A stretch of DNA of 64,000 nt, taken from Meyerozyma guilliermondii. Taxonomy: Eukaryota. The stretch is taken from assembly GCA_051546255.1 (NCBI GenBank), contig CP128816.1:930001-994000 (forward strand), written 5' to 3'. The translations under genes were made by a program, and so were the position numbers. Each line of letters begins with the position of its first letter. Position 1 is the first letter of the stretch. Shown here piece after piece: positions 1-64,000 of the stretch. The notes under the pieces were generated by a model. That model worked only from the letters and a program-made list of their open reading frames with translations, had not been told where the DNA came from and made no database searches.

Positions 1-3000
1 AGATTGTAGCCATCAACACTCACGTTTCGAAGTAGAGGTATTCTCTGTTCGAATGGCTGAGTTACAACACTCACTAGATCATCAGAAGAAGCGTTGACCT
101 CCGAAACTAGACCATCAGAAGAAGCATTGATCTCCGACACTGAATCGTTATGTTCCGGTTCATCAACTCCATCCAGTTCATTCAGTTTCGATAACGTTAA
201 TGGATCTTCCATGAGAACAGCATCCACTGTAGACACCCCGGTGCTATCTGAGTGAGGATACGAGTCTGACTTCCTGTTTCCTATTTCAAGACTGGACTCT
301 AATGACGATTTAGACTGGCTGGATGGAGTACCTTCACTAGAATCCGCCGTGGTCAACGATGAAGATGTCGCTACTGTTTCGTTGTCCCGTCCAAGTTCGC
401 TTTCTTGTTGGTGATCATAGTCAGCGGGCCTGTGTGATGGTGTTGCAAACGAACTTGAAAGTGAGGATCTGATAGTCGATTGCCTCATTGCAAGATTCGA
501 AGAATCATGCTGAACAACATCGTCAATGCTAAGTTGACCAAAAACACTATCAACACTTGTAGAGGACACATTTTCGTAAGCAGGAGCAGGTCCAAGTGGA
601 GCATGTGCAAGTGGAGATATAGATGGTATGGAACTCAACGGTTCTTCGATAGATGCCGATCTCATGAGGGGTGAAGTGGGGGCTGAAACCGCTTCTTCAA
701 ACGACGGAAGAGTGTCTGGTGCCAGTGGATCGTATTTGGATATCGTTACGCCATTTCCCTGGTAATCTGGTTCGTTAAAAGATACTTCAGGTTGTTCATG
801 ACTTCCTGAAGCATCGTAGGTAGGAAGTTGTATGGCATCCTCGTTACACTGCGAGCTCATCAACACTAAAGGAGTATCGACCACCACTTCATAATGATGC
901 ATTTTGCTCTCCACAGTATCATCTGGCTTTGAGATTCGGAAACAAATCTGGAGACGATGGTGTACTTGAATATGACGGAAATTCGAATCTGGGTAAAGAG
1001 CTCTAGGAACAGAAGTGTATCCATGCTTCAAATTCTGCTTACTACTCTGTGAGTTCAGAAACGTCGAATAATCAGGAGTAATAAAGTCGGGATCCTCATC
1101 ACTCAAGTAGCCGTGGTCTGCGTGTGAATGGGAAATGTTGGTCTCAAGTGTGCCGATAGTGGGTGAAGCTGGCGAGTAGATGATGCCATGATCATTGGAT
1201 TGGATGTTTAAAGAAGCTCTTCTGGACGTATTGGGTGTATGTGATGGACGAGTTTGGTGATTTTTATACTCAACAGGTCTTTCAACAATATTGTTCTTAT
1301 CAGCTTTCGTGGTGAGAAAGGGAAGAGCTATATTGATATCAAGTGGAGACGCTATCATGGTGGACCTCGTGGTATCATCACCGATACTCGTGTTCAGTCT
1401 CATACCATGCACTCGAAAGTTTTCGATGTTGTCGCTATAATTTTCAACTCTAGAATCTGACAGTTCCGGCTCATAGCAGGAGAATAACAAGTTATTGTCG
1501 GGACACTTGATGAGTTCCTCTTTATAAGGCACCAACGAAGTTGTGTTGGCTTTGGACTTTGTCTTCAATTCGCAAACAGATACAATCCGTTCTCGGGTTT
1601 TGTTGTCGGTTCCCTGATGGAGCTGGAATGGATCTTCACCATCATAGTCATACTCACGAGCCATGGACTGCGATACGTAGGTAATCCGCTCGTGGATATT
1701 AAATTTTATACGTTTAACAACCACATCTTTCACCAAAGGAATAAGCTTAATATTGATAGGATGTTCGGAGCCAAGTGGCACATACTTGCGTGGGAATGTA
1801 ATAGTATAGTGAAGAGAATCGTTCCATACTCTATCCACGAAAATGGGTTTGTTAGACACGGAATTTGCCAATGAAGGAGGTGTACGAACCATAGGAATAT
1901 TGTAAGCTGCCTGCAACTTTACCTTTCTGTTTAGTTTATCACTTGTTTTGGAAAACAGCACACTAAGAGTGTGTTCAAGGCTGCCATTTATAGTTGTAAT
2001 GGAAGGGGGAATATGTTCGGGAAGCAAGATGGGCAATAAAAAGACATAAAGTCCCTCTGGATATATGGTGTCGTTATTGTGAGCAGAAGAAGCATCGTCA
2101 GTTTGCAGCTCAGACGTATCAGTATTACTGATGCTGGCCAACTTGTACTGGCGAGTTCTCTCCGCTAGCAGCTCTGGAGACGTATCGCCGCATCGAGTAT
2201 CGTTGGAATTGAATCTGTTTGCAAAAAAATCTGCCTCTCCAAGACTAGTATTCCATTCCAACATTCCAATTTTAAACTTTTCCTTGCTATGACCTTTAGT
2301 GCCGATTTCCCCAGTGGGCCATAGTATGCTAGTACAAGATTGAAATACAAACTTGAGGTCCCGTACATTTGTAGGCTTGTTGAGGTCGATGATGACCGCA
2401 AAGGTGTGGGGAATGGGTATATCGGAGTCAATTTTTGTGCAGAGAAAGTTAGGGGACTTAAACTGCAGAAGATGTGGAGGAACGTTGGATGAGTACACGG
2501 GAGGAGCTGCCTCGGAAGTTTCTCGCTCCAGAAGTGTCAGTTCTTCAGACAGTGTTTGGTCACCAGTTACCGACCCGCTGCGGCCCTCGGGAATTCCACC
2601 GTTGTCTACGTCCTCGTATGTGAAGCTCGCGGACGTCGCTGGTGGGAGATATATACAGTTGCTGGAGTTGGCAACATAAATGTTGGCCGTGGAAGATTTA
2701 CTTCCCGATGATGAGCTCTTGTAGAGGTCAATAGGAATCGGGTCCTGAAGACCCATTTCGTGGAGAAGCAAGTGCAACTTTTTCAGGGCCACAATCGACG
2801 TTTCCTGCTTAATGAGCTCCTTTGCTCTTTTCTTGGTCACTGGTCGGGAAGCCGATCGGGATCGGGATCGAGTCTGAGACATGATGGAAAGAGAATTAGC
2901 ACGGAGTCGACGTGTCGCCTGGATATCTTGGGCATCGTCCAATGTTACGTGCGATAGACTGGGAGACCGTTTGATGGTATTTGTCTCCGAAATGACTATC

Positions 3001-3104
3001 ATGGGATTCGATAGCGAGTTGCGTCTTTCGGAGAACGATAGACGATCCACGAGTGAGGAGTCTGACGCCCTTCTACTCTTCCGCTTGAGTATATCCAACC
3101 GCAT
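1..3104 (-). CDS. ECM21: Arrestin-related trafficking adaptor, ECM21/CSR2 (ART2/ART8)-like; 3' end runs off the window
   Basis: Not in the ORF track because no stop lies inside the window. Segments translated by hand from ATG 3104 (in-frame TAG at 3141-3143 upstream): MRLDILKRK...YLPPATSASFTYEDV...YVFLLPILLPEHIPPSI...MVRTPPSLANSVSNKPIFVDRVWNDSLHY...HYEVVVDTPL...LPTY; the same frame is still open at position 1. Confidence 0.8.
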   Translation of the reverse strand, partial: MRLDILKRKSRRASDSSLVDRLSFSERRNSLSNPMIVISETNTIKRSPSLSHVTLDDAQDIQATRRLRANSLSIMSQTRSRSRSASRPVTKKRAKELIKQETSIVALKKLHLLLHEMGLQDPIPIDLYKSSSSGSKSSTANIYVANSSNCIYLPPATSASFTYEDVDNGGIPEGRSGSVTGDQTLSEELTLLERETSEAAPPVYSSNVPPHLLQFKSPNFLCTKIDSDIPIPHTFAVIIDLNKPTNVRDLKFVFQSCTSILWPTGEIGTKGHSKEKFKIGMLEWNTSLGEADFFANRFNSNDTRCGDTSPELLAERTRQYKLASISNTDTSELQTDDASSAHNNDTIYPEGLYVFLLPILLPEHIPPSITTINGSLEHTLSVLFSKTSDKLNRKVKLQAAYNIPMVRTPPSLANSVSNKPIFVDRVWNDSLHYTITFPRKYVPLGSEHPINIKLIPLVKDVVVKRIKFNIHERITYVSQSMAREYDYDGEDPFQLHQGTDNKTRERIVSVCELKTKSKANTTSLVPYKEELIKCPDNNLLFSCYEPELSDSRVENYSDNIENFRVHGMRLNTSIGDDTTRSTMIASPLDINIALPFLTTKADKNNIVERPVEYKNHQTRPSHTPNTSRRASLNIQSNDHGIIYSPASPTIGTLETNISHSHADHGYLSDEDPDFITPDYSTFLNSQSSKQNLKHGYTSVPRALYPDSNFRHIQVHHRLQICFRISKPDDTVESKMHHYEVVVDTPLVLMSSQCNEDAIQLPTYDASGSHEQPEVSFNEPDYQGNGVTISKYDPLAPDTLPSFEEAVSAPTSPLMRSASIEEPLSSIPSISPLAHAPLGPAPAYENVSSTSVDSVFGQLSIDDVVQHDSSNLAMRQSTIRSSLSSSFATPSHRPADYDHQQESELGRDNETVATSSSLTTADSSEGTPSSQSKSSLESSLEIGNRKSDSYPHSDSTGVSTVDAVLMEDPLTLSKLNELDGVDEPEHNDSVSEINASSDGLVSEVNASSDDLVSVVTQPFEQRIPLLRNVSVDGYN

Positions 3105-4056
3105 GGAGAATGTGGGAGTGAGATCACCAGTTTTTGACCACTAATTTTTGTGAAACTTGAAGGTGAAGTTTAAATCGGCACCGCAGTTTCAACCAATTTG
3201 GGGTTGCTAACCGAAACAACTTGTATGTAAATATTGTGCACAAATCACGGTTCTATACTGGTGCTGACTTTAGTATAGTGTCAGTAGATGAAAATAGACT
3301 TCACAAAGCTAAGGATAAAAAAAATTATATCCTGAGTTGTAACAGTTTCGAACCAAGTTCGGATCTTATTGCCGGCCGCACGTAGGATGCAGTCATGATA
3401 AGCAAAGAGGTGCGCATGAGTGGGGCTGGTGCAGCGGGTGTCTTCGCGATTACGGTGATGGGCAGACAAAGAACAATAAGAGACTTAAACAATAAGCTTC
3501 TAAAGGGTTGCGTTCTATAGCTTTTGTGTCTATTTTAGCTCACATTTCGTCTTTTTCCGCACTTTTTTTCATTTTCTTGACGGAACCTTTCTTCTTTGAT
3601 TTCCCCTTTAGTCCATTTCCGTCCTTCGTACAAGCGCGCTGCGGCGAAAAAATATACGATCGGAGTGGCTGCGACTAGTTTCGTGGGGAAGTCACGCTAG
3701 CCAAGAATACCAAGAAAAGTTTGCAACAGGGTCATGTTTGGTGCCAAGCCTGTAGGCTCGTATTAAGGGTGATCTTCTTTTTCTGGATTATTGGAAGAAA
3801 GTATAAAGGTAGTGGGGCGGTTTCGGGGTGCGCATCACCGGGCCGAGACGAGAGACGAAGACGGCCCGAGAGTATGGCTGAAAATTATGAAGGGATAATA
3901 TTGTGGGAGAGGAAGGAGGAGAAGAGTAAGAGTAGAGTAGTAAGAGTAGCAGGTTTAGTAGAGTAGAGTGGATCAGTAATGTAGGAATAGAGAAGGATTG
4001 TTAAGTTTAGCAAGTTTGGTGGATTAGTAGCGTAGGATCGTAGGATTTTCGTTCAT

Positions 4057-5375
4057 TCATAATTCATGATTAATGGCCTTTCGTGGCTTGGCGACCTCGG
4101 TTGCTTCCATACCAAGCGGCTGCCATAGTTGTCTTCTTTTGTTGGGCACCATTCCAGCTTCACCACATATTTCTTGCAACAATGCAAAATTGGACCCATG
4201 GCCCAAAATATCAAAACATGGAGCTCCACTATGTAGTTCCATGTTAAGCACCATTTCGGCCGTAGCTTCGAGCTTGTAGATCACCATGCGGTTTTCCAAA
4301 TTGGTGGTTACCACAAACATCTGGAGAGTATCAGAGCCCACCAGAGTTGCAACCTTGCGACGCCTATCAAATGCCAGGTCATCAAAAACATATTTGCAGC
4401 TGGAAACGGGTCCGATCTTCAACCCATCGTACACGCGAAGTATCGCCAAGTTTTGATCGAGCAAAAACACTTTGGACATACTGTCATGACACACAACGTA
4501 TAGCCCATGCACCGCAAGGTCTCGAATTGGAAAATGCGACAAGTTTACCCTGTGACCCACCTCGCTAGCCCCGTCTTTGAACAACAAGACGGTGCCGTTT
4601 TGAGTACCACAAATAACAGTTTTTTCAACTGAAACCGTCGATATAATCCAATCATCTACTCCTTCAACACTCCATGTAGGCACGGCGTAGCTCCAATCTG
4701 ATCCAGTGGACGTATCGCCGCCTCCATTCCACCAGTTAGTACCTCCATGACCAATAATGTTGCAACAAATATCACTGCGTCTCACGCCATGATCTTGGTG
4801 GCCGCGATTGAGATCCACACAATACTTTTTCACCGGGTTCCCTTTGCCGGCGCAGACCACCTGCACCACTCCTGGTTCTGCATCACGCACTTCTACCGCA
4901 GACACCGGTTTTTGTACCAAAAAAATCCGGTTGCTTGTATCAGAATCGTCGTTCAACAAGTCACGAAAGATCAACTTTCCTTCTGTCGAACAGCTGTAAA
5001 GAAACCGACCGTGGGCCACCCCAAGCATCACAATCGAGTCCAGCGTGGAAACACACGCATTTTTCCATTCTTTGAACAACTTGAAACTGATTTTTGTTAC
5101 CGGATTTGCCTGATTGCGACGACCGCTTTCAAAAAGTTGCACAAATCCATTCTTTCTAGCAAGTGCCAAATAGCTACGTTTGCGAAACTCGAACCGGAGT
5201 ATCTTCTGGACAGCACTATGAGGCCCCTCGACACAAAATTCACTGTTGAATTTGGCCCGAATGGTGCCGGAGCGAATAATTTGAACCACTTTTGTTAATT
5301 GTGGGGTTCCAAATTTCGTAAAAAGTACTTACCATGTAGTCCACCACTACGCTGGTTCGAAATGATCGCCTTCAT
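4057..5375 (-). CDS. WD40-like protein resembling NSA1/WDR74; 2 exons (5375-5333, 5288-4057)
   Basis: The ORF-track frame has only a GTG start. An upstream ATG exon MKAIISNQRSGGLH joins in frame through a 44-nt intron. N-terminus and LALARKNGFVQL resemble Nsa1. Confidence 0.6.
5289..5332 (-). other. Predicted 44-nt spliceosomal intron
   Basis: GTAAGT...AATTAAC-AAAAG; removal gives an in-frame G|TG (Val) junction. Confidence 0.75.
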
Positions 5376-5610
5376 TTTAGCTTATCCTGAAGATCAATAC
5401 CGGTGCGCGATGTTGCTTTATTGATGATATTGTTTGTAGATCTCGTCCCCTTTTCGTTTTGTGGGGTTGGCTCTTGGTGCAACGGATGTGGTTTCTAATT
5501 TCCATGGTGCATGATGCGCCCGGTGATCCGCGTGCGTCGCCCAGGGTTCTGTGCATAGCGCGCCTCGGTATTTCCCCGCGTTACGTCAAAGTCAAATCAA
5601 AAACACTTTT

Positions 5611-6417
5611 ATGACGAACTTTGACGTTGCTGGAAAAATTGCCCTTGTGACTGGGGGGACCCGTGGTTTGGGCCTTCATGTTGCAGAGAGCTTTGTTCTC
5701 AACGATGCTTCCGTAGTCATTATTACTTCTCGTAAGCCAGACGCTTGTGCCAGTGCCAAACTGGAGTTGGAAAAGATTGCAAAATCCAATGGTAAAGCAT
5801 GTAAGATTATCTCAATTGCTTGCGACATCTCTAAGGATGCCGACCTCAAGAGTTTCGTTGGTAAAGTTACCGCTGAGGTTGATCGGTTGGATATTCTTAT
5901 CGCAAATGCCGGTGCCACATACGGTGAAAAATTCGATACTCATCCGATCGAAGCAGTCAGAAAAGTACTTGAGCTCAACATCACGGGTGTGTTCCACACC
6001 ATACAACTCTTTGCGCCTCTTTTGCAAAAGGCTGGAACAAGCGAGGACCCTTCTCGTGTGGTCATTGTGTCGTCCGTGGCTTCGTTGATTGCAACTGATT
6101 TTGGAGGCACTTATGGTTATCTTGCTTCCAAAGCTGGAGTGGCCCATTTGGGAAAGAACTTGGCATTGACTTTGGCTAGTAAACACATAAATGTCAACAC
6201 AATTGCACCTGGTTTTTTTGAGACGAAAATGACCAAGGGAATGATGAAGACTAAAGGTGATGAAATGGTTCGAGGAAATCCTTTGGGTCGTCTTGGCTCA
6301 AAGCAAGATATCCAGTCTGCTGTGTTGTGGTTGTGTGCGAAACAGTCCAACTATATCAACGGAATTGTGCTTCCAATCGATGGTGGATTGAACTTGGTTG
6401 GAACCGCAAACTTGTAG
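5611..6417 (+). CDS. Classical short-chain dehydrogenase/reductase (3-oxoacyl-reductase-like)
   Basis: TGGTRGLG cofactor motif, ANAG, YLASK (YxxxK), NTIAPG, DGG; first ATG at 5611. Confidence 0.9.
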   Translation: MTNFDVAGKIALVTGGTRGLGLHVAESFVLNDASVVIITSRKPDACASAKLELEKIAKSNGKACKIISIACDISKDADLKSFVGKVTAEVDRLDILIANAGATYGEKFDTHPIEAVRKVLELNITGVFHTIQLFAPLLQKAGTSEDPSRVVIVSSVASLIATDFGGTYGYLASKAGVAHLGKNLALTLASKHINVNTIAPGFFETKMTKGMMKTKGDEMVRGNPLGRLGSKQDIQSAVLWLCAKQSNYINGIVLPIDGGLNLVGTANL

Positions 6418-6423
6418 TTATTT

Positions 6424-8019
6424 TTAGCTGATTGGAATTGTTTCCTCGTGTGCATCGATTCTATCTTTCAAATGCGCTAGTTTGCTTTCAAACGACTCGG
6501 ATTCGGTTTGTACTTGCATCCTTTGATTTGCAATAAATTGTTCCAATTTATTGATGCGATTGTCTCGAGACTCAATTAACTTTTCTGTGATTATGAGATG
6601 CTTTCGTAGGTTCAGATTAATTAGTTCGATGTCACTCAACTTGTCGTTGAGTCGACGAAGAGTATTTTCGAGTTTGAACATCTTCAGCTCTTCTTCATGA
6701 GCCACCTTCAAGTTTTCCATTTTCATAGTCAATACGGTATTTTCCAACTCGGCTATCTTGTTGTCTCGTAATGCAATTTCGTCAGTTTCAGAGCTCTGGA
6801 GAGGAGGTCCCTGTCGCCATTGACCCAATTCCTGTTCGAGGCGAGAGATATATACCTGTTGAACCCTATTATCAATCTCGAGCTGCTCCAACTTTTCTTT
6901 CATTTGAGAAGGACTCAACTCCATGTTAATATGGGCAACATTCCGGATGTTTTTGGCCCTGGCGCCGAATCGTAAAGTCGATATAGTTTCGTTTTCGTTC
7001 ATGGTCGATGGAGAACAAGTGACTATCAACGTGGTTCTTGAGTTCCCTCCCAAAGCCTCTTGAAGTATTCGCGTCAACTTGGAGTCTCTATATGGAATAT
7101 GAACGGACTTGCCGTCTGTGAGGGCATAAATAACCGTTCCTAGTCTTGAAAGTGAGCTGTTGATCTTCTTGGCCTCTTCGAGCGAGTGGCCCGTGGCTCC
7201 TGTTTTATTAACCTTTTCTGAGCCTGCTAGATCTACAAGGAAGAGATTGCTCTTGATCGTGGACTTGTTTGTGGGATTTACCAGCCTCAACTTGATGTGA
7301 AAAATGGCATGGGACCTAGAAGAGTCAGCGTTCATCTGTGTCGATGACATGGTTCGAATCGCAAGACCTTCGTTTAAAAGCAATTCGAGGTCTTGAGGGC
7401 TGGTTACCGACTTTTCGGATAATCCTCGAACGTAAATTCCTTCATTCTTATCTTCTTGAATCATGAATCTGGTGTGATCTGTACCAGAATATGGGTCCAA
7501 CAAATCATGGATCTGCTCCATATAGATCTCCATGAACGAAACCAGGATGTTAAACGCTAAATCAGGCCTCTTCTTGCAACTCTCAAAGATAGTTTCTGAT
7601 ATTCGTGGAATTATTCCTCGCAGTTGAGAAATCGAGTTGTTCAATGGACCCATCATCGTATACGATTTTCCAGAACCAGTCTGGCCGTAGGCTAGGATAG
7701 TGCCGTTGTATCCCTGGACAAAATCCTCGACCGTCAGCTTCACAGACTCGTTGTATACTTCATCTTGGGACGAATCTTCTGTGAACACTCGGTCGAATTC
7801 AAAATCAAGTGCCAATCCTGGTTCCTTTGAACAAACAGAAACTACCGTTTCCAGCTCCACACTAAGCAATTTACCCCCGCGTCTGCTTTCAGCATCGTTG
7901 GCTGGTCGTATTCGACATATAACTTTAATATTGGTCTCTGAACCGAGACGAGAAAGTCGAGAACGGGTTCTTGGAGTTAAAGGAGAGCTTGGAGATGACG
8001 ATGGAGAAGACACACTCAT
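6424..8019 (-). CDS. Kinesin motor protein (kinesin-1-like) with short coiled-coil stalk
   Basis: GQTGSGKS P-loop, NADSSRSH switch I, DLAGSE switch II, HIPYRDSKLTRILQ. Confidence 0.92.
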   Translation of the reverse strand: MSVSSPSSSPSSPLTPRTRSRLSRLGSETNIKVICRIRPANDAESRRGGKLLSVELETVVSVCSKEPGLALDFEFDRVFTEDSSQDEVYNESVKLTVEDFVQGYNGTILAYGQTGSGKSYTMMGPLNNSISQLRGIIPRISETIFESCKKRPDLAFNILVSFMEIYMEQIHDLLDPYSGTDHTRFMIQEDKNEGIYVRGLSEKSVTSPQDLELLLNEGLAIRTMSSTQMNADSSRSHAIFHIKLRLVNPTNKSTIKSNLFLVDLAGSEKVNKTGATGHSLEEAKKINSSLSRLGTVIYALTDGKSVHIPYRDSKLTRILQEALGGNSRTTLIVTCSPSTMNENETISTLRFGARAKNIRNVAHINMELSPSQMKEKLEQLEIDNRVQQVYISRLEQELGQWRQGPPLQSSETDEIALRDNKIAELENTVLTMKMENLKVAHEEELKMFKLENTLRRLNDKLSDIELINLNLRKHLIITEKLIESRDNRINKLEQFIANQRMQVQTESESFESKLAHLKDRIDAHEETIPIS

Positions 8020-8225
8020 TATTTGAGCGTGTGGCGGTACTCAAGCCGTTTTGCAAGTAGTCGTCACCCGCAAAAAATGTGGAGTAAACAAGGTGGTTTA
8101 TCTACCTTTGTAGTGGATCAGACACGGGATCAGCCTGCATACGCGGTAAAAAATCATCTCGTTACATAATCGGCCGATAGCGCGCGCCATGGCTAGCGAG
8201 TCTGCACACAGCCGTATGTGTTCCC

Positions 8226-8443
8226 GAGTCAGCGCCGAGTCATATCGATGAAGCAGCGATAGCGATGAGCATCGAGACGATAAGAATGTCCAAAAACCCC
8301 AACTATTTGCACCACAATCACCCACCTTTGTTTCCCATCCTCTAAGAGGTCCATCATTGGCTTCGGAACCCCTTTATCGCCAGCCCCTATTATCCGAGCA
8401 CAACACGGGCCGATTCGTTCATGGCACGTGACAAGATTACTCA
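8226..8443. promoter_or_regulatory. Candidate Gcn4/AP-1 and Cbf1 sites upstream of SER3/33
   Basis: GAGTCA 8226-8231, GAGTCAT 8237-8243, CACGTGAC 8425-8432, TTACTCA 8437-8443; fits an amino-acid biosynthetic gene. Confidence 0.45.
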
Positions 8444-8500
8444 CAGGAGATTTTTTGCACCATAAATATCTCCAGATTTTCATCGCAAAACTTGTATATC

Positions 8501-9895
8501 ATGTCCACGCCCCAGAACATCGCCACGAGGTTTGAACGTAGTGTCAGTATCTCCGGGCTGCCCAATGCGGTTTCCACTTCTCCCACTCAATCTTACCTTT
8601 CTCAGTACGTTCCAACCCTGAAAAATGCCAAGGCTCTTAAGCCATTTTCCACCGGCGACATCAAGATCTTGTTGTTAGAAAACGTCAATCAGACTGCTAT
8701 CGATATCTTTGGTCAACAGGGATACCAGGTTGAATTCTACAAGTCGTCTTTGCCGGAAGATGAATTGATCGAAAAGATCAAGGATGTCCATGCCATCGGA
8801 ATCAGATCCAAAACCAAATTAACGGAAAAAGTGTTACAACATGCTAAGAACTTGGTAGTGATCGGGTGCTTCTGTATTGGTACCAACCAGGTGGATTTGG
8901 AGTTTGCGGCCAAATCGGGAATTGCCGTTTTCAATTCTCCATTTTCCAACTCTCGGTCGGTGGCTGAGTTGGTGATTGCCGAAATTATTACCTTGGCAAG
9001 ACAATTGGGGGACCGTAGTATTGAATTGCACACCGGTACGTGGAACAAGGTTAGTGCCAAGTGCTGGGAAGTTAGAGGAAAAACGTTGGGAATTGTAGGA
9101 TATGGCCATATTGGTGCTCAACTTTCCGTGTTAGCAGAGGCCATGGGTATGCAAGTGATCTATTATGATGTTCAGATGATCATGTCGTTGGGTAACTCGA
9201 AACAGGTGGATTCTCTTGACGAGTTGTTGCAGCGTGCTGATTTTGTGTCTTTGCATGTTCCTGCTACTCCAGAAACCAAGAATATGTTGAGTACTCCACA
9301 ATTTGCTGCCATGAAAGATGGTGCCTATGTGATCAATGCGTCTCGTGGTACTGTGGTGGACATTCCAGCGCTTATTTCCGCCATGAAAGTGGGCAAAATC
9401 GCCGGTGCTGCCATCGATGTCTACCCTCAAGAGCCCGCCAAGAATGGTGAAGATTTGTTCAACAATCTGCTAAACGAATGGGCAAGTGAGTTGTGCTCGT
9501 TGAGAAACGTGATCTTGACTCCCCACATCGGTGGTTCTACCGAGGAAGCTCAATCTGCCATTGGAGTGGAAGTGGGTACATCTTTGACGAAATACATCAA
9601 TGAGGGAAATTCCAGTGGAGCCGTCAACTTTCCCGAAGTCCATTTGCGTGCGTTGGATTTGGACCAAGAAAACTCGGTGCGTGTGTTGTACATCCATCAG
9701 AACGTTCCTGGTGTGTTGAAAACCGTCAACAATATCTTGTCGAACCATAATATCGAGAAGCAGTTCTCGGATTCTCGCGGAGACGTTGCTTATTTGATGG
9801 CGGACATTTCCGACGTGGACTTGGCTGATATCAAGTCTTTGTACGAGCAGCTCGAACAAACTCCTTATAAGATAGCTACCAGACTTTTATACTAA
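8501..9895 (+). CDS. SER33: D-3-phosphoglycerate dehydrogenase
   Basis: LKPFSTGDIKILLLENV, GIVGYGHIG, INASRG, TPHIGGSTEEAQ, C-terminal ACT domain; ATG at 8501. Confidence 0.96.
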   Translation: MSTPQNIATRFERSVSISGLPNAVSTSPTQSYLSQYVPTLKNAKALKPFSTGDIKILLLENVNQTAIDIFGQQGYQVEFYKSSLPEDELIEKIKDVHAIGIRSKTKLTEKVLQHAKNLVVIGCFCIGTNQVDLEFAAKSGIAVFNSPFSNSRSVAELVIAEIITLARQLGDRSIELHTGTWNKVSAKCWEVRGKTLGIVGYGHIGAQLSVLAEAMGMQVIYYDVQMIMSLGNSKQVDSLDELLQRADFVSLHVPATPETKNMLSTPQFAAMKDGAYVINASRGTVVDIPALISAMKVGKIAGAAIDVYPQEPAKNGEDLFNNLLNEWASELCSLRNVILTPHIGGSTEEAQSAIGVEVGTSLTKYINEGNSSGAVNFPEVHLRALDLDQENSVRVLYIHQNVPGVLKTVNNILSNHNIEKQFSDSRGDVAYLMADISDVDLADIKSLYEQLEQTPYKIATRLLY

Positions 9896-10037
9896 GAACT
9901 AAATATACTAATCGGAACGAGAAACTCTACTTAATACTGCAACCGCACTAATTGCAACCGTGCGTACTGTATAAATCTAGTTTTCGGTGTATGGATGCTC
10001 GCCATATCACTTTCAAAGTGGCGATTCCTCAACCACC

Positions 10038-12875
10038 ATGGCACTTGTTTCTGCCGCTCCCTATCTCGCCCTTCTAGGCGATCTGGACCCCAGTCTCAAG
10101 GCTTATGCTTTGAGTTCCCTCAACGATGTCGTAGACGAACTTTGGGCCGAAATTGCAAACTCCATCACCGAATTGGAAGAGCTCTACGAAGACCCCAATT
10201 TTGAAAAACGGTCGCTCGCCGCCTTGATTATGTCCAAGGTCTACTACAACTTGGGCGACTTCGAGGCGTCGGTGAGATACTCGTTGTGTGCTGGCGACGA
10301 GTTTGACGTTGAAGAACAATCGCAATACATTGAAACCATTGTGTCGCAATGCATCAGTCTCTACAATACTTTGAGTCAGCAAGCGTATAATGACAAATCG
10401 GTCAAGATCGATCCACGGTTGACGACGATTTTCGAAAAGATGTTGGACCGGTGTGTGAGTAATGGAGATTTGAAGCTTGCTTTGGGTGTTTCGTTGGAAA
10501 GCTATCATCTCGACAACGTTGAACGTATTCTCAAACAAGTGAAAAACGACGAAACAGCGTTGAGTCTCATCAACTACGTGGTTATGTGTTCTAATACTGT
10601 GCTTGAAGACTCGTCTTTCAGAACCGACGTGTTGAAATCCATGATCCAACTCCTTTTGGGTTTGAAGACTCACAGAGACTTCTTTTCCATCTTCAAGGTG
10701 ATTGTCCAGTTAGGTGACACCTCGTTGGCTGTCCACTTGTTTGAGCAGCTTCTCGATAGCGACGATGCGTTGACTGCATACCAAGGAGCATTTGACTTGG
10801 TGGGCACTGCTTCCCAGGAACTCCTTGACAATATCCTCGAAAGTCTCGAAAAACTAGACAAATCGAATCATCCTGCCCAATTTGCTCGTTTGACTCATAT
10901 CTTGACTGGAGTGCCGCTGTGCGACTTGGAAATTACCTTCCTTTACAAGAACAACAACACCGATATCTCCATTCTCAACAAGACGAAAAACTCGCTCGAA
11001 GGACGCAGTTCTATATTCCATTCCGCTGTGACATTCGCCAATGCCTTTATGCATTGTGGAACCACTGATGATTCGTTTTTCCGTAAGAATTTGGAATGGT
11101 TGGGTAAGGCTACCAACTGGTCAAAGTTTTCTGCTACCGCTGCCTTGGGTGTCATTCATAAAGGTAACTTGTCCCAAGGACGTAACATCTTGAAGCCATA
11201 CCTCCCTGGTTCCTCCGGATCTCCACATACAAAGGGTGGCTCTCTCTTTGCTCTCGGTTTGATTTTTGCCGGACAGGGTCGTGATGCTATCGATTACTTG
11301 AAACTGTTCTTGGATGAGCATGGTAGTACTGCTGGTAATAATGACAACGATGTTATGCTCCACGGCGCTTGTCTTGGATGTGGTGTGGCTGGCATGGGTT
11401 GCAGAAACGAAAACCTCTTGGAGGCTTTGAAGGTGGTATTGTATTCAGACTCGGCTATTTCAGGACAAGCGGCTGGGTTAGCCATGGGTTTAGTCATGTT
11501 GGGCTCAGGAGACCAAACGATCGCTCGTGATATGTTGACCTACGCTCAAGAAACACAACACGAAAACATCATCAGAGGTTTGGCAATTGGAATTGCCCTC
11601 TTGTTCTACCAGCAGGAACTGAAGGCTTTAACCATAGTCGATGAGTTGATGGCACAAGAGAACCCCATCCTTAGATATGGAGGTGCTTTCACCATCTCAT
11701 TAGCATATGCTGGAACTGGCAACAATGATGCCATCAAGAAGTTGCTTCATTATGCTGTTTCGGATCCTTCAGATGATGTGAGAAGAGCGTCAGTTATGGG
11801 CCTTGGTTTCTTATTGATTCGTGACTATACTGCGACACCTCAAATTGTTGAGTTGTTGTCACAATCCCACAACCCTCATGTCCGTTACGGTGCCGCTATG
11901 GCGTTGGGTATTTCGTGCGCTGGAAGAAGCTTGCCTGCTGCTATTGATATCTTGGAGCCACTCACAAAGGACTCTGTGGATTTTGTCCGGCAAGGAGCTT
12001 TAATGGCCACATCCATGATCTTGATCCAGCAAAACGAAAACTTGTATCCTAAGGTGAAAGAGTTCACTCAGCTTTATGCTGATACTGTCAGAAACAAGCA
12101 CGAAGACGCCTTGGCCAAATTTGGTGCAACGTTATCGCAGGGTATTATCGATGCCGGAGGTCGTAATGTGACGATAAATTTGGAGAACTCGCATGCCAAC
12201 ACCCTCAACACCAGTGCTATCGTTGGTCTTACTGTATTTGCTCAGTCGTGGTACTGGTTCCCATTCGTGCATTTTCTTTCCTTGTCATTTTCTCCTACAT
12301 CTATCATTGGAGTCGTGGAGGACTTGAAGGTGCCCAAGTTTGAGTTAAACTGCCACTCTCGTCCTGAACTCTTCCAATACCCACCCAAGGTTGAAGAGAG
12401 CAAGGAGAAACAACCAGATAAGGTTGCAACCGCGGTGTTAAGTACAACTGCGAAGGCTAAAGCCAGAGCTCGGAAGAACAAGAAGCACGAGGACACGGAA
12501 GACGACAAGATGGAAGTGGATGTTTTAAAGAATGAGGAAAAGGAAACGAGTGGTGATAAAGATGAAGATAAGAAGGGAGAAGAAAAGGAAATCGGCAACG
12601 AGCCACAACCAATTAGATACCTCAAGACACCTTTCAAGATTGAGAATATGAGCAGGGTATTGCCGGCTCAATCCAATTACATTTCTTTTGTGAAGGATGA
12701 TAGGTTTGTTCCCGTCCGCAAATACCGAGGAAATGCTGGGGTGATTGTGTTGCGGGATACCAAGGCGGGAGAGAAATTTGAGGCGATCAAAACGGTCAGG
12801 CAGTTGAATATTACGGAGGCGCCTGTTCCTGAGCCATTTACGTTGAGCGGAGAAGATTTGGAAGACGACGAGTAA
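10038..12875 (+). CDS. RPN2: 26S proteasome regulatory subunit Rpn2
   Basis: MALVSAAPYLALL start, WLGKATNWSKFSATAALGVIHKG, PC repeats, LHYAVSDPSDDVRR, AVLSTTAKAKAR. Confidence 0.97.
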   Translation: MALVSAAPYLALLGDLDPSLKAYALSSLNDVVDELWAEIANSITELEELYEDPNFEKRSLAALIMSKVYYNLGDFEASVRYSLCAGDEFDVEEQSQYIETIVSQCISLYNTLSQQAYNDKSVKIDPRLTTIFEKMLDRCVSNGDLKLALGVSLESYHLDNVERILKQVKNDETALSLINYVVMCSNTVLEDSSFRTDVLKSMIQLLLGLKTHRDFFSIFKVIVQLGDTSLAVHLFEQLLDSDDALTAYQGAFDLVGTASQELLDNILESLEKLDKSNHPAQFARLTHILTGVPLCDLEITFLYKNNNTDISILNKTKNSLEGRSSIFHSAVTFANAFMHCGTTDDSFFRKNLEWLGKATNWSKFSATAALGVIHKGNLSQGRNILKPYLPGSSGSPHTKGGSLFALGLIFAGQGRDAIDYLKLFLDEHGSTAGNNDNDVMLHGACLGCGVAGMGCRNENLLEALKVVLYSDSAISGQAAGLAMGLVMLGSGDQTIARDMLTYAQETQHENIIRGLAIGIALLFYQQELKALTIVDELMAQENPILRYGGAFTISLAYAGTGNNDAIKKLLHYAVSDPSDDVRRASVMGLGFLLIRDYTATPQIVELLSQSHNPHVRYGAAMALGISCAGRSLPAAIDILEPLTKDSVDFVRQGALMATSMILIQQNENLYPKVKEFTQLYADTVRNKHEDALAKFGATLSQGIIDAGGRNVTINLENSHANTLNTSAIVGLTVFAQSWYWFPFVHFLSLSFSPTSIIGVVEDLKVPKFELNCHSRPELFQYPPKVEESKEKQPDKVATAVLSTTAKAKARARKNKKHEDTEDDKMEVDVLKNEEKETSGDKDEDKKGEEKEIGNEPQPIRYLKTPFKIENMSRVLPAQSNYISFVKDDRFVPVRKYRGNAGVIVLRDTKAGEKFEAIKTVRQLNITEAPVPEPFTLSGEDLEDDE

Positions 12876-12918
12876 AGGCTTTATATAAGAATTCACTATA
12901 ATCGATTATAAAAGGTTA

Positions 12919-13851
12919 TCAGATCTGTACCACCGCTGTAACAGGACGATGGTCACTACAATAATGGCCATTGAATTCGTGGTTCTTCACCTCGTGATGG
13001 AGGATGTTAATACCAGGAGTGGTCCAAATGAAATCAATGCTGGTTTCTTGTTCACCTCTCTTGAATCCAGTGATTGTATGTTCTGGGCCCCGTCTTTGCT
13101 GACAATTGCAACTGGTATCTTTGAGTTGAGTCGACAAAGTTTTGTAAGCTTCTTGATGAGGCTGACTATTGAAATCACCCACAAGAATACTAGCACCAGG
13201 ATAGGACTTCATTATGTCGATAATTTGTTTCGACGAGTTCTCACGAGCCAATTTCCCCTTATGGTCATAATGGGTGTTGAGAAAAGTAACCACTTTTCCC
13301 AGTTGTCTGTGTTCAAAAATACACACAGTGACAATTCTTTCCAACGCAGCGTCCCATCCTTTACTGGGTCTATCGGGAGTTTGTCCAAGCCAATAAGTTT
13401 TACCTTGCTTAAGGTTCCAAATTTCAGGCTGATAAATAATGGGTGCAAATTCACCCTTTGATTTCCCGTCCAGTCTACCAACTCCAAAATGGGTCCAATG
13501 TTTCCCAAGCCCATCCATAACATCATTGAGCATGTTTTGCTTCACTTCTTGGAGTCCTACCAAAGTTGGCAAGTTTGAAGAGTTCTCCACAATGGACTGA
13601 ATCACTCCAGCTTTCCGTTGCGACCAAGGAGTTTCACCGTCCATCATATTATTATTCTCTTGTCTGATATTGTGACAGTACACTTGTACCTCAAGAGGTG
13701 GTAATTCTTCATTATGGTCCTCTACATTTCCATGCTTAACATCACGAGAATAGTTGGCATGAGAGTTGGTATCATGGTCATGTTTCATGTCCTTAACCTT
13801 ATTCTTCACTGCTCCAAAAAGTTTTCCAGCAATCTGTTGTTCAATTCCCAT
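12919..13851 (-). CDS. Endonuclease/exonuclease/phosphatase (EEP) family protein
   Basis: HNIR, GLQEV, NTHYD, GDFNS, IDFI, SDHRPV motifs. Confidence 0.88.
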   Translation of the reverse strand: MGIEQQIAGKLFGAVKNKVKDMKHDHDTNSHANYSRDVKHGNVEDHNEELPPLEVQVYCHNIRQENNNMMDGETPWSQRKAGVIQSIVENSSNLPTLVGLQEVKQNMLNDVMDGLGKHWTHFGVGRLDGKSKGEFAPIIYQPEIWNLKQGKTYWLGQTPDRPSKGWDAALERIVTVCIFEHRQLGKVVTFLNTHYDHKGKLARENSSKQIIDIMKSYPGASILVGDFNSQPHQEAYKTLSTQLKDTSCNCQQRRGPEHTITGFKRGEQETSIDFIWTTPGINILHHEVKNHEFNGHYCSDHRPVTAVVQI

Positions 13852-14036
13852 TTTCGAGTTTTTATTGGGTTTTTTTTGCAGCTTTATAAGTGGCTTCGCC
13901 CAGATAAATTAGGTTGCTTATCGTGTGACGTTATACTGCCGCAATTTCAGGGTCACGTGCTCGAGGCGATGCAGTCCATTATCTGCCGTCCGTCTCGCGT
14001 CTAGTTATCGGAACTATTTTTGGCCCGTGTACCGCC

Positions 14037-15536
14037 ATGTACCTGAGCATGTCACAAGAACACTTGTTATACGAGCCGAGCCCCGCTGTGTCGGTGCGGA
14101 TTGTTCTGGATGGCTTGGCCATCATGCAAGACCATGCGGCTTTGCTGTACAATAATGAGCCAGATTTCGACAAACTGATCTTTTCATACTGTCGGCCTTA
14201 TGGAGGAAAAAGTGACAAGATTCCGCAAAAAATACGATACGTAGATGTTTTGTGGTGTGAGCATGAACCGGAGGTGGCGTCAAATTGCGTCAACTTGACT
14301 TTTGTACACCAACATACAATTGTTCAGATGCAAGTTCATGTAGATATTGCCGATTTTAGCGATCACGATAATGACATTTCGTCGTATATTTTGTCTCATG
14401 CATACACTAATGGCCTCATGAAACCTTCCATATACGTGCTTCTCAATCCTCATGGTGGTACGGGTCTGGCAAGATCCATTTACGACAAGCATATTGAAAA
14501 GGTTTTAAAGGCTGCAAATGCAGACATAACTTTTGTAGAAACCACCTACCTGGGCCATGCCACCGACTTGATGCGAGAACTTGATGTTAGTAAGTACGAT
14601 ATTATTGTGTGTTGCTCGGGAGATGGTATACCGTTTGAGGTAATCAATGGGTTTTATTCTCGGCCCGACAAAGGAGTTTCTGCATTTAACAAGTTGGCAG
14701 TTACCCAGCTTCCTTGTGGGTCTGGTAATGCCTTGAGTCTTAGCACACATGGGACGGACAATGCTTTTGATGCTACTGTTGCCATGCTAAAGTCGCAGCG
14801 TACGAAACTCGACTTGATGGCTGTTACACAAGGTACAGGCGAAAATGCCACTACAAGGCTTTCGTTCTTGTCACAATGCTATGGAATGATTGCTGATGCA
14901 GATATAGGTACGGAGCACTTGCGGTGGATTGGCTCTATTCGGTTCGAACTTGGGGTACTACAAAAGGTGCTTCTGAGGACCACTTATCCTTGTGAGCTCT
15001 GGATTGACTATGCTACAGATACCAAGCAGCAACTACGTGAGCACTACGATGACCATGTGGGAGTTGTGGCTCCAATCTCAGAAATCCTGTCGCTGGCTTT
15101 GAACTTGAAGTATCCTGGTTTAGACTCACCACCTCCCACCGAATGGGTCAAAGTCGACGACCAAGTTGCATCCACCTTGAACCAAGTCTATGTTGGAAAT
15201 CTCCCGTATGTTTCCAAGGGAGCGCAATTCTTCCCTGCCGCTCTTCCCAATGATCACCTCATGGATCTCATCATGACCACCTCCAAATCATCCATCATAG
15301 ATACGTTTTCCGCCATACTAGCGGTCGAAAAAGGAACTCATGTGCATAATAGCAAGGTATTCCACGCCAAGATTCGGGGATACCGACTCATACCGAAAAT
15401 CAATAGCAAGGGCCATTACATTTCTGTCGATGGTGAGAGCTTTCCATTCGAGCCATATCAAGTCGAAGTCTTTCCAGGTATTCTTACCAGTTTATTGACA
15501 GATTCCAAGTTTGTGGCCACCAGTTATACATCATAG
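14037..15536 (+). CDS. LCB4: Sphingoid long-chain base kinase (LCB4/LCB5 family)
   Basis: LNPHGG, SGDG, PCGSGNA, DIGTEHLRWIG, SVDGE; start could be 14037 or 14049. Confidence 0.9.
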   Translation: MYLSMSQEHLLYEPSPAVSVRIVLDGLAIMQDHAALLYNNEPDFDKLIFSYCRPYGGKSDKIPQKIRYVDVLWCEHEPEVASNCVNLTFVHQHTIVQMQVHVDIADFSDHDNDISSYILSHAYTNGLMKPSIYVLLNPHGGTGLARSIYDKHIEKVLKAANADITFVETTYLGHATDLMRELDVSKYDIIVCCSGDGIPFEVINGFYSRPDKGVSAFNKLAVTQLPCGSGNALSLSTHGTDNAFDATVAMLKSQRTKLDLMAVTQGTGENATTRLSFLSQCYGMIADADIGTEHLRWIGSIRFELGVLQKVLLRTTYPCELWIDYATDTKQQLREHYDDHVGVVAPISEILSLALNLKYPGLDSPPPTEWVKVDDQVASTLNQVYVGNLPYVSKGAQFFPAALPNDHLMDLIMTTSKSSIIDTFSAILAVEKGTHVHNSKVFHAKIRGYRLIPKINSKGHYISVDGESFPFEPYQVEVFPGILTSLLTDSKFVATSYTS

Positions 15537-17452
15537 GACTTTTCTGTCATGAAATTGACAATCCTAGTAACTTGCTGGAGCATAGCGTCGCAATTGGAAT
15601 CGGTGAGCGAAGCTCGTCTGTCGTCCAAATTTCTCAAATAGGCATTAGCCTCTACCAATTGGTGAATGCTGTCCACTATGGGCTTGAACGCTTGCCTAGC
15701 AATGACGGCCGATGGTAAAAATTTGCTCAGATTAAAGTACAGTTGAGCTTCTTCACTGAGCACGGGATATAATGCTGAAATTATATCTTTGATGAAAATC
15801 ACAGTTGCTTGACTGAATGCGTCGCGAGTATCCTCCACCTCCTTGAGTTTTTTGTGGTGCAGATGCTGAAGCTTTTTTATATAATTATGCAAAGCATGGA
15901 GGACAATTGAAGCATGGCTATTGAATGCATTGAGCTTATGGATCTTGTTGTTGAGTTGTACACCAGCACATTCAAGACCCTGACAACGTGCCTGTGTATC
16001 CTGCAATTGAAGCTCGAGCAGAAGAGTTCTGTCTTTGATAGCTTCGGCAGTAGCAGCTTCTCGTAATGAAATATCATCTAGCTCCATCGTAATATCCTTT
16101 TCTAGCTCCATGATCTCACGGATGTAAACCAGGCTCTTGTCTCTCAATTGTAAAAGCTCTTGATCCTTTTCAGTAATTTGTTCTTCTAGTTGCACAATTT
16201 TTTCATCATTTTCAAAGGTTATATTTTCAATTTGTGTTTTCAACTCTGTAATAGTAGTATTCTGCATTATTATCAAATTTTCGCTGTCTTCAATCTTCTT
16301 TGTCAACTTTTGATTCTGATCAAGTTGTAATTTCGTTTTTTCATCAAGTAGCAATTTTGACAGTTTTTGCAAATCTTCATTTTCTTGTAAAATGCTGCAA
16401 TTTTTCGCAGCCAAAATTTCAGCCTCAGCTTTAAGTCGAGTATTTTCAGCCAAAACCCCATCCAAAAGACATGAAAGATTTGAGTTGGTTCTACTTTCGC
16501 TAGGTGTAGAACTAGTCTTATCTGCAAGCTTTTTAGCTATTGATTTTTTCTCTTCTTGAACCCGAATTACCTCAGCATTCAAGGTGGTGACGAAACTTTT
16601 GATCTGTTTGATTTGGCTCTCTAAGTCAAGACTGGTACCTAGAGCAGTCTCAGTACTCTGATTTTGAGTAGTGCAAACTCCCAAAGCCTCAATTTTGATT
16701 ATTTCATTTGCAACTGTCGAAAGCTCTCTCAATTTCTTTTCGATGGATGGTATGCAATCAAAAGACGACTCTTGCTGGTTTTCAAGATTCAACAATCTAT
16801 AAATACCATTAAGAGAGTCATAGGGGAGCAGCTGTTGCTGGAAAGTTACATCAGAATTCTCGATCAGCTCATCTTTGAGAATATTTGAGTAGACCTTTTG
16901 TGCCTCATTTTCATACCGACGATATTCCTTCATTGATTTATAATGAACACGATCAGACAGCAGATTCTTTTCAAAAGAACCAGCTGAATAATTTGAATCG
17001 GATTCCAAAGGAGTTAAAATTTCGAGTTTTTCCGTAGACAGTGAGTCGGTATCCTCCACAAAAGAAGAACATTGCAACACTGGTGGCTCATCCTTGTCAT
17101 CAATTTCGAACCTTACTGACTTGGTCTTCTTCCTCCAAGACAAAGGAGAACGAGAATTGGCTCTTCCTGAAAAGCTTCTACTTTTCTTCAAAGGTTGAGT
17201 TTCAAACGGATTGATGCTATCTTCCGTATATTCAGGACTCAAGCATTCCGAGGATGCAGAAAATCGAAAAGGCGACACTAAGCTGTCTCTTCTGTTGATA
17301 TTGGGTATATTTTTGCTGGAGTAACTTTGACTGCTGTTTTCGTTCAGATCGGTATCGGAAGTATCATTACTTAGACGCTTTCTATGAAATGACAAAGTGG
17401 CATTTGAACTCGAAGGAGGTTTCCAGGACCCATCCCAGAGTTTACGGAGCAT
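15524..17452 (-). CDS. Uncharacterised coiled-coil protein
   Basis: About 642-aa ORF from the first ATG (17452); Ser-rich N-terminus, long E/K/L/Q heptad region; no family recognised. Confidence 0.75.
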   Translation of the reverse strand: MLRKLWDGSWKPPSSSNATLSFHRKRLSNDTSDTDLNENSSQSYSSKNIPNINRRDSLVSPFRFSASSECLSPEYTEDSINPFETQPLKKSRSFSGRANSRSPLSWRKKTKSVRFEIDDKDEPPVLQCSSFVEDTDSLSTEKLEILTPLESDSNYSAGSFEKNLLSDRVHYKSMKEYRRYENEAQKVYSNILKDELIENSDVTFQQQLLPYDSLNGIYRLLNLENQQESSFDCIPSIEKKLRELSTVANEIIKIEALGVCTTQNQSTETALGTSLDLESQIKQIKSFVTTLNAEVIRVQEEKKSIAKKLADKTSSTPSESRTNSNLSCLLDGVLAENTRLKAEAEILAAKNCSILQENEDLQKLSKLLLDEKTKLQLDQNQKLTKKIEDSENLIIMQNTTITELKTQIENITFENDEKIVQLEEQITEKDQELLQLRDKSLVYIREIMELEKDITMELDDISLREAATAEAIKDRTLLLELQLQDTQARCQGLECAGVQLNNKIHKLNAFNSHASIVLHALHNYIKKLQHLHHKKLKEVEDTRDAFSQATVIFIKDIISALYPVLSEEAQLYFNLSKFLPSAVIARQAFKPIVDSIHQLVEANAYLRNLDDRRASLTDSNCDAMLQQVTRIVNFMTEKSYDV

Positions 17453-17571
17453 TATGAAAAATTGAATTTGTGTCAACTATTTTGCAACTAAAAGTGGAGG
17501 TTATGCTATTTGCACCCAAAGGTAAAGTGTGGCAGGACTCAAAGACGGCTGGAGAATTTATATCAAGAAAA

Positions 17572-17645
17572 GGTCGCGTGGTCTAGTTGGTTATGGCATC
17601 TGCTTAACACGCAGAACGTCCCCAGTTCGATCCTGGGCGTGATCA
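17572..17645 (+). tRNA. tRNA-Val (anticodon AAC)
   Basis: GGTCGCG/CGTGATC acceptor stem, TCTGC-TTAACAC-GCAGA anticodon arm, GTTCGATCC B box, downstream T-run. Confidence 0.95.
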
Positions 17646-17838
17646 TTTCTTTTTTTTAAATTTTTTGTGGCCATTTACAATTGAAAATGAGAATCGACGA
17701 GGTTGTCTGTGATTGTGTGATGGTAAAGCTGTGTTAATGGCACGGCGTATACTCACATTGAAAGCAGGTGTCATGGAATAAAGTGTTCCTGGCCTCTTCA
17801 AGGTTTTCCCTCCTGCCGGGCGTTTTTAAGTAAGGAAC

Positions 17839-17909
17839 GCGCAAATGGTTTAGTGGTAAAATCCATCGTTGCCATCGATGGGCCCCCGGTTCGATTCCGG
17901 GTTTGCGCA
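17839..17909 (+). tRNA. tRNA-Gly (anticodon GCC)
   Basis: GCGCAAA/TTTGCGC acceptor stem, CATCG-TTGCCAT-CGATG, GGTTCGATTCC, downstream T-run. Confidence 0.96.
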
Positions 17910-18288
17910 TTTTCTTTTTCATTTTTTTTTTTGCGTTTTGCTCAACAAAACCAACCAGAGATTAACCAACCAGAGATTCAATGCAATGACGAACAAGACT
18001 TCAGGCCGACAAATTCCTACAAATACGCTCATACGCTACATAGTGTCAATTGAGCACTAATAATACCTGGATGTTAGTTTATGTTATAAATGGAGATGTG
18101 AAAACGTCATATAGGTGTTAGTTGATTTCATATAAGACCCGAAGACATTGGAATGGGCCAGATCATGACGATAACGCATTTATATTTAATCATTGTTTTC
18201 TTCATCGCACTTACATTTAAATGAAAAGAAAGTAATGAGAAATTTCACTGCGAAAGCGAAAAGTAGCAGCGGGATGCAATGTACGCAG

Positions 18289-19992
18289 CTAATGTGCAGA
18301 CACTTTTTTTTGCCATGTTCTGATCTCTCTGCACCAATCTAGGAGTGATACTCTGGTGGTGGTCATTTCAGTCTCGGTAGCCTCTTTGTCTTTCTCTTCC
18401 GTATCTATTTTCACATTATCTGGTGCAGTTTCGGCTCGCTGCTCGAAGTATATTTGGTCTTTCTGAGACATTAAAGCTTTGGCTCGGCCAGGAATGGCGC
18501 TGATTAGACATTGTAGCCATTCTGTGACGTGGGAAGCTCCATAGTACGTGGATGTAGCAGTGGAACCTAATAGTAATTCTTTCGCAAAAACATGGCGTCC
18601 TTCTTCATCAACATTTCTGGCTTCAGACCCACTAGAACCAAAATTGAGGGCTCCAAGTGCATTGATATTATTCAAAATATCTGAATGATGTACCTGAGAA
18701 GGAAAGGGAGCAGTTGCGGTATTTTCCACCTCGATAATTTTGTCGAAATAGTCCATACTTATACCTGATACTCTGCCTTGATTGCTTAGATGGATCACCA
18801 AATGCTCTAGTTCGTCCTGCGATATGTGTAGCATGTCCAAAATGTATTGGAACCGGATAGATTTGTACGATTTGAGAAGGTTGATGAGAATTTTCGACCT
18901 TAAGTTGTGCTTGATCAGTTGCGTAGCCCGATGGAAAATATCATCATTCCCGAGAAATTCATCATCCTTTTCAATCTTTGCTACAGCTCGATCAAAGCCG
19001 TCAAGATTGAGTTCGTCGTACTGTTTGATCATGAAGATCAAATCTGAATAATCTGGCAATTGCGCATACGACTGAGTCTCTTGTGACTCAAAAGGATTAA
19101 CCTCATTTTCTGCTATCAAAGAACACAAAGTCAAGTACTTGAGTAGTCTTTTCTTATGGATGGACCCTGCTTCGTCGTAGCTCTTGAAAGAATCGTAGAA
19201 TTCTAATCGAGCCTTTTCAAAGTTGCGAAGATAAAAGTATACTTTACCTCCACATTCTCTTATTATCCCAATTATCCGAGGGTGTGTAAGGGCAGTGGAT
19301 GCATTCAAGCTATCGCGGTACAAATCTTGAAGAATGGAAAGGTTTTCAAGAACCAGAAGCAGCGAGTAGTACTCGATTTCAAGTGCCAAGCACTCGATGC
19401 TGAAAGCATTTTGCACATTTTCCGAAGATTCTTCGAGCTGCAGTTTGATTTCTTTTATCAATTCGTAGGCAGCGCCTAATTGGCGTTCTTCAAGGAGCAA
19501 AGCAGCTTTACTTATGTGGATCTTGAGCCATATTCGCGATGCGCCAGGCGAGTCTTCATTGTAAATGTAAGTCAAAATTATATCGTACAATTTCTTGACA
19601 AACTCACCGTCCAGCGAGACACTGTAGTGGTTCAAAAGTCGTCCAATTGACTCCTCAACATAAGCAGAACCAACCTTAGGAGCCAAGTTTGTAAGACGTT
19701 GTACCCACAGAAGTACCTTATCCAACAGGCCATTTTTATAGTATAATTTTATCAATTGCTTGCACGCTCGGAAACACCAAGTGAGATCTTCCTGCGACGT
19801 AGCTTCATAGTTTACAATAGCTTCAAACTCTTTTATTGCAGTCGACGTGGAGTCGTCTTTAAGACCCTTGGCGTAATAATATTTGTTTTCCAAGTCGGAA
19901 TCAGGAACCTGTTCCTCGGTCATTTCTTCATTCTCATCCTCGAACTCAAATTCATAGGATTCCTCTGAAGAATATTCTTCGGAATCAGACAT
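18289..19992 (-). CDS. COP9 signalosome subunit 2-like PCI protein (CSN2/Rri2)
   Basis: Acidic N-terminus, LENKYYYAKGLK, W.FRACKQLIKL, HPRIIGIIRECGGK, FYDSFKSYDEAG, NPFESQE, PCI domain. Confidence 0.88.
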   Translation of the reverse strand: MSDSEEYSSEESYEFEFEDENEEMTEEQVPDSDLENKYYYAKGLKDDSTSTAIKEFEAIVNYEATSQEDLTWCFRACKQLIKLYYKNGLLDKVLLWVQRLTNLAPKVGSAYVEESIGRLLNHYSVSLDGEFVKKLYDIILTYIYNEDSPGASRIWLKIHISKAALLLEERQLGAAYELIKEIKLQLEESSENVQNAFSIECLALEIEYYSLLLVLENLSILQDLYRDSLNASTALTHPRIIGIIRECGGKVYFYLRNFEKARLEFYDSFKSYDEAGSIHKKRLLKYLTLCSLIAENEVNPFESQETQSYAQLPDYSDLIFMIKQYDELNLDGFDRAVAKIEKDDEFLGNDDIFHRATQLIKHNLRSKILINLLKSYKSIRFQYILDMLHISQDELEHLVIHLSNQGRVSGISMDYFDKIIEVENTATAPFPSQVHHSDILNNINALGALNFGSSGSEARNVDEEGRHVFAKELLLGSTATSTYYGASHVTEWLQCLISAIPGRAKALMSQKDQIYFEQRAETAPDNVKIDTEEKDKEATETEMTTTRVSLLDWCREIRTWQKKVSAH

Positions 19993-20084
19993 GATGGTAG
20001 TAAGATAAAGACCAAAAGTGAGAATGAAATCAGAAAATGAAAGCGAGCGTGATAAAGGGACTGGAGACTAAATACCCTGTATAT

Positions 20085-20156
20085 GCTCGTGTGGCGCAGT
20101 GGTAGCGCAGCAGATTGCAAATCTGTTGGTCCTTAGTTCGAACCTGAGCGCGAGCT
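20085..20156 (+). tRNA. tRNA-Cys (anticodon GCA)
   Basis: GCTCGTG/CGCGAGC stem, CAGA-TTGCAAA-TCTG, GTTCGAACC, downstream T-run. Confidence 0.96.
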
Positions 20157-20284
20157 TTTTTTTTTGAAGCCGAAGAAGAGACCACTGAAAGTAATATGAA
20201 TCAATGGAAACTATTATGAAGCAACTGAAACAAGTAAGCTACTGCGACTTCTGTCTCCCTGATCGACTTATGTGACTTCTCTAC

Positions 20285-21403
20285 CTAAATTATCTCTACT
20301 TCGTACATAACGAACGGTTCGTACTCGGTGTCCACCAATGATGCATACTCGTTCAAATTACTCTTTCCTGAGAACCCATCACCTCCAAGATACCCAAACT
20401 TGGCCACCAACTCCTTCCGAGCTTTGGAAATGTTTTTCAAGTTGGAACGCTCGAATTTGACCAATGTACAGTCGAATTGAGGTGGAAGTCCATAGCGAAG
20501 GACCGACTCGACGTAGACACGAATGGCCTTAATGTGGAACCAAGCGGCAAAGATATCGGAGTATGCCGTTTTCACCAACCGGAGTAAATCATTTTTGGAC
20601 CTCAGTTCTGTTGCTCTTGTCAAATCAAACTCTTTACGCATATCATTAAGTTTATCTTCGGAATACTCAAAATCGGTACGAGGACTCCATTTCTTTTCTC
20701 TGCACTTGGTAACGAATTCATTGGCATACTTTTTGAAGAGGGTGACGGTGTACAAGTTGAATTCCAGGTCCTGAGCTATAACTTCTGCTGAACGAGGAAT
20801 GACGAACTGGACCAAAGTTTCGTATGACAGTTCAAAGTCCAGCTTTTGGCTTTTGGGTACTGCCACTAATATGGTGGTCAAGTGTTCGGAATCGGTTACA
20901 AATTGCTCGGGACGAACAATTTCGTGCAATGATTTGATGGACAAATCTCCATTTCTCTTACGATCAGCCGCGAGAAAATTGGATTTTGCCGTCTGATATT
21001 GCTGGTAAGTTGACCGCACGTCACCATCCAAGGAAATAGCTTCGTTGCTTATGAGTTTTATCAAATCTCCAATGGATTTATCTACCCGATATTTGGAGGT
21101 ATTCCAAGAAAACGATTCAACATAACGCAAAACCGGAGTTCCATTGACAAATCTTGCTGCTCCCGGCTCCGAAACGGCACTCAAGATATCCACCACCTTG
21201 GAAATCGAACCGGCAAGCTGCTGGTCCAACTTAGAGAGATCTTCACTCTCCTGAACCAACGAGTCCAATGTGCCCACCTGAAAATCTGGCACATTAAAGT
21301 TTGCTACAGGACAATTGCCGCCATTTAATGACTTCTCGAGCCACTCATGGGCATTTGCCGACGTTGGCAATGATAGAACCAAGTACTTAGCTATGGGGTC
21401 CAT
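20285..21403 (-). CDS. VMA5: V-ATPase V1 subunit C
   Basis: PDFQVGTLDSLV, GDLSIKSLHEIV, HIKAIRVYVESVLRYGLPP, EYEPFVMY. Confidence 0.96.
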   Translation of the reverse strand: MDPIAKYLVLSLPTSANAHEWLEKSLNGGNCPVANFNVPDFQVGTLDSLVQESEDLSKLDQQLAGSISKVVDILSAVSEPGAARFVNGTPVLRYVESFSWNTSKYRVDKSIGDLIKLISNEAISLDGDVRSTYQQYQTAKSNFLAADRKRNGDLSIKSLHEIVRPEQFVTDSEHLTTILVAVPKSQKLDFELSYETLVQFVIPRSAEVIAQDLEFNLYTVTLFKKYANEFVTKCREKKWSPRTDFEYSEDKLNDMRKEFDLTRATELRSKNDLLRLVKTAYSDIFAAWFHIKAIRVYVESVLRYGLPPQFDCTLVKFERSNLKNISKARKELVAKFGYLGGDGFSGKSNLNEYASLVDTEYEPFVMYEVEII

Positions 21404-21845
21404 TGGATATTAAAGGCTCTGGCTTATCGTCGAGGAGGCCGCGACGTGGGGGTAGCACTGGTGTACGGGTGTGAATATAGCGAGGAGCAAGACGATAGAG
21501 GTAGGTGATGTGGAAGATGTGGCGTGGTAATTGGGGTTATGGAGTGCAATTGGGTATGGTGGTAGGAGGAAAGTTGCTGAAGGTGATTTTTGGTGAAAAA
21601 AATGCAAAAATTGGTGAGAAATATATGAGTTATTGGTGAGAAATTGACGAAAAACAGGTAGAATTTCTTCTTTCATCTATAAGAATTTAGTTCAAGGTTC
21701 CAGTTTTAAAAACACTGACTCCTAGATTTTTCTCTCTTGCTTAAGCAACCCCTTTTTTGTTCTTCTTGCTGCTCCGGCTTGCACCCATCGCTCCTGCATC
21801 TGGCCGCGATGACTTTTTCAGGTCCATCATTATTTCTGCTTTATC

Positions 21846-23229
21846 ATGAGTAATTCTTTAGAAGTAAGTATGGCTTTCCAGGACTCCTGAAAACACCAGC
21901 GACGCTCTATCGACTCCAGACAGCCACAGAAACCATAAAATTGGATTTTCGTTTCATTCTTTTGTGTTTTTAGTCATTCATCAACTAACCCAGGAACGAC
22001 TCAAAACCCATTCCGCGGCTTTTGATGGCCTTTTATCATTGATACCAGCCAAATATTACTACGATGATGCCACCCAAGACCAATGGCAACAGAAAAAGAA
22101 GTCCAAAGACGAATTGCAACGTAACAAGAGAGCGAAACTCGATCCCAATGCTAATTTAGAAGCTGATGACTACGCGAATGGTGCCGCTAGTGCCCAAGAT
22201 GTGATGAAAAATAGAGAAAGAAATGCCAAAGAGATAAACCTTCCAACAAAGAAAGACCAGGTTGAAGAAGAAGTTGAAGAAATCGGCAATGAAGAATCTG
22301 CTATGAGCGACTCAGAACAGCTTATACCGACGGAACTGCAGATGGTGTTTGACGACGATGGCAACGAAGCCGACAGCACGCCTCCTGTTCCACCAAAAGC
22401 TACGAAAAAGAATAAAAAGGAACTCACGGAGGAGGAAAAGAAACAAAAGGAAGAAAAGCTCAAACAACTCAGAGCAAAACTTGCATCCAAGATCGAGACT
22501 TCTCGAGCCCAGCGGAAAGCTCCAGGTTCACAAGCCCCAGGAGCGCCCAAGTCGAGAGAACAAATTCTCGAAGAACGCAAAAGAAAGCAGGAACTTCGCA
22601 AACGAAAGAGAGAAGCTGAACCCGAACCGGAATCGGAATCCGACTCAGATTCGGATTCTGGTTCTGAAAGTGACCCAGAAGCAGACACTGAATCACCACA
22701 AGACGACTCCAATGTTCTTTTTGGGAATATTGTCTTCAATGATGGCCTGAGAGTGACTTCTGACTTGACCAGATTGAGACTGACTTCCCAGAAAAAGAGC
22801 GGTAAAGGACCTGCAAATAAAGATATAAAAGCCCATCTTGATAAACTAGAGCACAAAAAGCAGAAACTAGCACAAATGTCTCCCGAAGAGCAGGCAAAGT
22901 ATAAGGAAAAAGAACAATGGCAGCGGATGATGTCGCATGCCGAGGGTGTCAAGGTGAAAGATGATGAAAAATTGTTGAAAAAAGCATTGAAACGTAAAGA
23001 AAAGCAAAAACTCAAAAGCGAAATCGAGTGGAAAGAACGCAAGCAGGTGGTTAAGGATACCATTGCCGCCAAGCAGAAAAGAAGAGAAGAAAACTTGAAG
23101 GCTAGACGAGAAAATAAGGGAAAAAAGGCAAAGAAAGCAGTCAAGTTGAAAAAATTCACGGGAACCGTACACAAGAATAAACGGGCTGGGTTTGAAGGCA
23201 CCGCCAAGTCGAAAAGGTCCAAGAAATAG
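21846..23229 (+). CDS. RRP14: Ribosome biogenesis protein Rrp14 (SURF6 family); 2 exons (21846-21863, 21994-23229)
   Basis: Spliced N-terminus MSNSLE|ERLKTHSAAFDGLLSLIPAKYYY matches Rrp14; C-terminal GVKVKDDEKLLKKALKRKE...W...KRAGFEG. Confidence 0.93.
21864..21993 (+). other. Predicted 130-nt intron in RRP14
   Basis: GTAAGT...AACTAAC-CCAG, phase 0; restores the conserved N-terminus. Confidence 0.9.
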
Positions 23230-23369
23230 AATCCCAATTTTAATTCCAATTTTGTAAAGAGTACGGTTCTAATTTAGATATGATGTAACAATACCTCGTC
23301 ACGTGAGGTCCTGCATCGCGCTATAAAAGCAACGTCAACCACAATTTAGTCTCCCGTCCATCCATCACC

Positions 23370-23942
23370 ATGTCTGCCTACCAGAACGTAGCCAAGAACT
23401 ATTTGTCGCAAATTGACAACGTAAGTATGATCAATCGACCTTGTAGAAACCAAATCTAACTCCAGAAATTCGCCAACCAGGCCATTTTGGGTCACTTTGA
23501 AGCTCAGACCGGTCTCCCAAGATCATATGCCGTTTTAGGAGCGGTTGGAGTTTACTTTGTTCTTATCTTCCTCAATGTCGGGGGAATTGGACAACTCTTA
23601 TCCAACATCGCTGGATTTGTAATTCCAGGATACTATTCGTTGCTCGCGTTGGAGACCTCCACTAGTAAAGATGACACCCAATTGTTGACCTACTGGGTGG
23701 TTTTCGCCGGATTGAATGTGGTTGAATTCTGGTCCAAGGCCATCTTGTACTGGATCCCCTTCTACTATTTATTCAAGACCATCTTCTTGCTTTACATTGG
23801 TATTCCCTCCTTTGGTGGTGCTGCCACAATCTACCAGGCGGTTATCAAGCCATTCTCGCAAAAGTACGTTGTCGGCAAGTCATTCTCCAAGGATGTTGAT
23901 GATGCCGCCGAAGCTGTTTCGTCTTCTGTGAGTGTCCACTAA
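23370..23942 (+). CDS. YOP1: ER-shaping protein Yop1 (DP1/REEP); 2 exons (23370-23420, 23466-23942)
   Basis: GLPRSYAV, GFVIPGYYS, DDTQLLTYWVVF, YWIPFY; exon 1 MSAYQNVAKNYLSQIDN. Confidence 0.94.
23421..23465 (+). other. Predicted 45-nt intron in YOP1
   Basis: GTAAGT...ATCTAAC-TCCAG, phase 0; in-frame TGA inside the intron, so it must be spliced for ATG 23370 to be used. Confidence 0.9.
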
Positions 23943-23989
23943 GTTGAATGTATGTGTGTCCATAACTTTAGTCTGTAGTTTCTCGTAGT

Positions 23990-26431
23990 TTACAACGTCG
24001 TTATGCCGGCAACGTCAAACATTTCTTCCTGAAAACTGCCGCCCACGTTGTATTTTGCTTTGACCCGAAACTTCACCTTGGCACCTTCCTTACCAGAAAC
24101 CTTGAGATGTTGAACAATGGGATTTTCAGAAGTGAGCGTATCACCAGACGTCGATGAAATCGTCAACTTTTGACTCTTGGGCACCGCAACCATCAATTGA
24201 AATTGAGTGATGGGCGAGGCGGTATTGCTTGTTACCAATGCCTCAATCGAAGCATTTCCAGGTGATGTAACTTGAGGAATAAATGCCACGGCAATGGATG
24301 AGTTGGAAAATGCAGGAGGAACGGAAGGTACTGAAACAGAAGATGGTGCAGGCGCTTTTGTTTCGAACAAATCGAGTATGTTTGCTGATTTGCTTGCGGA
24401 GTTCGCTGCATTGTTTGCTGAGTGGCTCGTTTTCGACCCGTTCTCTGGCTTGTTGAATATGGAACTAAGAAGATCGTTGTTTCTCTCAGCCTTTGGCTCG
24501 TCCATCAAGTCCAAAAGCAAATCTTCAGTAGTGTTGAGCGAACCAGAAGAAACCGTCTTGGTGTCATCGCTCTTCTTTGTACCCTTCAAGCTCAAAGCTT
24601 CCCTTTGCTTTACAGGCGGAGGAGGCATTTTCGACAAGAGTCCTTTCTTCAAACTGGGTTCGAGTGCAAATATCTCTTGATATTCTACCGCCCGCACCTG
24701 GATTTCGAGGTTGTTGTCGTGAGTACGTTCGTTTATAATTAGACGGAGCTTTTCAATTGATGATGGCTCAGTGAATTTGACCGAAAGTTTGATAGCCGCC
24801 GTGAGCACGTAAGACACGAGATGAACTGTTTCTGAATCAGAATAGGTGGTGTTATTGACGAGACGTTCAAGAAGAGAGAGAATGAGCTCCTCCGTAACTG
24901 GAATAAGCGAACCTCTTGAGTTAGGTTCACTTTCCGTACCACTGTTATCAATGGGACCACCTAATATCAAATCCGAGTCTTCTCCAATCACCCAAACGCA
25001 TACCATTGCCAAACCAAATTGAGTGTCGTCCTCCAAACAAAGAGATAACAACCGTCCAACAATATGCTTTTTGAGATCAGTGTCCTTGCACTGAATGATG
25101 AGGGCCAAGATGTTGGAGATGATGTCTGCAGTCACGTAGTTCCCTGCGGTTTTAAGCATTCGAATCATAGTATCAAAATGCCATTTTTCATTGGGTGCGT
25201 ACCTCGCAGCCGCAACCGTCAATTGAGCCGTCACAAACGGTTTGAGATCGGAATCAGGCGACGATTCAAGGTAGGAAAGAATCTCGCGGACAAGCACCCG
25301 AATATTATTTTCGTTGAGAATTGCAAAACTGAGTTCGAGAGCTCTTCTACGAATGGAGATATCGCCGTCATTTAAGCAGGCAACGATTGTCTGACGGTGA
25401 CGCTGGACGGCAACTGGTTCGTGAGGTACCACTGTAAGCAATGTATCGAGAGCCACGTAGCGAGTATTGTTATCTTTGGAGGACAAAAATTTACCAAGAA
25501 GGTTCACGGCAAGAATTCGGAGTGATTGATCTGATGGAATGGCAAAGATGGTCTTTACACATTCGTAAAGCACTGCATGAGCAGAATTCTTTCCTGGGTC
25601 ATTGGATGCTACCTGGGTGAGAATATCGTTGATCTGTTCGAGGTATTGGTGAGGGTCGTCCTGGGCTAGAATACGTATAGTTGACAACAACAGAACCTGT
25701 AAAAATGGATCCACAATGCCATGGACGTCATAATCAGGCATGTAGCCACTGGCGGCTACCCTTTTAAGGTGTGACACCACGGCTGGTATCAATGCTACTA
25801 ATTCTGGGCGGTGGGCCGGACTGTACTCGTACACTGATTGCACCAATCTGAGGGCTCCAAGAAGCGGTCCCGCCAGCTTGTCTGCGACCAAGTGTTGGAG
25901 TCGAGGTGCGAAGACCTCGGCAAGATCTGGATCTTTATGGACGAGTTTTGCTGCCACAAAAAGGGCCTTTTTGCGAAGATACGCATTACTGGAGCCTATA
26001 ATTTTGTCCACATTTGTGTATAGATCGCGGGAAAGTTCCGGCAGGGCAACGTTGCCCAAACAGCAGAGTGCTAGTGCCACGATAAACGCATTGGGATGCT
26101 GCATATCGTTGTCCAACAGGTTGGTCAAGAGAGTCAAGACCTCATGATTTTCGTCTAAAAGCAACAGAGTGGCCAAATAACCAAGTCTCTTATCAGCAAA
26201 TCTGGGCGACGCAAGCAACTTGAGACACTCAACTTGACCAAAATGGGTTTTTTCACCGATAATATAGAGATACACGAGTTTTGAAATGTTGATTCGACGA
26301 CTATTGTTATCGAGCTGGGCATCTCTAAAGGCGGTTCTGATGGCCGCCAGCTCCTTCCGAACCGCCAGACGCTCGTCGGCAATTGTCTTGGCCTTGCGGA
26401 CCGATTTAATGAACGATCTGAGGGATGACAT
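23990..26431 (-). CDS. APL4: AP-1 adaptor gamma subunit
   Basis: MSSLRSFIKSVRKAKTIADER, HFGQVECLKL, KRLGYL, DISIRRRALEL, C-terminal ear AVPKSQKL. Confidence 0.95.
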   Translation of the reverse strand: MSSLRSFIKSVRKAKTIADERLAVRKELAAIRTAFRDAQLDNNSRRINISKLVYLYIIGEKTHFGQVECLKLLASPRFADKRLGYLATLLLLDENHEVLTLLTNLLDNDMQHPNAFIVALALCCLGNVALPELSRDLYTNVDKIIGSSNAYLRKKALFVAAKLVHKDPDLAEVFAPRLQHLVADKLAGPLLGALRLVQSVYEYSPAHRPELVALIPAVVSHLKRVAASGYMPDYDVHGIVDPFLQVLLLSTIRILAQDDPHQYLEQINDILTQVASNDPGKNSAHAVLYECVKTIFAIPSDQSLRILAVNLLGKFLSSKDNNTRYVALDTLLTVVPHEPVAVQRHRQTIVACLNDGDISIRRRALELSFAILNENNIRVLVREILSYLESSPDSDLKPFVTAQLTVAAARYAPNEKWHFDTMIRMLKTAGNYVTADIISNILALIIQCKDTDLKKHIVGRLLSLCLEDDTQFGLAMVCVWVIGEDSDLILGGPIDNSGTESEPNSRGSLIPVTEELILSLLERLVNNTTYSDSETVHLVSYVLTAAIKLSVKFTEPSSIEKLRLIINERTHDNNLEIQVRAVEYQEIFALEPSLKKGLLSKMPPPPVKQREALSLKGTKKSDDTKTVSSGSLNTTEDLLLDLMDEPKAERNNDLLSSIFNKPENGSKTSHSANNAANSASKSANILDLFETKAPAPSSVSVPSVPPAFSNSSIAVAFIPQVTSPGNASIEALVTSNTASPITQFQLMVAVPKSQKLTISSTSGDTLTSENPIVQHLKVSGKEGAKVKFRVKAKYNVGGSFQEEMFDVAGITTL

Positions 26432-26712
26432 TGGAGACTTGTTGTGCTGTTGGATTCGCGGTTGAATCATGGGACTGGTGTCTGGGTGGAAAAAGAGAGA
26501 TGAAGATGGATGAAAGAAACTAAGGTATTTTTGCTGGAGATTGAAGGGTGGCTGATGATTATTGGTTGGATTAAGTTTGGTGGGCTTATGATTGGTCAAA
26601 TGTACTTCAATACTTTTTAATAGTCATTTCTTCGTAATGAATGGGCCAGTGCCATTCTGCAGGACATATCTCGCATCTCAACACCTACGATCACCATAAC
26701 TTGCAACTATTT

Positions 26713-27795
26713 ATGCTAGAGCCACAGCCCGCAACCACGGTGGTTTTCAAGACGTCCAAAGGGCCACTTGAGTTGCAATTGTGGACGAAGGAGATAGTAT
26801 GTGCTCGAAAATTCGTTGAAAAATGCTCCACGGGATTTTCAGGTGGTTTAACGTTTTCCAAGGCTGTCCACGATAATGTCATTGAGGCTCAAGCCAGTAC
26901 AATTGAGTACGATATGGACCTTGAGAGTCACCCAAGGATCAATTTTAGCCAGAGAGGGTACGTAGGAGCACTCAAGGACGAAAAGAGTGGGAAGTTCAGT
27001 GCTGATGGGATCTTCATAACGATGAAAGAATTTCCTACTTTTCACAAAAAATATACTGTGATAGGAAAGGTCACCACAGACACATTTTTTACTGTTCTCA
27101 AGATAACAGAGGGCGAAAATGAAGAAGGAAAGCTTGTTTATCCTGTTAGTGCTACGCCTATAAGCATTGATGGAGATGAAACTAAAGTTCAAGTCATAGA
27201 ACCAAGTCTGGTTCGGTCTGAAAATTTTCAACAAACTGCTAAAAAGACAAAGCGGAGGGTTGCGTTGGACTATGACGAGCAACCAGACATCGAGGTGAAG
27301 AGGGTGAAGATGAAACTGGCGTACGAATTGTTGGGGGAGAGGAAAAAAAGTGAAGAAAAAAGTGGACAAAAGAGTGAAGTAAAGAAGGAAGAAGGTGAAC
27401 TGAAGAGTGAAGAAAAGAGAAATGAACAAAACCGTGAAGTAAAGAATGGTGAAAAGACACAGAATGAGGACAAGAATGCTGAAAAAGTTAATGAGAACGA
27501 CGACAAAGACAAGAATGAAAATGACAAAACGAAAGAAGAGAAGTATAATGATAGAGAAACAACAAAAATCAATGATGCTGAACCGCTAGCAGAGCCATCT
27601 GAGTTATCAAAAAACAAAGATATACGGAGTCAGAAAGAAATCACTTTCTTACAAGAGCCAAAGAGCAGAGATCAGTACAAACAGCTTTCCAGTACTTCAA
27701 AAAGACGACGAAGCTTTGCCTATAATCCAGCATTGGATTTCGACTCTTCAGATGAAAAACCGCCTACTAATTTGAAGACTCATGTATACAAGTGA
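26713..27795 (+). CDS. CWC27: Degenerate cyclophilin-like spliceosomal protein Cwc27
   Basis: LEPQP...TSKGPLELQLWTKE, ESHPRINFSQRG, YTVIGKV, charged low-complexity C-terminus. Confidence 0.8.
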   Translation: MLEPQPATTVVFKTSKGPLELQLWTKEIVCARKFVEKCSTGFSGGLTFSKAVHDNVIEAQASTIEYDMDLESHPRINFSQRGYVGALKDEKSGKFSADGIFITMKEFPTFHKKYTVIGKVTTDTFFTVLKITEGENEEGKLVYPVSATPISIDGDETKVQVIEPSLVRSENFQQTAKKTKRRVALDYDEQPDIEVKRVKMKLAYELLGERKKSEEKSGQKSEVKKEEGELKSEEKRNEQNREVKNGEKTQNEDKNAEKVNENDDKDKNENDKTKEEKYNDRETTKINDAEPLAEPSELSKNKDIRSQKEITFLQEPKSRDQYKQLSSTSKRRRSFAYNPALDFDSSDEKPPTNLKTHVYK

Positions 27796-27849
27796 GCAGG
27801 AAGAGAATACTGAAAAATCTGAAAAATACTGAAAAGGAAGATTATAAAG

Positions 27850-27922
27850 TTGACTCAAGTTAGACTAGTCAGACTAGTCAGACTTAAGTTGGACTCAAGA
27901 CTAGTCAGACTTCAAGTCAGAC
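27850..27922. repeat. Degenerate short tandem repeat (AGACTAGTC-like units)
   Basis: tgactcaagttagactagtcagactagtcagacttaagttggactcaagactagtcagacttcaagtcagac. Confidence 0.7.
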
Positions 27923-28076
27923 GAAGGACCAAATAGTCTTCTTTAAAGAAAACAATTTGACTTTGTAAACTGATATTCAAGTGGTGGACCATTGGGTGGG
28001 TTGTATCCCACTCCTCAGCTACTTCTCTTCAGCTCTCCAATAATCGTACATATAATTTACACAAAGAAATGAAATG

Positions 28077-30485
28077 CTACTCTTCCAGAGTAAACCCTGG
28101 AACGTCACTGACGTGACTAGGACGAGCACGCTGTAGTCTCTCCATATCCAACGAAGACCAGTCAAGATCGTCGTTGAGCCATGGATGAGAAAGCAAGGAT
28201 TTTGCATCAAAACGCTCGTCCAAATTGAACCGAAGACACTTGAGAATAAGATCCGATACAAGTTTAACATTGATGTCGTTACGATCGAATTTGTACTTTT
28301 CCACAAGCACATCTTCGAGCCCCCAAAATTTCAATGGGGAAATACGCCTCAAGCGCACCTCGTCGTTGTCGCCCACTCTGAAATATTTGGACGCAGCTTT
28401 GCAGTTCATGAGGTACCCTTCACTGGGCATCTCGCCTAGAAGCTCTATGATCTGAGCCAAATGGTCGTCGTCTTTGTCGAACTTGTCGCCATTATGAGGA
28501 TCGAACAAGTAGTCTCCGGTAAGAAGCTCGAACATTATGCAGCCCACCGACCAGATATCGGTGCTGGCGCCCCAAGTCTTATGGCGAAGAATGATTTCTG
28601 GAGATCTGTATTGGCGGGTTTGAATCAGGTCGGTAAAGTGAGAATGAGAAAAAGTTGCATTTCCCATATCTGCAATTTTCACCTTGATTTCGTCGACAAC
28701 GGGCAATTGCTTCGTCTTGGGGCTGGCGCGAGGAAGCGACAGGTGCCTTCCGGGCGCCGAATACGAAACGTCTTTGAAAGCTGGGGTTTCTGAAAGCTGC
28801 GAAAGCGGTTTGGAACACCGCACCGGCGACTCGTATTTTCCTGGAACCGAGTTTCGAGACGGTGTGTAGGTTGAAATGGTGGTTCCGAATCTGGATGAGG
28901 ACGACACTGAGCACGCCGAACCAACAGAGTCGGAACCTGAAGTCGATCCGCTGGTCTTAGACCAAAGATACGACGGTCTTGTTTGGTTTTTGCTTTGCTT
29001 TCCCGAGGCAAAAGACTCCGCTATTGAGCCATGGTGATGCAAAAACCGAGCCACTTTCTGCTCCTCGATGCCGCGGATCAAATGGCTCACATCTTGGATT
29101 TCCATCAAGATATTCTCGGGCTTTAAATCGGTGTGAACTATACCACAATGATGGATATACTCGAGCGCCGAAAGTAATTGTCTCACTATCAGACGCACAA
29201 GAGGAAACGGAATGCCACCGTGGGACAATTGGCTTATTTGATTGAGTTTGAGTGATGTCGACAGCTGCTCAGAACTGAATTCTCCATCTTGCTTTTTGAG
29301 AATACCCAAGCTCAAAAGCGATCTCGTATTTTTCTTGCGTGTCTCGCTTTTGCTGAAAGACAATTCTGTGTCGTTTCTCTTCAACTTGGAATGGTCGTTT
29401 GTCTTGGAGTGGTCATTTCTCGCCAATTTGGACTGGTGTTTGTAGCGTCCCACAATGCTCAACATGTTTTCACCTAGAACCTCGAAAACCATGCATATGT
29501 GATCACCATGCGGTCCACGCACCGTGAAATCGTCATAAAGTGTCATGATTCGCTGGAAGCCTGGGTGTTTCGTTGGGCGGCCGGAATCATCGATAAACCG
29601 GTCGAAATAGCGCCGGTGGTGCTCTTGCAAATAATCGGCGTCTTCGAGTGGATTTTGCAAAGTGTGTAAGATTTTGATTTCGTCCTGTGCCGCCTCAGTA
29701 TAATTTTGGCTTGACTTGACAAATTTGATGGCGACATACGAGTCGTTTTCGTCTTTGGAATCCACAGCCGGATTGTAGCGGGCTTTGGCCAACCACACAG
29801 TAGAGAAGTGACCCCAACCAAGTTTGCGAAGCGCGATGTATTCACGTCCGGGAAACCGACTCGAGTAGTACACTTCGCCCTTGTTAACGGGGTGATAACC
29901 GCCTTCGACATACTCACTAGGACACTCTTCAATTTGAGGATTATAGTCCAAATCAGACTCGGTTTCAGAGAGATAGGCGGTAATATCTTGCGATTCGTCC
30001 ATTTCAAACGACTCAACGTCCGACTCTTTGGGTGATTGCCGTTGCATCTGGCTGCGTAGTTTGTGCGCAAGTGGACGTGAAGGCACATCCATAATGGGAC
30101 TCATTTCTTCATCAATGGCATCGAGTTCTACATGTGACGTCATTTCGCTATTGGGAAGAGATATGCATTCCGTGGTAAACGACGAGTAGGTGTGGTCGTC
30201 GGAAGGGTTTGGGGTGGAAGTGCTGGAAGAATTGTGCGATTCAACAAAGGTCAAGGTTGGAATTTGCAAATGGGATTCAGTTGTGTTGACGGTTAATCGA
30301 GGTGCATTAGGACGGGAATTTGCAAAATTTGAGCCGGATATTGATGGGTCGCTCAAAGATTCGTCCTTTTTGTTGAAACGGCGAAGAATACCGGTAAGGT
30401 TAAATCGAGCCGGAGGGTCGGATGCCGGAGATTTTTTGGTCATAGTATCCAAGTCCTTTCGTTTTGTTCGATTGGCTAGAAGCAT
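28077..30485 (-). CDS. SR-protein kinase (Sky1/Sky2, SRPK family)
   Basis: Y.EGGYHPV, RKLGWGHFSTVWLA, HTDLKPEN, KIADMGNA, IQTRQYRSPE, DDDHLAQIIELLG; long N-terminus and spacer inserts. Confidence 0.93.
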   Translation of the reverse strand: MLLANRTKRKDLDTMTKKSPASDPPARFNLTGILRRFNKKDESLSDPSISGSNFANSRPNAPRLTVNTTESHLQIPTLTFVESHNSSSTSTPNPSDDHTYSSFTTECISLPNSEMTSHVELDAIDEEMSPIMDVPSRPLAHKLRSQMQRQSPKESDVESFEMDESQDITAYLSETESDLDYNPQIEECPSEYVEGGYHPVNKGEVYYSSRFPGREYIALRKLGWGHFSTVWLAKARYNPAVDSKDENDSYVAIKFVKSSQNYTEAAQDEIKILHTLQNPLEDADYLQEHHRRYFDRFIDDSGRPTKHPGFQRIMTLYDDFTVRGPHGDHICMVFEVLGENMLSIVGRYKHQSKLARNDHSKTNDHSKLKRNDTELSFSKSETRKKNTRSLLSLGILKKQDGEFSSEQLSTSLKLNQISQLSHGGIPFPLVRLIVRQLLSALEYIHHCGIVHTDLKPENILMEIQDVSHLIRGIEEQKVARFLHHHGSIAESFASGKQSKNQTRPSYLWSKTSGSTSGSDSVGSACSVSSSSRFGTTISTYTPSRNSVPGKYESPVRCSKPLSQLSETPAFKDVSYSAPGRHLSLPRASPKTKQLPVVDEIKVKIADMGNATFSHSHFTDLIQTRQYRSPEIILRHKTWGASTDIWSVGCIMFELLTGDYLFDPHNGDKFDKDDDHLAQIIELLGEMPSEGYLMNCKAASKYFRVGDNDEVRLRRISPLKFWGLEDVLVEKYKFDRNDINVKLVSDLILKCLRFNLDERFDAKSLLSHPWLNDDLDWSSLDMERLQRARPSHVSDVPGFTLEE

Positions 30486-31664
30486 AGCTCTGATTCAGCT
30501 CTAATGAGCAATAAATTTGCATTAATATCACAGTATCAAAAATTAAGAACAATTCGCCACGATTTTGGATACTCCGAACGTTATATATTACTTGGAAAAA
30601 AAAAGTAGATCTTTATGCATACAGCCAAACCGATCCGAGGGTGCCATTCCCCTATTTCGTGCATATCGCTTCTACATGCACAATAAAATGTTGCGACCGC
30701 ACTGCAAACCCAACATCCTTAAACCGGTACGAACCGGTACATTGCTCTCCAAGGGGTTGCGTACCTTAGATCAGATCAATGGCTATTGTTCTTGCACCGG
30801 TCGAGCCAGATGCACGCCTGTCATCAACCGCGAATTTTTGATGAATTCCGAGGGTAAGAAAAAATTTGGGTCTTGGGGACTGTGTGGCTTTTCGGGATTG
30901 GCGCTGTCTTGTCGAAAATGGAAATCCGAGGGTGAGAGATATATGCATCTCCGGTGGGAACTCCGGCATATCCGACCTGTGGCAGTGGCGGCCGAAATTG
31001 CCGGTGTGGGGTTGTGGTGCATTTCCTTTAATGCATTGCCTCCATCCGGAGATGCAGGCTACCTTTCCTAGCCTCGCTGTTTGTGGTAAGTGAGGTACTT
31101 ATTCAAAGCCTTAATACGACATCATGCACGTTTGAGACGCCACACCAAACGGGGCTCAACTACATCCTAACACCACAAAACAAAAAACCCAAACACCAAC
31201 CAGCAAAACATCCCAACACCTCGACAATACACATCCCAACACCCAGCCATTTATCGGTCATAGTATCTTTACCCCAGGTTAAATCTGCGACTGCATTAGC
31301 GATGCGCAGAGGGAGCCAAAAAAGGTGCGATTGCGGTGGGGTAGAAAAAGGCTATATAGTCGCTACAAAAAACAAAATTTACAATTCAACTACAAAATGT
31401 TTCATTCCATTGAACATCGCCAAAACGGCAACCACCAATTAGTCACTATGCAACTTTATAGTGTAGCCGCTGGCCAAGTTGCCGCGGGAGTCCCTGTGAA
31501 AAATGAAAATGTTGGGTTGCGCGAACTTCTCCTCTGAGGGGAATATAGACTGCACCATTCGGATTACAGTGGACGCAAGAGGCGGACATACTGGAATCAG
31601 ATCATCAGCATTAATTCCACCATCAATTCTAGCAATTCCACCATTTCCACTTCATTAACCAACG

Positions 31665-34013
31665 ATGTCAATTGCAAACTCAGATTTCGACATCGATATC
31701 TTGGACGATGCTCTTACCCATCCAACCATAGATTTTACTTTTCCTCTTCCCACGGATAAAGAAACCTACGTTGATGTTGAAGGCAACCAGAAATTGACCA
31801 GGAGTATGGGTCTTATGACCAATTTCATCAATTGGGCTTGGGGGATCAGGTCAGACGAAATTTACAACAAAAACGAGTATCGGTATTCAGTCAACAAGCA
31901 TACTCCCGAGTTCAATTCGCGGTTTGTCAATTATATGAACCGCCAGCTTGAACACGATGACCACAAAGTGGACGAATTGGTGTACGATTTGGTTGATCGG
32001 GAGCTTGCGCTCAAACTTATTAGTGGGTCTGAATTTCCGAAAAGGTTCAAGGAAGTCAAGGCTTTTATGGTCAAGTATTACCAGGAGCAGAACAAGAAAA
32101 ACATGCCATATTTCCGCAGTCCGTTTTTCGTCAACATGTGTTTTATTACTGTTATCACTGTGTTCCGCAAGGCGTTTCCTAATGGAGTATGGGTGAAAAA
32201 GTCCCAGTTTGAAGCACTTTTCAAAAAGTACTTGGAAGACCCCATGTCGCTTATTTATCTCCCCAACCACCAGTCGCACGTTGACTATATAATTCTCCAT
32301 CTTATCTCCATCAGATTTCAATTCTCCATCCCCACGGTGATTGCCGGGGAAAACTTGAACGCTGCCGTTTTGGGAGGCATTCTCAGAAGCTTGGGAGCCA
32401 TTTTTATCAAGCGCTCGTTCAGTAATGAGGCGTACACTGAACGCAACTTGGCTAATATCATCGAATTTGTGCTCACAAACAAGATCCATTTCGAAGTATT
32501 TATTGAGGGAACTCGCTCGCGCGACGGGAAGCTCTTGTTACCAAAATATGGTCTTCTCAAGACCTTGGTGGATATTTATATTCGCCAGCGCAACGAGCGT
32601 GGTAACCAAAAGTTCAACATGCTCATCCAGCCCATTTCCATAACCTATGAACGGATCTATGAAACTGATGGATATTTGAACGAAATGATTGGCAGCGACA
32701 AAAAGCAGGAAAGTATGCTCCGGGTGCTCCAGAATGGACTTGGAAATCTTGTGAACGGAGCGTCCAAGGACGACATGAAAAATATTGTTGCCCAAATCAA
32801 ATCCACTGGCAAGTACGATAATTCTACCAGACCGCTCCACGGTAAAATTTTCGTTAATTTGGGTGAAAATTTCACCATGTCGTCGTTTGTGGAAAACAAG
32901 GAAAATCTCACTGGCGGCCAGGTTAACCTTAAGAAATTGGGATTCCAGGTTCTTCACGAGGTGAACCGTATCAAGTATTTCCCGGAAGTTACCTTGGTAG
33001 GCGTGAGCATTCAAACCTACTACTACTTTTACAACCGCAACAAGTTCCAGGTGGCAGATGTTGTTCCCATCATGAGGGTTCTTCTTGACACATTATTGGA
33101 AGAACAGCAAATCGACTCTGCTGCCTCTAACGTCAAGATTTTGAAAGACATAAAAAACCTTTCTGATGAAAAGGTTCGAGAGCTCATAAAATTGCAGATT
33201 GTTCAGTTTTTCAGGTTCATCAAGGTGGATTGGAGACTGGAGATCATCACCATTGACTACCTGATCGAGCTTCTTTACTACAAAAATATGATCATTCACA
33301 CTGTCATTCGCCGTTGTCTTGTTCTGTACATCCTTTTGAACTTGCCTGCGATTGAACAGCGTGATGCTTCCACGGTAAAGATGCTCTACAACATCTACTG
33401 TGGAATCTTGAAAAACGAGTTTTTGTTCGACTACGATTATAATGAAAAGAACAAGTTAGAAAATGTGTTGGCGTCGTTGGTTCGTGGTGGACATATTACC
33501 GAAAACTACGAGGTGCTCAACAGAGACTATCTCATGTATTTTGCTGAAATGGTGAAGCCGTTTATCGAAGCTTATGCGTTGTGTGTGCGAACTTTAATTG
33601 ATGCCACAGAAAATTTTTACAGAAAAGTTGACAAGCCAATTACCGAAGAGCAGTTGATCAACGATGATCTTCTTAGTGGAGAGTATCCAACCACCAAAGG
33701 TCTTTTGAAAATCATCCTGACTCACAAGGATAGTCAAAGACATATTGAACTGATTAACAAGCAGTATTTGCTTTCGTGCTTGTTTTATCTTGCCAATCTC
33801 CAGCTCATTGAGATTTTTAAAAACAAGCAAAGAACAAGGGCCTTTGTGCTTATCCGCAACAAGAAGGACTTGACATTTTTGTTAGACTTTTTGACAAATT
33901 TTGCAGCCACCTCCGAGCCCGATGAAACGGGTAAAAAGTACGAACGTTCTCGCGTGGGCTACATGCAAGATATCATTGAAAAGAACTTTAAGAGAAACAC
34001 CCAGAAACTCTAG
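31665..34013 (+). CDS. GNPAT/PlsB-type glycerol-3-phosphate/DHAP acyltransferase
   Basis: PNHQSHVDY (HxxxxD), GAIFIKRSF, FIEGTRSRDGK, PISITYE blocks I-IV; ends -QKL. Confidence 0.88.
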   Translation: MSIANSDFDIDILDDALTHPTIDFTFPLPTDKETYVDVEGNQKLTRSMGLMTNFINWAWGIRSDEIYNKNEYRYSVNKHTPEFNSRFVNYMNRQLEHDDHKVDELVYDLVDRELALKLISGSEFPKRFKEVKAFMVKYYQEQNKKNMPYFRSPFFVNMCFITVITVFRKAFPNGVWVKKSQFEALFKKYLEDPMSLIYLPNHQSHVDYIILHLISIRFQFSIPTVIAGENLNAAVLGGILRSLGAIFIKRSFSNEAYTERNLANIIEFVLTNKIHFEVFIEGTRSRDGKLLLPKYGLLKTLVDIYIRQRNERGNQKFNMLIQPISITYERIYETDGYLNEMIGSDKKQESMLRVLQNGLGNLVNGASKDDMKNIVAQIKSTGKYDNSTRPLHGKIFVNLGENFTMSSFVENKENLTGGQVNLKKLGFQVLHEVNRIKYFPEVTLVGVSIQTYYYFYNRNKFQVADVVPIMRVLLDTLLEEQQIDSAASNVKILKDIKNLSDEKVRELIKLQIVQFFRFIKVDWRLEIITIDYLIELLYYKNMIIHTVIRRCLVLYILLNLPAIEQRDASTVKMLYNIYCGILKNEFLFDYDYNEKNKLENVLASLVRGGHITENYEVLNRDYLMYFAEMVKPFIEAYALCVRTLIDATENFYRKVDKPITEEQLINDDLLSGEYPTTKGLLKIILTHKDSQRHIELINKQYLLSCLFYLANLQLIEIFKNKQRTRAFVLIRNKKDLTFLLDFLTNFAATSEPDETGKKYERSRVGYMQDIIEKNFKRNTQKL

Positions 34014-34928
34014 TCATTGTTTACCATTAATACACTCTATTTATCTAATTGCTAAATCCAATAAACTGAAGCCGAAAAAAGAGGAGATTCTCGTATAAAA
34101 AGTCCAGTGAAAGTATATTTAGCAGCTCTAAAAATAACTGTAGACTATTGCATGAGAAGATGAATGACACCTTTTAGTGGTTACGAGAAGAGGTCGAGAT
34201 GGCCATTGCTGCAAGAGATGGGCATTTATGCAAGTTGTACACGATTTGTGCGCTTATGTAATCCGGGGAAGTAGCTTCATCTAGGATTAACTGTACAATT
34301 AATGCAAAATAGGCTGATTGTATCAGATGCCATGATCATATTGACGTTGACATTGAACCATTGGAAATACTAAAAAAAAACCTGCTATTAATACCACCTG
34401 TTTACTAACATACACTCTCTAAAATTAACTCTAAGCCCCACATTGGCGCAGCAGATATATGCCGGCAAGATGATGTGCACCATACAGGATTGCGGTCGGT
34501 GCACGCATCTTGAAGATTTTCATTTGGCTACTAATAGCACTTACGTTAGGGCTATGCGTCTCCAAGTCACATACGCAGAAGATAATGGCCATCAGCCACG
34601 ATAGGCTTAGTTTTTCCCTTTTTCGGTTTCGAAACACGCTGCTAAGCCAGGCGTGCGTCTACCAAATGTCATGGCCGGCTGTCTGCAGGAGCAACAATCT
34701 CCAATTCGGATAGGGGAAGTATTCAGCAATTCCACCCTTCATAAACTGCGCCCTTGCTTTCCTAAATTTTTTTTGCTTTAGATATACACTCGCCAAATCG
34801 CAAAGGAGCGTATAGTATACTTAAGTTGTTTCCCACCTTTTATCTGATTCGAGTTCCGAATTTCTAGCCGGACGAATTTTTCAAACAAAAAACAACATTT
34901 GGCCAGTGCTCACAAGTGTCCTATATTG

Positions 34929-35981
34929 ATGAAGAAGGAGGTCAAGTACATCATATGGGGCCATGTTGCCTTGGTGCTCTTTTTGGTGTGGTATACATTT
35001 GACTTGATCACGTTGCTACACGACGACTCTTTCCAAGACGCCCTCTTGGACGTGGAACTCAACCCCACAGACGGTACCGTTGACAAGCCAATGATAATAC
35101 CGAAGATCATTCATCAAACATACAAGACCACCGATATTCCTGCTGTGTGGAAGGCAGGTCAACAAGCGTGTGTCGATCTTCATCCGGATTATCAGTACAT
35201 TTTGTGGACTGACGAAATGGCTCGAGAGTTCATAGCTGAAGAGTATCCATGGTTCCTTTCCACGTGGGACCTGTACCCTTACCCCATCCAACGTGCCGAT
35301 GCTATTCGGTACTTTGCACTTGTTCATTTCGGAGGTGTATACATTGATTTGGACGACGGATGCGAAAGAAAATTGGACCCACTTCTCACGGTGCCAGCAT
35401 TTGTGCGTAAAACCCTTCCCACTGGTGTCTCCAACGATGTCATGGGCGCGGTTCCTCGTCATCCGTTCTTCCTCAAAGTCTTGGACTCGTTGAAACCATA
35501 CAAGAAGAACTGGCTTGTTCCTTATATCACCATCATGTATACTACCGGACCACTCTTCCTCTCGGTTATTTGGAAGCAATACAAACGGTGGGGAGTCCCT
35601 GAAGCCGGAAAGGTCCGTATCCTTATGCCCAAGGATTATAAAACCCACTCGTATTCATTCTTTGCCATAGCTCCGGGGTCGTCATGGCACCTCGACGATG
35701 CTAAATTTATCAAATCATTGGCTAATCATATTGGTCTTGCAGTTGCGGGTGGCTTCTTGATAGCCGGGTTCATTTTCTTCCTTGAGTTTCTCTTATACAC
35801 GGTTGTCACTTCAGGCAGTTTTAAGAAATATGCCAAGCGATTCAATGTGTTCACTTTGATCAACAATTTTCGCATTCGCCTGAGTGCCAGTCGGATCAAG
35901 AAACGGTCCAGAAAAGATTCCAACCTCCCCCCACCTATCCATATCGAAAAGGACGGCGACGTCACATCCTCTATGGTTTAA
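34929..35981 (+). CDS. SUR1: Mannosylinositol-phosphorylceramide synthase (SUR1/CSH1/MIT1, GT32)
   Basis: IPKIIHQTYK, YPIQRADAIRYF, GGVYIDLD (DxD), TGPLFLS, GSSWH. Confidence 0.92.
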   Translation: MKKEVKYIIWGHVALVLFLVWYTFDLITLLHDDSFQDALLDVELNPTDGTVDKPMIIPKIIHQTYKTTDIPAVWKAGQQACVDLHPDYQYILWTDEMAREFIAEEYPWFLSTWDLYPYPIQRADAIRYFALVHFGGVYIDLDDGCERKLDPLLTVPAFVRKTLPTGVSNDVMGAVPRHPFFLKVLDSLKPYKKNWLVPYITIMYTTGPLFLSVIWKQYKRWGVPEAGKVRILMPKDYKTHSYSFFAIAPGSSWHLDDAKFIKSLANHIGLAVAGGFLIAGFIFFLEFLLYTVVTSGSFKKYAKRFNVFTLINNFRIRLSASRIKKRSRKDSNLPPPIHIEKDGDVTSSMV

Positions 35982-36082
35982 CGAATCACGAACATGCATA
36001 TCGATTATTCTCGCCTTCCCTTTCTGTACAATATGGAATTATTCCGTGCATTTATGTACACATTATCTTTGGCTTGTCGTAG

Positions 36083-37000
36083 TCACCGTGACGCTCCCAC
36101 TTCTAACAACTTCATATTCATCCTCTTGTACCTTTCTGCGTCGTCTTTCTTTAATATTTCCTTGACTCGGTCCGTAAGTTCGGACGTAACCGTATACGCT
36201 TTCCGGCACAAATCCATCAAAACCACAGCATCTATAGGAAGTCCTCCGCTCTTGGAAACCTGAAGAATCTCTCTATTTTTGTTCAAGGTCACCACTAGCG
36301 ATCCATCTCGTACCAACTCTTCTTCATGAGTTGCATCCATTACAGCTATTTCGTCGCTCGCATCGCCCTTGACGGTTTCCTCGATATCGCTCGGATTGAA
36401 AAACGAAAAACTAACACACAACGGAACATGGAGTATACTGAGCGCCACCGGCTGTCTCTCGTCCATTGAGTGAACCACAATGGATTCTCCGTCAATAGAA
36501 ACGTCCGGTTTTCTGAAATGTTGAAGAGCCACCATTACACCCAATGCACAAGCATCAATAAGTCCACCATCAAAGTCCAAAAAATTCACGTCTGCACGCA
36601 CCGCCCATACCTTGGATCCAGCCACAATACAGAGCGATTCCAAATCAAGAGCATTTGATCGGCGGATCGCCTTCTCGACGATTCGAGACACCAACACCTC
36701 ATCGTCGGAGTTTTTTCCGTTTTCAAACTGCGGCGACGCCATGGGCGAGATCTCGGTATTTATAGTGAAGATGCCCTCGAACGGGCGGTCGTCATAAGGC
36801 TTGGCAATCTCGGCCAGAACTCGAACTGCTAGTTTTGTGTTGCCCCATTCGATTTCAACATAGCCGTATTCGGAAGGAGATAAGATTATTTTCGGGTCAC
36901 GGATCTCATCAATGCGCCTCCCGTCGCCCCGTACGCCGTGCTTGAGCGCCTCTAGCACATATCGCTCCTGGTTGAGCGAAATCTCCGTGCCCTTGGCCAT
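36083..37000 (-). CDS. RRP45: Exosome core subunit Rrp45
   Basis: RNase PH fold: RGDGR, PYDDRPFEG, EKAIRRSNALDLESLCI, HFRKPDV; ATG at 37000. Confidence 0.94.
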   Translation of the reverse strand: MAKGTEISLNQERYVLEALKHGVRGDGRRIDEIRDPKIILSPSEYGYVEIEWGNTKLAVRVLAEIAKPYDDRPFEGIFTINTEISPMASPQFENGKNSDDEVLVSRIVEKAIRRSNALDLESLCIVAGSKVWAVRADVNFLDFDGGLIDACALGVMVALQHFRKPDVSIDGESIVVHSMDERQPVALSILHVPLCVSFSFFNPSDIEETVKGDASDEIAVMDATHEEELVRDGSLVVTLNKNREILQVSKSGGLPIDAVVLMDLCRKAYTVTSELTDRVKEILKKDDAERYKRMNMKLLEVGASR

Positions 37001-37016
37001 TGCAATACAGAGCTTC

Positions 37017-37024
37017 CTCATCGC
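37017..37024 (-). promoter_or_regulatory. PAC element upstream of RRP45
   Basis: CTCATCGC (reverse of GCGATGAG) next to an rRNA-processing gene. Confidence 0.55.
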
Positions 37025-37106
37025 GACTTTTGTGGGTAGGTGAGCGCACCCGTGCACCCGCACTAAAAACTCGCACTCTGGTTTCTCCAACTTTCAGTTG
37101 CCACTT

Positions 37107-38108
37107 ATGATTCGGAACCTTGTATATTCCAGGCTCGCGGTGTCCTCTGGACGCATTCCGGGACGCCGGTTGTTGTCGGGCAATGCCCCTCCTTCGCTCT
37201 CGTTTTTCCAGCGAGAAAGATTACCGACTAACACCGTAATTAGATTTGTTCCCCAACAGACCGCTTGGATAGTGGAACGAATGGGAAAATTCAATCGTAT
37301 TCTTCCACCAGGAGTTGCGTTCTTGATACCTTTCCTCGATAAAATCACCTATGTCCAGTCATTGAAGGAATCGGCCATCGAAATCCCCAGCCAAAATGCC
37401 ATCACCGCAGACAACGTTCTGTTGGAACTCGATGGTATTCTTTACGTTAAGGTCCATGATCCATATAAGGCATCGTACGGGGTTGAGGACTTCAAGTTTG
37501 CCATCAGTCAGCTCGCGCAAACCACCATGAGATCGGAAATCGGCGCAATGACCCTCGACGCCGTGTTGAAGGAAAGACAGCAGTTGAACATCAACATCAA
37601 CCAAGCCATCAACGAGGCTGCCAAGGACCATTGGGGTGTGGAGTGTCTTCGTTACGAGATCAGAGACATCCATCCTCCCCAGAACGTGTTGGAAGCCATG
37701 CATCGCCAGGTCAGTGCTGAAAGATCCAAACGGGCCGAGATCTTGGAGTCTGAAGGTGCTAGGCAATCGAGAATCAATATTGCCGAGGGTGAAAAGCAAT
37801 CGGTGATTTTATCTTCCGAAGCTAATAAGCAAGAGCAGATCAACCGGGCAGAAGGTGAGGCCAGGTCTATTTTGTTGAAGGCTGAAGCCACTGCTGAAGG
37901 ATTAAAAAAAATCGCCCAAGCCATCAACGACACTCCAGGCGGAGACCATGCTGTCAGCTTGCAGGTTGCCCAAGACTACGTCAAGCAGTTTGGTAAGCTT
38001 GCCAAGGAGTCCAACACCGTGGTTATTCCCTCCAATATGGGCGACATGGGCTCGTGGGTGGCCAATGGTATGTCCATCTATAACAGCTTGAACAAGAAGC
38101 AAAAGTAA
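37107..38108 (+). CDS. SLP2: Stomatin-like protein 2 (SPFH/band 7), probably mitochondrial
   Basis: Arg/Ser-rich presequence, FVPQQTAWIVERMGKF, AISQLAQTTMRSEIG, AERSKRAEILESEG. Confidence 0.92.
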   Translation: MIRNLVYSRLAVSSGRIPGRRLLSGNAPPSLSFFQRERLPTNTVIRFVPQQTAWIVERMGKFNRILPPGVAFLIPFLDKITYVQSLKESAIEIPSQNAITADNVLLELDGILYVKVHDPYKASYGVEDFKFAISQLAQTTMRSEIGAMTLDAVLKERQQLNININQAINEAAKDHWGVECLRYEIRDIHPPQNVLEAMHRQVSAERSKRAEILESEGARQSRINIAEGEKQSVILSSEANKQEQINRAEGEARSILLKAEATAEGLKKIAQAINDTPGGDHAVSLQVAQDYVKQFGKLAKESNTVVIPSNMGDMGSWVANGMSIYNSLNKKQK

Positions 38109-38125
38109 ATAGCAGTACATAGCGA

Positions 38126-39079
38126 TCACGAACGCTTGAAAAATCCGTCAAGTGCACCTTTTCCAACTGCCACCTTTGCAACTTGTTTCTTTTTTGGTTT
38201 GGTTTTGCCATTGGCTTTCCCATTAAGCTTTGCATTGGCTTTCTTCGCATTGGCGGTGGAAGCAGCAACCTCGTTCATGGCTTGTTCGGCGGCATCGAGG
38301 GCCTTTTTTTTCTGCTTCAATTCCTTCATATACGCATCTAGAGGGCTGAAATCGCTTCCCATCTTCTTTATGACCAGTTCTCGAACCTTAAATGGAATGT
38401 AACAGCATACCAAATCGATGCAATGTTGCATCACTGCAAGGTTGTAAATGTCACTCGGTATTTCCAAATTGGCACTACTTGGATCATGGAGAATTTGTCT
38501 TATAGTATCGTTTATGACAAAGCTGGAGTTGCTGATCAGTTTTTCTAATTTGTTTACCTTTTCTGAAAGCATTTCAGCAGTTTTCTCGCTAGAATATTTG
38601 TAGAATGTCTCTTGGTTTTCCACCACCGTTTCACATATTTTCCCAAGGCAATTGATGATAAGAGTGTCAGATAAGTCGTTTATCCAAGGATTTTGGCTTC
38701 CAATGGTATCAAGAATATCTTGATAAGAAATATATCTTTTACTGAAGGTGTCGGACTCTGCCATGATGGTGATGAAAATGAAGCTCAAGTCAAATTTTGT
38801 AGCCATTATCATATCTGGGCTTTGCAACACAGCACCAGACTCGTCTGTCTCGATTATGAGCGATTTGACTGCTCCCCCAGTCCGCGGGAGCGTGACACTT
38901 TTATCATTTTTCAACCATGGGTTTTTTGAACCCAAATTTTTAAGCTCAAAAACTTGATTTTCTTTCACCAAAAACGATGCTACGGATTTGTTGGCCAATG
39001 GTAGCTGTATAATGTCGAGCTGAGTGCTCTCAAGCGAGGCGGGGAGCAAGAATATTCTGGTATCGCTGTGGACCAACAT
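38126..39079 (-). CDS. RNH202: Ribonuclease H2 subunit B
   Basis: GGAVKSLII...G.VLQ...TKFDLSF, ICETVVEN.ETFYKYS, C-terminal PIP-like GKGALDGFF. Confidence 0.85.
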   Translation of the reverse strand: MLVHSDTRIFLLPASLESTQLDIIQLPLANKSVASFLVKENQVFELKNLGSKNPWLKNDKSVTLPRTGGAVKSLIIETDESGAVLQSPDMIMATKFDLSFIFITIMAESDTFSKRYISYQDILDTIGSQNPWINDLSDTLIINCLGKICETVVENQETFYKYSSEKTAEMLSEKVNKLEKLISNSSFVINDTIRQILHDPSSANLEIPSDIYNLAVMQHCIDLVCCYIPFKVRELVIKKMGSDFSPLDAYMKELKQKKKALDAAEQAMNEVAASTANAKKANAKLNGKANGKTKPKKKQVAKVAVGKGALDGFFKRS

Positions 39080-39178
39080 GTAAAGACGCGAATAAATAAA
39101 ATTGAGATAGCGAAATATATGATGAAATGGTTCTATAATTGAAATTTTCTATAATGAATAATTCGTTTGAATAAATAT

Positions 39179-41086
39179 CTAGAGCCCCACCCAGGAATTT
39201 ATCAATTGCTTGATGGCGCCAATAGCTGCCATGATCACCATAACTGTTCCAAAAATACTGAAACTCAATGAGCTCATCAGCGCAGCTCGAGGGTCCACAT
39301 TAAGAAGATGAGCCGTAGCAATTGCTCCACAATTTATACCCATGGTGACGCCTCTCGTCACGAAATCTCCCTCTGGAACTCGCAAGAATTTGAACAATGT
39401 ATCGCCGATCAAAACTCCACATATACCACTGAGAATGGTGCAAACGGCCATCAACGATACTGACCCGTCCAAAGCCGTGATCAAGGGAGTACCAAGAGCG
39501 AGGGTCACAGAGCGACCTATGAAGCCAATGGCTCTCTCGGACTGGATACCGATTTTGTAGCTCACAATTGGATAAATAAAAAATGTCAAGGCGATGGAAG
39601 CGAGAATGGGAGGAACCAATACCCAAAAGTTCTTTACGAAATCACGACGATGTGTGAACATGGGAAGCGATAGTGACACAATGGAGATGTCCATCAAAGA
39701 TGAGAGCACATCGCCGCATCCCGGCCACTTTGGAGTTGCCGTAAAGTTGCTTGGGTCCATGGCATGTTCTCTGCTGTTGTCGATGACAATTCGATTGTTG
39801 AACAAGTTCAAGTAGTTTTTCCCAGTCTTGTAGTACTTCAAGTCGTCAAGAAAGCCCTTGGGCAGCCCCTTATGGTAGATCAACGAGCCAATGAAGCAAC
39901 AAAATAAAATTTCTGCTGTCAGGATCAATATCGGATGGGCTATTTTCCGTAATTGAGGCCACCGCTGGGGAATAAGAATGGCAATATAGTACGCAAGAAT
40001 GGTGAGTCCCAAGTGGTACGGAAGGAAGGTGTGGATGGACCTGATGTAGTAGAATGGTAGCGACACAATGAAAAGAAGAAGGTAGACAAACCAGTCGATA
40101 TAGTTGGTGGTGAGAATGGTGAATTTTCTCGACACGGGGTGCAAGTGGTCGTAGTTTTGTTTGACAGGAGACACTGGGGAGGGAGGAGTTAAAGACTGGG
40201 ACGGAATTGAGGCCTGAGACTGAAGGTTGTCGTTTGTCTCAAGTTCAAGTGGTCTAGGGCGATGGATTTCGGCGCCAGACTTTTTATACGACGGCGCCGG
40301 CTCCAGAATGACAGATTCTGCCACGGACGCAGCCATTGATGTGTCTTGGGTTCTGAACGGGTTCTCATCGATAGAAATACTTCGTACTTGGCGCAGTTTT
40401 GTTCGCTCCGAGCGTCCAGAACGAATACTCGTAACGTCTATGGTGGTTATATCGTCACGCATCGAGGTGAAAACGCCTCTTGTGGGCACTTGTTCAAGCT
40501 CTATGTCTTCTGCAAATTCTTCGTCTGAAGACGTAGCGGCATTTTCTGTTTCTGGAAGCAAATTAAAGAGTGCCAATACTTGCTTGAAACCCCAAATGAT
40601 GTATACGTCAAGGAAAAAGAGAGCCAAAAACCCCACCACAAACACAGCCGCTATCTTGAGGCACTCGATGAAACTTATGGGGTCTGAAAGCGGCAAAATG
40701 ATGAACGATGGAATGAAAAATACATTGATCCATTTCAAGGTAAAGTTCATCGACGGCTTGATTAATGTCAAATAATGAGTAAGCAAAGCTAACGATGTTG
40801 ACCCAACACGCTGCCGCAACGACCTCTCCGGACCCAGAAGCTGTGACAAAACATTCAAGGTGCAAAGAACCACCAAGTTGATCAACATGCCCAACACAGA
40901 ACAAGGAAACGTAATTTTGAAAACATTGGTCAAAAGCTGGTTAAGTCCATAAAGAATCATAAGCAAGATGATAATCCCCACAGGCACAACTGCATACGAA
41001 TGGAAGAGATGCCATCGACTATAATAAACTCCATGTACTAGGCCAAGGCACACATCACGAATGTAGGAAACAGAAGTAGTTTCCAT
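39179..41086 (-). CDS. LrgA/LrgB (CidA/CidB)-like fused multi-pass membrane protein
   Basis: N-terminal FPCSVLGM...FFIPSFIILP (LrgA-like); C-terminal RSVTLALG...RGVTMGINCGAIATAHLL (LrgB-like). Confidence 0.8.
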   Translation of the reverse strand: METTSVSYIRDVCLGLVHGVYYSRWHLFHSYAVVPVGIIILLMILYGLNQLLTNVFKITFPCSVLGMLINLVVLCTLNVLSQLLGPERSLRQRVGSTSLALLTHYLTLIKPSMNFTLKWINVFFIPSFIILPLSDPISFIECLKIAAVFVVGFLALFFLDVYIIWGFKQVLALFNLLPETENAATSSDEEFAEDIELEQVPTRGVFTSMRDDITTIDVTSIRSGRSERTKLRQVRSISIDENPFRTQDTSMAASVAESVILEPAPSYKKSGAEIHRPRPLELETNDNLQSQASIPSQSLTPPSPVSPVKQNYDHLHPVSRKFTILTTNYIDWFVYLLLFIVSLPFYYIRSIHTFLPYHLGLTILAYYIAILIPQRWPQLRKIAHPILILTAEILFCCFIGSLIYHKGLPKGFLDDLKYYKTGKNYLNLFNNRIVIDNSREHAMDPSNFTATPKWPGCGDVLSSLMDISIVSLSLPMFTHRRDFVKNFWVLVPPILASIALTFFIYPIVSYKIGIQSERAIGFIGRSVTLALGTPLITALDGSVSLMAVCTILSGICGVLIGDTLFKFLRVPEGDFVTRGVTMGINCGAIATAHLLNVDPRAALMSSLSFSIFGTVMVIMAAIGAIKQLINSWVGL

Positions 41087-41118
41087 AACTTGAGGAATAA
41101 GATTATGATTTAGGAGGG

Positions 41119-41150
41119 AGTATGGGTGCAGTATGGGTGAAGTATGGGTG
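41119..41150. repeat. 3x AGTATGGGTG tandem repeat (11-bp period)
   Basis: Copies at 41119, 41130 and 41141. Confidence 0.85.
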
Positions 41151-41561
41151 AGGGTTTGTGGTAAATTGTGTTGTATAATTGTTATCAGTCAGCCATGATG
41201 ACTCTGCCCAGCCGAGAAATTGCCGAGTGCGACCGGGTATATGGAGCGAGAAGGAGATAGGGACATACTTCATATACAAAAAGAATTGATAGACTTGAAC
41301 AAAGGAACGGATAGAGTTGGATAGACGTAAGCAGATAGTCAGTAGTCTTCTATAGATTTAATTGGCGTACTTGATACTCCACACTGACACACAGTAATCT
41401 CACTGAAGCCTGTTCTACAAGATGCTAATTGGCATGCATTTAATGAACTCTGGTGGTACGACGGAATTGAGTTCCATAACCGATCCACACTCGTTCATCT
41501 CTTCTTCTCTCTTCTCTCTTCTTTATTTCTTCTCTCCTCTCTTCCCTTCCCTCTCTCTTCC

Positions 41562-42005
41562 CTATTTCTCACTAGCTTCAATCACCTCCCTGTGTTCCTC
41601 CTTGGCGTATCTCAATCCACAGTAGCCACAAGCACTGGCTTCTGGACGGTCAAGATTAATAAAAACCTTGGGGTGTCCTTGGACCAATTGTCCTCTATTT
41701 CCATCGCAAACGGCGACGTTTCCTTCCGACAAATAACGTACTGGTTCTTTCGCAATCAAGTCTATAGCAGCATAGGGTCTTGGTTGTTGCTCCAAGTCTC
41801 TTTGGACAAACTTAAATGGGAATCTAGCGATGGCATCAGCACGACTTTCTTGAGAGGGCGACCAAGTAGTTTCTCTATTTGGAGCTTGTGAGGCAGCTGG
41901 GTTCTTTTTGAGTTCAGTTTTGGTCAATCCGGTACTGGAAAACCTCACAAAACTTCTTCCCGACCGCTGAAGTGCCGTATGTACATAGTTTCTAGACGCA
42001 AGCAT
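41562..42005 (-). CDS. Complex I accessory subunit NDUFS6/NUMM (zf-CHCC)
   Basis: WSPSQ, QPRPYAAIDLIA, CDG...GHPKVFINLD...CGYCGLRY; presequence-like start MLASRN at 42005. Confidence 0.92.
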   Translation of the reverse strand: MLASRNYVHTALQRSGRSFVRFSSTGLTKTELKKNPAASQAPNRETTWSPSQESRADAIARFPFKFVQRDLEQQPRPYAAIDLIAKEPVRYLSEGNVAVCDGNRGQLVQGHPKVFINLDRPEASACGYCGLRYAKEEHREVIEASEK

Positions 42006-42283
42006 GGTGATTACGGTGGGATTCGAAACAAATTCGATTGGATGCGACTGATTTTTGAACATCCTGGGCTACCTGCAGGAAATGACCCTGGGCTTACAAT
42101 GGAGTAGCATAAAAGTATTAAACAAATAAAAAGACGAACTACGACTAGTGATACATCAACTTCCAGTTAAAACTAGCACACGTTCAGGTAAACACTCCAG
42201 CACGGTGCCAAAAAGACGTCCACATACGTATGCTAGGAGCTCGGCACGTTATACCAGTCGAGGTCTATGCACACGCCGTCGTC

Positions 42284-42877
42284 TTACAACACCACACACT
42301 TCTTCTTCTTCTCACTGACCTGATTGATCTTGAGCGACGCACGGGTAGCAGCCTCAAACACCTCTCTAACTCCCTCATTAGTTCTGGCCGAGCACTCCAA
42401 GTATTGAGCGCCAATCTTCTGGGCTACAGCCTGTCCCTCTGACGTGGACACGGGCTGTTGTTGTTGCTGTCTCAACTGCTCGATTGTGTTGGGATTGTTT
42501 CTCAAATCAGCCTTACATCCAACCAAAATGATGGGGACCCTTTGGCAAAAGTGCAACACTTCACTGATCCACTTCTCCAACACGTTATCCAACGAGTCTG
42601 GTGAGTCGATAGCAAAACAAATCAAAATGACGTTGGAGTCAGGGTATGACAATGGACGCAATCTATCATAATCTTCTTGTCCAGCGGTATCCCACAATGC
42701 CAATTCCACCTTTCTGCCATCAACCTCCACATTAGCAACGTAGTTTTCAAACACAGTTGGAACATACACCTCAGGGAACGTACCCCTAGAAAAGACAATT
42801 AACAAACATGTCTTACCACACGCACCGTCACCAACAATGACCAACTTTCTGCGGATTTCTGCTGGGGGAGGAACCAT
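42284..42877 (-). CDS. RHO1: Rho1 GTPase
   Basis: [43 protein letters not shown]. Confidence 0.97.
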
Positions 42878-42878
42878 T

Positions 42879-43039
42879 CTGAGTTAGTAAAAATGTCTTA
42901 AACGAAGGTGAAAACGAGTGGCACAAACAAAAACAGTCCTTACAACCATTTGGGTATATCAAACTACCGGCAAACAGGTTTTTTTACCGCAAAAATCCAC
43001 TCGGAATTCGGGGATACCCCTGATCTCAGTTATACTTAC
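42879..43039 (-). other. Predicted 5'-UTR intron of RHO1 (161 nt)
   Basis: GTAAGT at 43039; TACTAAC-TCAG ending at 42879, 1 nt before the ATG; second possible donor GTAAGG at 42943. Confidence 0.65.
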
Positions 43040-43419
43040 TTGTATTATTTACTAACCAATCCTCTCAAGATGACTTTGTATACCTGTATTGTTCACAACT
43101 AAGATCAATACTCTTTCTGTGAAAAAAAAAAAGATCGAGATAAAGTGATCCAAAACTGGCTTATTTGTCGAGTTGTGATCTTATTTTTGGATGTTGTCGT
43201 CAGGGCGAGAATGTGGCTGCGTGCAGTCCGTCCGTCGTGCCTCAGCCCCTGGCGATCATGTGACTTACTACGCAAACTAGGCGCGTATGATTGCTAGACT
43301 TCGGTCGTAAGACTGAGCTTAACTCAGGAGGTAAGGTTTGGGATTGTAACTACACTTCTATATATGAGGGAACGTCTCTTTTGGTGTTCTGGAAACAGAT
43401 TAGCTCAAAGTGAACTGAA

Positions 43420-44415
43420 CTAATTGACTTGAAGTTCTTCATTTTTCTCACTTGGTTCTTGAAATTTTGGTCCACTCGTTTCCTCTTCCTTTTCGTCTTC
43501 TTCCCCCTTCTCCTCCACCTTCTCCTTTTTTCCCTCCTTTTCTCCCTTCTCCAACTTTCGAGGCGGAAGCACCTCGTTGAATGCTCTTCCCCAATCCTTA
43601 TTCAGCTCAAACCACTTGCAACAAAGTTCAAATACATGAGACGTAGCCAACACCTGTCTTCCGTTCAACTGTATAAATTGGTCAATAGGAAGTTTTCCCA
43701 CACGAAGTCCCAATTGTTCCGCCTTTTTTTTGCAGATAAGTTTGTGTCGATTCTTGTCTACTATACCTCCAATGATATACGTATGGTCCGGTAAAAGTTC
43801 TGTGATGACCTCGTCGGTATCTGCGGTCAAATATACCCACTTGGAGCGTTCCTGGGGATCAGTGGGCAAAATATCAGCCAAATGATCATTTTCTTGAAAC
43901 TGAATATTGGTCCAGAGTTTATATTGTGAGACCGACTTGTCGAACCTCAGTTTCAAATTCTTGTTAAACGAGGTTATATCGAGTTGAAGATCGTACTCAC
44001 AGTGTCGTTTGGCACTATAAGCTCTGGTGATCTGGTTGGAAAGTGACACTATTTCCTTGTTATTCATCAACTCATCAAACTCGCAGTCAATGACAATTTT
44101 CACTCCCGTTTGTTTTTGCTGAGACGGAATCTTTGGTCTCTTTTGTTGGTGGTAATTGATATCATCGGTGCCACTGCCTTCTTCCCCACGACTATGTCTC
44201 TTTCTTTCTCGTGCCGCTTTCTTTTTTTGTCGCTTTATTAACCGGTACTCTTCTTTGGTTTCTTCCCATCGCTTCTGACGTTGAAGTTTTTTCCACTGGT
44301 TTCGAGACATTCCAGGCGGAAGTTCCGGCCGCACCTTGGTCTCAGCTACGGCCTCGGTTTCAGATCTGCTGGACTCGTCATGGAGTGCCAAAGTTGGTTC
44401 TGTAGTTTCGGCCAT
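43420..44415 (-). CDS. TRM10: tRNA (guanine-9-N1)-methyltransferase
   Basis: PPGMSRNQWKK, IDCEFDELM, SLSNQITRAYS, YLTADT, YIIGGIVDKNRHK, VLATSHV. Confidence 0.96.
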   Translation of the reverse strand: MAETTEPTLALHDESSRSETEAVAETKVRPELPPGMSRNQWKKLQRQKRWEETKEEYRLIKRQKKKAARERKRHSRGEEGSGTDDINYHQQKRPKIPSQQKQTGVKIVIDCEFDELMNNKEIVSLSNQITRAYSAKRHCEYDLQLDITSFNKNLKLRFDKSVSQYKLWTNIQFQENDHLADILPTDPQERSKWVYLTADTDEVITELLPDHTYIIGGIVDKNRHKLICKKKAEQLGLRVGKLPIDQFIQLNGRQVLATSHVFELCCKWFELNKDWGRAFNEVLPPRKLEKGEKEGKKEKVEEKGEEDEKEEETSGPKFQEPSEKNEELQVN

Positions 44416-44446
44416 TGTAGATTCAACTTTCAGCGCGAATCAGATG

Positions 44447-44592
44447 GAGATGAGATGGGGATCACACGCCCAAAGAGGAAACCACGATGAACAAAAGAGA
44501 ACGAAAAGAGAAACCTAGAAGGGTGAAAGGTGGTGTACTGCAATGGGATGTTGTTTGTTCGTGAAAAAGTTGATGGAATTAGTGAAAAATTT
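44447..44592. promoter_or_regulatory. PAC-like and RRPE motifs upstream of TRM10
   Basis: GAGATGAG 44447-44454; TGAAAAATTT 44583-44592. Confidence 0.5.
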
Positions 44593-45305
44593 CAATCGAA
44601 TTGGTGAAATATTTCAGTATGGGGTACATGAGAAATATAAAATGATTGGAAATGCCATTAACCACAAAGGGTTGATTCAAGTGCTCTTTATTGGCTTTAG
44701 ATTAGACTGAGCAACTTGTATCCGAAGTCAGTCGCTCAATTGATGTTGTGACTTTTCACCAGAATCAGATGTCTCAAGAAGTCAAGTACAATTTATGTTA
44801 TTCTACTACTTCCTAGTAGATGTCAGATTATACGGTAAACCCAAAGGAAACCTCATAAATCTAACGACCTTCCACCACTTTCAATAGCTTTCGAACCTCC
44901 TCCTCGGTACTTTATTCAAACTGTAATATACGCAAATTTTGCAGCCATTCAAAAAAATCAAAATTGTAACTTTCAATTCGTTGAAGATTCGCAAGTCTCT
45001 ACTTTGCTTCGATACTTTCAAAGGAATATCAACCTCTCTACACAACAAATTCAAAAAATTTGTAAGCGACAAAATTACCCTCTCAATCCAGTCGCATTCA
45101 ATTCACTTGAGCTTTTTCATCAAAGACTCGAATGAGTCTTGACCTTGATCCCTTCTCACCCCTATCATGATTCGTTATACACATCGAGGCCAGCAAGTTG
45201 CAATTCGTAGCCCTGAAGGTGACACGGAGATAAACGGAGATAACATAGTAGCTATAAAAGAGTACTAGCTACCACAGTCTAAATCGACACCTAGCATTCC
45301 TCAAT

Positions 45306-46331
45306 ATGTCAATTCCTCTTACCGATAAAATAGCCTACGGCACCATGACCCTCGGCTTGAGATCCACCCCAATGAGTTTCGATGAAGCAGCAGATATGAT
45401 TAACTATGTTGTGACCAAGTACAATGTAAAGTTCCTCAATGGTGGAGAATTCTATGGCAAAGATCACTACAACTTGAAGGTTTTTCAAAGATACCTTGAA
45501 AAATACAATTCGCCAAAGAACAAAGATTTGATTGTGTCCATCAAAGGCGCATTCAACATCTCGGAAATGAAACCGGATGGAAGTAAAGAGGGAATTGACA
45601 GATCGATCAAAGCCATTCTTCCATATTTTGAGGTTGAAAATAGACCAAAGCTACTCTTCGAAGCAGCCAGGGTAGACCCAGCTGTTCCAATTGAGAATAC
45701 TATCTCTTACATCAATGAGTATATCAAGAAAGGAAAGTTGTCTGGAGTATCTCTCTCGGAAGCCGGAAGCAAATCCGTGGCCAAGGCTGCCAAGGTTGCT
45801 CCTATCTCTTTTGTTGAATTGGAATTTTCATTTTTCACCAGAGATATAGTTGACGAGGGTGTGTTCAAGGTTTGCTCCGACGAGGGCATCCCAATCATTG
45901 CGTACTCTCCATTGGGACATGGAATGTTGACTGACTTTCTGGTGGAGAACGCTGACAAGTTTTATGAGCAAACTCGTTCGGACTTTCGGGCTACATTCGA
46001 TAGGTTCACAGATGAGAACTATCAGAAGAATGTCGAAGCCTGCAAGAAATTGTACGATTTTGCCCACGACGTGAAAAAGACAACCTTAGAAGCCTTGGCA
46101 TTGTCATGGATTGTCAAGGTTTCCGAATCTACAAATTTGTGGGGTGTTGAAAAAGTTGCGAAGATTATTCCGATTCCTAGTAGCTCTTCCCCACTGAGAG
46201 CCGATGCAAACTTTGGAAAACTTGTGGAACTCTCTGACGAGGAATTTGCCCAGGTTGAGAAAATCTATGAGGAGAGCCGTATGGTTGGAACTCGTGGTAA
46301 TGCCCACATGGCCAAGTTTATGTTATCGTAG
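45306..46331 (+). CDS. Aldo-keto reductase, pyridoxal reductase (Plr1/YPR127W)-like, copy 1
   Basis: YGTM, FLNGGEFYG, SIKG, ARVDP, GVSLSE, IIAYSPLG, IIPIPS. Confidence 0.9.
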   Translation: MSIPLTDKIAYGTMTLGLRSTPMSFDEAADMINYVVTKYNVKFLNGGEFYGKDHYNLKVFQRYLEKYNSPKNKDLIVSIKGAFNISEMKPDGSKEGIDRSIKAILPYFEVENRPKLLFEAARVDPAVPIENTISYINEYIKKGKLSGVSLSEAGSKSVAKAAKVAPISFVELEFSFFTRDIVDEGVFKVCSDEGIPIIAYSPLGHGMLTDFLVENADKFYEQTRSDFRATFDRFTDENYQKNVEACKKLYDFAHDVKKTTLEALALSWIVKVSESTNLWGVEKVAKIIPIPSSSSPLRADANFGKLVELSDEEFAQVEKIYEESRMVGTRGNAHMAKFMLS

Positions 46332-46958
46332 AAATAAATGCAAATAAAGAGATTAATTAGGAGATTCGAATACGAATAATTCGAACCAATAACTCATCGA
46401 GAACGTGGTTCTGGCCAGCTTTGTCTATCTTGAGAGAGATCTTGATTGGCTGCAAAATGCCAAGCTTTTTTTCTCCCCAAAAAATTCCGCACTCCGTTTT
46501 GACAGATGTTTTTTTTTCCAACCCAGGAAGGTGCTTCCGTCTAACGGTCTCGAATCCACATTCGTAAACTATCTCAGCACCAATTCTCGGGTAAACCTAC
46601 TGGTCGTGAAGACTGACGCTGACTGACGCTCACAAAAGCACGGGCTGTGCTTACTATTCATTCAGCACGTTGCATATACGCTGGCAAGATGACAAAACGA
46701 TACGGAGATAATGAGGAAAAATATGTTCGGAGTACGAAACTTTAGACGTTCTGGTCCGCCCTATTTATAATTATTGCAACTGAAACGCGCTCGGCCGAGG
46801 GTTGCATAATCTCATCACTCCGATCTGCGGATATAAGGTCCTGCAGAGAGAACACCATACTGAATAAGCTATAGCAATGTTGCACTATTTAAAGGCGCCA
46901 CCATCGCCTAGAAAATCATATTCAAACCCAATTGATAATCCCAAAAAACACAAATAAA

Positions 46959-47984
46959 ATGTCCGTTCAACTCAATGACAAAATCTCCTACGGTACCATG
47001 TCGCTTACATGGAGACCAGAACCTATGAGTCCCGATGATGCTGCAGAAATGATCCACTATGTGGTTTCCAAGCATGGAGTTAAGTTTCTCAATGGAGGAG
47101 AGTTCTATGGTCCAGACAATGCCAACTTGAAGGCATTCCAAAGATACTTTGAGAAGTACAACTCTCCAAAGAACAAAGAATTGGTTGTCTCGATCAAAGG
47201 TGCCCTTGATCCTAAGACACTCAGTCCTGATGGAAGCAAGGAATCAATTGACAAATCTGTGAAGAATGTTCTTGCTCACTTCCCTTTGGAAAACAGACCT
47301 AAGATTTTGTTCGAAACCGCCAGGGTTGACAAAAACATTCCTATCGAGACCACTTTGTCCTACATCAATGAGTACATCCAACAGGGCTTATTATCGGGTG
47401 TTTCGCTCTCTGAGACCGGTGGAAAGACAGTTTTGAAGGCATTGAAGGTGGCTAACATCTCTTGCGTCGAATTGGAATTGTCTTTCTTTACCAGAGATAT
47501 CCTTGAGGACGGTGTGCTCAAGGTGTGTTCCGACAACAACATTCCAATCATTGCATACTCTCCCGTTTGCCGTGGTATGTTGACAGACTATGCGGTGGAG
47601 CACGCTGACGAACTTTACGAGGCTACTAGGAAGGATATGAGATCATGGATGGACAGATTTAGCGAGGAAAATTACAGAGCAAACATTGCAGCCTGCAAAA
47701 AATTGTATGATTTTGCTCATGATGTGAAAAAGACCTCTTTGGAAGCATTGGCTTTGTCGTGGATCTTGAAGGTTTCGGAAGCAAAGAACTTATGGGGCAT
47801 CGAGAAGGTCTGTAAGATTATCCCAATTCCCTCTGGCTCAACCAAAGAAAAGGCTGACATGAACTTTGGTCACCTTGTGGAAATCACCGATGCTGAATTC
47901 GAGGAGCTTGAGAAGATCTACGAGAGCACCAGATTGCAAGGTGGCCGTGCCAACGCTCACTTGATCCTGAACATGTTAGTTTAA
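46959..47984 (+). CDS. Aldo-keto reductase, pyridoxal reductase-like, copy 2
   Basis: Same motifs; YGTMSLTWRP, IIPIPSGST; first ATG at 46959. Confidence 0.9.
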   Translation: MSVQLNDKISYGTMSLTWRPEPMSPDDAAEMIHYVVSKHGVKFLNGGEFYGPDNANLKAFQRYFEKYNSPKNKELVVSIKGALDPKTLSPDGSKESIDKSVKNVLAHFPLENRPKILFETARVDKNIPIETTLSYINEYIQQGLLSGVSLSETGGKTVLKALKVANISCVELELSFFTRDILEDGVLKVCSDNNIPIIAYSPVCRGMLTDYAVEHADELYEATRKDMRSWMDRFSEENYRANIAACKKLYDFAHDVKKTSLEALALSWILKVSEAKNLWGIEKVCKIIPIPSGSTKEKADMNFGHLVEITDAEFEELEKIYESTRLQGGRANAHLILNMLV

Positions 47985-48003
47985 ACTGTTAGCTCAAGTT
48001 ATG

Positions 48004-51000
48004 TTATTCCGACCCCTGAAATAAACGATCAAATCCCAAATTTCTGAAAATATCAAATTCAATGCCCTGCTCGGGAGCAAGGTTCCAACGGCTTGCATTT
48101 TTGGAATCGTCCTCATTCTTACCATCTGCAAACGTGTTATCAGCATTTTGGTACAGCAGCGTACCTCCATCGATGTTACTATCTTGTTTCAAGGCCAACA
48201 TATTGAGCCACAAATTATCGACTTCTTGGTTGTTCACATAATCCACCCGGAAATCATACGGAGTGTGTTCCTTATCCCACATCGGAGTAGGGTGCGCATG
48301 TGAAGATATTAACGGTGGGAAGCCTAAAGTGTCAGAATTCTGTGCTGACCGAGCAATATCGTTTGCTACACTCGACTTGGGATTGAAGCCGCATTCGTCG
48401 TTGGTCAGCTCGCACTTGAGCTTCAGTAGAGTACATTCGCAAATGGTGGTTAATTCCTCCATCATTTCGACCCCAAATGCCATCAGGCACAAACCATAGT
48501 CTTGAGCTATGCGATAGTTACTTGAATAGAAACCAATGGACGTGACAGCTTGCAACAAATACGTCTGCGATTTGGTTATCCGCCAGGCGTAATAATACCG
48601 ATTACTGATTTTCAGAATAGCTGATATAGCCACTTCGGCACATCTGGTCATTGCAGATGAGAGTCTGCACATTGTATTGAAAGCGTGTCTGTACGCTTTA
48701 TCGACTTGCATGTTCTTGTCATGATCTGCATTATCCTTTGCATTGTGAATATTGAAATTGACCCTAACAATGCAGGCAAGTAGAATCTCGATGGTTCTAT
48801 GAATAACCAGCTCCAATGTGGGATTGACAACAAGAGCAAACACACTTTCATTTTCACCAAGAAGGGCGTAGTAGTTGGGCATTATATCACCAATGGCGAT
48901 CAATATCAACTTTTTGACATAGAAATAGCACAATTCTATATCACGATGCTCATAAAAATGATACAAGTGAAAGTAAATTGAAATGTAAAACGCCTTCAAT
49001 GACAAATAGAATTTCACCTTCATGTTCAAGGTTGATTCAGCACCCGGTATCTGCTCTGGCTTCAAACATTCCTCAAGAGTTCCAAATGTCTCTACCATTG
49101 ACAGTTCATGATTGCTCAAAAGCTTACAAAGCTCTGCCATATTGACACCATTTTTGACATCTAAAACTCGATCAAGAATTTCTCGAAGAGCAAATGTTCC
49201 ACTTGCACAGTGAAAGAAAGATGCTGTGACGAGTTTATCTCGATTAGTATCAACGATATTTTCTGATCCCGCTTCGTACCATGGCACTTTGGTATCGAAC
49301 GAATTGGGGTCAATGTTCAATGGGTTGCCAAATGACTGTGCTTGGTAGATATCGGAAACAACCAAGTAGAGCCATATCTTTCTTGCAAGATGATTTATCT
49401 TTCTGTCATTGCAAGCATCTTTGAATTTTGTGGGTTCTCGGTGAAAGCCGAGAGAGTAACCCATTTGAATCAACATCGAAGTCATGACCTGTGAATCGCC
49501 TCCATCTGCTCCATCGCCGTCCTCGGGTGCATACGTGTGATATATGCGCATAAACATTGCCAATTGAAACACCGTTACATTTGCTCTTCTGAGAAGTTGA
49601 AATTGGTCCAAGCAAAGTTGTGCCACATCGATAGTTTCAAAATTGATAGGATTGGAAAGAAGATATTGTACTTCTTTGTCGGCACAAGGTGCCTCACTAT
49701 TAAGGTTCCGTTCATTAATTGAATTTTTGTTTGAGAACAAGGACAAGTACGACAAGCGTAGCATTATTAAAAGGATACCGACATGCGCCAAATCGAGTCT
49801 TTTCTCGACTCTTAAGTTGGTTATTGGTTCATTTTCAAGTGAGAATTCACCGATTATAATGGAAATCGCAGTTTTAAAATATACCTCGTCCACATAAGGT
49901 AAATACGGATATAGTTTGGTGAAAAATCTCCGAACCAAGAGCCAAATAACCTTCTTTTTGGGTAAAATTATCTTGATCTTGTCTATCAACTGAAGTTCTC
50001 TGTCTAGATTTCCATCGTAGAAGGTGAGCCCTAGTGGTAATGTGTTTTGATTAATCTTGCTTTTCTTAGCTATCATTTGTTTTCGTCTCTCATACGATAA
50101 GAGATCGTCATATCCATCAGCTTCTAGTGCACGTTTTTCAAAAGCCATGTCTGGATTATTACCGCTAGAATTGACGTAGGAATTAATGGCTTTGTTGGAT
50201 GAGAAAACAGCAGTATTGTGTGATGCAGCATTTTTATCATTCGTTTCCACAATGTAGTCCCAAAGGATGGACAAGCCCAAATCTCGCCTCATGAGGGTAG
50301 CCCAGGCAAAAGGGCCAAAGTTGATTCTTCTCAAAGAGTCCTTTTCGTGTATTGATGTGTAGTTGGCGTAGAAATTAATCACATCGTTGTGGTTGCGGTA
50401 TGGGTTTTTGCCGGTCAAAGCATGGACATCGACATAGCATGGTTCGCTGATGGGAGAATTGGACGAAACACTTTGGTTTTTAGGGCTCCCCAGGAGTGAC
50501 GTCGCAGACGTGGAGTGTGAGCTCGAGGTCGAGGCGGATGAATGTGCATTACTTTTGAGAGGGGGAAGCTGTACCAATGGATCTTTGCCGAATATTCCAG
50601 GCAGTTGAAAGCTAGAGGGCGATGACGAGGTACCGTTGGACATGTCAAAGGGAAATCGTGGTTCGGAGGACGTGATACTGGGAATCGACATAGAGTCTCG
50701 TTTGAAATTTAATGGCAGTTGCACACTCGAAAAGTTTGATCTGTTGCCATTGGTTTGAACAGGAATATAGACGTTTCTATCCCTGATATGAGGAAGAGGC
50801 TGTTGTGTGTTCTCTTCATTATTTTGAAGTTTTTGTTCGATTTCTCGGATCTTGTTTTTAAGCATGGCAAGCTCCGAGGTAGCTTCTTCTTCTTGATTTT
50901 GATTTCCGTTACGAGACACTTTTTCGGACTTCTTGAACTCTAAGGGCCGTTTCGCCGACACCATATAAGGCATACTAGGAGGAGATTTTTTCTCGATCCG

Positions 51001-51156
51001 GTTATTTTCGCTGACTTCAAACACACACGATGAAGCACATTCAGCGCGTACACATTGTCCACAAGGTAAGTCCTTGTCACATCTTATTTTCTTCTTCTTG
51101 CAGTTGGTACACACATAGCTGGGTCTTTTTCGCTTCTTGATATCGGTGGCTACCAT
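48004..51156 (-). CDS. Zn(II)2Cys6 transcription factor, MRR1-like
   Basis: KRKRPSYVCTNCKKKKIRCDKDLPCGQC...C; RRINFGPFAW, RLDLAHVGILLIMLRLSYLSLFSN, PEDGDGADGGDSQ, ISNRYYYAWRITK resemble Mrr1; first ATG 51156. Confidence 0.88.
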   Translation of the reverse strand: MVATDIKKRKRPSYVCTNCKKKKIRCDKDLPCGQCVRAECASSCVFEVSENNRIEKKSPPSMPYMVSAKRPLEFKKSEKVSRNGNQNQEEEATSELAMLKNKIREIEQKLQNNEENTQQPLPHIRDRNVYIPVQTNGNRSNFSSVQLPLNFKRDSMSIPSITSSEPRFPFDMSNGTSSSPSSFQLPGIFGKDPLVQLPPLKSNAHSSASTSSSHSTSATSLLGSPKNQSVSSNSPISEPCYVDVHALTGKNPYRNHNDVINFYANYTSIHEKDSLRRINFGPFAWATLMRRDLGLSILWDYIVETNDKNAASHNTAVFSSNKAINSYVNSSGNNPDMAFEKRALEADGYDDLLSYERRKQMIAKKSKINQNTLPLGLTFYDGNLDRELQLIDKIKIILPKKKVIWLLVRRFFTKLYPYLPYVDEVYFKTAISIIIGEFSLENEPITNLRVEKRLDLAHVGILLIMLRLSYLSLFSNKNSINERNLNSEAPCADKEVQYLLSNPINFETIDVAQLCLDQFQLLRRANVTVFQLAMFMRIYHTYAPEDGDGADGGDSQVMTSMLIQMGYSLGFHREPTKFKDACNDRKINHLARKIWLYLVVSDIYQAQSFGNPLNIDPNSFDTKVPWYEAGSENIVDTNRDKLVTASFFHCASGTFALREILDRVLDVKNGVNMAELCKLLSNHELSMVETFGTLEECLKPEQIPGAESTLNMKVKFYLSLKAFYISIYFHLYHFYEHRDIELCYFYVKKLILIAIGDIMPNYYALLGENESVFALVVNPTLELVIHRTIEILLACIVRVNFNIHNAKDNADHDKNMQVDKAYRHAFNTMCRLSSAMTRCAEVAISAILKISNRYYYAWRITKSQTYLLQAVTSIGFYSSNYRIAQDYGLCLMAFGVEMMEELTTICECTLLKLKCELTNDECGFNPKSSVANDIARSAQNSDTLGFPPLISSHAHPTPMWDKEHTPYDFRVDYVNNQEVDNLWLNMLALKQDSNIDGGTLLYQNADNTFADGKNEDDSKNASRWNLAPEQGIEFDIFRNLGFDRLFQGSE

Positions 51157-51360
51157 ATTTTGCAGAGATGGCAAATACCTTTTTGAGCTTACTAAAGTCG
51201 AGTGCGGTTTCTCCGCTGCCTCGGGCCTGCATGCGGCTTATCCCCGTTCGCAGCCAAACGGCTGAGAATATTTATAGTTCATAGAGTTCATAAGTTCATA
51301 TATTTCATAAATAGTTGATGTTTTGTTCCTTGTTCATATTTCATACATTTCATAATTGTG

Positions 51361-54345
51361 TTACCCTTTGAATACGTGTTGGAGGGGATATTCACTGAAA
51401 ACTCCAAGGGTCTGGAGCTCGGCGAAATCTATTTCATATTCTGCTTGCGACCCCATATCGAATAAAGGTTCGAATCCAAACCCCAGATCAGGTTGAAGTT
51501 GTTGCTGTGACTGCTTCATATCGGATTGGTTCTGGATATTCTTGATGTGTCCTGGAATCTCGTTCTTCCTCTCGTCAAAAATGCCCATATTCAATCTGTC
51601 GCCGTCTTGCAAAATATCTTGGTCTTTTTGATTTCTTTCAGAAAGAATCCGAAGCCAAAGTTTATCGATCTCGGCTCCGCTGTCAAAATTGAGGTCTTCA
51701 AACTGACTGCTAATCTTTGCTCCGGTGTTGAGATCGCCTCCATTTTTCGAAACATCCACGCTGCCATTCGTACTCGACGTAGGAGATTTTTGCTGCGGAT
51801 TCTTCTTGCTGATCGCTGACATGTCGAGATAGTCACAATGAACAGCAATTACTTGCAAGGTATTAACGCTGGTGTTAAGTATTTCAAGCATTTCCTGAAG
51901 TTGTGTCAACGAATAGCCCTTGCATGTTTGATAGTAGGCACTCAGGACACTCAGGACATAAAAGTCATCGGATGTCACAACTTTGAGTAAGTAGTTATGA
52001 CTTCTACTCACTCCCCAAGCGAAATAGTACCTGTGACTTAACATGGAAAGTGCCATGAGACCGGCTCTAGCACATTGCTCAAAACACCCAATCAACTCCT
52101 TGACCACACGAACGTACGTTCCATATTCAGGATCGTTAGCCATACGCTCTCTGTGGCCAGCAGCCAGCTTCATTTTATACATCTGCGCATTCATTCTTAT
52201 GATCCCCATGAGCGAGAGCTCAATACAAACTTGCAACACGTATTGCATTTGAGGGTTTAAAATCTTTTCGGCACTTTCACCAAAGTGTTCTCTCCCTTTG
52301 CCAATCATTGGGAAAAAGTAGGGTACAAGCTCATTAAGACCCATCCAAAGAAGCTTCTTGAAGTAGTAAAAGGCTATGTCTAAGTCCCCTTTGGCCTCGT
52401 AATGCATTTGAAGATGAAGATACATCAACATCAAAAAGGCTTTTAAACCAAATGAAATTCTCGCCTTCATGGTTTTGGCATATTGGTATGACGGTGTTGA
52501 TTTCTCCAAGGGCTTCACGTAGTCCTCAATTCTTCCAAACAAAGAAAATACTTGAACTTCCAGCAAATTAAGATTCATGGTAAGCTGTGACACTTTGATT
52601 TTGGACCTCGGGTCAAGAAGTGTCCCAACAACTCTACTTAGGGGTCCCTTGATAAGAACATCGGCGTAATTGAACAACACGTTGATTGCCTCCTCCACTT
52701 CAAGATCACGTACATTCGAAAAGCCGTGAACGTGTGATGGACATTTGGTATCGTAATATTGAGCATTGATGAGTAACGGGTACCCGGTCAGAAAACAGGC
52801 TGTGAAATCCATGATGGTTAAGTAGTACCATATTCGCCGTCCAATGTTCTTCTTGTCTTCACTCCATGTAGCATACCCAACATAATCTGGGTCACGATGA
52901 AGTCCGAGCGAGTATGCCATGGAAACCAACAGGCCATGCAGTATAATGTATTCACCACCATCTGCTCCTTCCTCTTCGTCGGGAGACAACAAACCGTACG
53001 TCCACAAAAACATCCCGCATTGTAGGACCTCAAGACTGATTTTCTTCTTTTTTTGAAATTGTGTGAAACATTCTCGAGCGACTTCAATTACGTTTAATTC
53101 GATAGGTGTACCAAGGAACAATGGAATTCTTTGGGGTGGTAAATCGTCGGAAGGGGCCACAACCTGGCCCTTAGTAACATTTGCAAAGAAAGATAAGTAC
53201 GAGAAACGTAAGATAACAAGAAGTATTCCAATATGGGCCAAGTCGAGTCTCTTTTCAAGATGGAGGTCAATTTTGTCACTTTTATCATTTTCAGAACCAA
53301 TGATTTTCTCAATCTCGCGATAGAATGTATCCTGATTAATAAAAGGGTAGTATGGGATGAATAGACGAAAGAACCGAGCAAGGAGCTTATAAGTGATTGA
53401 TCTATCGGGAATAACGGCCTTTATTCGTTCGATCAAGGTGGTTTCAGGTGCAAAGATGGAGCCCTTGTTGGTAAGATCCAACGTCAAAAGTCGATAATCC
53501 ATGGCTTCTTGGTTGGTTTGGTTGGCTGCCAGAGCCTTATCGTCAAATGTCGGTTTTTTTTGGCGAGGAGGGACGGAGGGCCGTCGTTTTGGTTGGGCTG
53601 CCTCGGCTTCTCTTTGCGAGATAACATAGTTGCGCAATGCAAGAAAGCAAGGTTGTTTCGAGATGGTACTTCTCCATCCAAAAGTAAGACATTCTGAGGT
53701 TCCTACCACATTCGCAACACTGGAAAAGCCTCCGCTGCCCAGAATGTCTATTTCTTCGTCCTCGGATATGTATGGATTAGTTCCCAAAAACGACTTGTCA
53801 TCGGCGTTCGGGGTCTGCGGGCTGAACCGGGTACTTTGGTATGTGAAGTTTATCATTTTGTGTTTGAACAACATAAATGTTGCAAAACATGTGTCTTCTG
53901 GGGCATTGGGATCATGGAGCAGTTGCCACTCAAGAGGGATCGCGCCAAGATCACGATTCAAGTATGTTTTAGAGATGGTTTTGAAGCTAAACTCTTGCAC
54001 TGGAAGTATGTTTTGTGGTAAAACTTCAGGACTGTTGGCAGCTGCTTGTAGCTCGGCAAGTTCCAGCTTTGAGATCATCACTTTTTCTTCGTCGTTTCTA
54101 ATTGGTGGAAGCTGAAACAGGTCATCATTGTTATGCTTATGCTTAATGATATGGTCTCCTTCAATATCGTGATCTTTCTTGGATTCTTTAGGCAGCTCGT
54201 ATTGACAGAATTCTTGTAGGTTGTTAGTGACACACGAAGCACATGGTCTTCCCTTATCACATTTGACTTTACGGGTTTTACAGGGTATACAGACGTAGGA
54301 GGGTCTGTTGCGCCTCCGTCGGGCCAATTCAAAGTTGTTTGTCAT
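51361..54345 (-). CDS. Zn(II)2Cys6 transcription factor, divergent MRR1-like paralog
   Basis: RRNRPSYVCIPCKTRKVKCDKGRPCASC...C; RLDLAHIGILLVILRFSYLS, EEGADGG, LSHRYYFAW. Confidence 0.88.
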   Translation of the reverse strand: MTNNFELARRRRNRPSYVCIPCKTRKVKCDKGRPCASCVTNNLQEFCQYELPKESKKDHDIEGDHIIKHKHNNDDLFQLPPIRNDEEKVMISKLELAELQAAANSPEVLPQNILPVQEFSFKTISKTYLNRDLGAIPLEWQLLHDPNAPEDTCFATFMLFKHKMINFTYQSTRFSPQTPNADDKSFLGTNPYISEDEEIDILGSGGFSSVANVVGTSECLTFGWRSTISKQPCFLALRNYVISQREAEAAQPKRRPSVPPRQKKPTFDDKALAANQTNQEAMDYRLLTLDLTNKGSIFAPETTLIERIKAVIPDRSITYKLLARFFRLFIPYYPFINQDTFYREIEKIIGSENDKSDKIDLHLEKRLDLAHIGILLVILRFSYLSFFANVTKGQVVAPSDDLPPQRIPLFLGTPIELNVIEVARECFTQFQKKKKISLEVLQCGMFLWTYGLLSPDEEEGADGGEYIILHGLLVSMAYSLGLHRDPDYVGYATWSEDKKNIGRRIWYYLTIMDFTACFLTGYPLLINAQYYDTKCPSHVHGFSNVRDLEVEEAINVLFNYADVLIKGPLSRVVGTLLDPRSKIKVSQLTMNLNLLEVQVFSLFGRIEDYVKPLEKSTPSYQYAKTMKARISFGLKAFLMLMYLHLQMHYEAKGDLDIAFYYFKKLLWMGLNELVPYFFPMIGKGREHFGESAEKILNPQMQYVLQVCIELSLMGIIRMNAQMYKMKLAAGHRERMANDPEYGTYVRVVKELIGCFEQCARAGLMALSMLSHRYYFAWGVSRSHNYLLKVVTSDDFYVLSVLSAYYQTCKGYSLTQLQEMLEILNTSVNTLQVIAVHCDYLDMSAISKKNPQQKSPTSSTNGSVDVSKNGGDLNTGAKISSQFEDLNFDSGAEIDKLWLRILSERNQKDQDILQDGDRLNMGIFDERKNEIPGHIKNIQNQSDMKQSQQQLQPDLGFGFEPLFDMGSQAEYEIDFAELQTLGVFSEYPLQHVFKG

Positions 54346-54703
54346 TAGGTTTGGTGGCTCACTGGGGCATAATATAAAGACTATAAGTAGAGAGCGGCGC
54401 GAGAATGTGAGATTCAGATTACGTTATAAACGGTGGTGGTTATGTAATCGTCACTTCAGCTCAACGAAAGATCAGGTCTAATTCAGCTCTTGCGACAGAT
54501 CAAATACTCTTGTATGTAGTATAAGTATCTTTTGTATTATTAGAAACAGTGTCTACTAAAAACTTGACCAAATACTTTGCAACCTTTGGTCCTGCATTTT
54601 ATAGATGTAAGTCACGTGCCGAATCAAAGTCCGAGGACGGCCGAGCGGTTGCAAATGTACATTAATAGTTACGAAATAGTACGTAAACATCTTGAAACAA
54701 TTC

Positions 54704-57700
54704 TTATCTCTTTTTCTCTCTGTTTCCCTTGGGAACTCTAGCCAAATAGTAGAGAAATATCGTCAATATAATGTTAATTGCGATAAAGGCCACAAAAATT
54801 CCATAATTTCTCCATCTTTCGCTATAGAGTGCATTAATGGATCCCAAGAAATCATTTGTTGAGGATACGGGACAATAATTGCAAATTTCAGTGGCATCCT
54901 CTGCCAATAAGTATCCTCCTGCTGCTTCAATATAGCCAGCCATATAATTTCCACATGTTGTATTATTTGGGGCATTGAACTTGAGAAGCTCGTTCTCAGA
55001 GCACACAACATTTGTGTTAGCCAAGCCAGCAGTAAGAACTCCCTGGAAGAAATATGTGAACGGATTAGCTCGATACATAAATATCCAGAAACCTGGCATC
55101 GCATCCTTTGTGGCTACGACACCACAGAAATTCAAACACAGGGTAAATAAAATCATCGACAAGTTTGCGGCATTCTCCACCAGTTCAATGAAAGATATAC
55201 ACAACTGACCCATGGTTGAAGTGTAGACGAAAAAGGAAGAGAAGAATAACCACATAAGGGCTCCACGTTCATGGACAGCTCCAGTTGGTTCTGCATTCTG
55301 GTATAGACCGACTGGATAGTACCAAGAAAAAAAAGCCATAGTGCCCACCAAAACTTGGTACGGAATCTCGGACGTGATCTGGGCTGAAATGAAAGCTAAC
55401 CAACCAAAAGTCTTTGATGGAGATTCCCTGACCTCATAAAGTTCTCGTTGTTTCACAAAGTACGGCAACATCTGTTGAATCAAAGTATTGAATGGAGTGG
55501 TGTACATGAACACTGCAAACATTTGATTCTGTAAACCTTGAATGGAATTTGTTGCCTTGAAAAATGAAAATCCATTGAACAAAGCAGCAAACACTGCCAA
55601 GAACAATTTCGAATAAATATAGCCAGGAGATCTCCAATTTTGAACTATAACCCTCCATGTGACGTACCAGTATTGTTTCCAAAATGGTGCAGCGTAGGAT
55701 TGGTGTTCTTCAGGAGAATGATTTCTTGGTAATTTGGACAATTCAGTTTCCATGCGATCCAATTCACTGTTAACTTCCCGGAATTCAGAAGAGTTTCTCC
55801 ACACCTCGTAATAGTCTTGCTTTGCATGCGAACCTGGAGCAGCACCGACAACTTGCAACATCCATTCAGCCGGATTCGCTTCCTTTGGACAAGGATCAGC
55901 TCCGTACTTTTCAAAGTAGTTGATCAAAGTTGAACAGTTTTCTCCCAAATCACCAAAGTAGACGGTTCTTCCACCTTTTTGCAAGAATAGCAAACGGTCA
56001 AACTCCTTCAACAAAATAGCAGATGGTTGATGGATAGTACACAAGATGGCCTGACCACGATCCGCAAGCTTTCTCATCAATTGACAAATAGACCAGGCAG
56101 TTTGAGAATCAAGACCAGACGTTGGTTCATCCAAGAACAACAACAATTTAGGTTTCGCAACCAACTCGACACCAATGGTCAACCGTTTACGTTGCTCCAC
56201 ATTCAAACCTTCACCAGCAACACCAACCAAAGCGTCAGCATAGGTGGTCATATCCAATAAATCGATGATATACTCCACATAGTCGCTTTTTTCTGCTTTG
56301 GAAACTGAATTTGGTTGTCTTAAGTAGGCAGAGAAACGCAATGCTTCACGAACTGTAGACGTTGCCAAGTGCAAATCTTGTTGTTGAACATATCCAATGG
56401 ATCTCTGGAATGAGGAATCCAATGAGTGACCATTGACCATTCTAACACCATCAGGAATGACACCTGTGGTAACACGTTCGGATAAACAGTTCAATAGAGT
56501 GGTCTTACCAGCTCCAGAAGATCCCATTAACGCAGTCAACTGACCAGGCTTGACCCATCCATCAACGTGATCCAATATGACTCTTGTTTCAGACTTGATC
56601 TTGACTTCGTAAGTGAGATTTCTCCAGTGAAAAATGTTGACGTCTTCTGGTAAATTGTCGGAGGAGGAGGAGTTATCAGCGGTATACTTCTGTGACTCCA
56701 AAACATCCTTCATTTCCACTTTTTCTTCGGTTGGAAAAGCCTCTATGTCTCGAGCATAACTCGCTTTAGCAGAATTTTCTTTCTTGTGTTTCTTCAAAGA
56801 GCCTCTTAAAAACAAGGCAATTTCACCTTTTTGCAACGCTCCCTTATTACCTTCAGCTAATATGACGTACACAACCAAGAAAAAAACTGCAAAGCCCACA
56901 GAAATTCCAAAATTTCTCCACTTATGGCCATTGTAGTATTTGTACTGAGATGCAAGGTAATCAGTTCCCAATACGATAGAAGATCCAGAACGTGCTCCGA
57001 CAGTATGACAAACCTTTTCATTTAATGGAACATCGCCATAAGAGATACCAGACGGAACAAAATTCGTGCACCTGAAATCACGACCATGAAATTCGTTCAC
57101 CATCAAAGACTCAAAAACGTAGCCAACAGGGTTGATATAATTGATCCACCTGCTCCACCCCAACATATTGGGGGTGGGAATGACAAATCCAGCATAGATC
57201 ATTGACGCCAAAAAGACCACTGTAGCTGGAGTCATAGCACCAGCTAGCGTCGTATAGATGGCGCCCAATGAACGGAAAATGTGGGACATGACCAAAGTAC
57301 AAACCGCACACATCAACCAATAAAAGAAGAAGTTACCTGGATTTCTTCTGAAATTGACCATAAAGTAAAATGTCACATTGAAGCACACTGACAGTAAAAG
57401 TTTAACAGGTAGCTCTGTGATAATCCCCGCTAGAGCATCAGCAGCAGGACGATAAAGCGCATACTTCTTGTGCTTTTCCACAATAGGTCTGGCTTCGAAT
57501 ATGGCTATGATTTCCAACATAGACGACAATGCGTTGAATAAAACAGCAAAGAACAAACCAGTGGTTCTGGAAAAAAACGATCCCGTAGTCAGATCCAAAT
57601 TGTAAAAAACCGATCCCATGATCAATGCCATGATCAATTGACCGGCGACTGACGATATAGGAATTGAAGGATCACCCTTGAATCTGAGATAGTTTCTTCG

Positions 57701-59143
57701 CATAATGTATTTGACTTGCATGAAGAAGGAAACCGTGTATGGTGACTTTGAGGAAACGTGGTTTGCCTGTCTTGCGACGTGAGAATCGTGGTGGTCTTTC
57801 TTTGGATTTTTTTCAACCTGTTCCATGTGCACATCAATCTCTTCAACGACTCGTTTATACTCTGGCGAATTTTTCCAGTAAGTTTCAAATTCAAGAGGGG
57901 TCTTGGGTACTTTATCCTCGAACCCTGATCTGGCAATTCTTTCCGATGGGTTGGTCAACGATGTCAAAAAATCAGCAGTCGCTTGACGCTCGGGACATTC
58001 GTAACCCATAGCTAGAAAGTAGTTTTTAGCATCGTCTGCTTTTCCAAAAAAAATCTGCCTTCCCTCGTAAAGTAGGATAACTTTGTCGAATAAGCTGTAG
58101 GCATCCTCCGAACACTGGTAGATAGCAATTAATGGTGTGGACTCGAAAACATTAGCCGAAAGTTTCAAAGCCTTGATGAACTCTAGCGCAGTAGCAGCAT
58201 CCAATCCTCTGGTAGCATTATCCCAACACTGCAAGTTGGCACCACTCAATGATGCTTCAGCAATCGAAACCCGCTTCCGCTCACCGCCAGAAACTCCCCT
58301 TATGAAATCGTTGCCAACACGAGAGTTACGAGTGTGGGACAAGCCGTAGGTAGCCATGTAGACGCTAGCCATGTGACGAGCATAGGTCTCTCTATCGACA
58401 TTACCTCTGTTTTGAGGAGTTCTTAAACGAGCAGCAAACTCCAAAGTGTCACCCACAGACAAATGAGGAAAATGAACATCGGTTTCTGCCGAGTAGATCA
58501 CATCACCACGGAAATTGTTCTCGATATCCTTCATGGTCAAACCATCATAGGTAATTTTACTCTCTTCTCCAAGATGGAAACCGTAGGTATGAGCAGCGAT
58601 TGTCTTCAACAAGGTGGAACAACCCGAACCCGGTCTACCAAGCACAACTGTGACTTCACCAGGCTTCATTATAGCGTCCATATTCTTCAAGATATCAAAG
58701 TAGATCGAAGGATCTTGCTTTCTCATCGATCTGATGTAATCTTTACCAAGCTTGAACAAAGCTGAAGTAACTGTAGGCTGGTAATCGGAGTCAGTAGCAA
58801 TACCATATGCTCTCAAATCACGGTAAGCTACACCCAACGACGTGGGCTTGTAATACCCAGGGTCAGAATTGTGCAATTTTCTCATATTCTTCACCCAAAG
58901 TTTAGAATCAAACATGTCCGAATTGGGGTTGAGACTATCTTCAACTTCGTCGGGAATAAATGGTTCAACTCCGGGAACCTGCGACATGTGTGACATGGAT
59001 CTTATAAGATCTGCACTACTAGTGTTGGAAATGACTCTAGCCAAGTCCCTGATGGTTTCGTCCACCTCCGGAGTAAAGTCTTGATACGACTTTTCTGCAG
59101 ATATAGCCTCCGACCTATCAAACGGCAGTAGATCAATTGACAT
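54704..59143 (-). CDS. Full-size PDR-family ABC exporter, CDR1/PDR5-like
   Basis: NBD1 GRPGSGCST + VSGGERKRVSIAE + CWDNATRGLD; NBD2 GSSGAGKTT + LNVEQRKRLTIGVEL; ends RVPKGNREKKR. Confidence 0.96.
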   Translation of the reverse strand: MSIDLLPFDRSEAISAEKSYQDFTPEVDETIRDLARVISNTSSADLIRSMSHMSQVPGVEPFIPDEVEDSLNPNSDMFDSKLWVKNMRKLHNSDPGYYKPTSLGVAYRDLRAYGIATDSDYQPTVTSALFKLGKDYIRSMRKQDPSIYFDILKNMDAIMKPGEVTVVLGRPGSGCSTLLKTIAAHTYGFHLGEESKITYDGLTMKDIENNFRGDVIYSAETDVHFPHLSVGDTLEFAARLRTPQNRGNVDRETYARHMASVYMATYGLSHTRNSRVGNDFIRGVSGGERKRVSIAEASLSGANLQCWDNATRGLDAATALEFIKALKLSANVFESTPLIAIYQCSEDAYSLFDKVILLYEGRQIFFGKADDAKNYFLAMGYECPERQATADFLTSLTNPSERIARSGFEDKVPKTPLEFETYWKNSPEYKRVVEEIDVHMEQVEKNPKKDHHDSHVARQANHVSSKSPYTVSFFMQVKYIMRRNYLRFKGDPSIPISSVAGQLIMALIMGSVFYNLDLTTGSFFSRTTGLFFAVLFNALSSMLEIIAIFEARPIVEKHKKYALYRPAADALAGIITELPVKLLLSVCFNVTFYFMVNFRRNPGNFFFYWLMCAVCTLVMSHIFRSLGAIYTTLAGAMTPATVVFLASMIYAGFVIPTPNMLGWSRWINYINPVGYVFESLMVNEFHGRDFRCTNFVPSGISYGDVPLNEKVCHTVGARSGSSIVLGTDYLASQYKYYNGHKWRNFGISVGFAVFFLVVYVILAEGNKGALQKGEIALFLRGSLKKHKKENSAKASYARDIEAFPTEEKVEMKDVLESQKYTADNSSSSDNLPEDVNIFHWRNLTYEVKIKSETRVILDHVDGWVKPGQLTALMGSSGAGKTTLLNCLSERVTTGVIPDGVRMVNGHSLDSSFQRSIGYVQQQDLHLATSTVREALRFSAYLRQPNSVSKAEKSDYVEYIIDLLDMTTYADALVGVAGEGLNVEQRKRLTIGVELVAKPKLLLFLDEPTSGLDSQTAWSICQLMRKLADRGQAILCTIHQPSAILLKEFDRLLFLQKGGRTVYFGDLGENCSTLINYFEKYGADPCPKEANPAEWMLQVVGAAPGSHAKQDYYEVWRNSSEFREVNSELDRMETELSKLPRNHSPEEHQSYAAPFWKQYWYVTWRVIVQNWRSPGYIYSKLFLAVFAALFNGFSFFKATNSIQGLQNQMFAVFMYTTPFNTLIQQMLPYFVKQRELYEVRESPSKTFGWLAFISAQITSEIPYQVLVGTMAFFSWYYPVGLYQNAEPTGAVHERGALMWLFFSSFFVYTSTMGQLCISFIELVENAANLSMILFTLCLNFCGVVATKDAMPGFWIFMYRANPFTYFFQGVLTAGLANTNVVCSENELLKFNAPNNTTCGNYMAGYIEAAGGYLLAEDATEICNYCPVSSTNDFLGSINALYSERWRNYGIFVAFIAINIILTIFLYYLARVPKGNREKKR

Positions 59144-59975
59144 CTTGCAAGTACCTTCCTAGTTCAATATACTCGAATCACAAACAGATCGGTCAATTCC
59201 TTTTAATTGAATATCTCGTCAACTGAAAATCGCCGCCCTAGAACTGGGTATTTATATTTCGAATGAAATTTGTTGACTGGAACATTCTTCTGATATATTA
59301 TTCTCGAAAACACCGCCATGAGCTCGTCACAATATGTTTTACGTGCTAAAGGCCGTAAATTACTAATAATGTCCAAGCATTTTGAGTTCTCGGCCGTAAG
59401 CTTTTTGGGGGTATCGTCGTTAATATTTGTAGTTTTTTAAAGCATGATAGACTAGTGTATTGTTGGGGGTAGTCGTATTTTCCATGATGTGGTATTTTCC
59501 ACTAGCTCTTATTTAGCATCAAAAGAAACGGCATTTGACCTTATCGCCTTTAACAGACTTACGATGTAATTAATGAGACTTCCTGCATAATTCATTAGGT
59601 ACTGCATAGCGTTGGTCCCTGACTCCCAAAGTGGGAAACACAACTGATTGTTGCGCCGTACTGCAATTTGGTTTTTACGTCATAGTCTGGAACCTTCAAA
59701 TCCACAGGGCTCCAATCTTACGGCCGATACAGTGAAAATGTTTTTTCGCAGCCACAAAGATTGCTCTTTCGGCCGTAAGATCTACGAGCCCGCGAACACA
59801 GTCTGAACAAACTTGCATTGTCATGAACACCTTTTCCCATATATAATCTGCAAAAAGTGGAAACAGACCCATAAACAGAGGCAGCCATGTAGAAAACTCA
59901 ATGAAATAGAATTTATGTACCGTAATGTTCGCACATTTTGATCGGTTCACCATTATATTGATACTTCTAATTACT

Positions 59976-60917
59976 TCAACTAGATCCTATGGCTCCGTAG
60001 TTATACAGCGACTCATCAGTGATCTCTGATGCGTCTTCCAGGTATGGTTCGTTCTCGTTGTACAAGAAAAATTGAACAAATATAGTAAAGTCAAGAGCTA
60101 AGGTTCCCAATGAACCTGCGAGCCAAGAAGAATTGACCCACAAGTAACTCCAACTGATATCGATGGCAAGAATAGATACCACGTATGTCAAGTTGCCTAG
60201 GCATGCGAACAAGAAGAACATGAATGAGATACCCTCGCAAGACTTACGTTGGTAGTTCAAGAGAATCTGAGGAATACGAGAACCCAAGTAGAAGACGGCA
60301 CACAACCACCCAAAGAATTGAGCCAAGGGGTCGTACACAAGTTCTTGTGGTCTTCTTTCTGGTTTTCCAGGGTGTGCTCTTCGATATTGTTCGTCTTTGA
60401 CGTAGGAAATGTACCATCCTACTAATCCGGCAAACATTACCAGGGCAACCATCAAGGTTTTGAGAAGCACTGCGCTCAAATAGGACGACGATACTGGTTT
60501 GCTTTGCTCAAGGAGCTCCTGAGATTCTTCGTCAGCTTCGCCATACTCTCTTGAAAGCGCTGTTTCGAGCACATCCTCATTAAGTGGGTTGGCTGGAGAT
60601 AAGTGAATGGGGTCTGCACTTTCACCATGTCCATACACCAAGCATTGCCACAACAAGAGAATGTCTGCCAAGGTGTAGTAGATGGCAAGAATAATCATAG
60701 TTGGTAAAACTCCTTGGAGGATGGAACCTAAAACATTGAAGATATCACCGGCAAGCCAAAGAATGACAAACTGAAGCGATAAACCTTCCGAAGATCTTCG
60801 ACGAAAATTCTCGTAGATCTGTGGCGCAAACACAATAATCCAACATGCGAGGGATATGGAACCAGTAATACCGCTAACGGCCTGGGCGTCGATGACAATT
60901 GGCGGTGGAGGTGCCAT
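59976..60917 (-). CDS. PQ-loop vacuolar cationic amino-acid transporter (YPQ1/YPQ2/RTC2 family)
   Basis: WIIVFAPQIYENF...SEGLS, YLGSRIPQILLN...SCEGIS; ATG at 60917. Confidence 0.92.
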   Translation of the reverse strand: MAPPPPIVIDAQAVSGITGSISLACWIIVFAPQIYENFRRRSSEGLSLQFVILWLAGDIFNVLGSILQGVLPTMIILAIYYTLADILLLWQCLVYGHGESADPIHLSPANPLNEDVLETALSREYGEADEESQELLEQSKPVSSSYLSAVLLKTLMVALVMFAGLVGWYISYVKDEQYRRAHPGKPERRPQELVYDPLAQFFGWLCAVFYLGSRIPQILLNYQRKSCEGISFMFFLFACLGNLTYVVSILAIDISWSYLWVNSSWLAGSLGTLALDFTIFVQFFLYNENEPYLEDASEITDESLYNYGAIGSS

Positions 60918-61157
60918 TGGAAAAGTGTTGCTGAAAATGTATAATATGAACAATAGATGACACTAGAGACTTGAGAAGCTTATACCATGCAAGAAACCAA
61001 ACACTTTTCCCCGAATATAGTATTAATGTTGTCTCTAGTTGCGGTCACTCTGACTGACTGGTCTTCTGTCAAGAATTTCGCTGCGAAAATGAACGATGGA
61101 CCGAAGGTCTTGTACACAGGAAAATATGGGGTAAAGAAGACTGGTTTCCTATTTAGA

Positions 61158-63383
61158 CTATAAATTAGGTTTTGTAGTCTGAATAAGCGACTTTTCCGTT
61201 TCGTACATGCGCTTTATGTGGTTTGCAAAAAACGCTGAAGCTACAGCTCTCTTGATCTTGAAAGTTGGTGTGACAACATTGCGTTGCACTGTCAATGGTT
61301 CAAACTCAATATGCAAATTGTGAAGTTTTTCATAACGTGCAACTTTATCGCCGACATTGGCATTGATCAAACTCAAAAACTTGATGCGGTTTTCTGTCTC
61401 ATTGATCTTTTGCAACAAATCCTCCTTTCCTTGAACGTTGTATCCACATTTTTCCCTTAAAAACTGCTTTCCAAGCTCGTAATGAATTCCGACGATTCCC
61501 ACGAGATAACTTTGCAATGAGTTGCCATGAACAAAAAGCTGAACAAGTAACGGGTTTGCTGACAAGTACACGTTTTCAACCTTTTCCGGTGAAACATACT
61601 CGCCTTGTGCCATTTTGAAGAAATTCTTCACCCTATCAATGATGTACACTCGGCCAGTTTGGCTGTCGATACGAGCCACATCTCCGGTTGAAAACCAACC
61701 GTCTTTGTCAAGCGCTTTGTTGGTCTCTTCCTCATTCCGATAGTATCCACAGTACACTTGTGAACCTCGAACCATCAATTCTCCTTTCCCTTCTTTGACA
61801 GAATAGCCCATTGAAGGTACACTTTTGATGCGGAATTCTCCAGTTATTCCAGTGGGTCCACAAGATCCGGGTTTACCCTCATAAGCTGGGCTGCTGACAA
61901 TGGCACCAAAGGTTTCTGTGAGCCCATAAGACTGGTATAACCCAATGCTCAAGCTGGCTTTAAGATAAGAGATTGTTGTAGGTGAAATAGGTGCCGACGC
62001 AGTCATCGTCCATCTCAAGTTATCAAATCCCAAAAGCGACCTGAGCGCTCTATAAGGTCCATAATCATCCATTTCGTGGTTACGTCCGTCGGCACCATCA
62101 TGCTGTGATTGCTGGTCAAGTTTGTGATTTATGATCTCTGTGATTTTTCTAGAGTTGGGAGATGTTAAAACGGCAGACTTTATCAAAGATTCCATCCTTG
62201 TCAATACTCTGGGAACAAGCGACATATAAGTTGGCTTGAAGATTCTCAAATCCTCTAGTAGCAGCTCAAAGCTATCCCTGGCAGGCTTTTTTTTGTTCAC
62301 CGTAAGCTGAGGAAACCCTAAATAGTATCCACTGGTAAAAGCAAAAGCACTGGTTTCCCGCTCGTATATGTGAGTCAAAGGAAGAAATATGAATGCCTTT
62401 CCATCTTTGACCTGAGATATTCTGCTGGCTAAAAATGCCACAGCGGCAGCAGCGTTCCCCTGAGTCAATACTCCACCCTTGGGTTTCGAACCTGTGGTTC
62501 CTGAAGTGAAAGATACCGTATACACTGTCTTTGGTGTAGGTGGAAGCTCCTTTAATCCAGAAGAGCTTCCGATTTTCTCCACCTCATTTATGCTGTGAAT
62601 CGATACTTTGAGCTTTTCTGCTCTGGTCCGCAAACCAGGCAATTCGGCTCCAAAGTACTCGTCTAGCGGGTCCATACTGACTATGCTGATCAAACTCGCC
62701 AACCCAGACAGCTTTTTTAAGGTTAACAAATGTTTCACCTGATCAGCAGAGCACACCACCACGGGACTTTCAGTAGACTCGAGAATGTAGCTTGTTACTT
62801 CCAGTCCCAAAGTATCGTAAAGTGCAGTGTTCGTAAGTGAAAAGGCTGAACATGCCAAGTCGGTAAGAATCCACTCATAGCGATTTGGAGCGTAGATGGA
62901 GACAATAAATGAACAATTGTCTTCTTGCTTGATTCCGTCTAAAGTTTGACCATACTTTTGGTAGTCTCTATAGTGGTTATCGATCTTTCTATGGCTAGCA
63001 GATTCCGTTTTGTATGGTGAATTCTGGAGCACCGACAAGATACCGGCACCCAAGTTTGTCTTTCTTTCGTTCACTTGCTTGTATGTCAAAGATTCGTAGA
63101 CATTGCTAGAATTTCCACTTCCATAATTGTATCGACGATACCCGAAACATGGCTGGTCACTATAGTGTTTAGCAGCGTTCTGGAAAAGTTTGTAGTGGGT
63201 GTTCAAGTCAGGGTGAATACACGAGTAGATCTCATTCGGAAACAATTTGTTCCGGTAAATCGGACTCAATGTGTCGTCCACTTCGGTACCACGAAGAGGC
63301 ACAGATTCATCAATGGCACTATCTGTGAATGGTAGCCGCTTCAACGCCTCGTGGGCGTCTATATGACTATCGAATATACTCAT
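61158..63383 (-). CDS. Fatty acyl-CoA synthetase, FAA2-like
   Basis: SFTSGTTGSKPKG, FLPLTHIYER, YGLTE, GWFSTGD, DRVKNFFKMAQGEY; start at 63383 or 63416. Confidence 0.92.
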   Translation of the reverse strand: MSIFDSHIDAHEALKRLPFTDSAIDESVPLRGTEVDDTLSPIYRNKLFPNEIYSCIHPDLNTHYKLFQNAAKHYSDQPCFGYRRYNYGSGNSSNVYESLTYKQVNERKTNLGAGILSVLQNSPYKTESASHRKIDNHYRDYQKYGQTLDGIKQEDNCSFIVSIYAPNRYEWILTDLACSAFSLTNTALYDTLGLEVTSYILESTESPVVVCSADQVKHLLTLKKLSGLASLISIVSMDPLDEYFGAELPGLRTRAEKLKVSIHSINEVEKIGSSSGLKELPPTPKTVYTVSFTSGTTGSKPKGGVLTQGNAAAAVAFLASRISQVKDGKAFIFLPLTHIYERETSAFAFTSGYYLGFPQLTVNKKKPARDSFELLLEDLRIFKPTYMSLVPRVLTRMESLIKSAVLTSPNSRKITEIINHKLDQQSQHDGADGRNHEMDDYGPYRALRSLLGFDNLRWTMTASAPISPTTISYLKASLSIGLYQSYGLTETFGAIVSSPAYEGKPGSCGPTGITGEFRIKSVPSMGYSVKEGKGELMVRGSQVYCGYYRNEEETNKALDKDGWFSTGDVARIDSQTGRVYIIDRVKNFFKMAQGEYVSPEKVENVYLSANPLLVQLFVHGNSLQSYLVGIVGIHYELGKQFLREKCGYNVQGKEDLLQKINETENRIKFLSLINANVGDKVARYEKLHNLHIEFEPLTVQRNVVTPTFKIKRAVASAFFANHIKRMYETEKSLIQTTKPNL

Positions 63384-63728
63384 GGTGGACAAAAATTTTG
63401 TCTGTTTAAATCCCATTGCTCGGAACGGAACTGGGTGGGGAAAGAATGCGGGGTGCTTTGTGTAAGGCACTGCTCGGGTAGATCCGCAATACAAACGTAA
63501 GGAAGAACGGAAGAAAACCTATGTGGAGCTTTTGATTCCAATGGCGAATTGTGCGATATGAGACCAAGCAGATTTGTTTTTCATATTTTCATTTGATTGG
63601 TTTGGTTCACTTGTCGCGACGGTTGAAGACGATTCATTTTAGACGAAATCAATTAGACGGTTTCATATTCACTGCTCAATTCCTCTTTTTCTATTAGCCA
63701 ATTAGCTAGCACTTCCCCTTTTTTTTGT

Positions 63729-64000
63729 CTACTTTCTCTTTCTCTCTAAACACTTGTTCAAATGCTGTGCAAACCGGCCTCCGGCTATCTTTCGTCCACA
63801 ATTATCACACTCAAAATAGCGGGAGGACTCGGCAGTTTTTAATTTCTGCTTGTCCTGACCATATATGTCTTTGCTGGAGGTGAGTTCCAGATTTATAAAT
63901 ACTCCTACGGGCTCCTTGGTGTTGGATATAGATTGAAGGCATCGATATCGAGACATCTTGTTCAACGTTTGCTGGCGAATGGCGTTCTCTATCATGTCTT
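63729..64000 (-). CDS. SGF11: SAGA deubiquitination-module subunit Sgf11; 5' end probably off window
   Basis: KDIYG...YFECDNCGRKIAGGRFAQHLNKCL zinc finger; frame still open at the window edge. Confidence 0.85.
   Translation of the reverse strand, partial: DMIENAIRQQTLNKMSRYRCLQSISNTKEPVGVFINLELTSSKDIYGQDKQKLKTAESSRYFECDNCGRKIAGGRFAQHLNKCLERKRK

What the first reader, a model, noticed from the sequence alone, without database searches (positions are those of the whole stretch)
45200..59800. Candidate self-contained detoxification cluster: 2 AKRs + 2 MRR1-like regulators + CDR1-like pump
Seen: five contiguous genes with nothing between them (two aldo-keto reductases, two related Zn2Cys6 factors, one PDR ABC exporter), flanked by housekeeping genes (TRM10, PQ-loop transporter). 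Established: in Candida, Mrr1 activates efflux pumps and aldo-keto/aldehyde reductases, and its targets are generally dispersed. Inference: regulator, modifying enzyme and exporter are physically clustered here as a sense-reduce-export module for an aromatic aldehyde or other xenobiotic. Shared promoter motifs (reported separately) support this.
Basis: partly seen in the sequence, partly recalled or inferred. Interest (0 to 1): 0.8.

Follow-up and report, generated by a model that had tools for sequence, protein, structure and literature searches.

The report
Drug-resistance regulators flanked by likely targets
In this yeast, a known pair of drug-resistance regulator genes has detoxifying enzymes on one side and a drug pump on the other, probably some of their own targets, whereas in most related yeasts these genes lie far apart.

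Summary
The five genes are real and intact. The yeast is Meyerozyma guilliermondii. The regulators are the MRR1 orthologue (PGUG_01741) and probably the ZCF35 orthologue (PGUG_01742), an old tandem already catalogued in 9 of 10 Candida-clade genomes. The additions are a Meyerozyma-specific pair of pyridoxal-reductase-type AKRs and one of four CDR1-like pumps. AKR and MRR1 are unlinked in 6 of 7 other named species checked, but two accessions apart in Candida zeylanoides. All 3 exact matches in the window to the published Mrr1 motif CGGAGWTAR lie in the two AKR promoters (0 of 20,000 promoter shuffles). The pump promoter has none; it carries CTTACGGCCGA three times. Related CGGCCG sites lie upstream of ZCF35, of AKR-b and of several dispersed detox genes. 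The AKR orthologue is Mrr1-dependent in C. lusitaniae but not in C. auris. 'Self-contained' and 'one aldehyde substrate' are not supported: paralogues and motif-bearing targets lie across the genome, and 5 of 9 other Mrr1-family loci also adjoin detox genes. Verdict: a regulator hub with some probable targets in cis. No expression data were obtained for the AKRs or the pump.

The parts
43420..44415 (-). TRM10 tRNA methyltransferase; left boundary and old neighbour of MRR1
   Evidence: Pfam PF01746. A C. duobushaemulii gene model fuses TRM10 with MRR1, next to RHO1.
45225..45243 (+). Two direct copies of the Mrr1 consensus motif (CGGAGATAA), 81 and 71 bp before the AKR-a start
   Evidence: motif from PMC12607694
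45306..46331 (+). AKR-a, pyridoxal-reductase-type aldo-keto reductase, 341 aa (PGUG_01739 by position)
46703..46711 (+). Mrr1 consensus motif in the AKR-b promoter, within a 12-bp block identical in the C8 paralogue's promoter
46774..46801 (+). 28-bp block around CGCTCGGCCG, identical in the promoter of the C8 AKR paralogue; flanking promoter DNA is about 70% identical
46959..47984 (+). AKR-b, 341 aa (PGUG_01740 by position), 91% identical to PGUG_05755 on C8; its stop is 19 bp from the MRR1 stop (convergent)
48004..51156 (-). MRR1 orthologue, Zn2Cys6 factor, 1050 aa (PGUG_01741)
   Evidence: Falls in the Mrr1 clade; 38% to C. albicans and 41% to C. lusitaniae Mrr1; the published PGUG_01741/MRR1 primer matches at 50385-50406.
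51157..51360 (-). 204-bp MRR1 upstream region with a one-mismatch Mrr1 motif (51238-51246) and a TTACTAA site (51189-51195)
   Evidence: Reading TTACTAA as a Cap1/Yap site is recalled.
51361..54345 (-). Probable ZCF35 orthologue, Zn2Cys6 factor, 994 aa (PGUG_01742)
   Evidence: Groups with the C. albicans gene between PQ-loop and MRR1 (support 85); same position; length matches PGUG_01742; CGOB cluster 33.
54638..54647 (-). CGCTCGGCCG in the ZCF35 upstream region, which is also the pump's 3' flank
   Evidence: Sharing a 10-mer with the AKR-b promoter is not significant alone (1017 of 3000 shuffles).
54704..59143 (-). CDR1-like PDR ABC exporter, 1479 aa, one of four in the genome
59390..59779 (.). 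Three exact copies of CTTACGGCCGA (59390-59400 -, 59717-59727 +, 59769-59779 -) in the pump promoter
   Evidence: Any 11-mer three times: 2 of 5000 shuffles. 3 of the genome's 18 TTACGGCCGA sites.
59976..60917 (-). PQ-loop vacuolar transporter; right boundary; directly precedes ZCF35 or MRR1 in the two other yeast loci read

Best explanation
This is the ancestral MRR1-ZCF35 regulator tandem of CUG-Ser yeasts, with probable target genes now on both flanks: a PLR1-type AKR (later duplicated) downstream and a CDR1 paralogue upstream. Shown from sequence: gene identities, the old tandem, the Meyerozyma-specific AKR copies and the two promoter motifs. Inferred mechanism: Mrr1, activated by reactive carbonyls or other xenobiotics, binds CGGAGATAA and induces both AKRs, which reduce aldehydes with NADPH (about 0.75). 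The pump is induced through CGGCCG sites by a zinc-cluster factor, most plausibly the neighbouring Zcf35 or Mrr1 (about 0.45). The locus is the hub of a genome-wide detox regulon with a few targets in cis, not a closed pathway for one compound.
For: Orthology. Old tandem: 9 of 10 genomes; C. albicans locus L006: PQ-loop, TF, MRR1, TF; no AKR or pump. AKR regulation: the C. lusitaniae orthologue CLUG_02968 is Mrr1-dependently expressed and has Mrr1 CUT&RUN peaks in 2 of 3 peak files. Its C. albicans orthologue CR_09100C rises with MDR1 overexpression and benomyl. Motifs: 3 exact Mrr1 motifs in 1.5 kb of AKR promoter against 128 in 10.66 Mb, with a footprint conserved in the C8 paralogue. Outside the window 9 of 20 ACGGAGATAA sites are intergenic, against 20% intergenic DNA in the window; 6 of the 9 precede oxidoreductases or transporters. 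WCGGCCGW occurs 5 times in 2.9 kb of cluster promoters (0 of 5000 shuffles). 7 of 15 other TTACGGCCGA sites are intergenic, 4 of the 7 before DUF3533, SDR, epimerase/GRP2-like or MFS genes. Hyperactive C. albicans Zcf35 induces the FLU1 pump. PGUG_01741 is a patulin DEG in an experiment where MDR1 and GRP2 rise strongly.
Against: No expression or binding data were obtained for the AKRs, ZCF35 or the pump in this species. They are absent from the curated patulin DEG table, which lists only part of 348 DEGs. The C. auris AKR orthologue is benomyl-induced equally in wild type and mrr1a deletion (log2FC 0.94 vs 1.00). In C. lusitaniae the orthologue is classed as an indirect target because it has no peak with the Y813C allele. 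Two MDR1-like promoters in this genome have no exact Mrr1 motif and no CGGCCG, so the motif is an imperfect predictor. ACGGAGATAA shows no genome-wide excess over its reversed control (23 vs 25). The CGGCCG motif was found after looking, and its factor is unknown. At least ten other Mrr1-family factors in this genome could use these sites.
Confidence: 0.55

Rival explanations
1. Incidental neighbourhood. The flanks of MRR1 are rearrangement-prone, detox genes duplicate and move often in this genome, and these landed here without selection for linkage. Any regulation by Mrr1 owes nothing to position.
For: The immediate neighbours differ between lineages (L006 and L007; an OPT1-like gene B9J08_004062 in C. 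auris, whose adjacency to MRR1a is recalled). The AKR-b promoter elements persist in the unlinked C8 copy. The pump paralogues that carry the Mrr1 motif are the unlinked ones. 5 of 9 other Mrr1-family loci adjoin detox genes.
Against: Both flanks hold gene classes defined beforehand as Mrr1 targets. The block persists in diverged relatives (shared contig lengths 764266 and 70678). AKR and MRR1 are also near neighbours in C. zeylanoides.
Confidence: 0.25
2. The AKRs are vitamin B6 (pyridoxal) reductases and the pump answers to an unlinked regulator. The neighbouring factors control neither.
For: Homologues are annotated pyridoxal reductase or pyridoxine 4-dehydrogenase. Overexpressing the C. 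albicans orthologue does not change drug or oxidative-stress sensitivity (description). The orthologue is Mrr1a-independent in C. auris.
Against: Three exact Mrr1 motifs and their conservation; Mrr1 dependence in C. lusitaniae; three AKR copies in one genome.
Confidence: 0.12
3. One reading: a self-contained sense-reduce-export module for one aromatic aldehyde or xenobiotic.
For: Gene content and contiguity. AKR-b carries both motif types and could link the two arms.
Against: Paralogues and motif-bearing targets are dispersed. No motif is common to AKR-a and the pump. The regulator tandem exists without these genes in other species. No substrate evidence was found.
Confidence: 0.08

Closest known systems
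Mrr1 regulon of Clavispora lusitaniae and Candida albicans (PMC12607694, PMC2048531)
   Same: Orthologous regulator, the same CGGAGWTAR motif, and the same target classes, including CDR1 (C. lusitaniae) and the orthologous AKR.
   Different: There the AKR and CDR1 are unlinked to MRR1 (CLUG_02968, CLUG_03113 vs CLUG_00542). Here they flank it, the AKR is duplicated, and this pump's promoter has CGGCCG repeats in place of the Mrr1 motif.
ZCF35-MRR1 tandem, cluster 33 of the Candida Gene Order Browser (PMC2880306)
   Same: PGUG_01741/01742 are listed members; the AKR pair is listed separately as species-specific cluster 382.
   Different: That table lists tandem duplicates only. The rows and passages seen say nothing on regulator-target linkage or the pump.
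C. albicans Zcf35 (PMC5633205)
   Same: Probable orthologue in the same position; when artificially activated it induces an efflux pump (FLU1).
   Different: 28% identity. No binding motif or adjacent target was found for it in the papers seen.
Fungal regulator-containing gene clusters (secondary-metabolite or catabolic clusters; general knowledge)
   Same: A pathway-type zinc-cluster factor beside enzymes and a transporter.
   Different: No biosynthetic core, no shown common substrate, and the regulator probably also acts genome-wide.

Membership tests
Mrr1 orthologue (48004-51156) | Zn2Cys6 domain plus fungal TF middle domain | tested here: met
   PF00172 and PF04082
Mrr1 orthologue (48004-51156) | Clade with characterised Mrr1 proteins and syntenic position near RHO1/TRM10 and PQ-loop | tested here: met
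   Clade support 98. RHO1 and MRR1 are 3 accessions apart in C. lusitaniae, C. auris, D. hansenii, D. fabryi and M. farinosa.
Mrr1 orthologue (48004-51156) | Activates MDR1 and binds CGGAGWTAR in this species | not testable with these tools
   Only indirect: patulin co-response; the MDR1-like promoters lack exact motifs.
Zcf35 orthologue (51361-54345) | Groups with C. albicans orf19.7371 and lies between PQ-loop and MRR1 | tested here: met
   FastTree support is 85 with long branches. Naming the L006 gene ZCF35 rests on its position beside a 99% C. albicans Mrr1 and.
PLR1 / CR_09100C-type aldo-keto reductases | Orthology and the family's residues at the catalytic positions (N45, Y50, K80, R122) | tested here: met
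   In one clade with the C. albicans and C. lusitaniae genes (100/100). Y50, K80 and R122 in 31 of 31 rows, N45 in 30 of 31.
PLR1 / CR_09100C-type aldo-keto reductases | NADPH-dependent reduction of pyridoxal or other aldehydes | not testable with these tools
   Needs purified enzyme.
Cdr1/Pdr5 PDR exporters | Full-length (NBD-TMD)2 with PDR_CDR domain; Cdr1 as nearest solved relative | tested here: met
Direct Mrr1 target (pump) | CGGAGWTAR in the promoter | tested here: not met
   None in 832 bp, even allowing two mismatches after CGG; present upstream of the C4 and C5 paralogues.
Self-contained functional gene cluster | Members and their control elements confined to the locus | tested here: not met
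Self-contained functional gene cluster | Linkage conserved across species | tested here: inconclusive
   Kept in close relatives; AKR-MRR1 also linked in C. zeylanoides; unlinked in 6 other named species. The evidence is accession order and contig length, not DNA. The pump's neighbourhood outside Meyerozyma was read in only 2 loci.
Self-contained functional gene cluster | Co-expression and a shared substrate | not testable with these tools
   No sequencing runs could be examined; published tables were partial.

The most novel reading that the evidence does not exclude
A two-regulator detox hub. Mrr1 drives the AKRs through CGGAGATAA. Zcf35, whose natural motif and targets I did not find described, binds an unspaced inverted CGG repeat (WCGGCCGW) and drives itself, the adjacent CDR1 paralogue, AKR-b and dispersed SNG1-, GRP2-, SDR- and MFS-type genes. 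The MRR1-AKR linkage has been kept or re-made by selection in two lineages (Meyerozyma and the C. zeylanoides group). This would give Zcf35 a regulon and offer a yeast example of a drug-resistance regulator gathering its own targets.
Probability: 0.25. Interest if true: 0.7.

Novelty: new variant of a known kind. Interest (0 to 1): 0.5.

Why it matters
M. guilliermondii is an opportunistic pathogen and biocontrol yeast in which multidrug-resistant isolates are reported. The locus names the MRR1 and ZCF35 orthologues and an adjacent pump as genes to sequence in resistant isolates. One duplication of this 14-kb block would raise regulators and targets together. The CGGCCG repeat is a concrete candidate site for a poorly characterised factor. 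The locus is also a test case for whether regulator-target clustering in yeasts is selected or incidental. All parts belong to known families, and the regulator tandem is already catalogued.

Tried and rejected
DNA-level synteny: the metagenome scan gave 78 loci, of which only 2 were near full-length MRR1-locus relatives (L006, L007). Four more (L027, L063, L029, L070) were annotated and are other loci; the remaining 72 were not examined. The prokaryote genome scan found nothing. Idea that the gene between TRM10 and MRR1 is the AKR in all CUG-Ser yeasts: rejected, because the AKR accessions lie elsewhere in C. albicans, C. lusitaniae, C. auris, D. hansenii, H. burtonii and S. xylosifermentans. 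Idea that these AKRs are the published patulin-degrading MgAKR: rejected, that enzyme is a YJR096W homologue. Shared versus independent origin of the AKR-MRR1 linkage: an AU test does not reject one clade for the Meyerozyma and C. zeylanoides-group AKRs (p 0.45), but the free tree does not show it; unresolved. Tac1-type CGGN4CGG: none in the pump promoter. No transposon-like terminal repeats stood out around the AKRs or pump among the repeats listed. No paper naming the factor for CGGCCG was found (3 listings, none read); the resemblance to the S. cerevisiae Rds1 motif is recalled only. A recalled mrr1-atrB cluster in Botrytis was not confirmed in the passages seen. Expression of the cluster could not be examined in sequencing runs.
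Full report
Observation. Read with the CUG-Ser code, 45306-59143 holds five intact ORFs: two aldo-keto reductases (341 aa each, 67% identical), two Zn2Cys6 factors (1050 and 994 aa, 25% identical) and a 1479-aa PDR ABC exporter. They lie between TRM10 and a PQ-loop gene. The genome has 10.66 Mb in 8 contigs. An AKR paralogue on C8 is identical to PGUG_05755 of Meyerozyma guilliermondii, which gives the species.

The regulators. The 1050-aa factor falls in the clade of characterised Mrr1 proteins (FastTree support 98). It is 38-41% identical to C. albicans and C. lusitaniae Mrr1 and carries the published primer site for PGUG_01741/MRR1. Its position is conserved: RHO1 and MRR1 are three accessions apart in five other species. 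The 994-aa factor matches PGUG_01742 in length. It groups, with moderate support (85), with the gene upstream of MRR1 in a C. albicans locus (L006), that is ZCF35. The ZCF35-MRR1 tandem is listed for 9 of 10 genomes in the Candida Gene Order Browser supplement, so it is old and already recorded.

The additions. The AKRs belong to the pyridoxal-reductase-like family. The three copies in this genome form one Meyerozyma clade (support 100; 121 full-length rows, 31 chosen rows). The window pair is listed as a species-specific tandem. By accession order the AKR is unlinked to MRR1 in 6 of 7 other named species checked. For H. burtonii I compared it with RHO1: same scaffold, 108 accessions away. Whether that linkage is shared ancestry or convergence is open (AU p 0.45). 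The pump is one of four CDR1-like genes, 80% identical to two and 70% to the third. It is absent from the two other yeast MRR1 loci I could read as DNA. Contig-length matches suggest that the whole block persists in a relative at about 94% identity, and AKR-MRR1-ZCF35 in one at 56-79%. This is indirect evidence.

Promoters. The Mrr1 consensus CGGAGWTAR was defined by CUT&RUN and EMSA in C. lusitaniae (PMC12607694), so it is a prior test. The window has 3 exact matches. That count is ordinary for 64 kb (12 of 100 shuffles), but all 3 lie in the 1.5 kb upstream of the two AKRs (0 of 20,000 promoter shuffles; genome rate 128 in 10.66 Mb). The AKR-b site and a 28-bp block around CGCTCGGCCG are identical in the C8 paralogue's promoter, which is otherwise about 70% alike. 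The pump promoter has no Mrr1 motif, unlike its C4 and C5 paralogues. It has CTTACGGCCGA three times (any 11-mer three times in 2 of 5000 shuffles). WCGGCCGW occurs 5 times in the five cluster promoters (0 of 5000 shuffles; motif chosen after looking). Of 15 other TTACGGCCGA sites, 7 are intergenic, and 4 of those precede DUF3533, SDR, epimerase and MFS genes. Of 6 other CGCTCGGCCG sites, 3 are intergenic and 2 precede an MFS pump and an SDR. Of 20 ACGGAGATAA sites outside the window, 9 are intergenic and 6 precede oxidoreductases or transporters. Against: two MDR1-like promoters have neither motif exactly; ACGGAGATAA is no commoner than its reversed control (23 vs 25); and the 10-mer shared by the AKR-b and ZCF35 promoters is not significant alone (1017 of 3000).

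Function in relatives. The C. lusitaniae orthologue CLUG_02968 is differentially expressed with Mrr1 activity and has Mrr1 peaks in 2 of 3 peak files, but is classed as indirect. The C. albicans orthologue rises with MDR1 overexpression and benomyl, yet its overexpression gives no drug phenotype (description). The C. auris orthologue is induced by benomyl independently of Mrr1a. C. lusitaniae Mrr1 binds and induces CDR1 and its own promoter. Artificially activated C. albicans Zcf35 induces FLU1. In M. guilliermondii, PGUG_01741 is a patulin DEG (direction not seen), with MDR1 at log2FC 10 and GRP2 at 6.7. The AKRs and the pump are not in the curated table, which covers only part of 348 DEGs.

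How special is the clustering? Of 9 other Mrr1-family loci examined in this genome, 5 directly adjoin MFS pumps, reductases or an RTA1 gene, and 4 do not. Regulator-beside-target is therefore a recurring pattern here. What is particular to this locus is that it involves the true MRR1-ZCF35 orthologues and both flanks.

Mechanism. Most likely (0.55) this is a regulator hub with some targets in cis. Mrr1 induces the AKRs through CGGAGATAA (inferred, about 0.75). A zinc-cluster factor, plausibly Zcf35 or Mrr1, induces the pump through CGGCCG repeats (inferred, about 0.45). Most targets lie elsewhere. Rivals: incidental neighbourhood (0.25), B6 enzymes with unrelated neighbours (0.12), and a closed single-substrate module (0.08).

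Novelty. All parts and both tandems are known. I found no description of the regulator-target linkage or of the CGGCCG repeat in nine library searches. The library lacks most subscription papers, and the full DEG lists of the two patulin studies could not be seen.

What I saw of each paper. PMC12607694: abstract, passages, section 10, supplement search rows, and part 1 of 2 of files 2 and 7. PMC2880306 and PMC9241502: passages and supplement rows (the latter file was cut when stored). PMC10219284: passages, tables section and a primer row. PMC12225012: passages and section 6. PMC2048531, PMC5633205, PMC6255150, PMC2785876, PMC13396506, PMC12644842 and PMC10269459: passages only. Recalled and not from a call: the Rds1 motif, the Cap1/Yap site, the names SNG1, GRP2, AZR1, PMA1, FAS1, U1A, CTA4 and MDR1-like for ORFs identified only by Pfam, position or appearance, and the C. 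auris tag of MRR1a.

Verdict: observation confirmed, interpretation partly supported; new variant of a known kind; interest 0.5.

Noticed in passing
G000 C8:131588-148661 (L003, L004): Second detox-like cluster: third AKR (PGUG_05755), Zn2Cys6 factor, SDR, five old-yellow-enzyme genes, a membrane protein and an alcohol dehydrogenase; Mrr1-type motifs upstream of the AKR and the ADH. The OYE tandem is CGOB cluster 56.
   Followed up: partly
G000 C4:468132-479458 (L088, L089): Another AKR (different subfamily) transcribed divergently from a CDR1 paralogue, with two exact Mrr1 motifs between them and an SDR nearby. This pump is split into two overlapping ORFs near 475.4-475.5 kb (frameshift, intron or assembly error).
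   Followed up: partly
G000 C5:12283-19266 (L137) and C4:1253999-1260084 (L156): Mrr1-family factors sit beside MDR1-like MFS pumps: one between two pumps, one beside a pump and two methyltransferases.
   Followed up: partly
G000 C7:223-228 kb (L132): Tandem of NADPH oxidoreductase genes with two exact Mrr1 motifs and one TCGGCCGA upstream, the same motif pair as AKR-b.
   Followed up: partly
G000 C3:875605-895035 and C4:1010017-1043085: Motif hits recur every 1943 bp (11 times) and every 8267 bp (5 times): two tandem arrays. The second is probably rDNA; the first is unexplained.
   Followed up: no
window 47985-48003: AKR-b and MRR1 end only 19 bp apart on opposite strands, so their transcripts probably overlap; antisense or transcriptional interference is possible.
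   Followed up: no
window 54704-59143: A 385-aa NCBI protein is 100% identical to part of this pump, so another annotation has the gene split or truncated; the ORF here is intact.
   Followed up: partly
public records KAJ9103395-KAJ9103399, KAJ9095064-KAJ9095065: Proteins labelled Naganishia cerealis (a basidiomycete) fall in the same 90% clusters as the window's genes and in the same order, which suggests contamination of that assembly by this yeast.
   Followed up: no
G000 C1:21883-26379 and C5:977419-981906: Two CDR1-like paralogues are 96% identical with 76% identical promoters, a recent duplication; only the C5 copy keeps an exact Mrr1 motif.
   Followed up: partly
window 17572-20156: Three tRNA genes (Val, Gly, Cys).
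   Followed up: no
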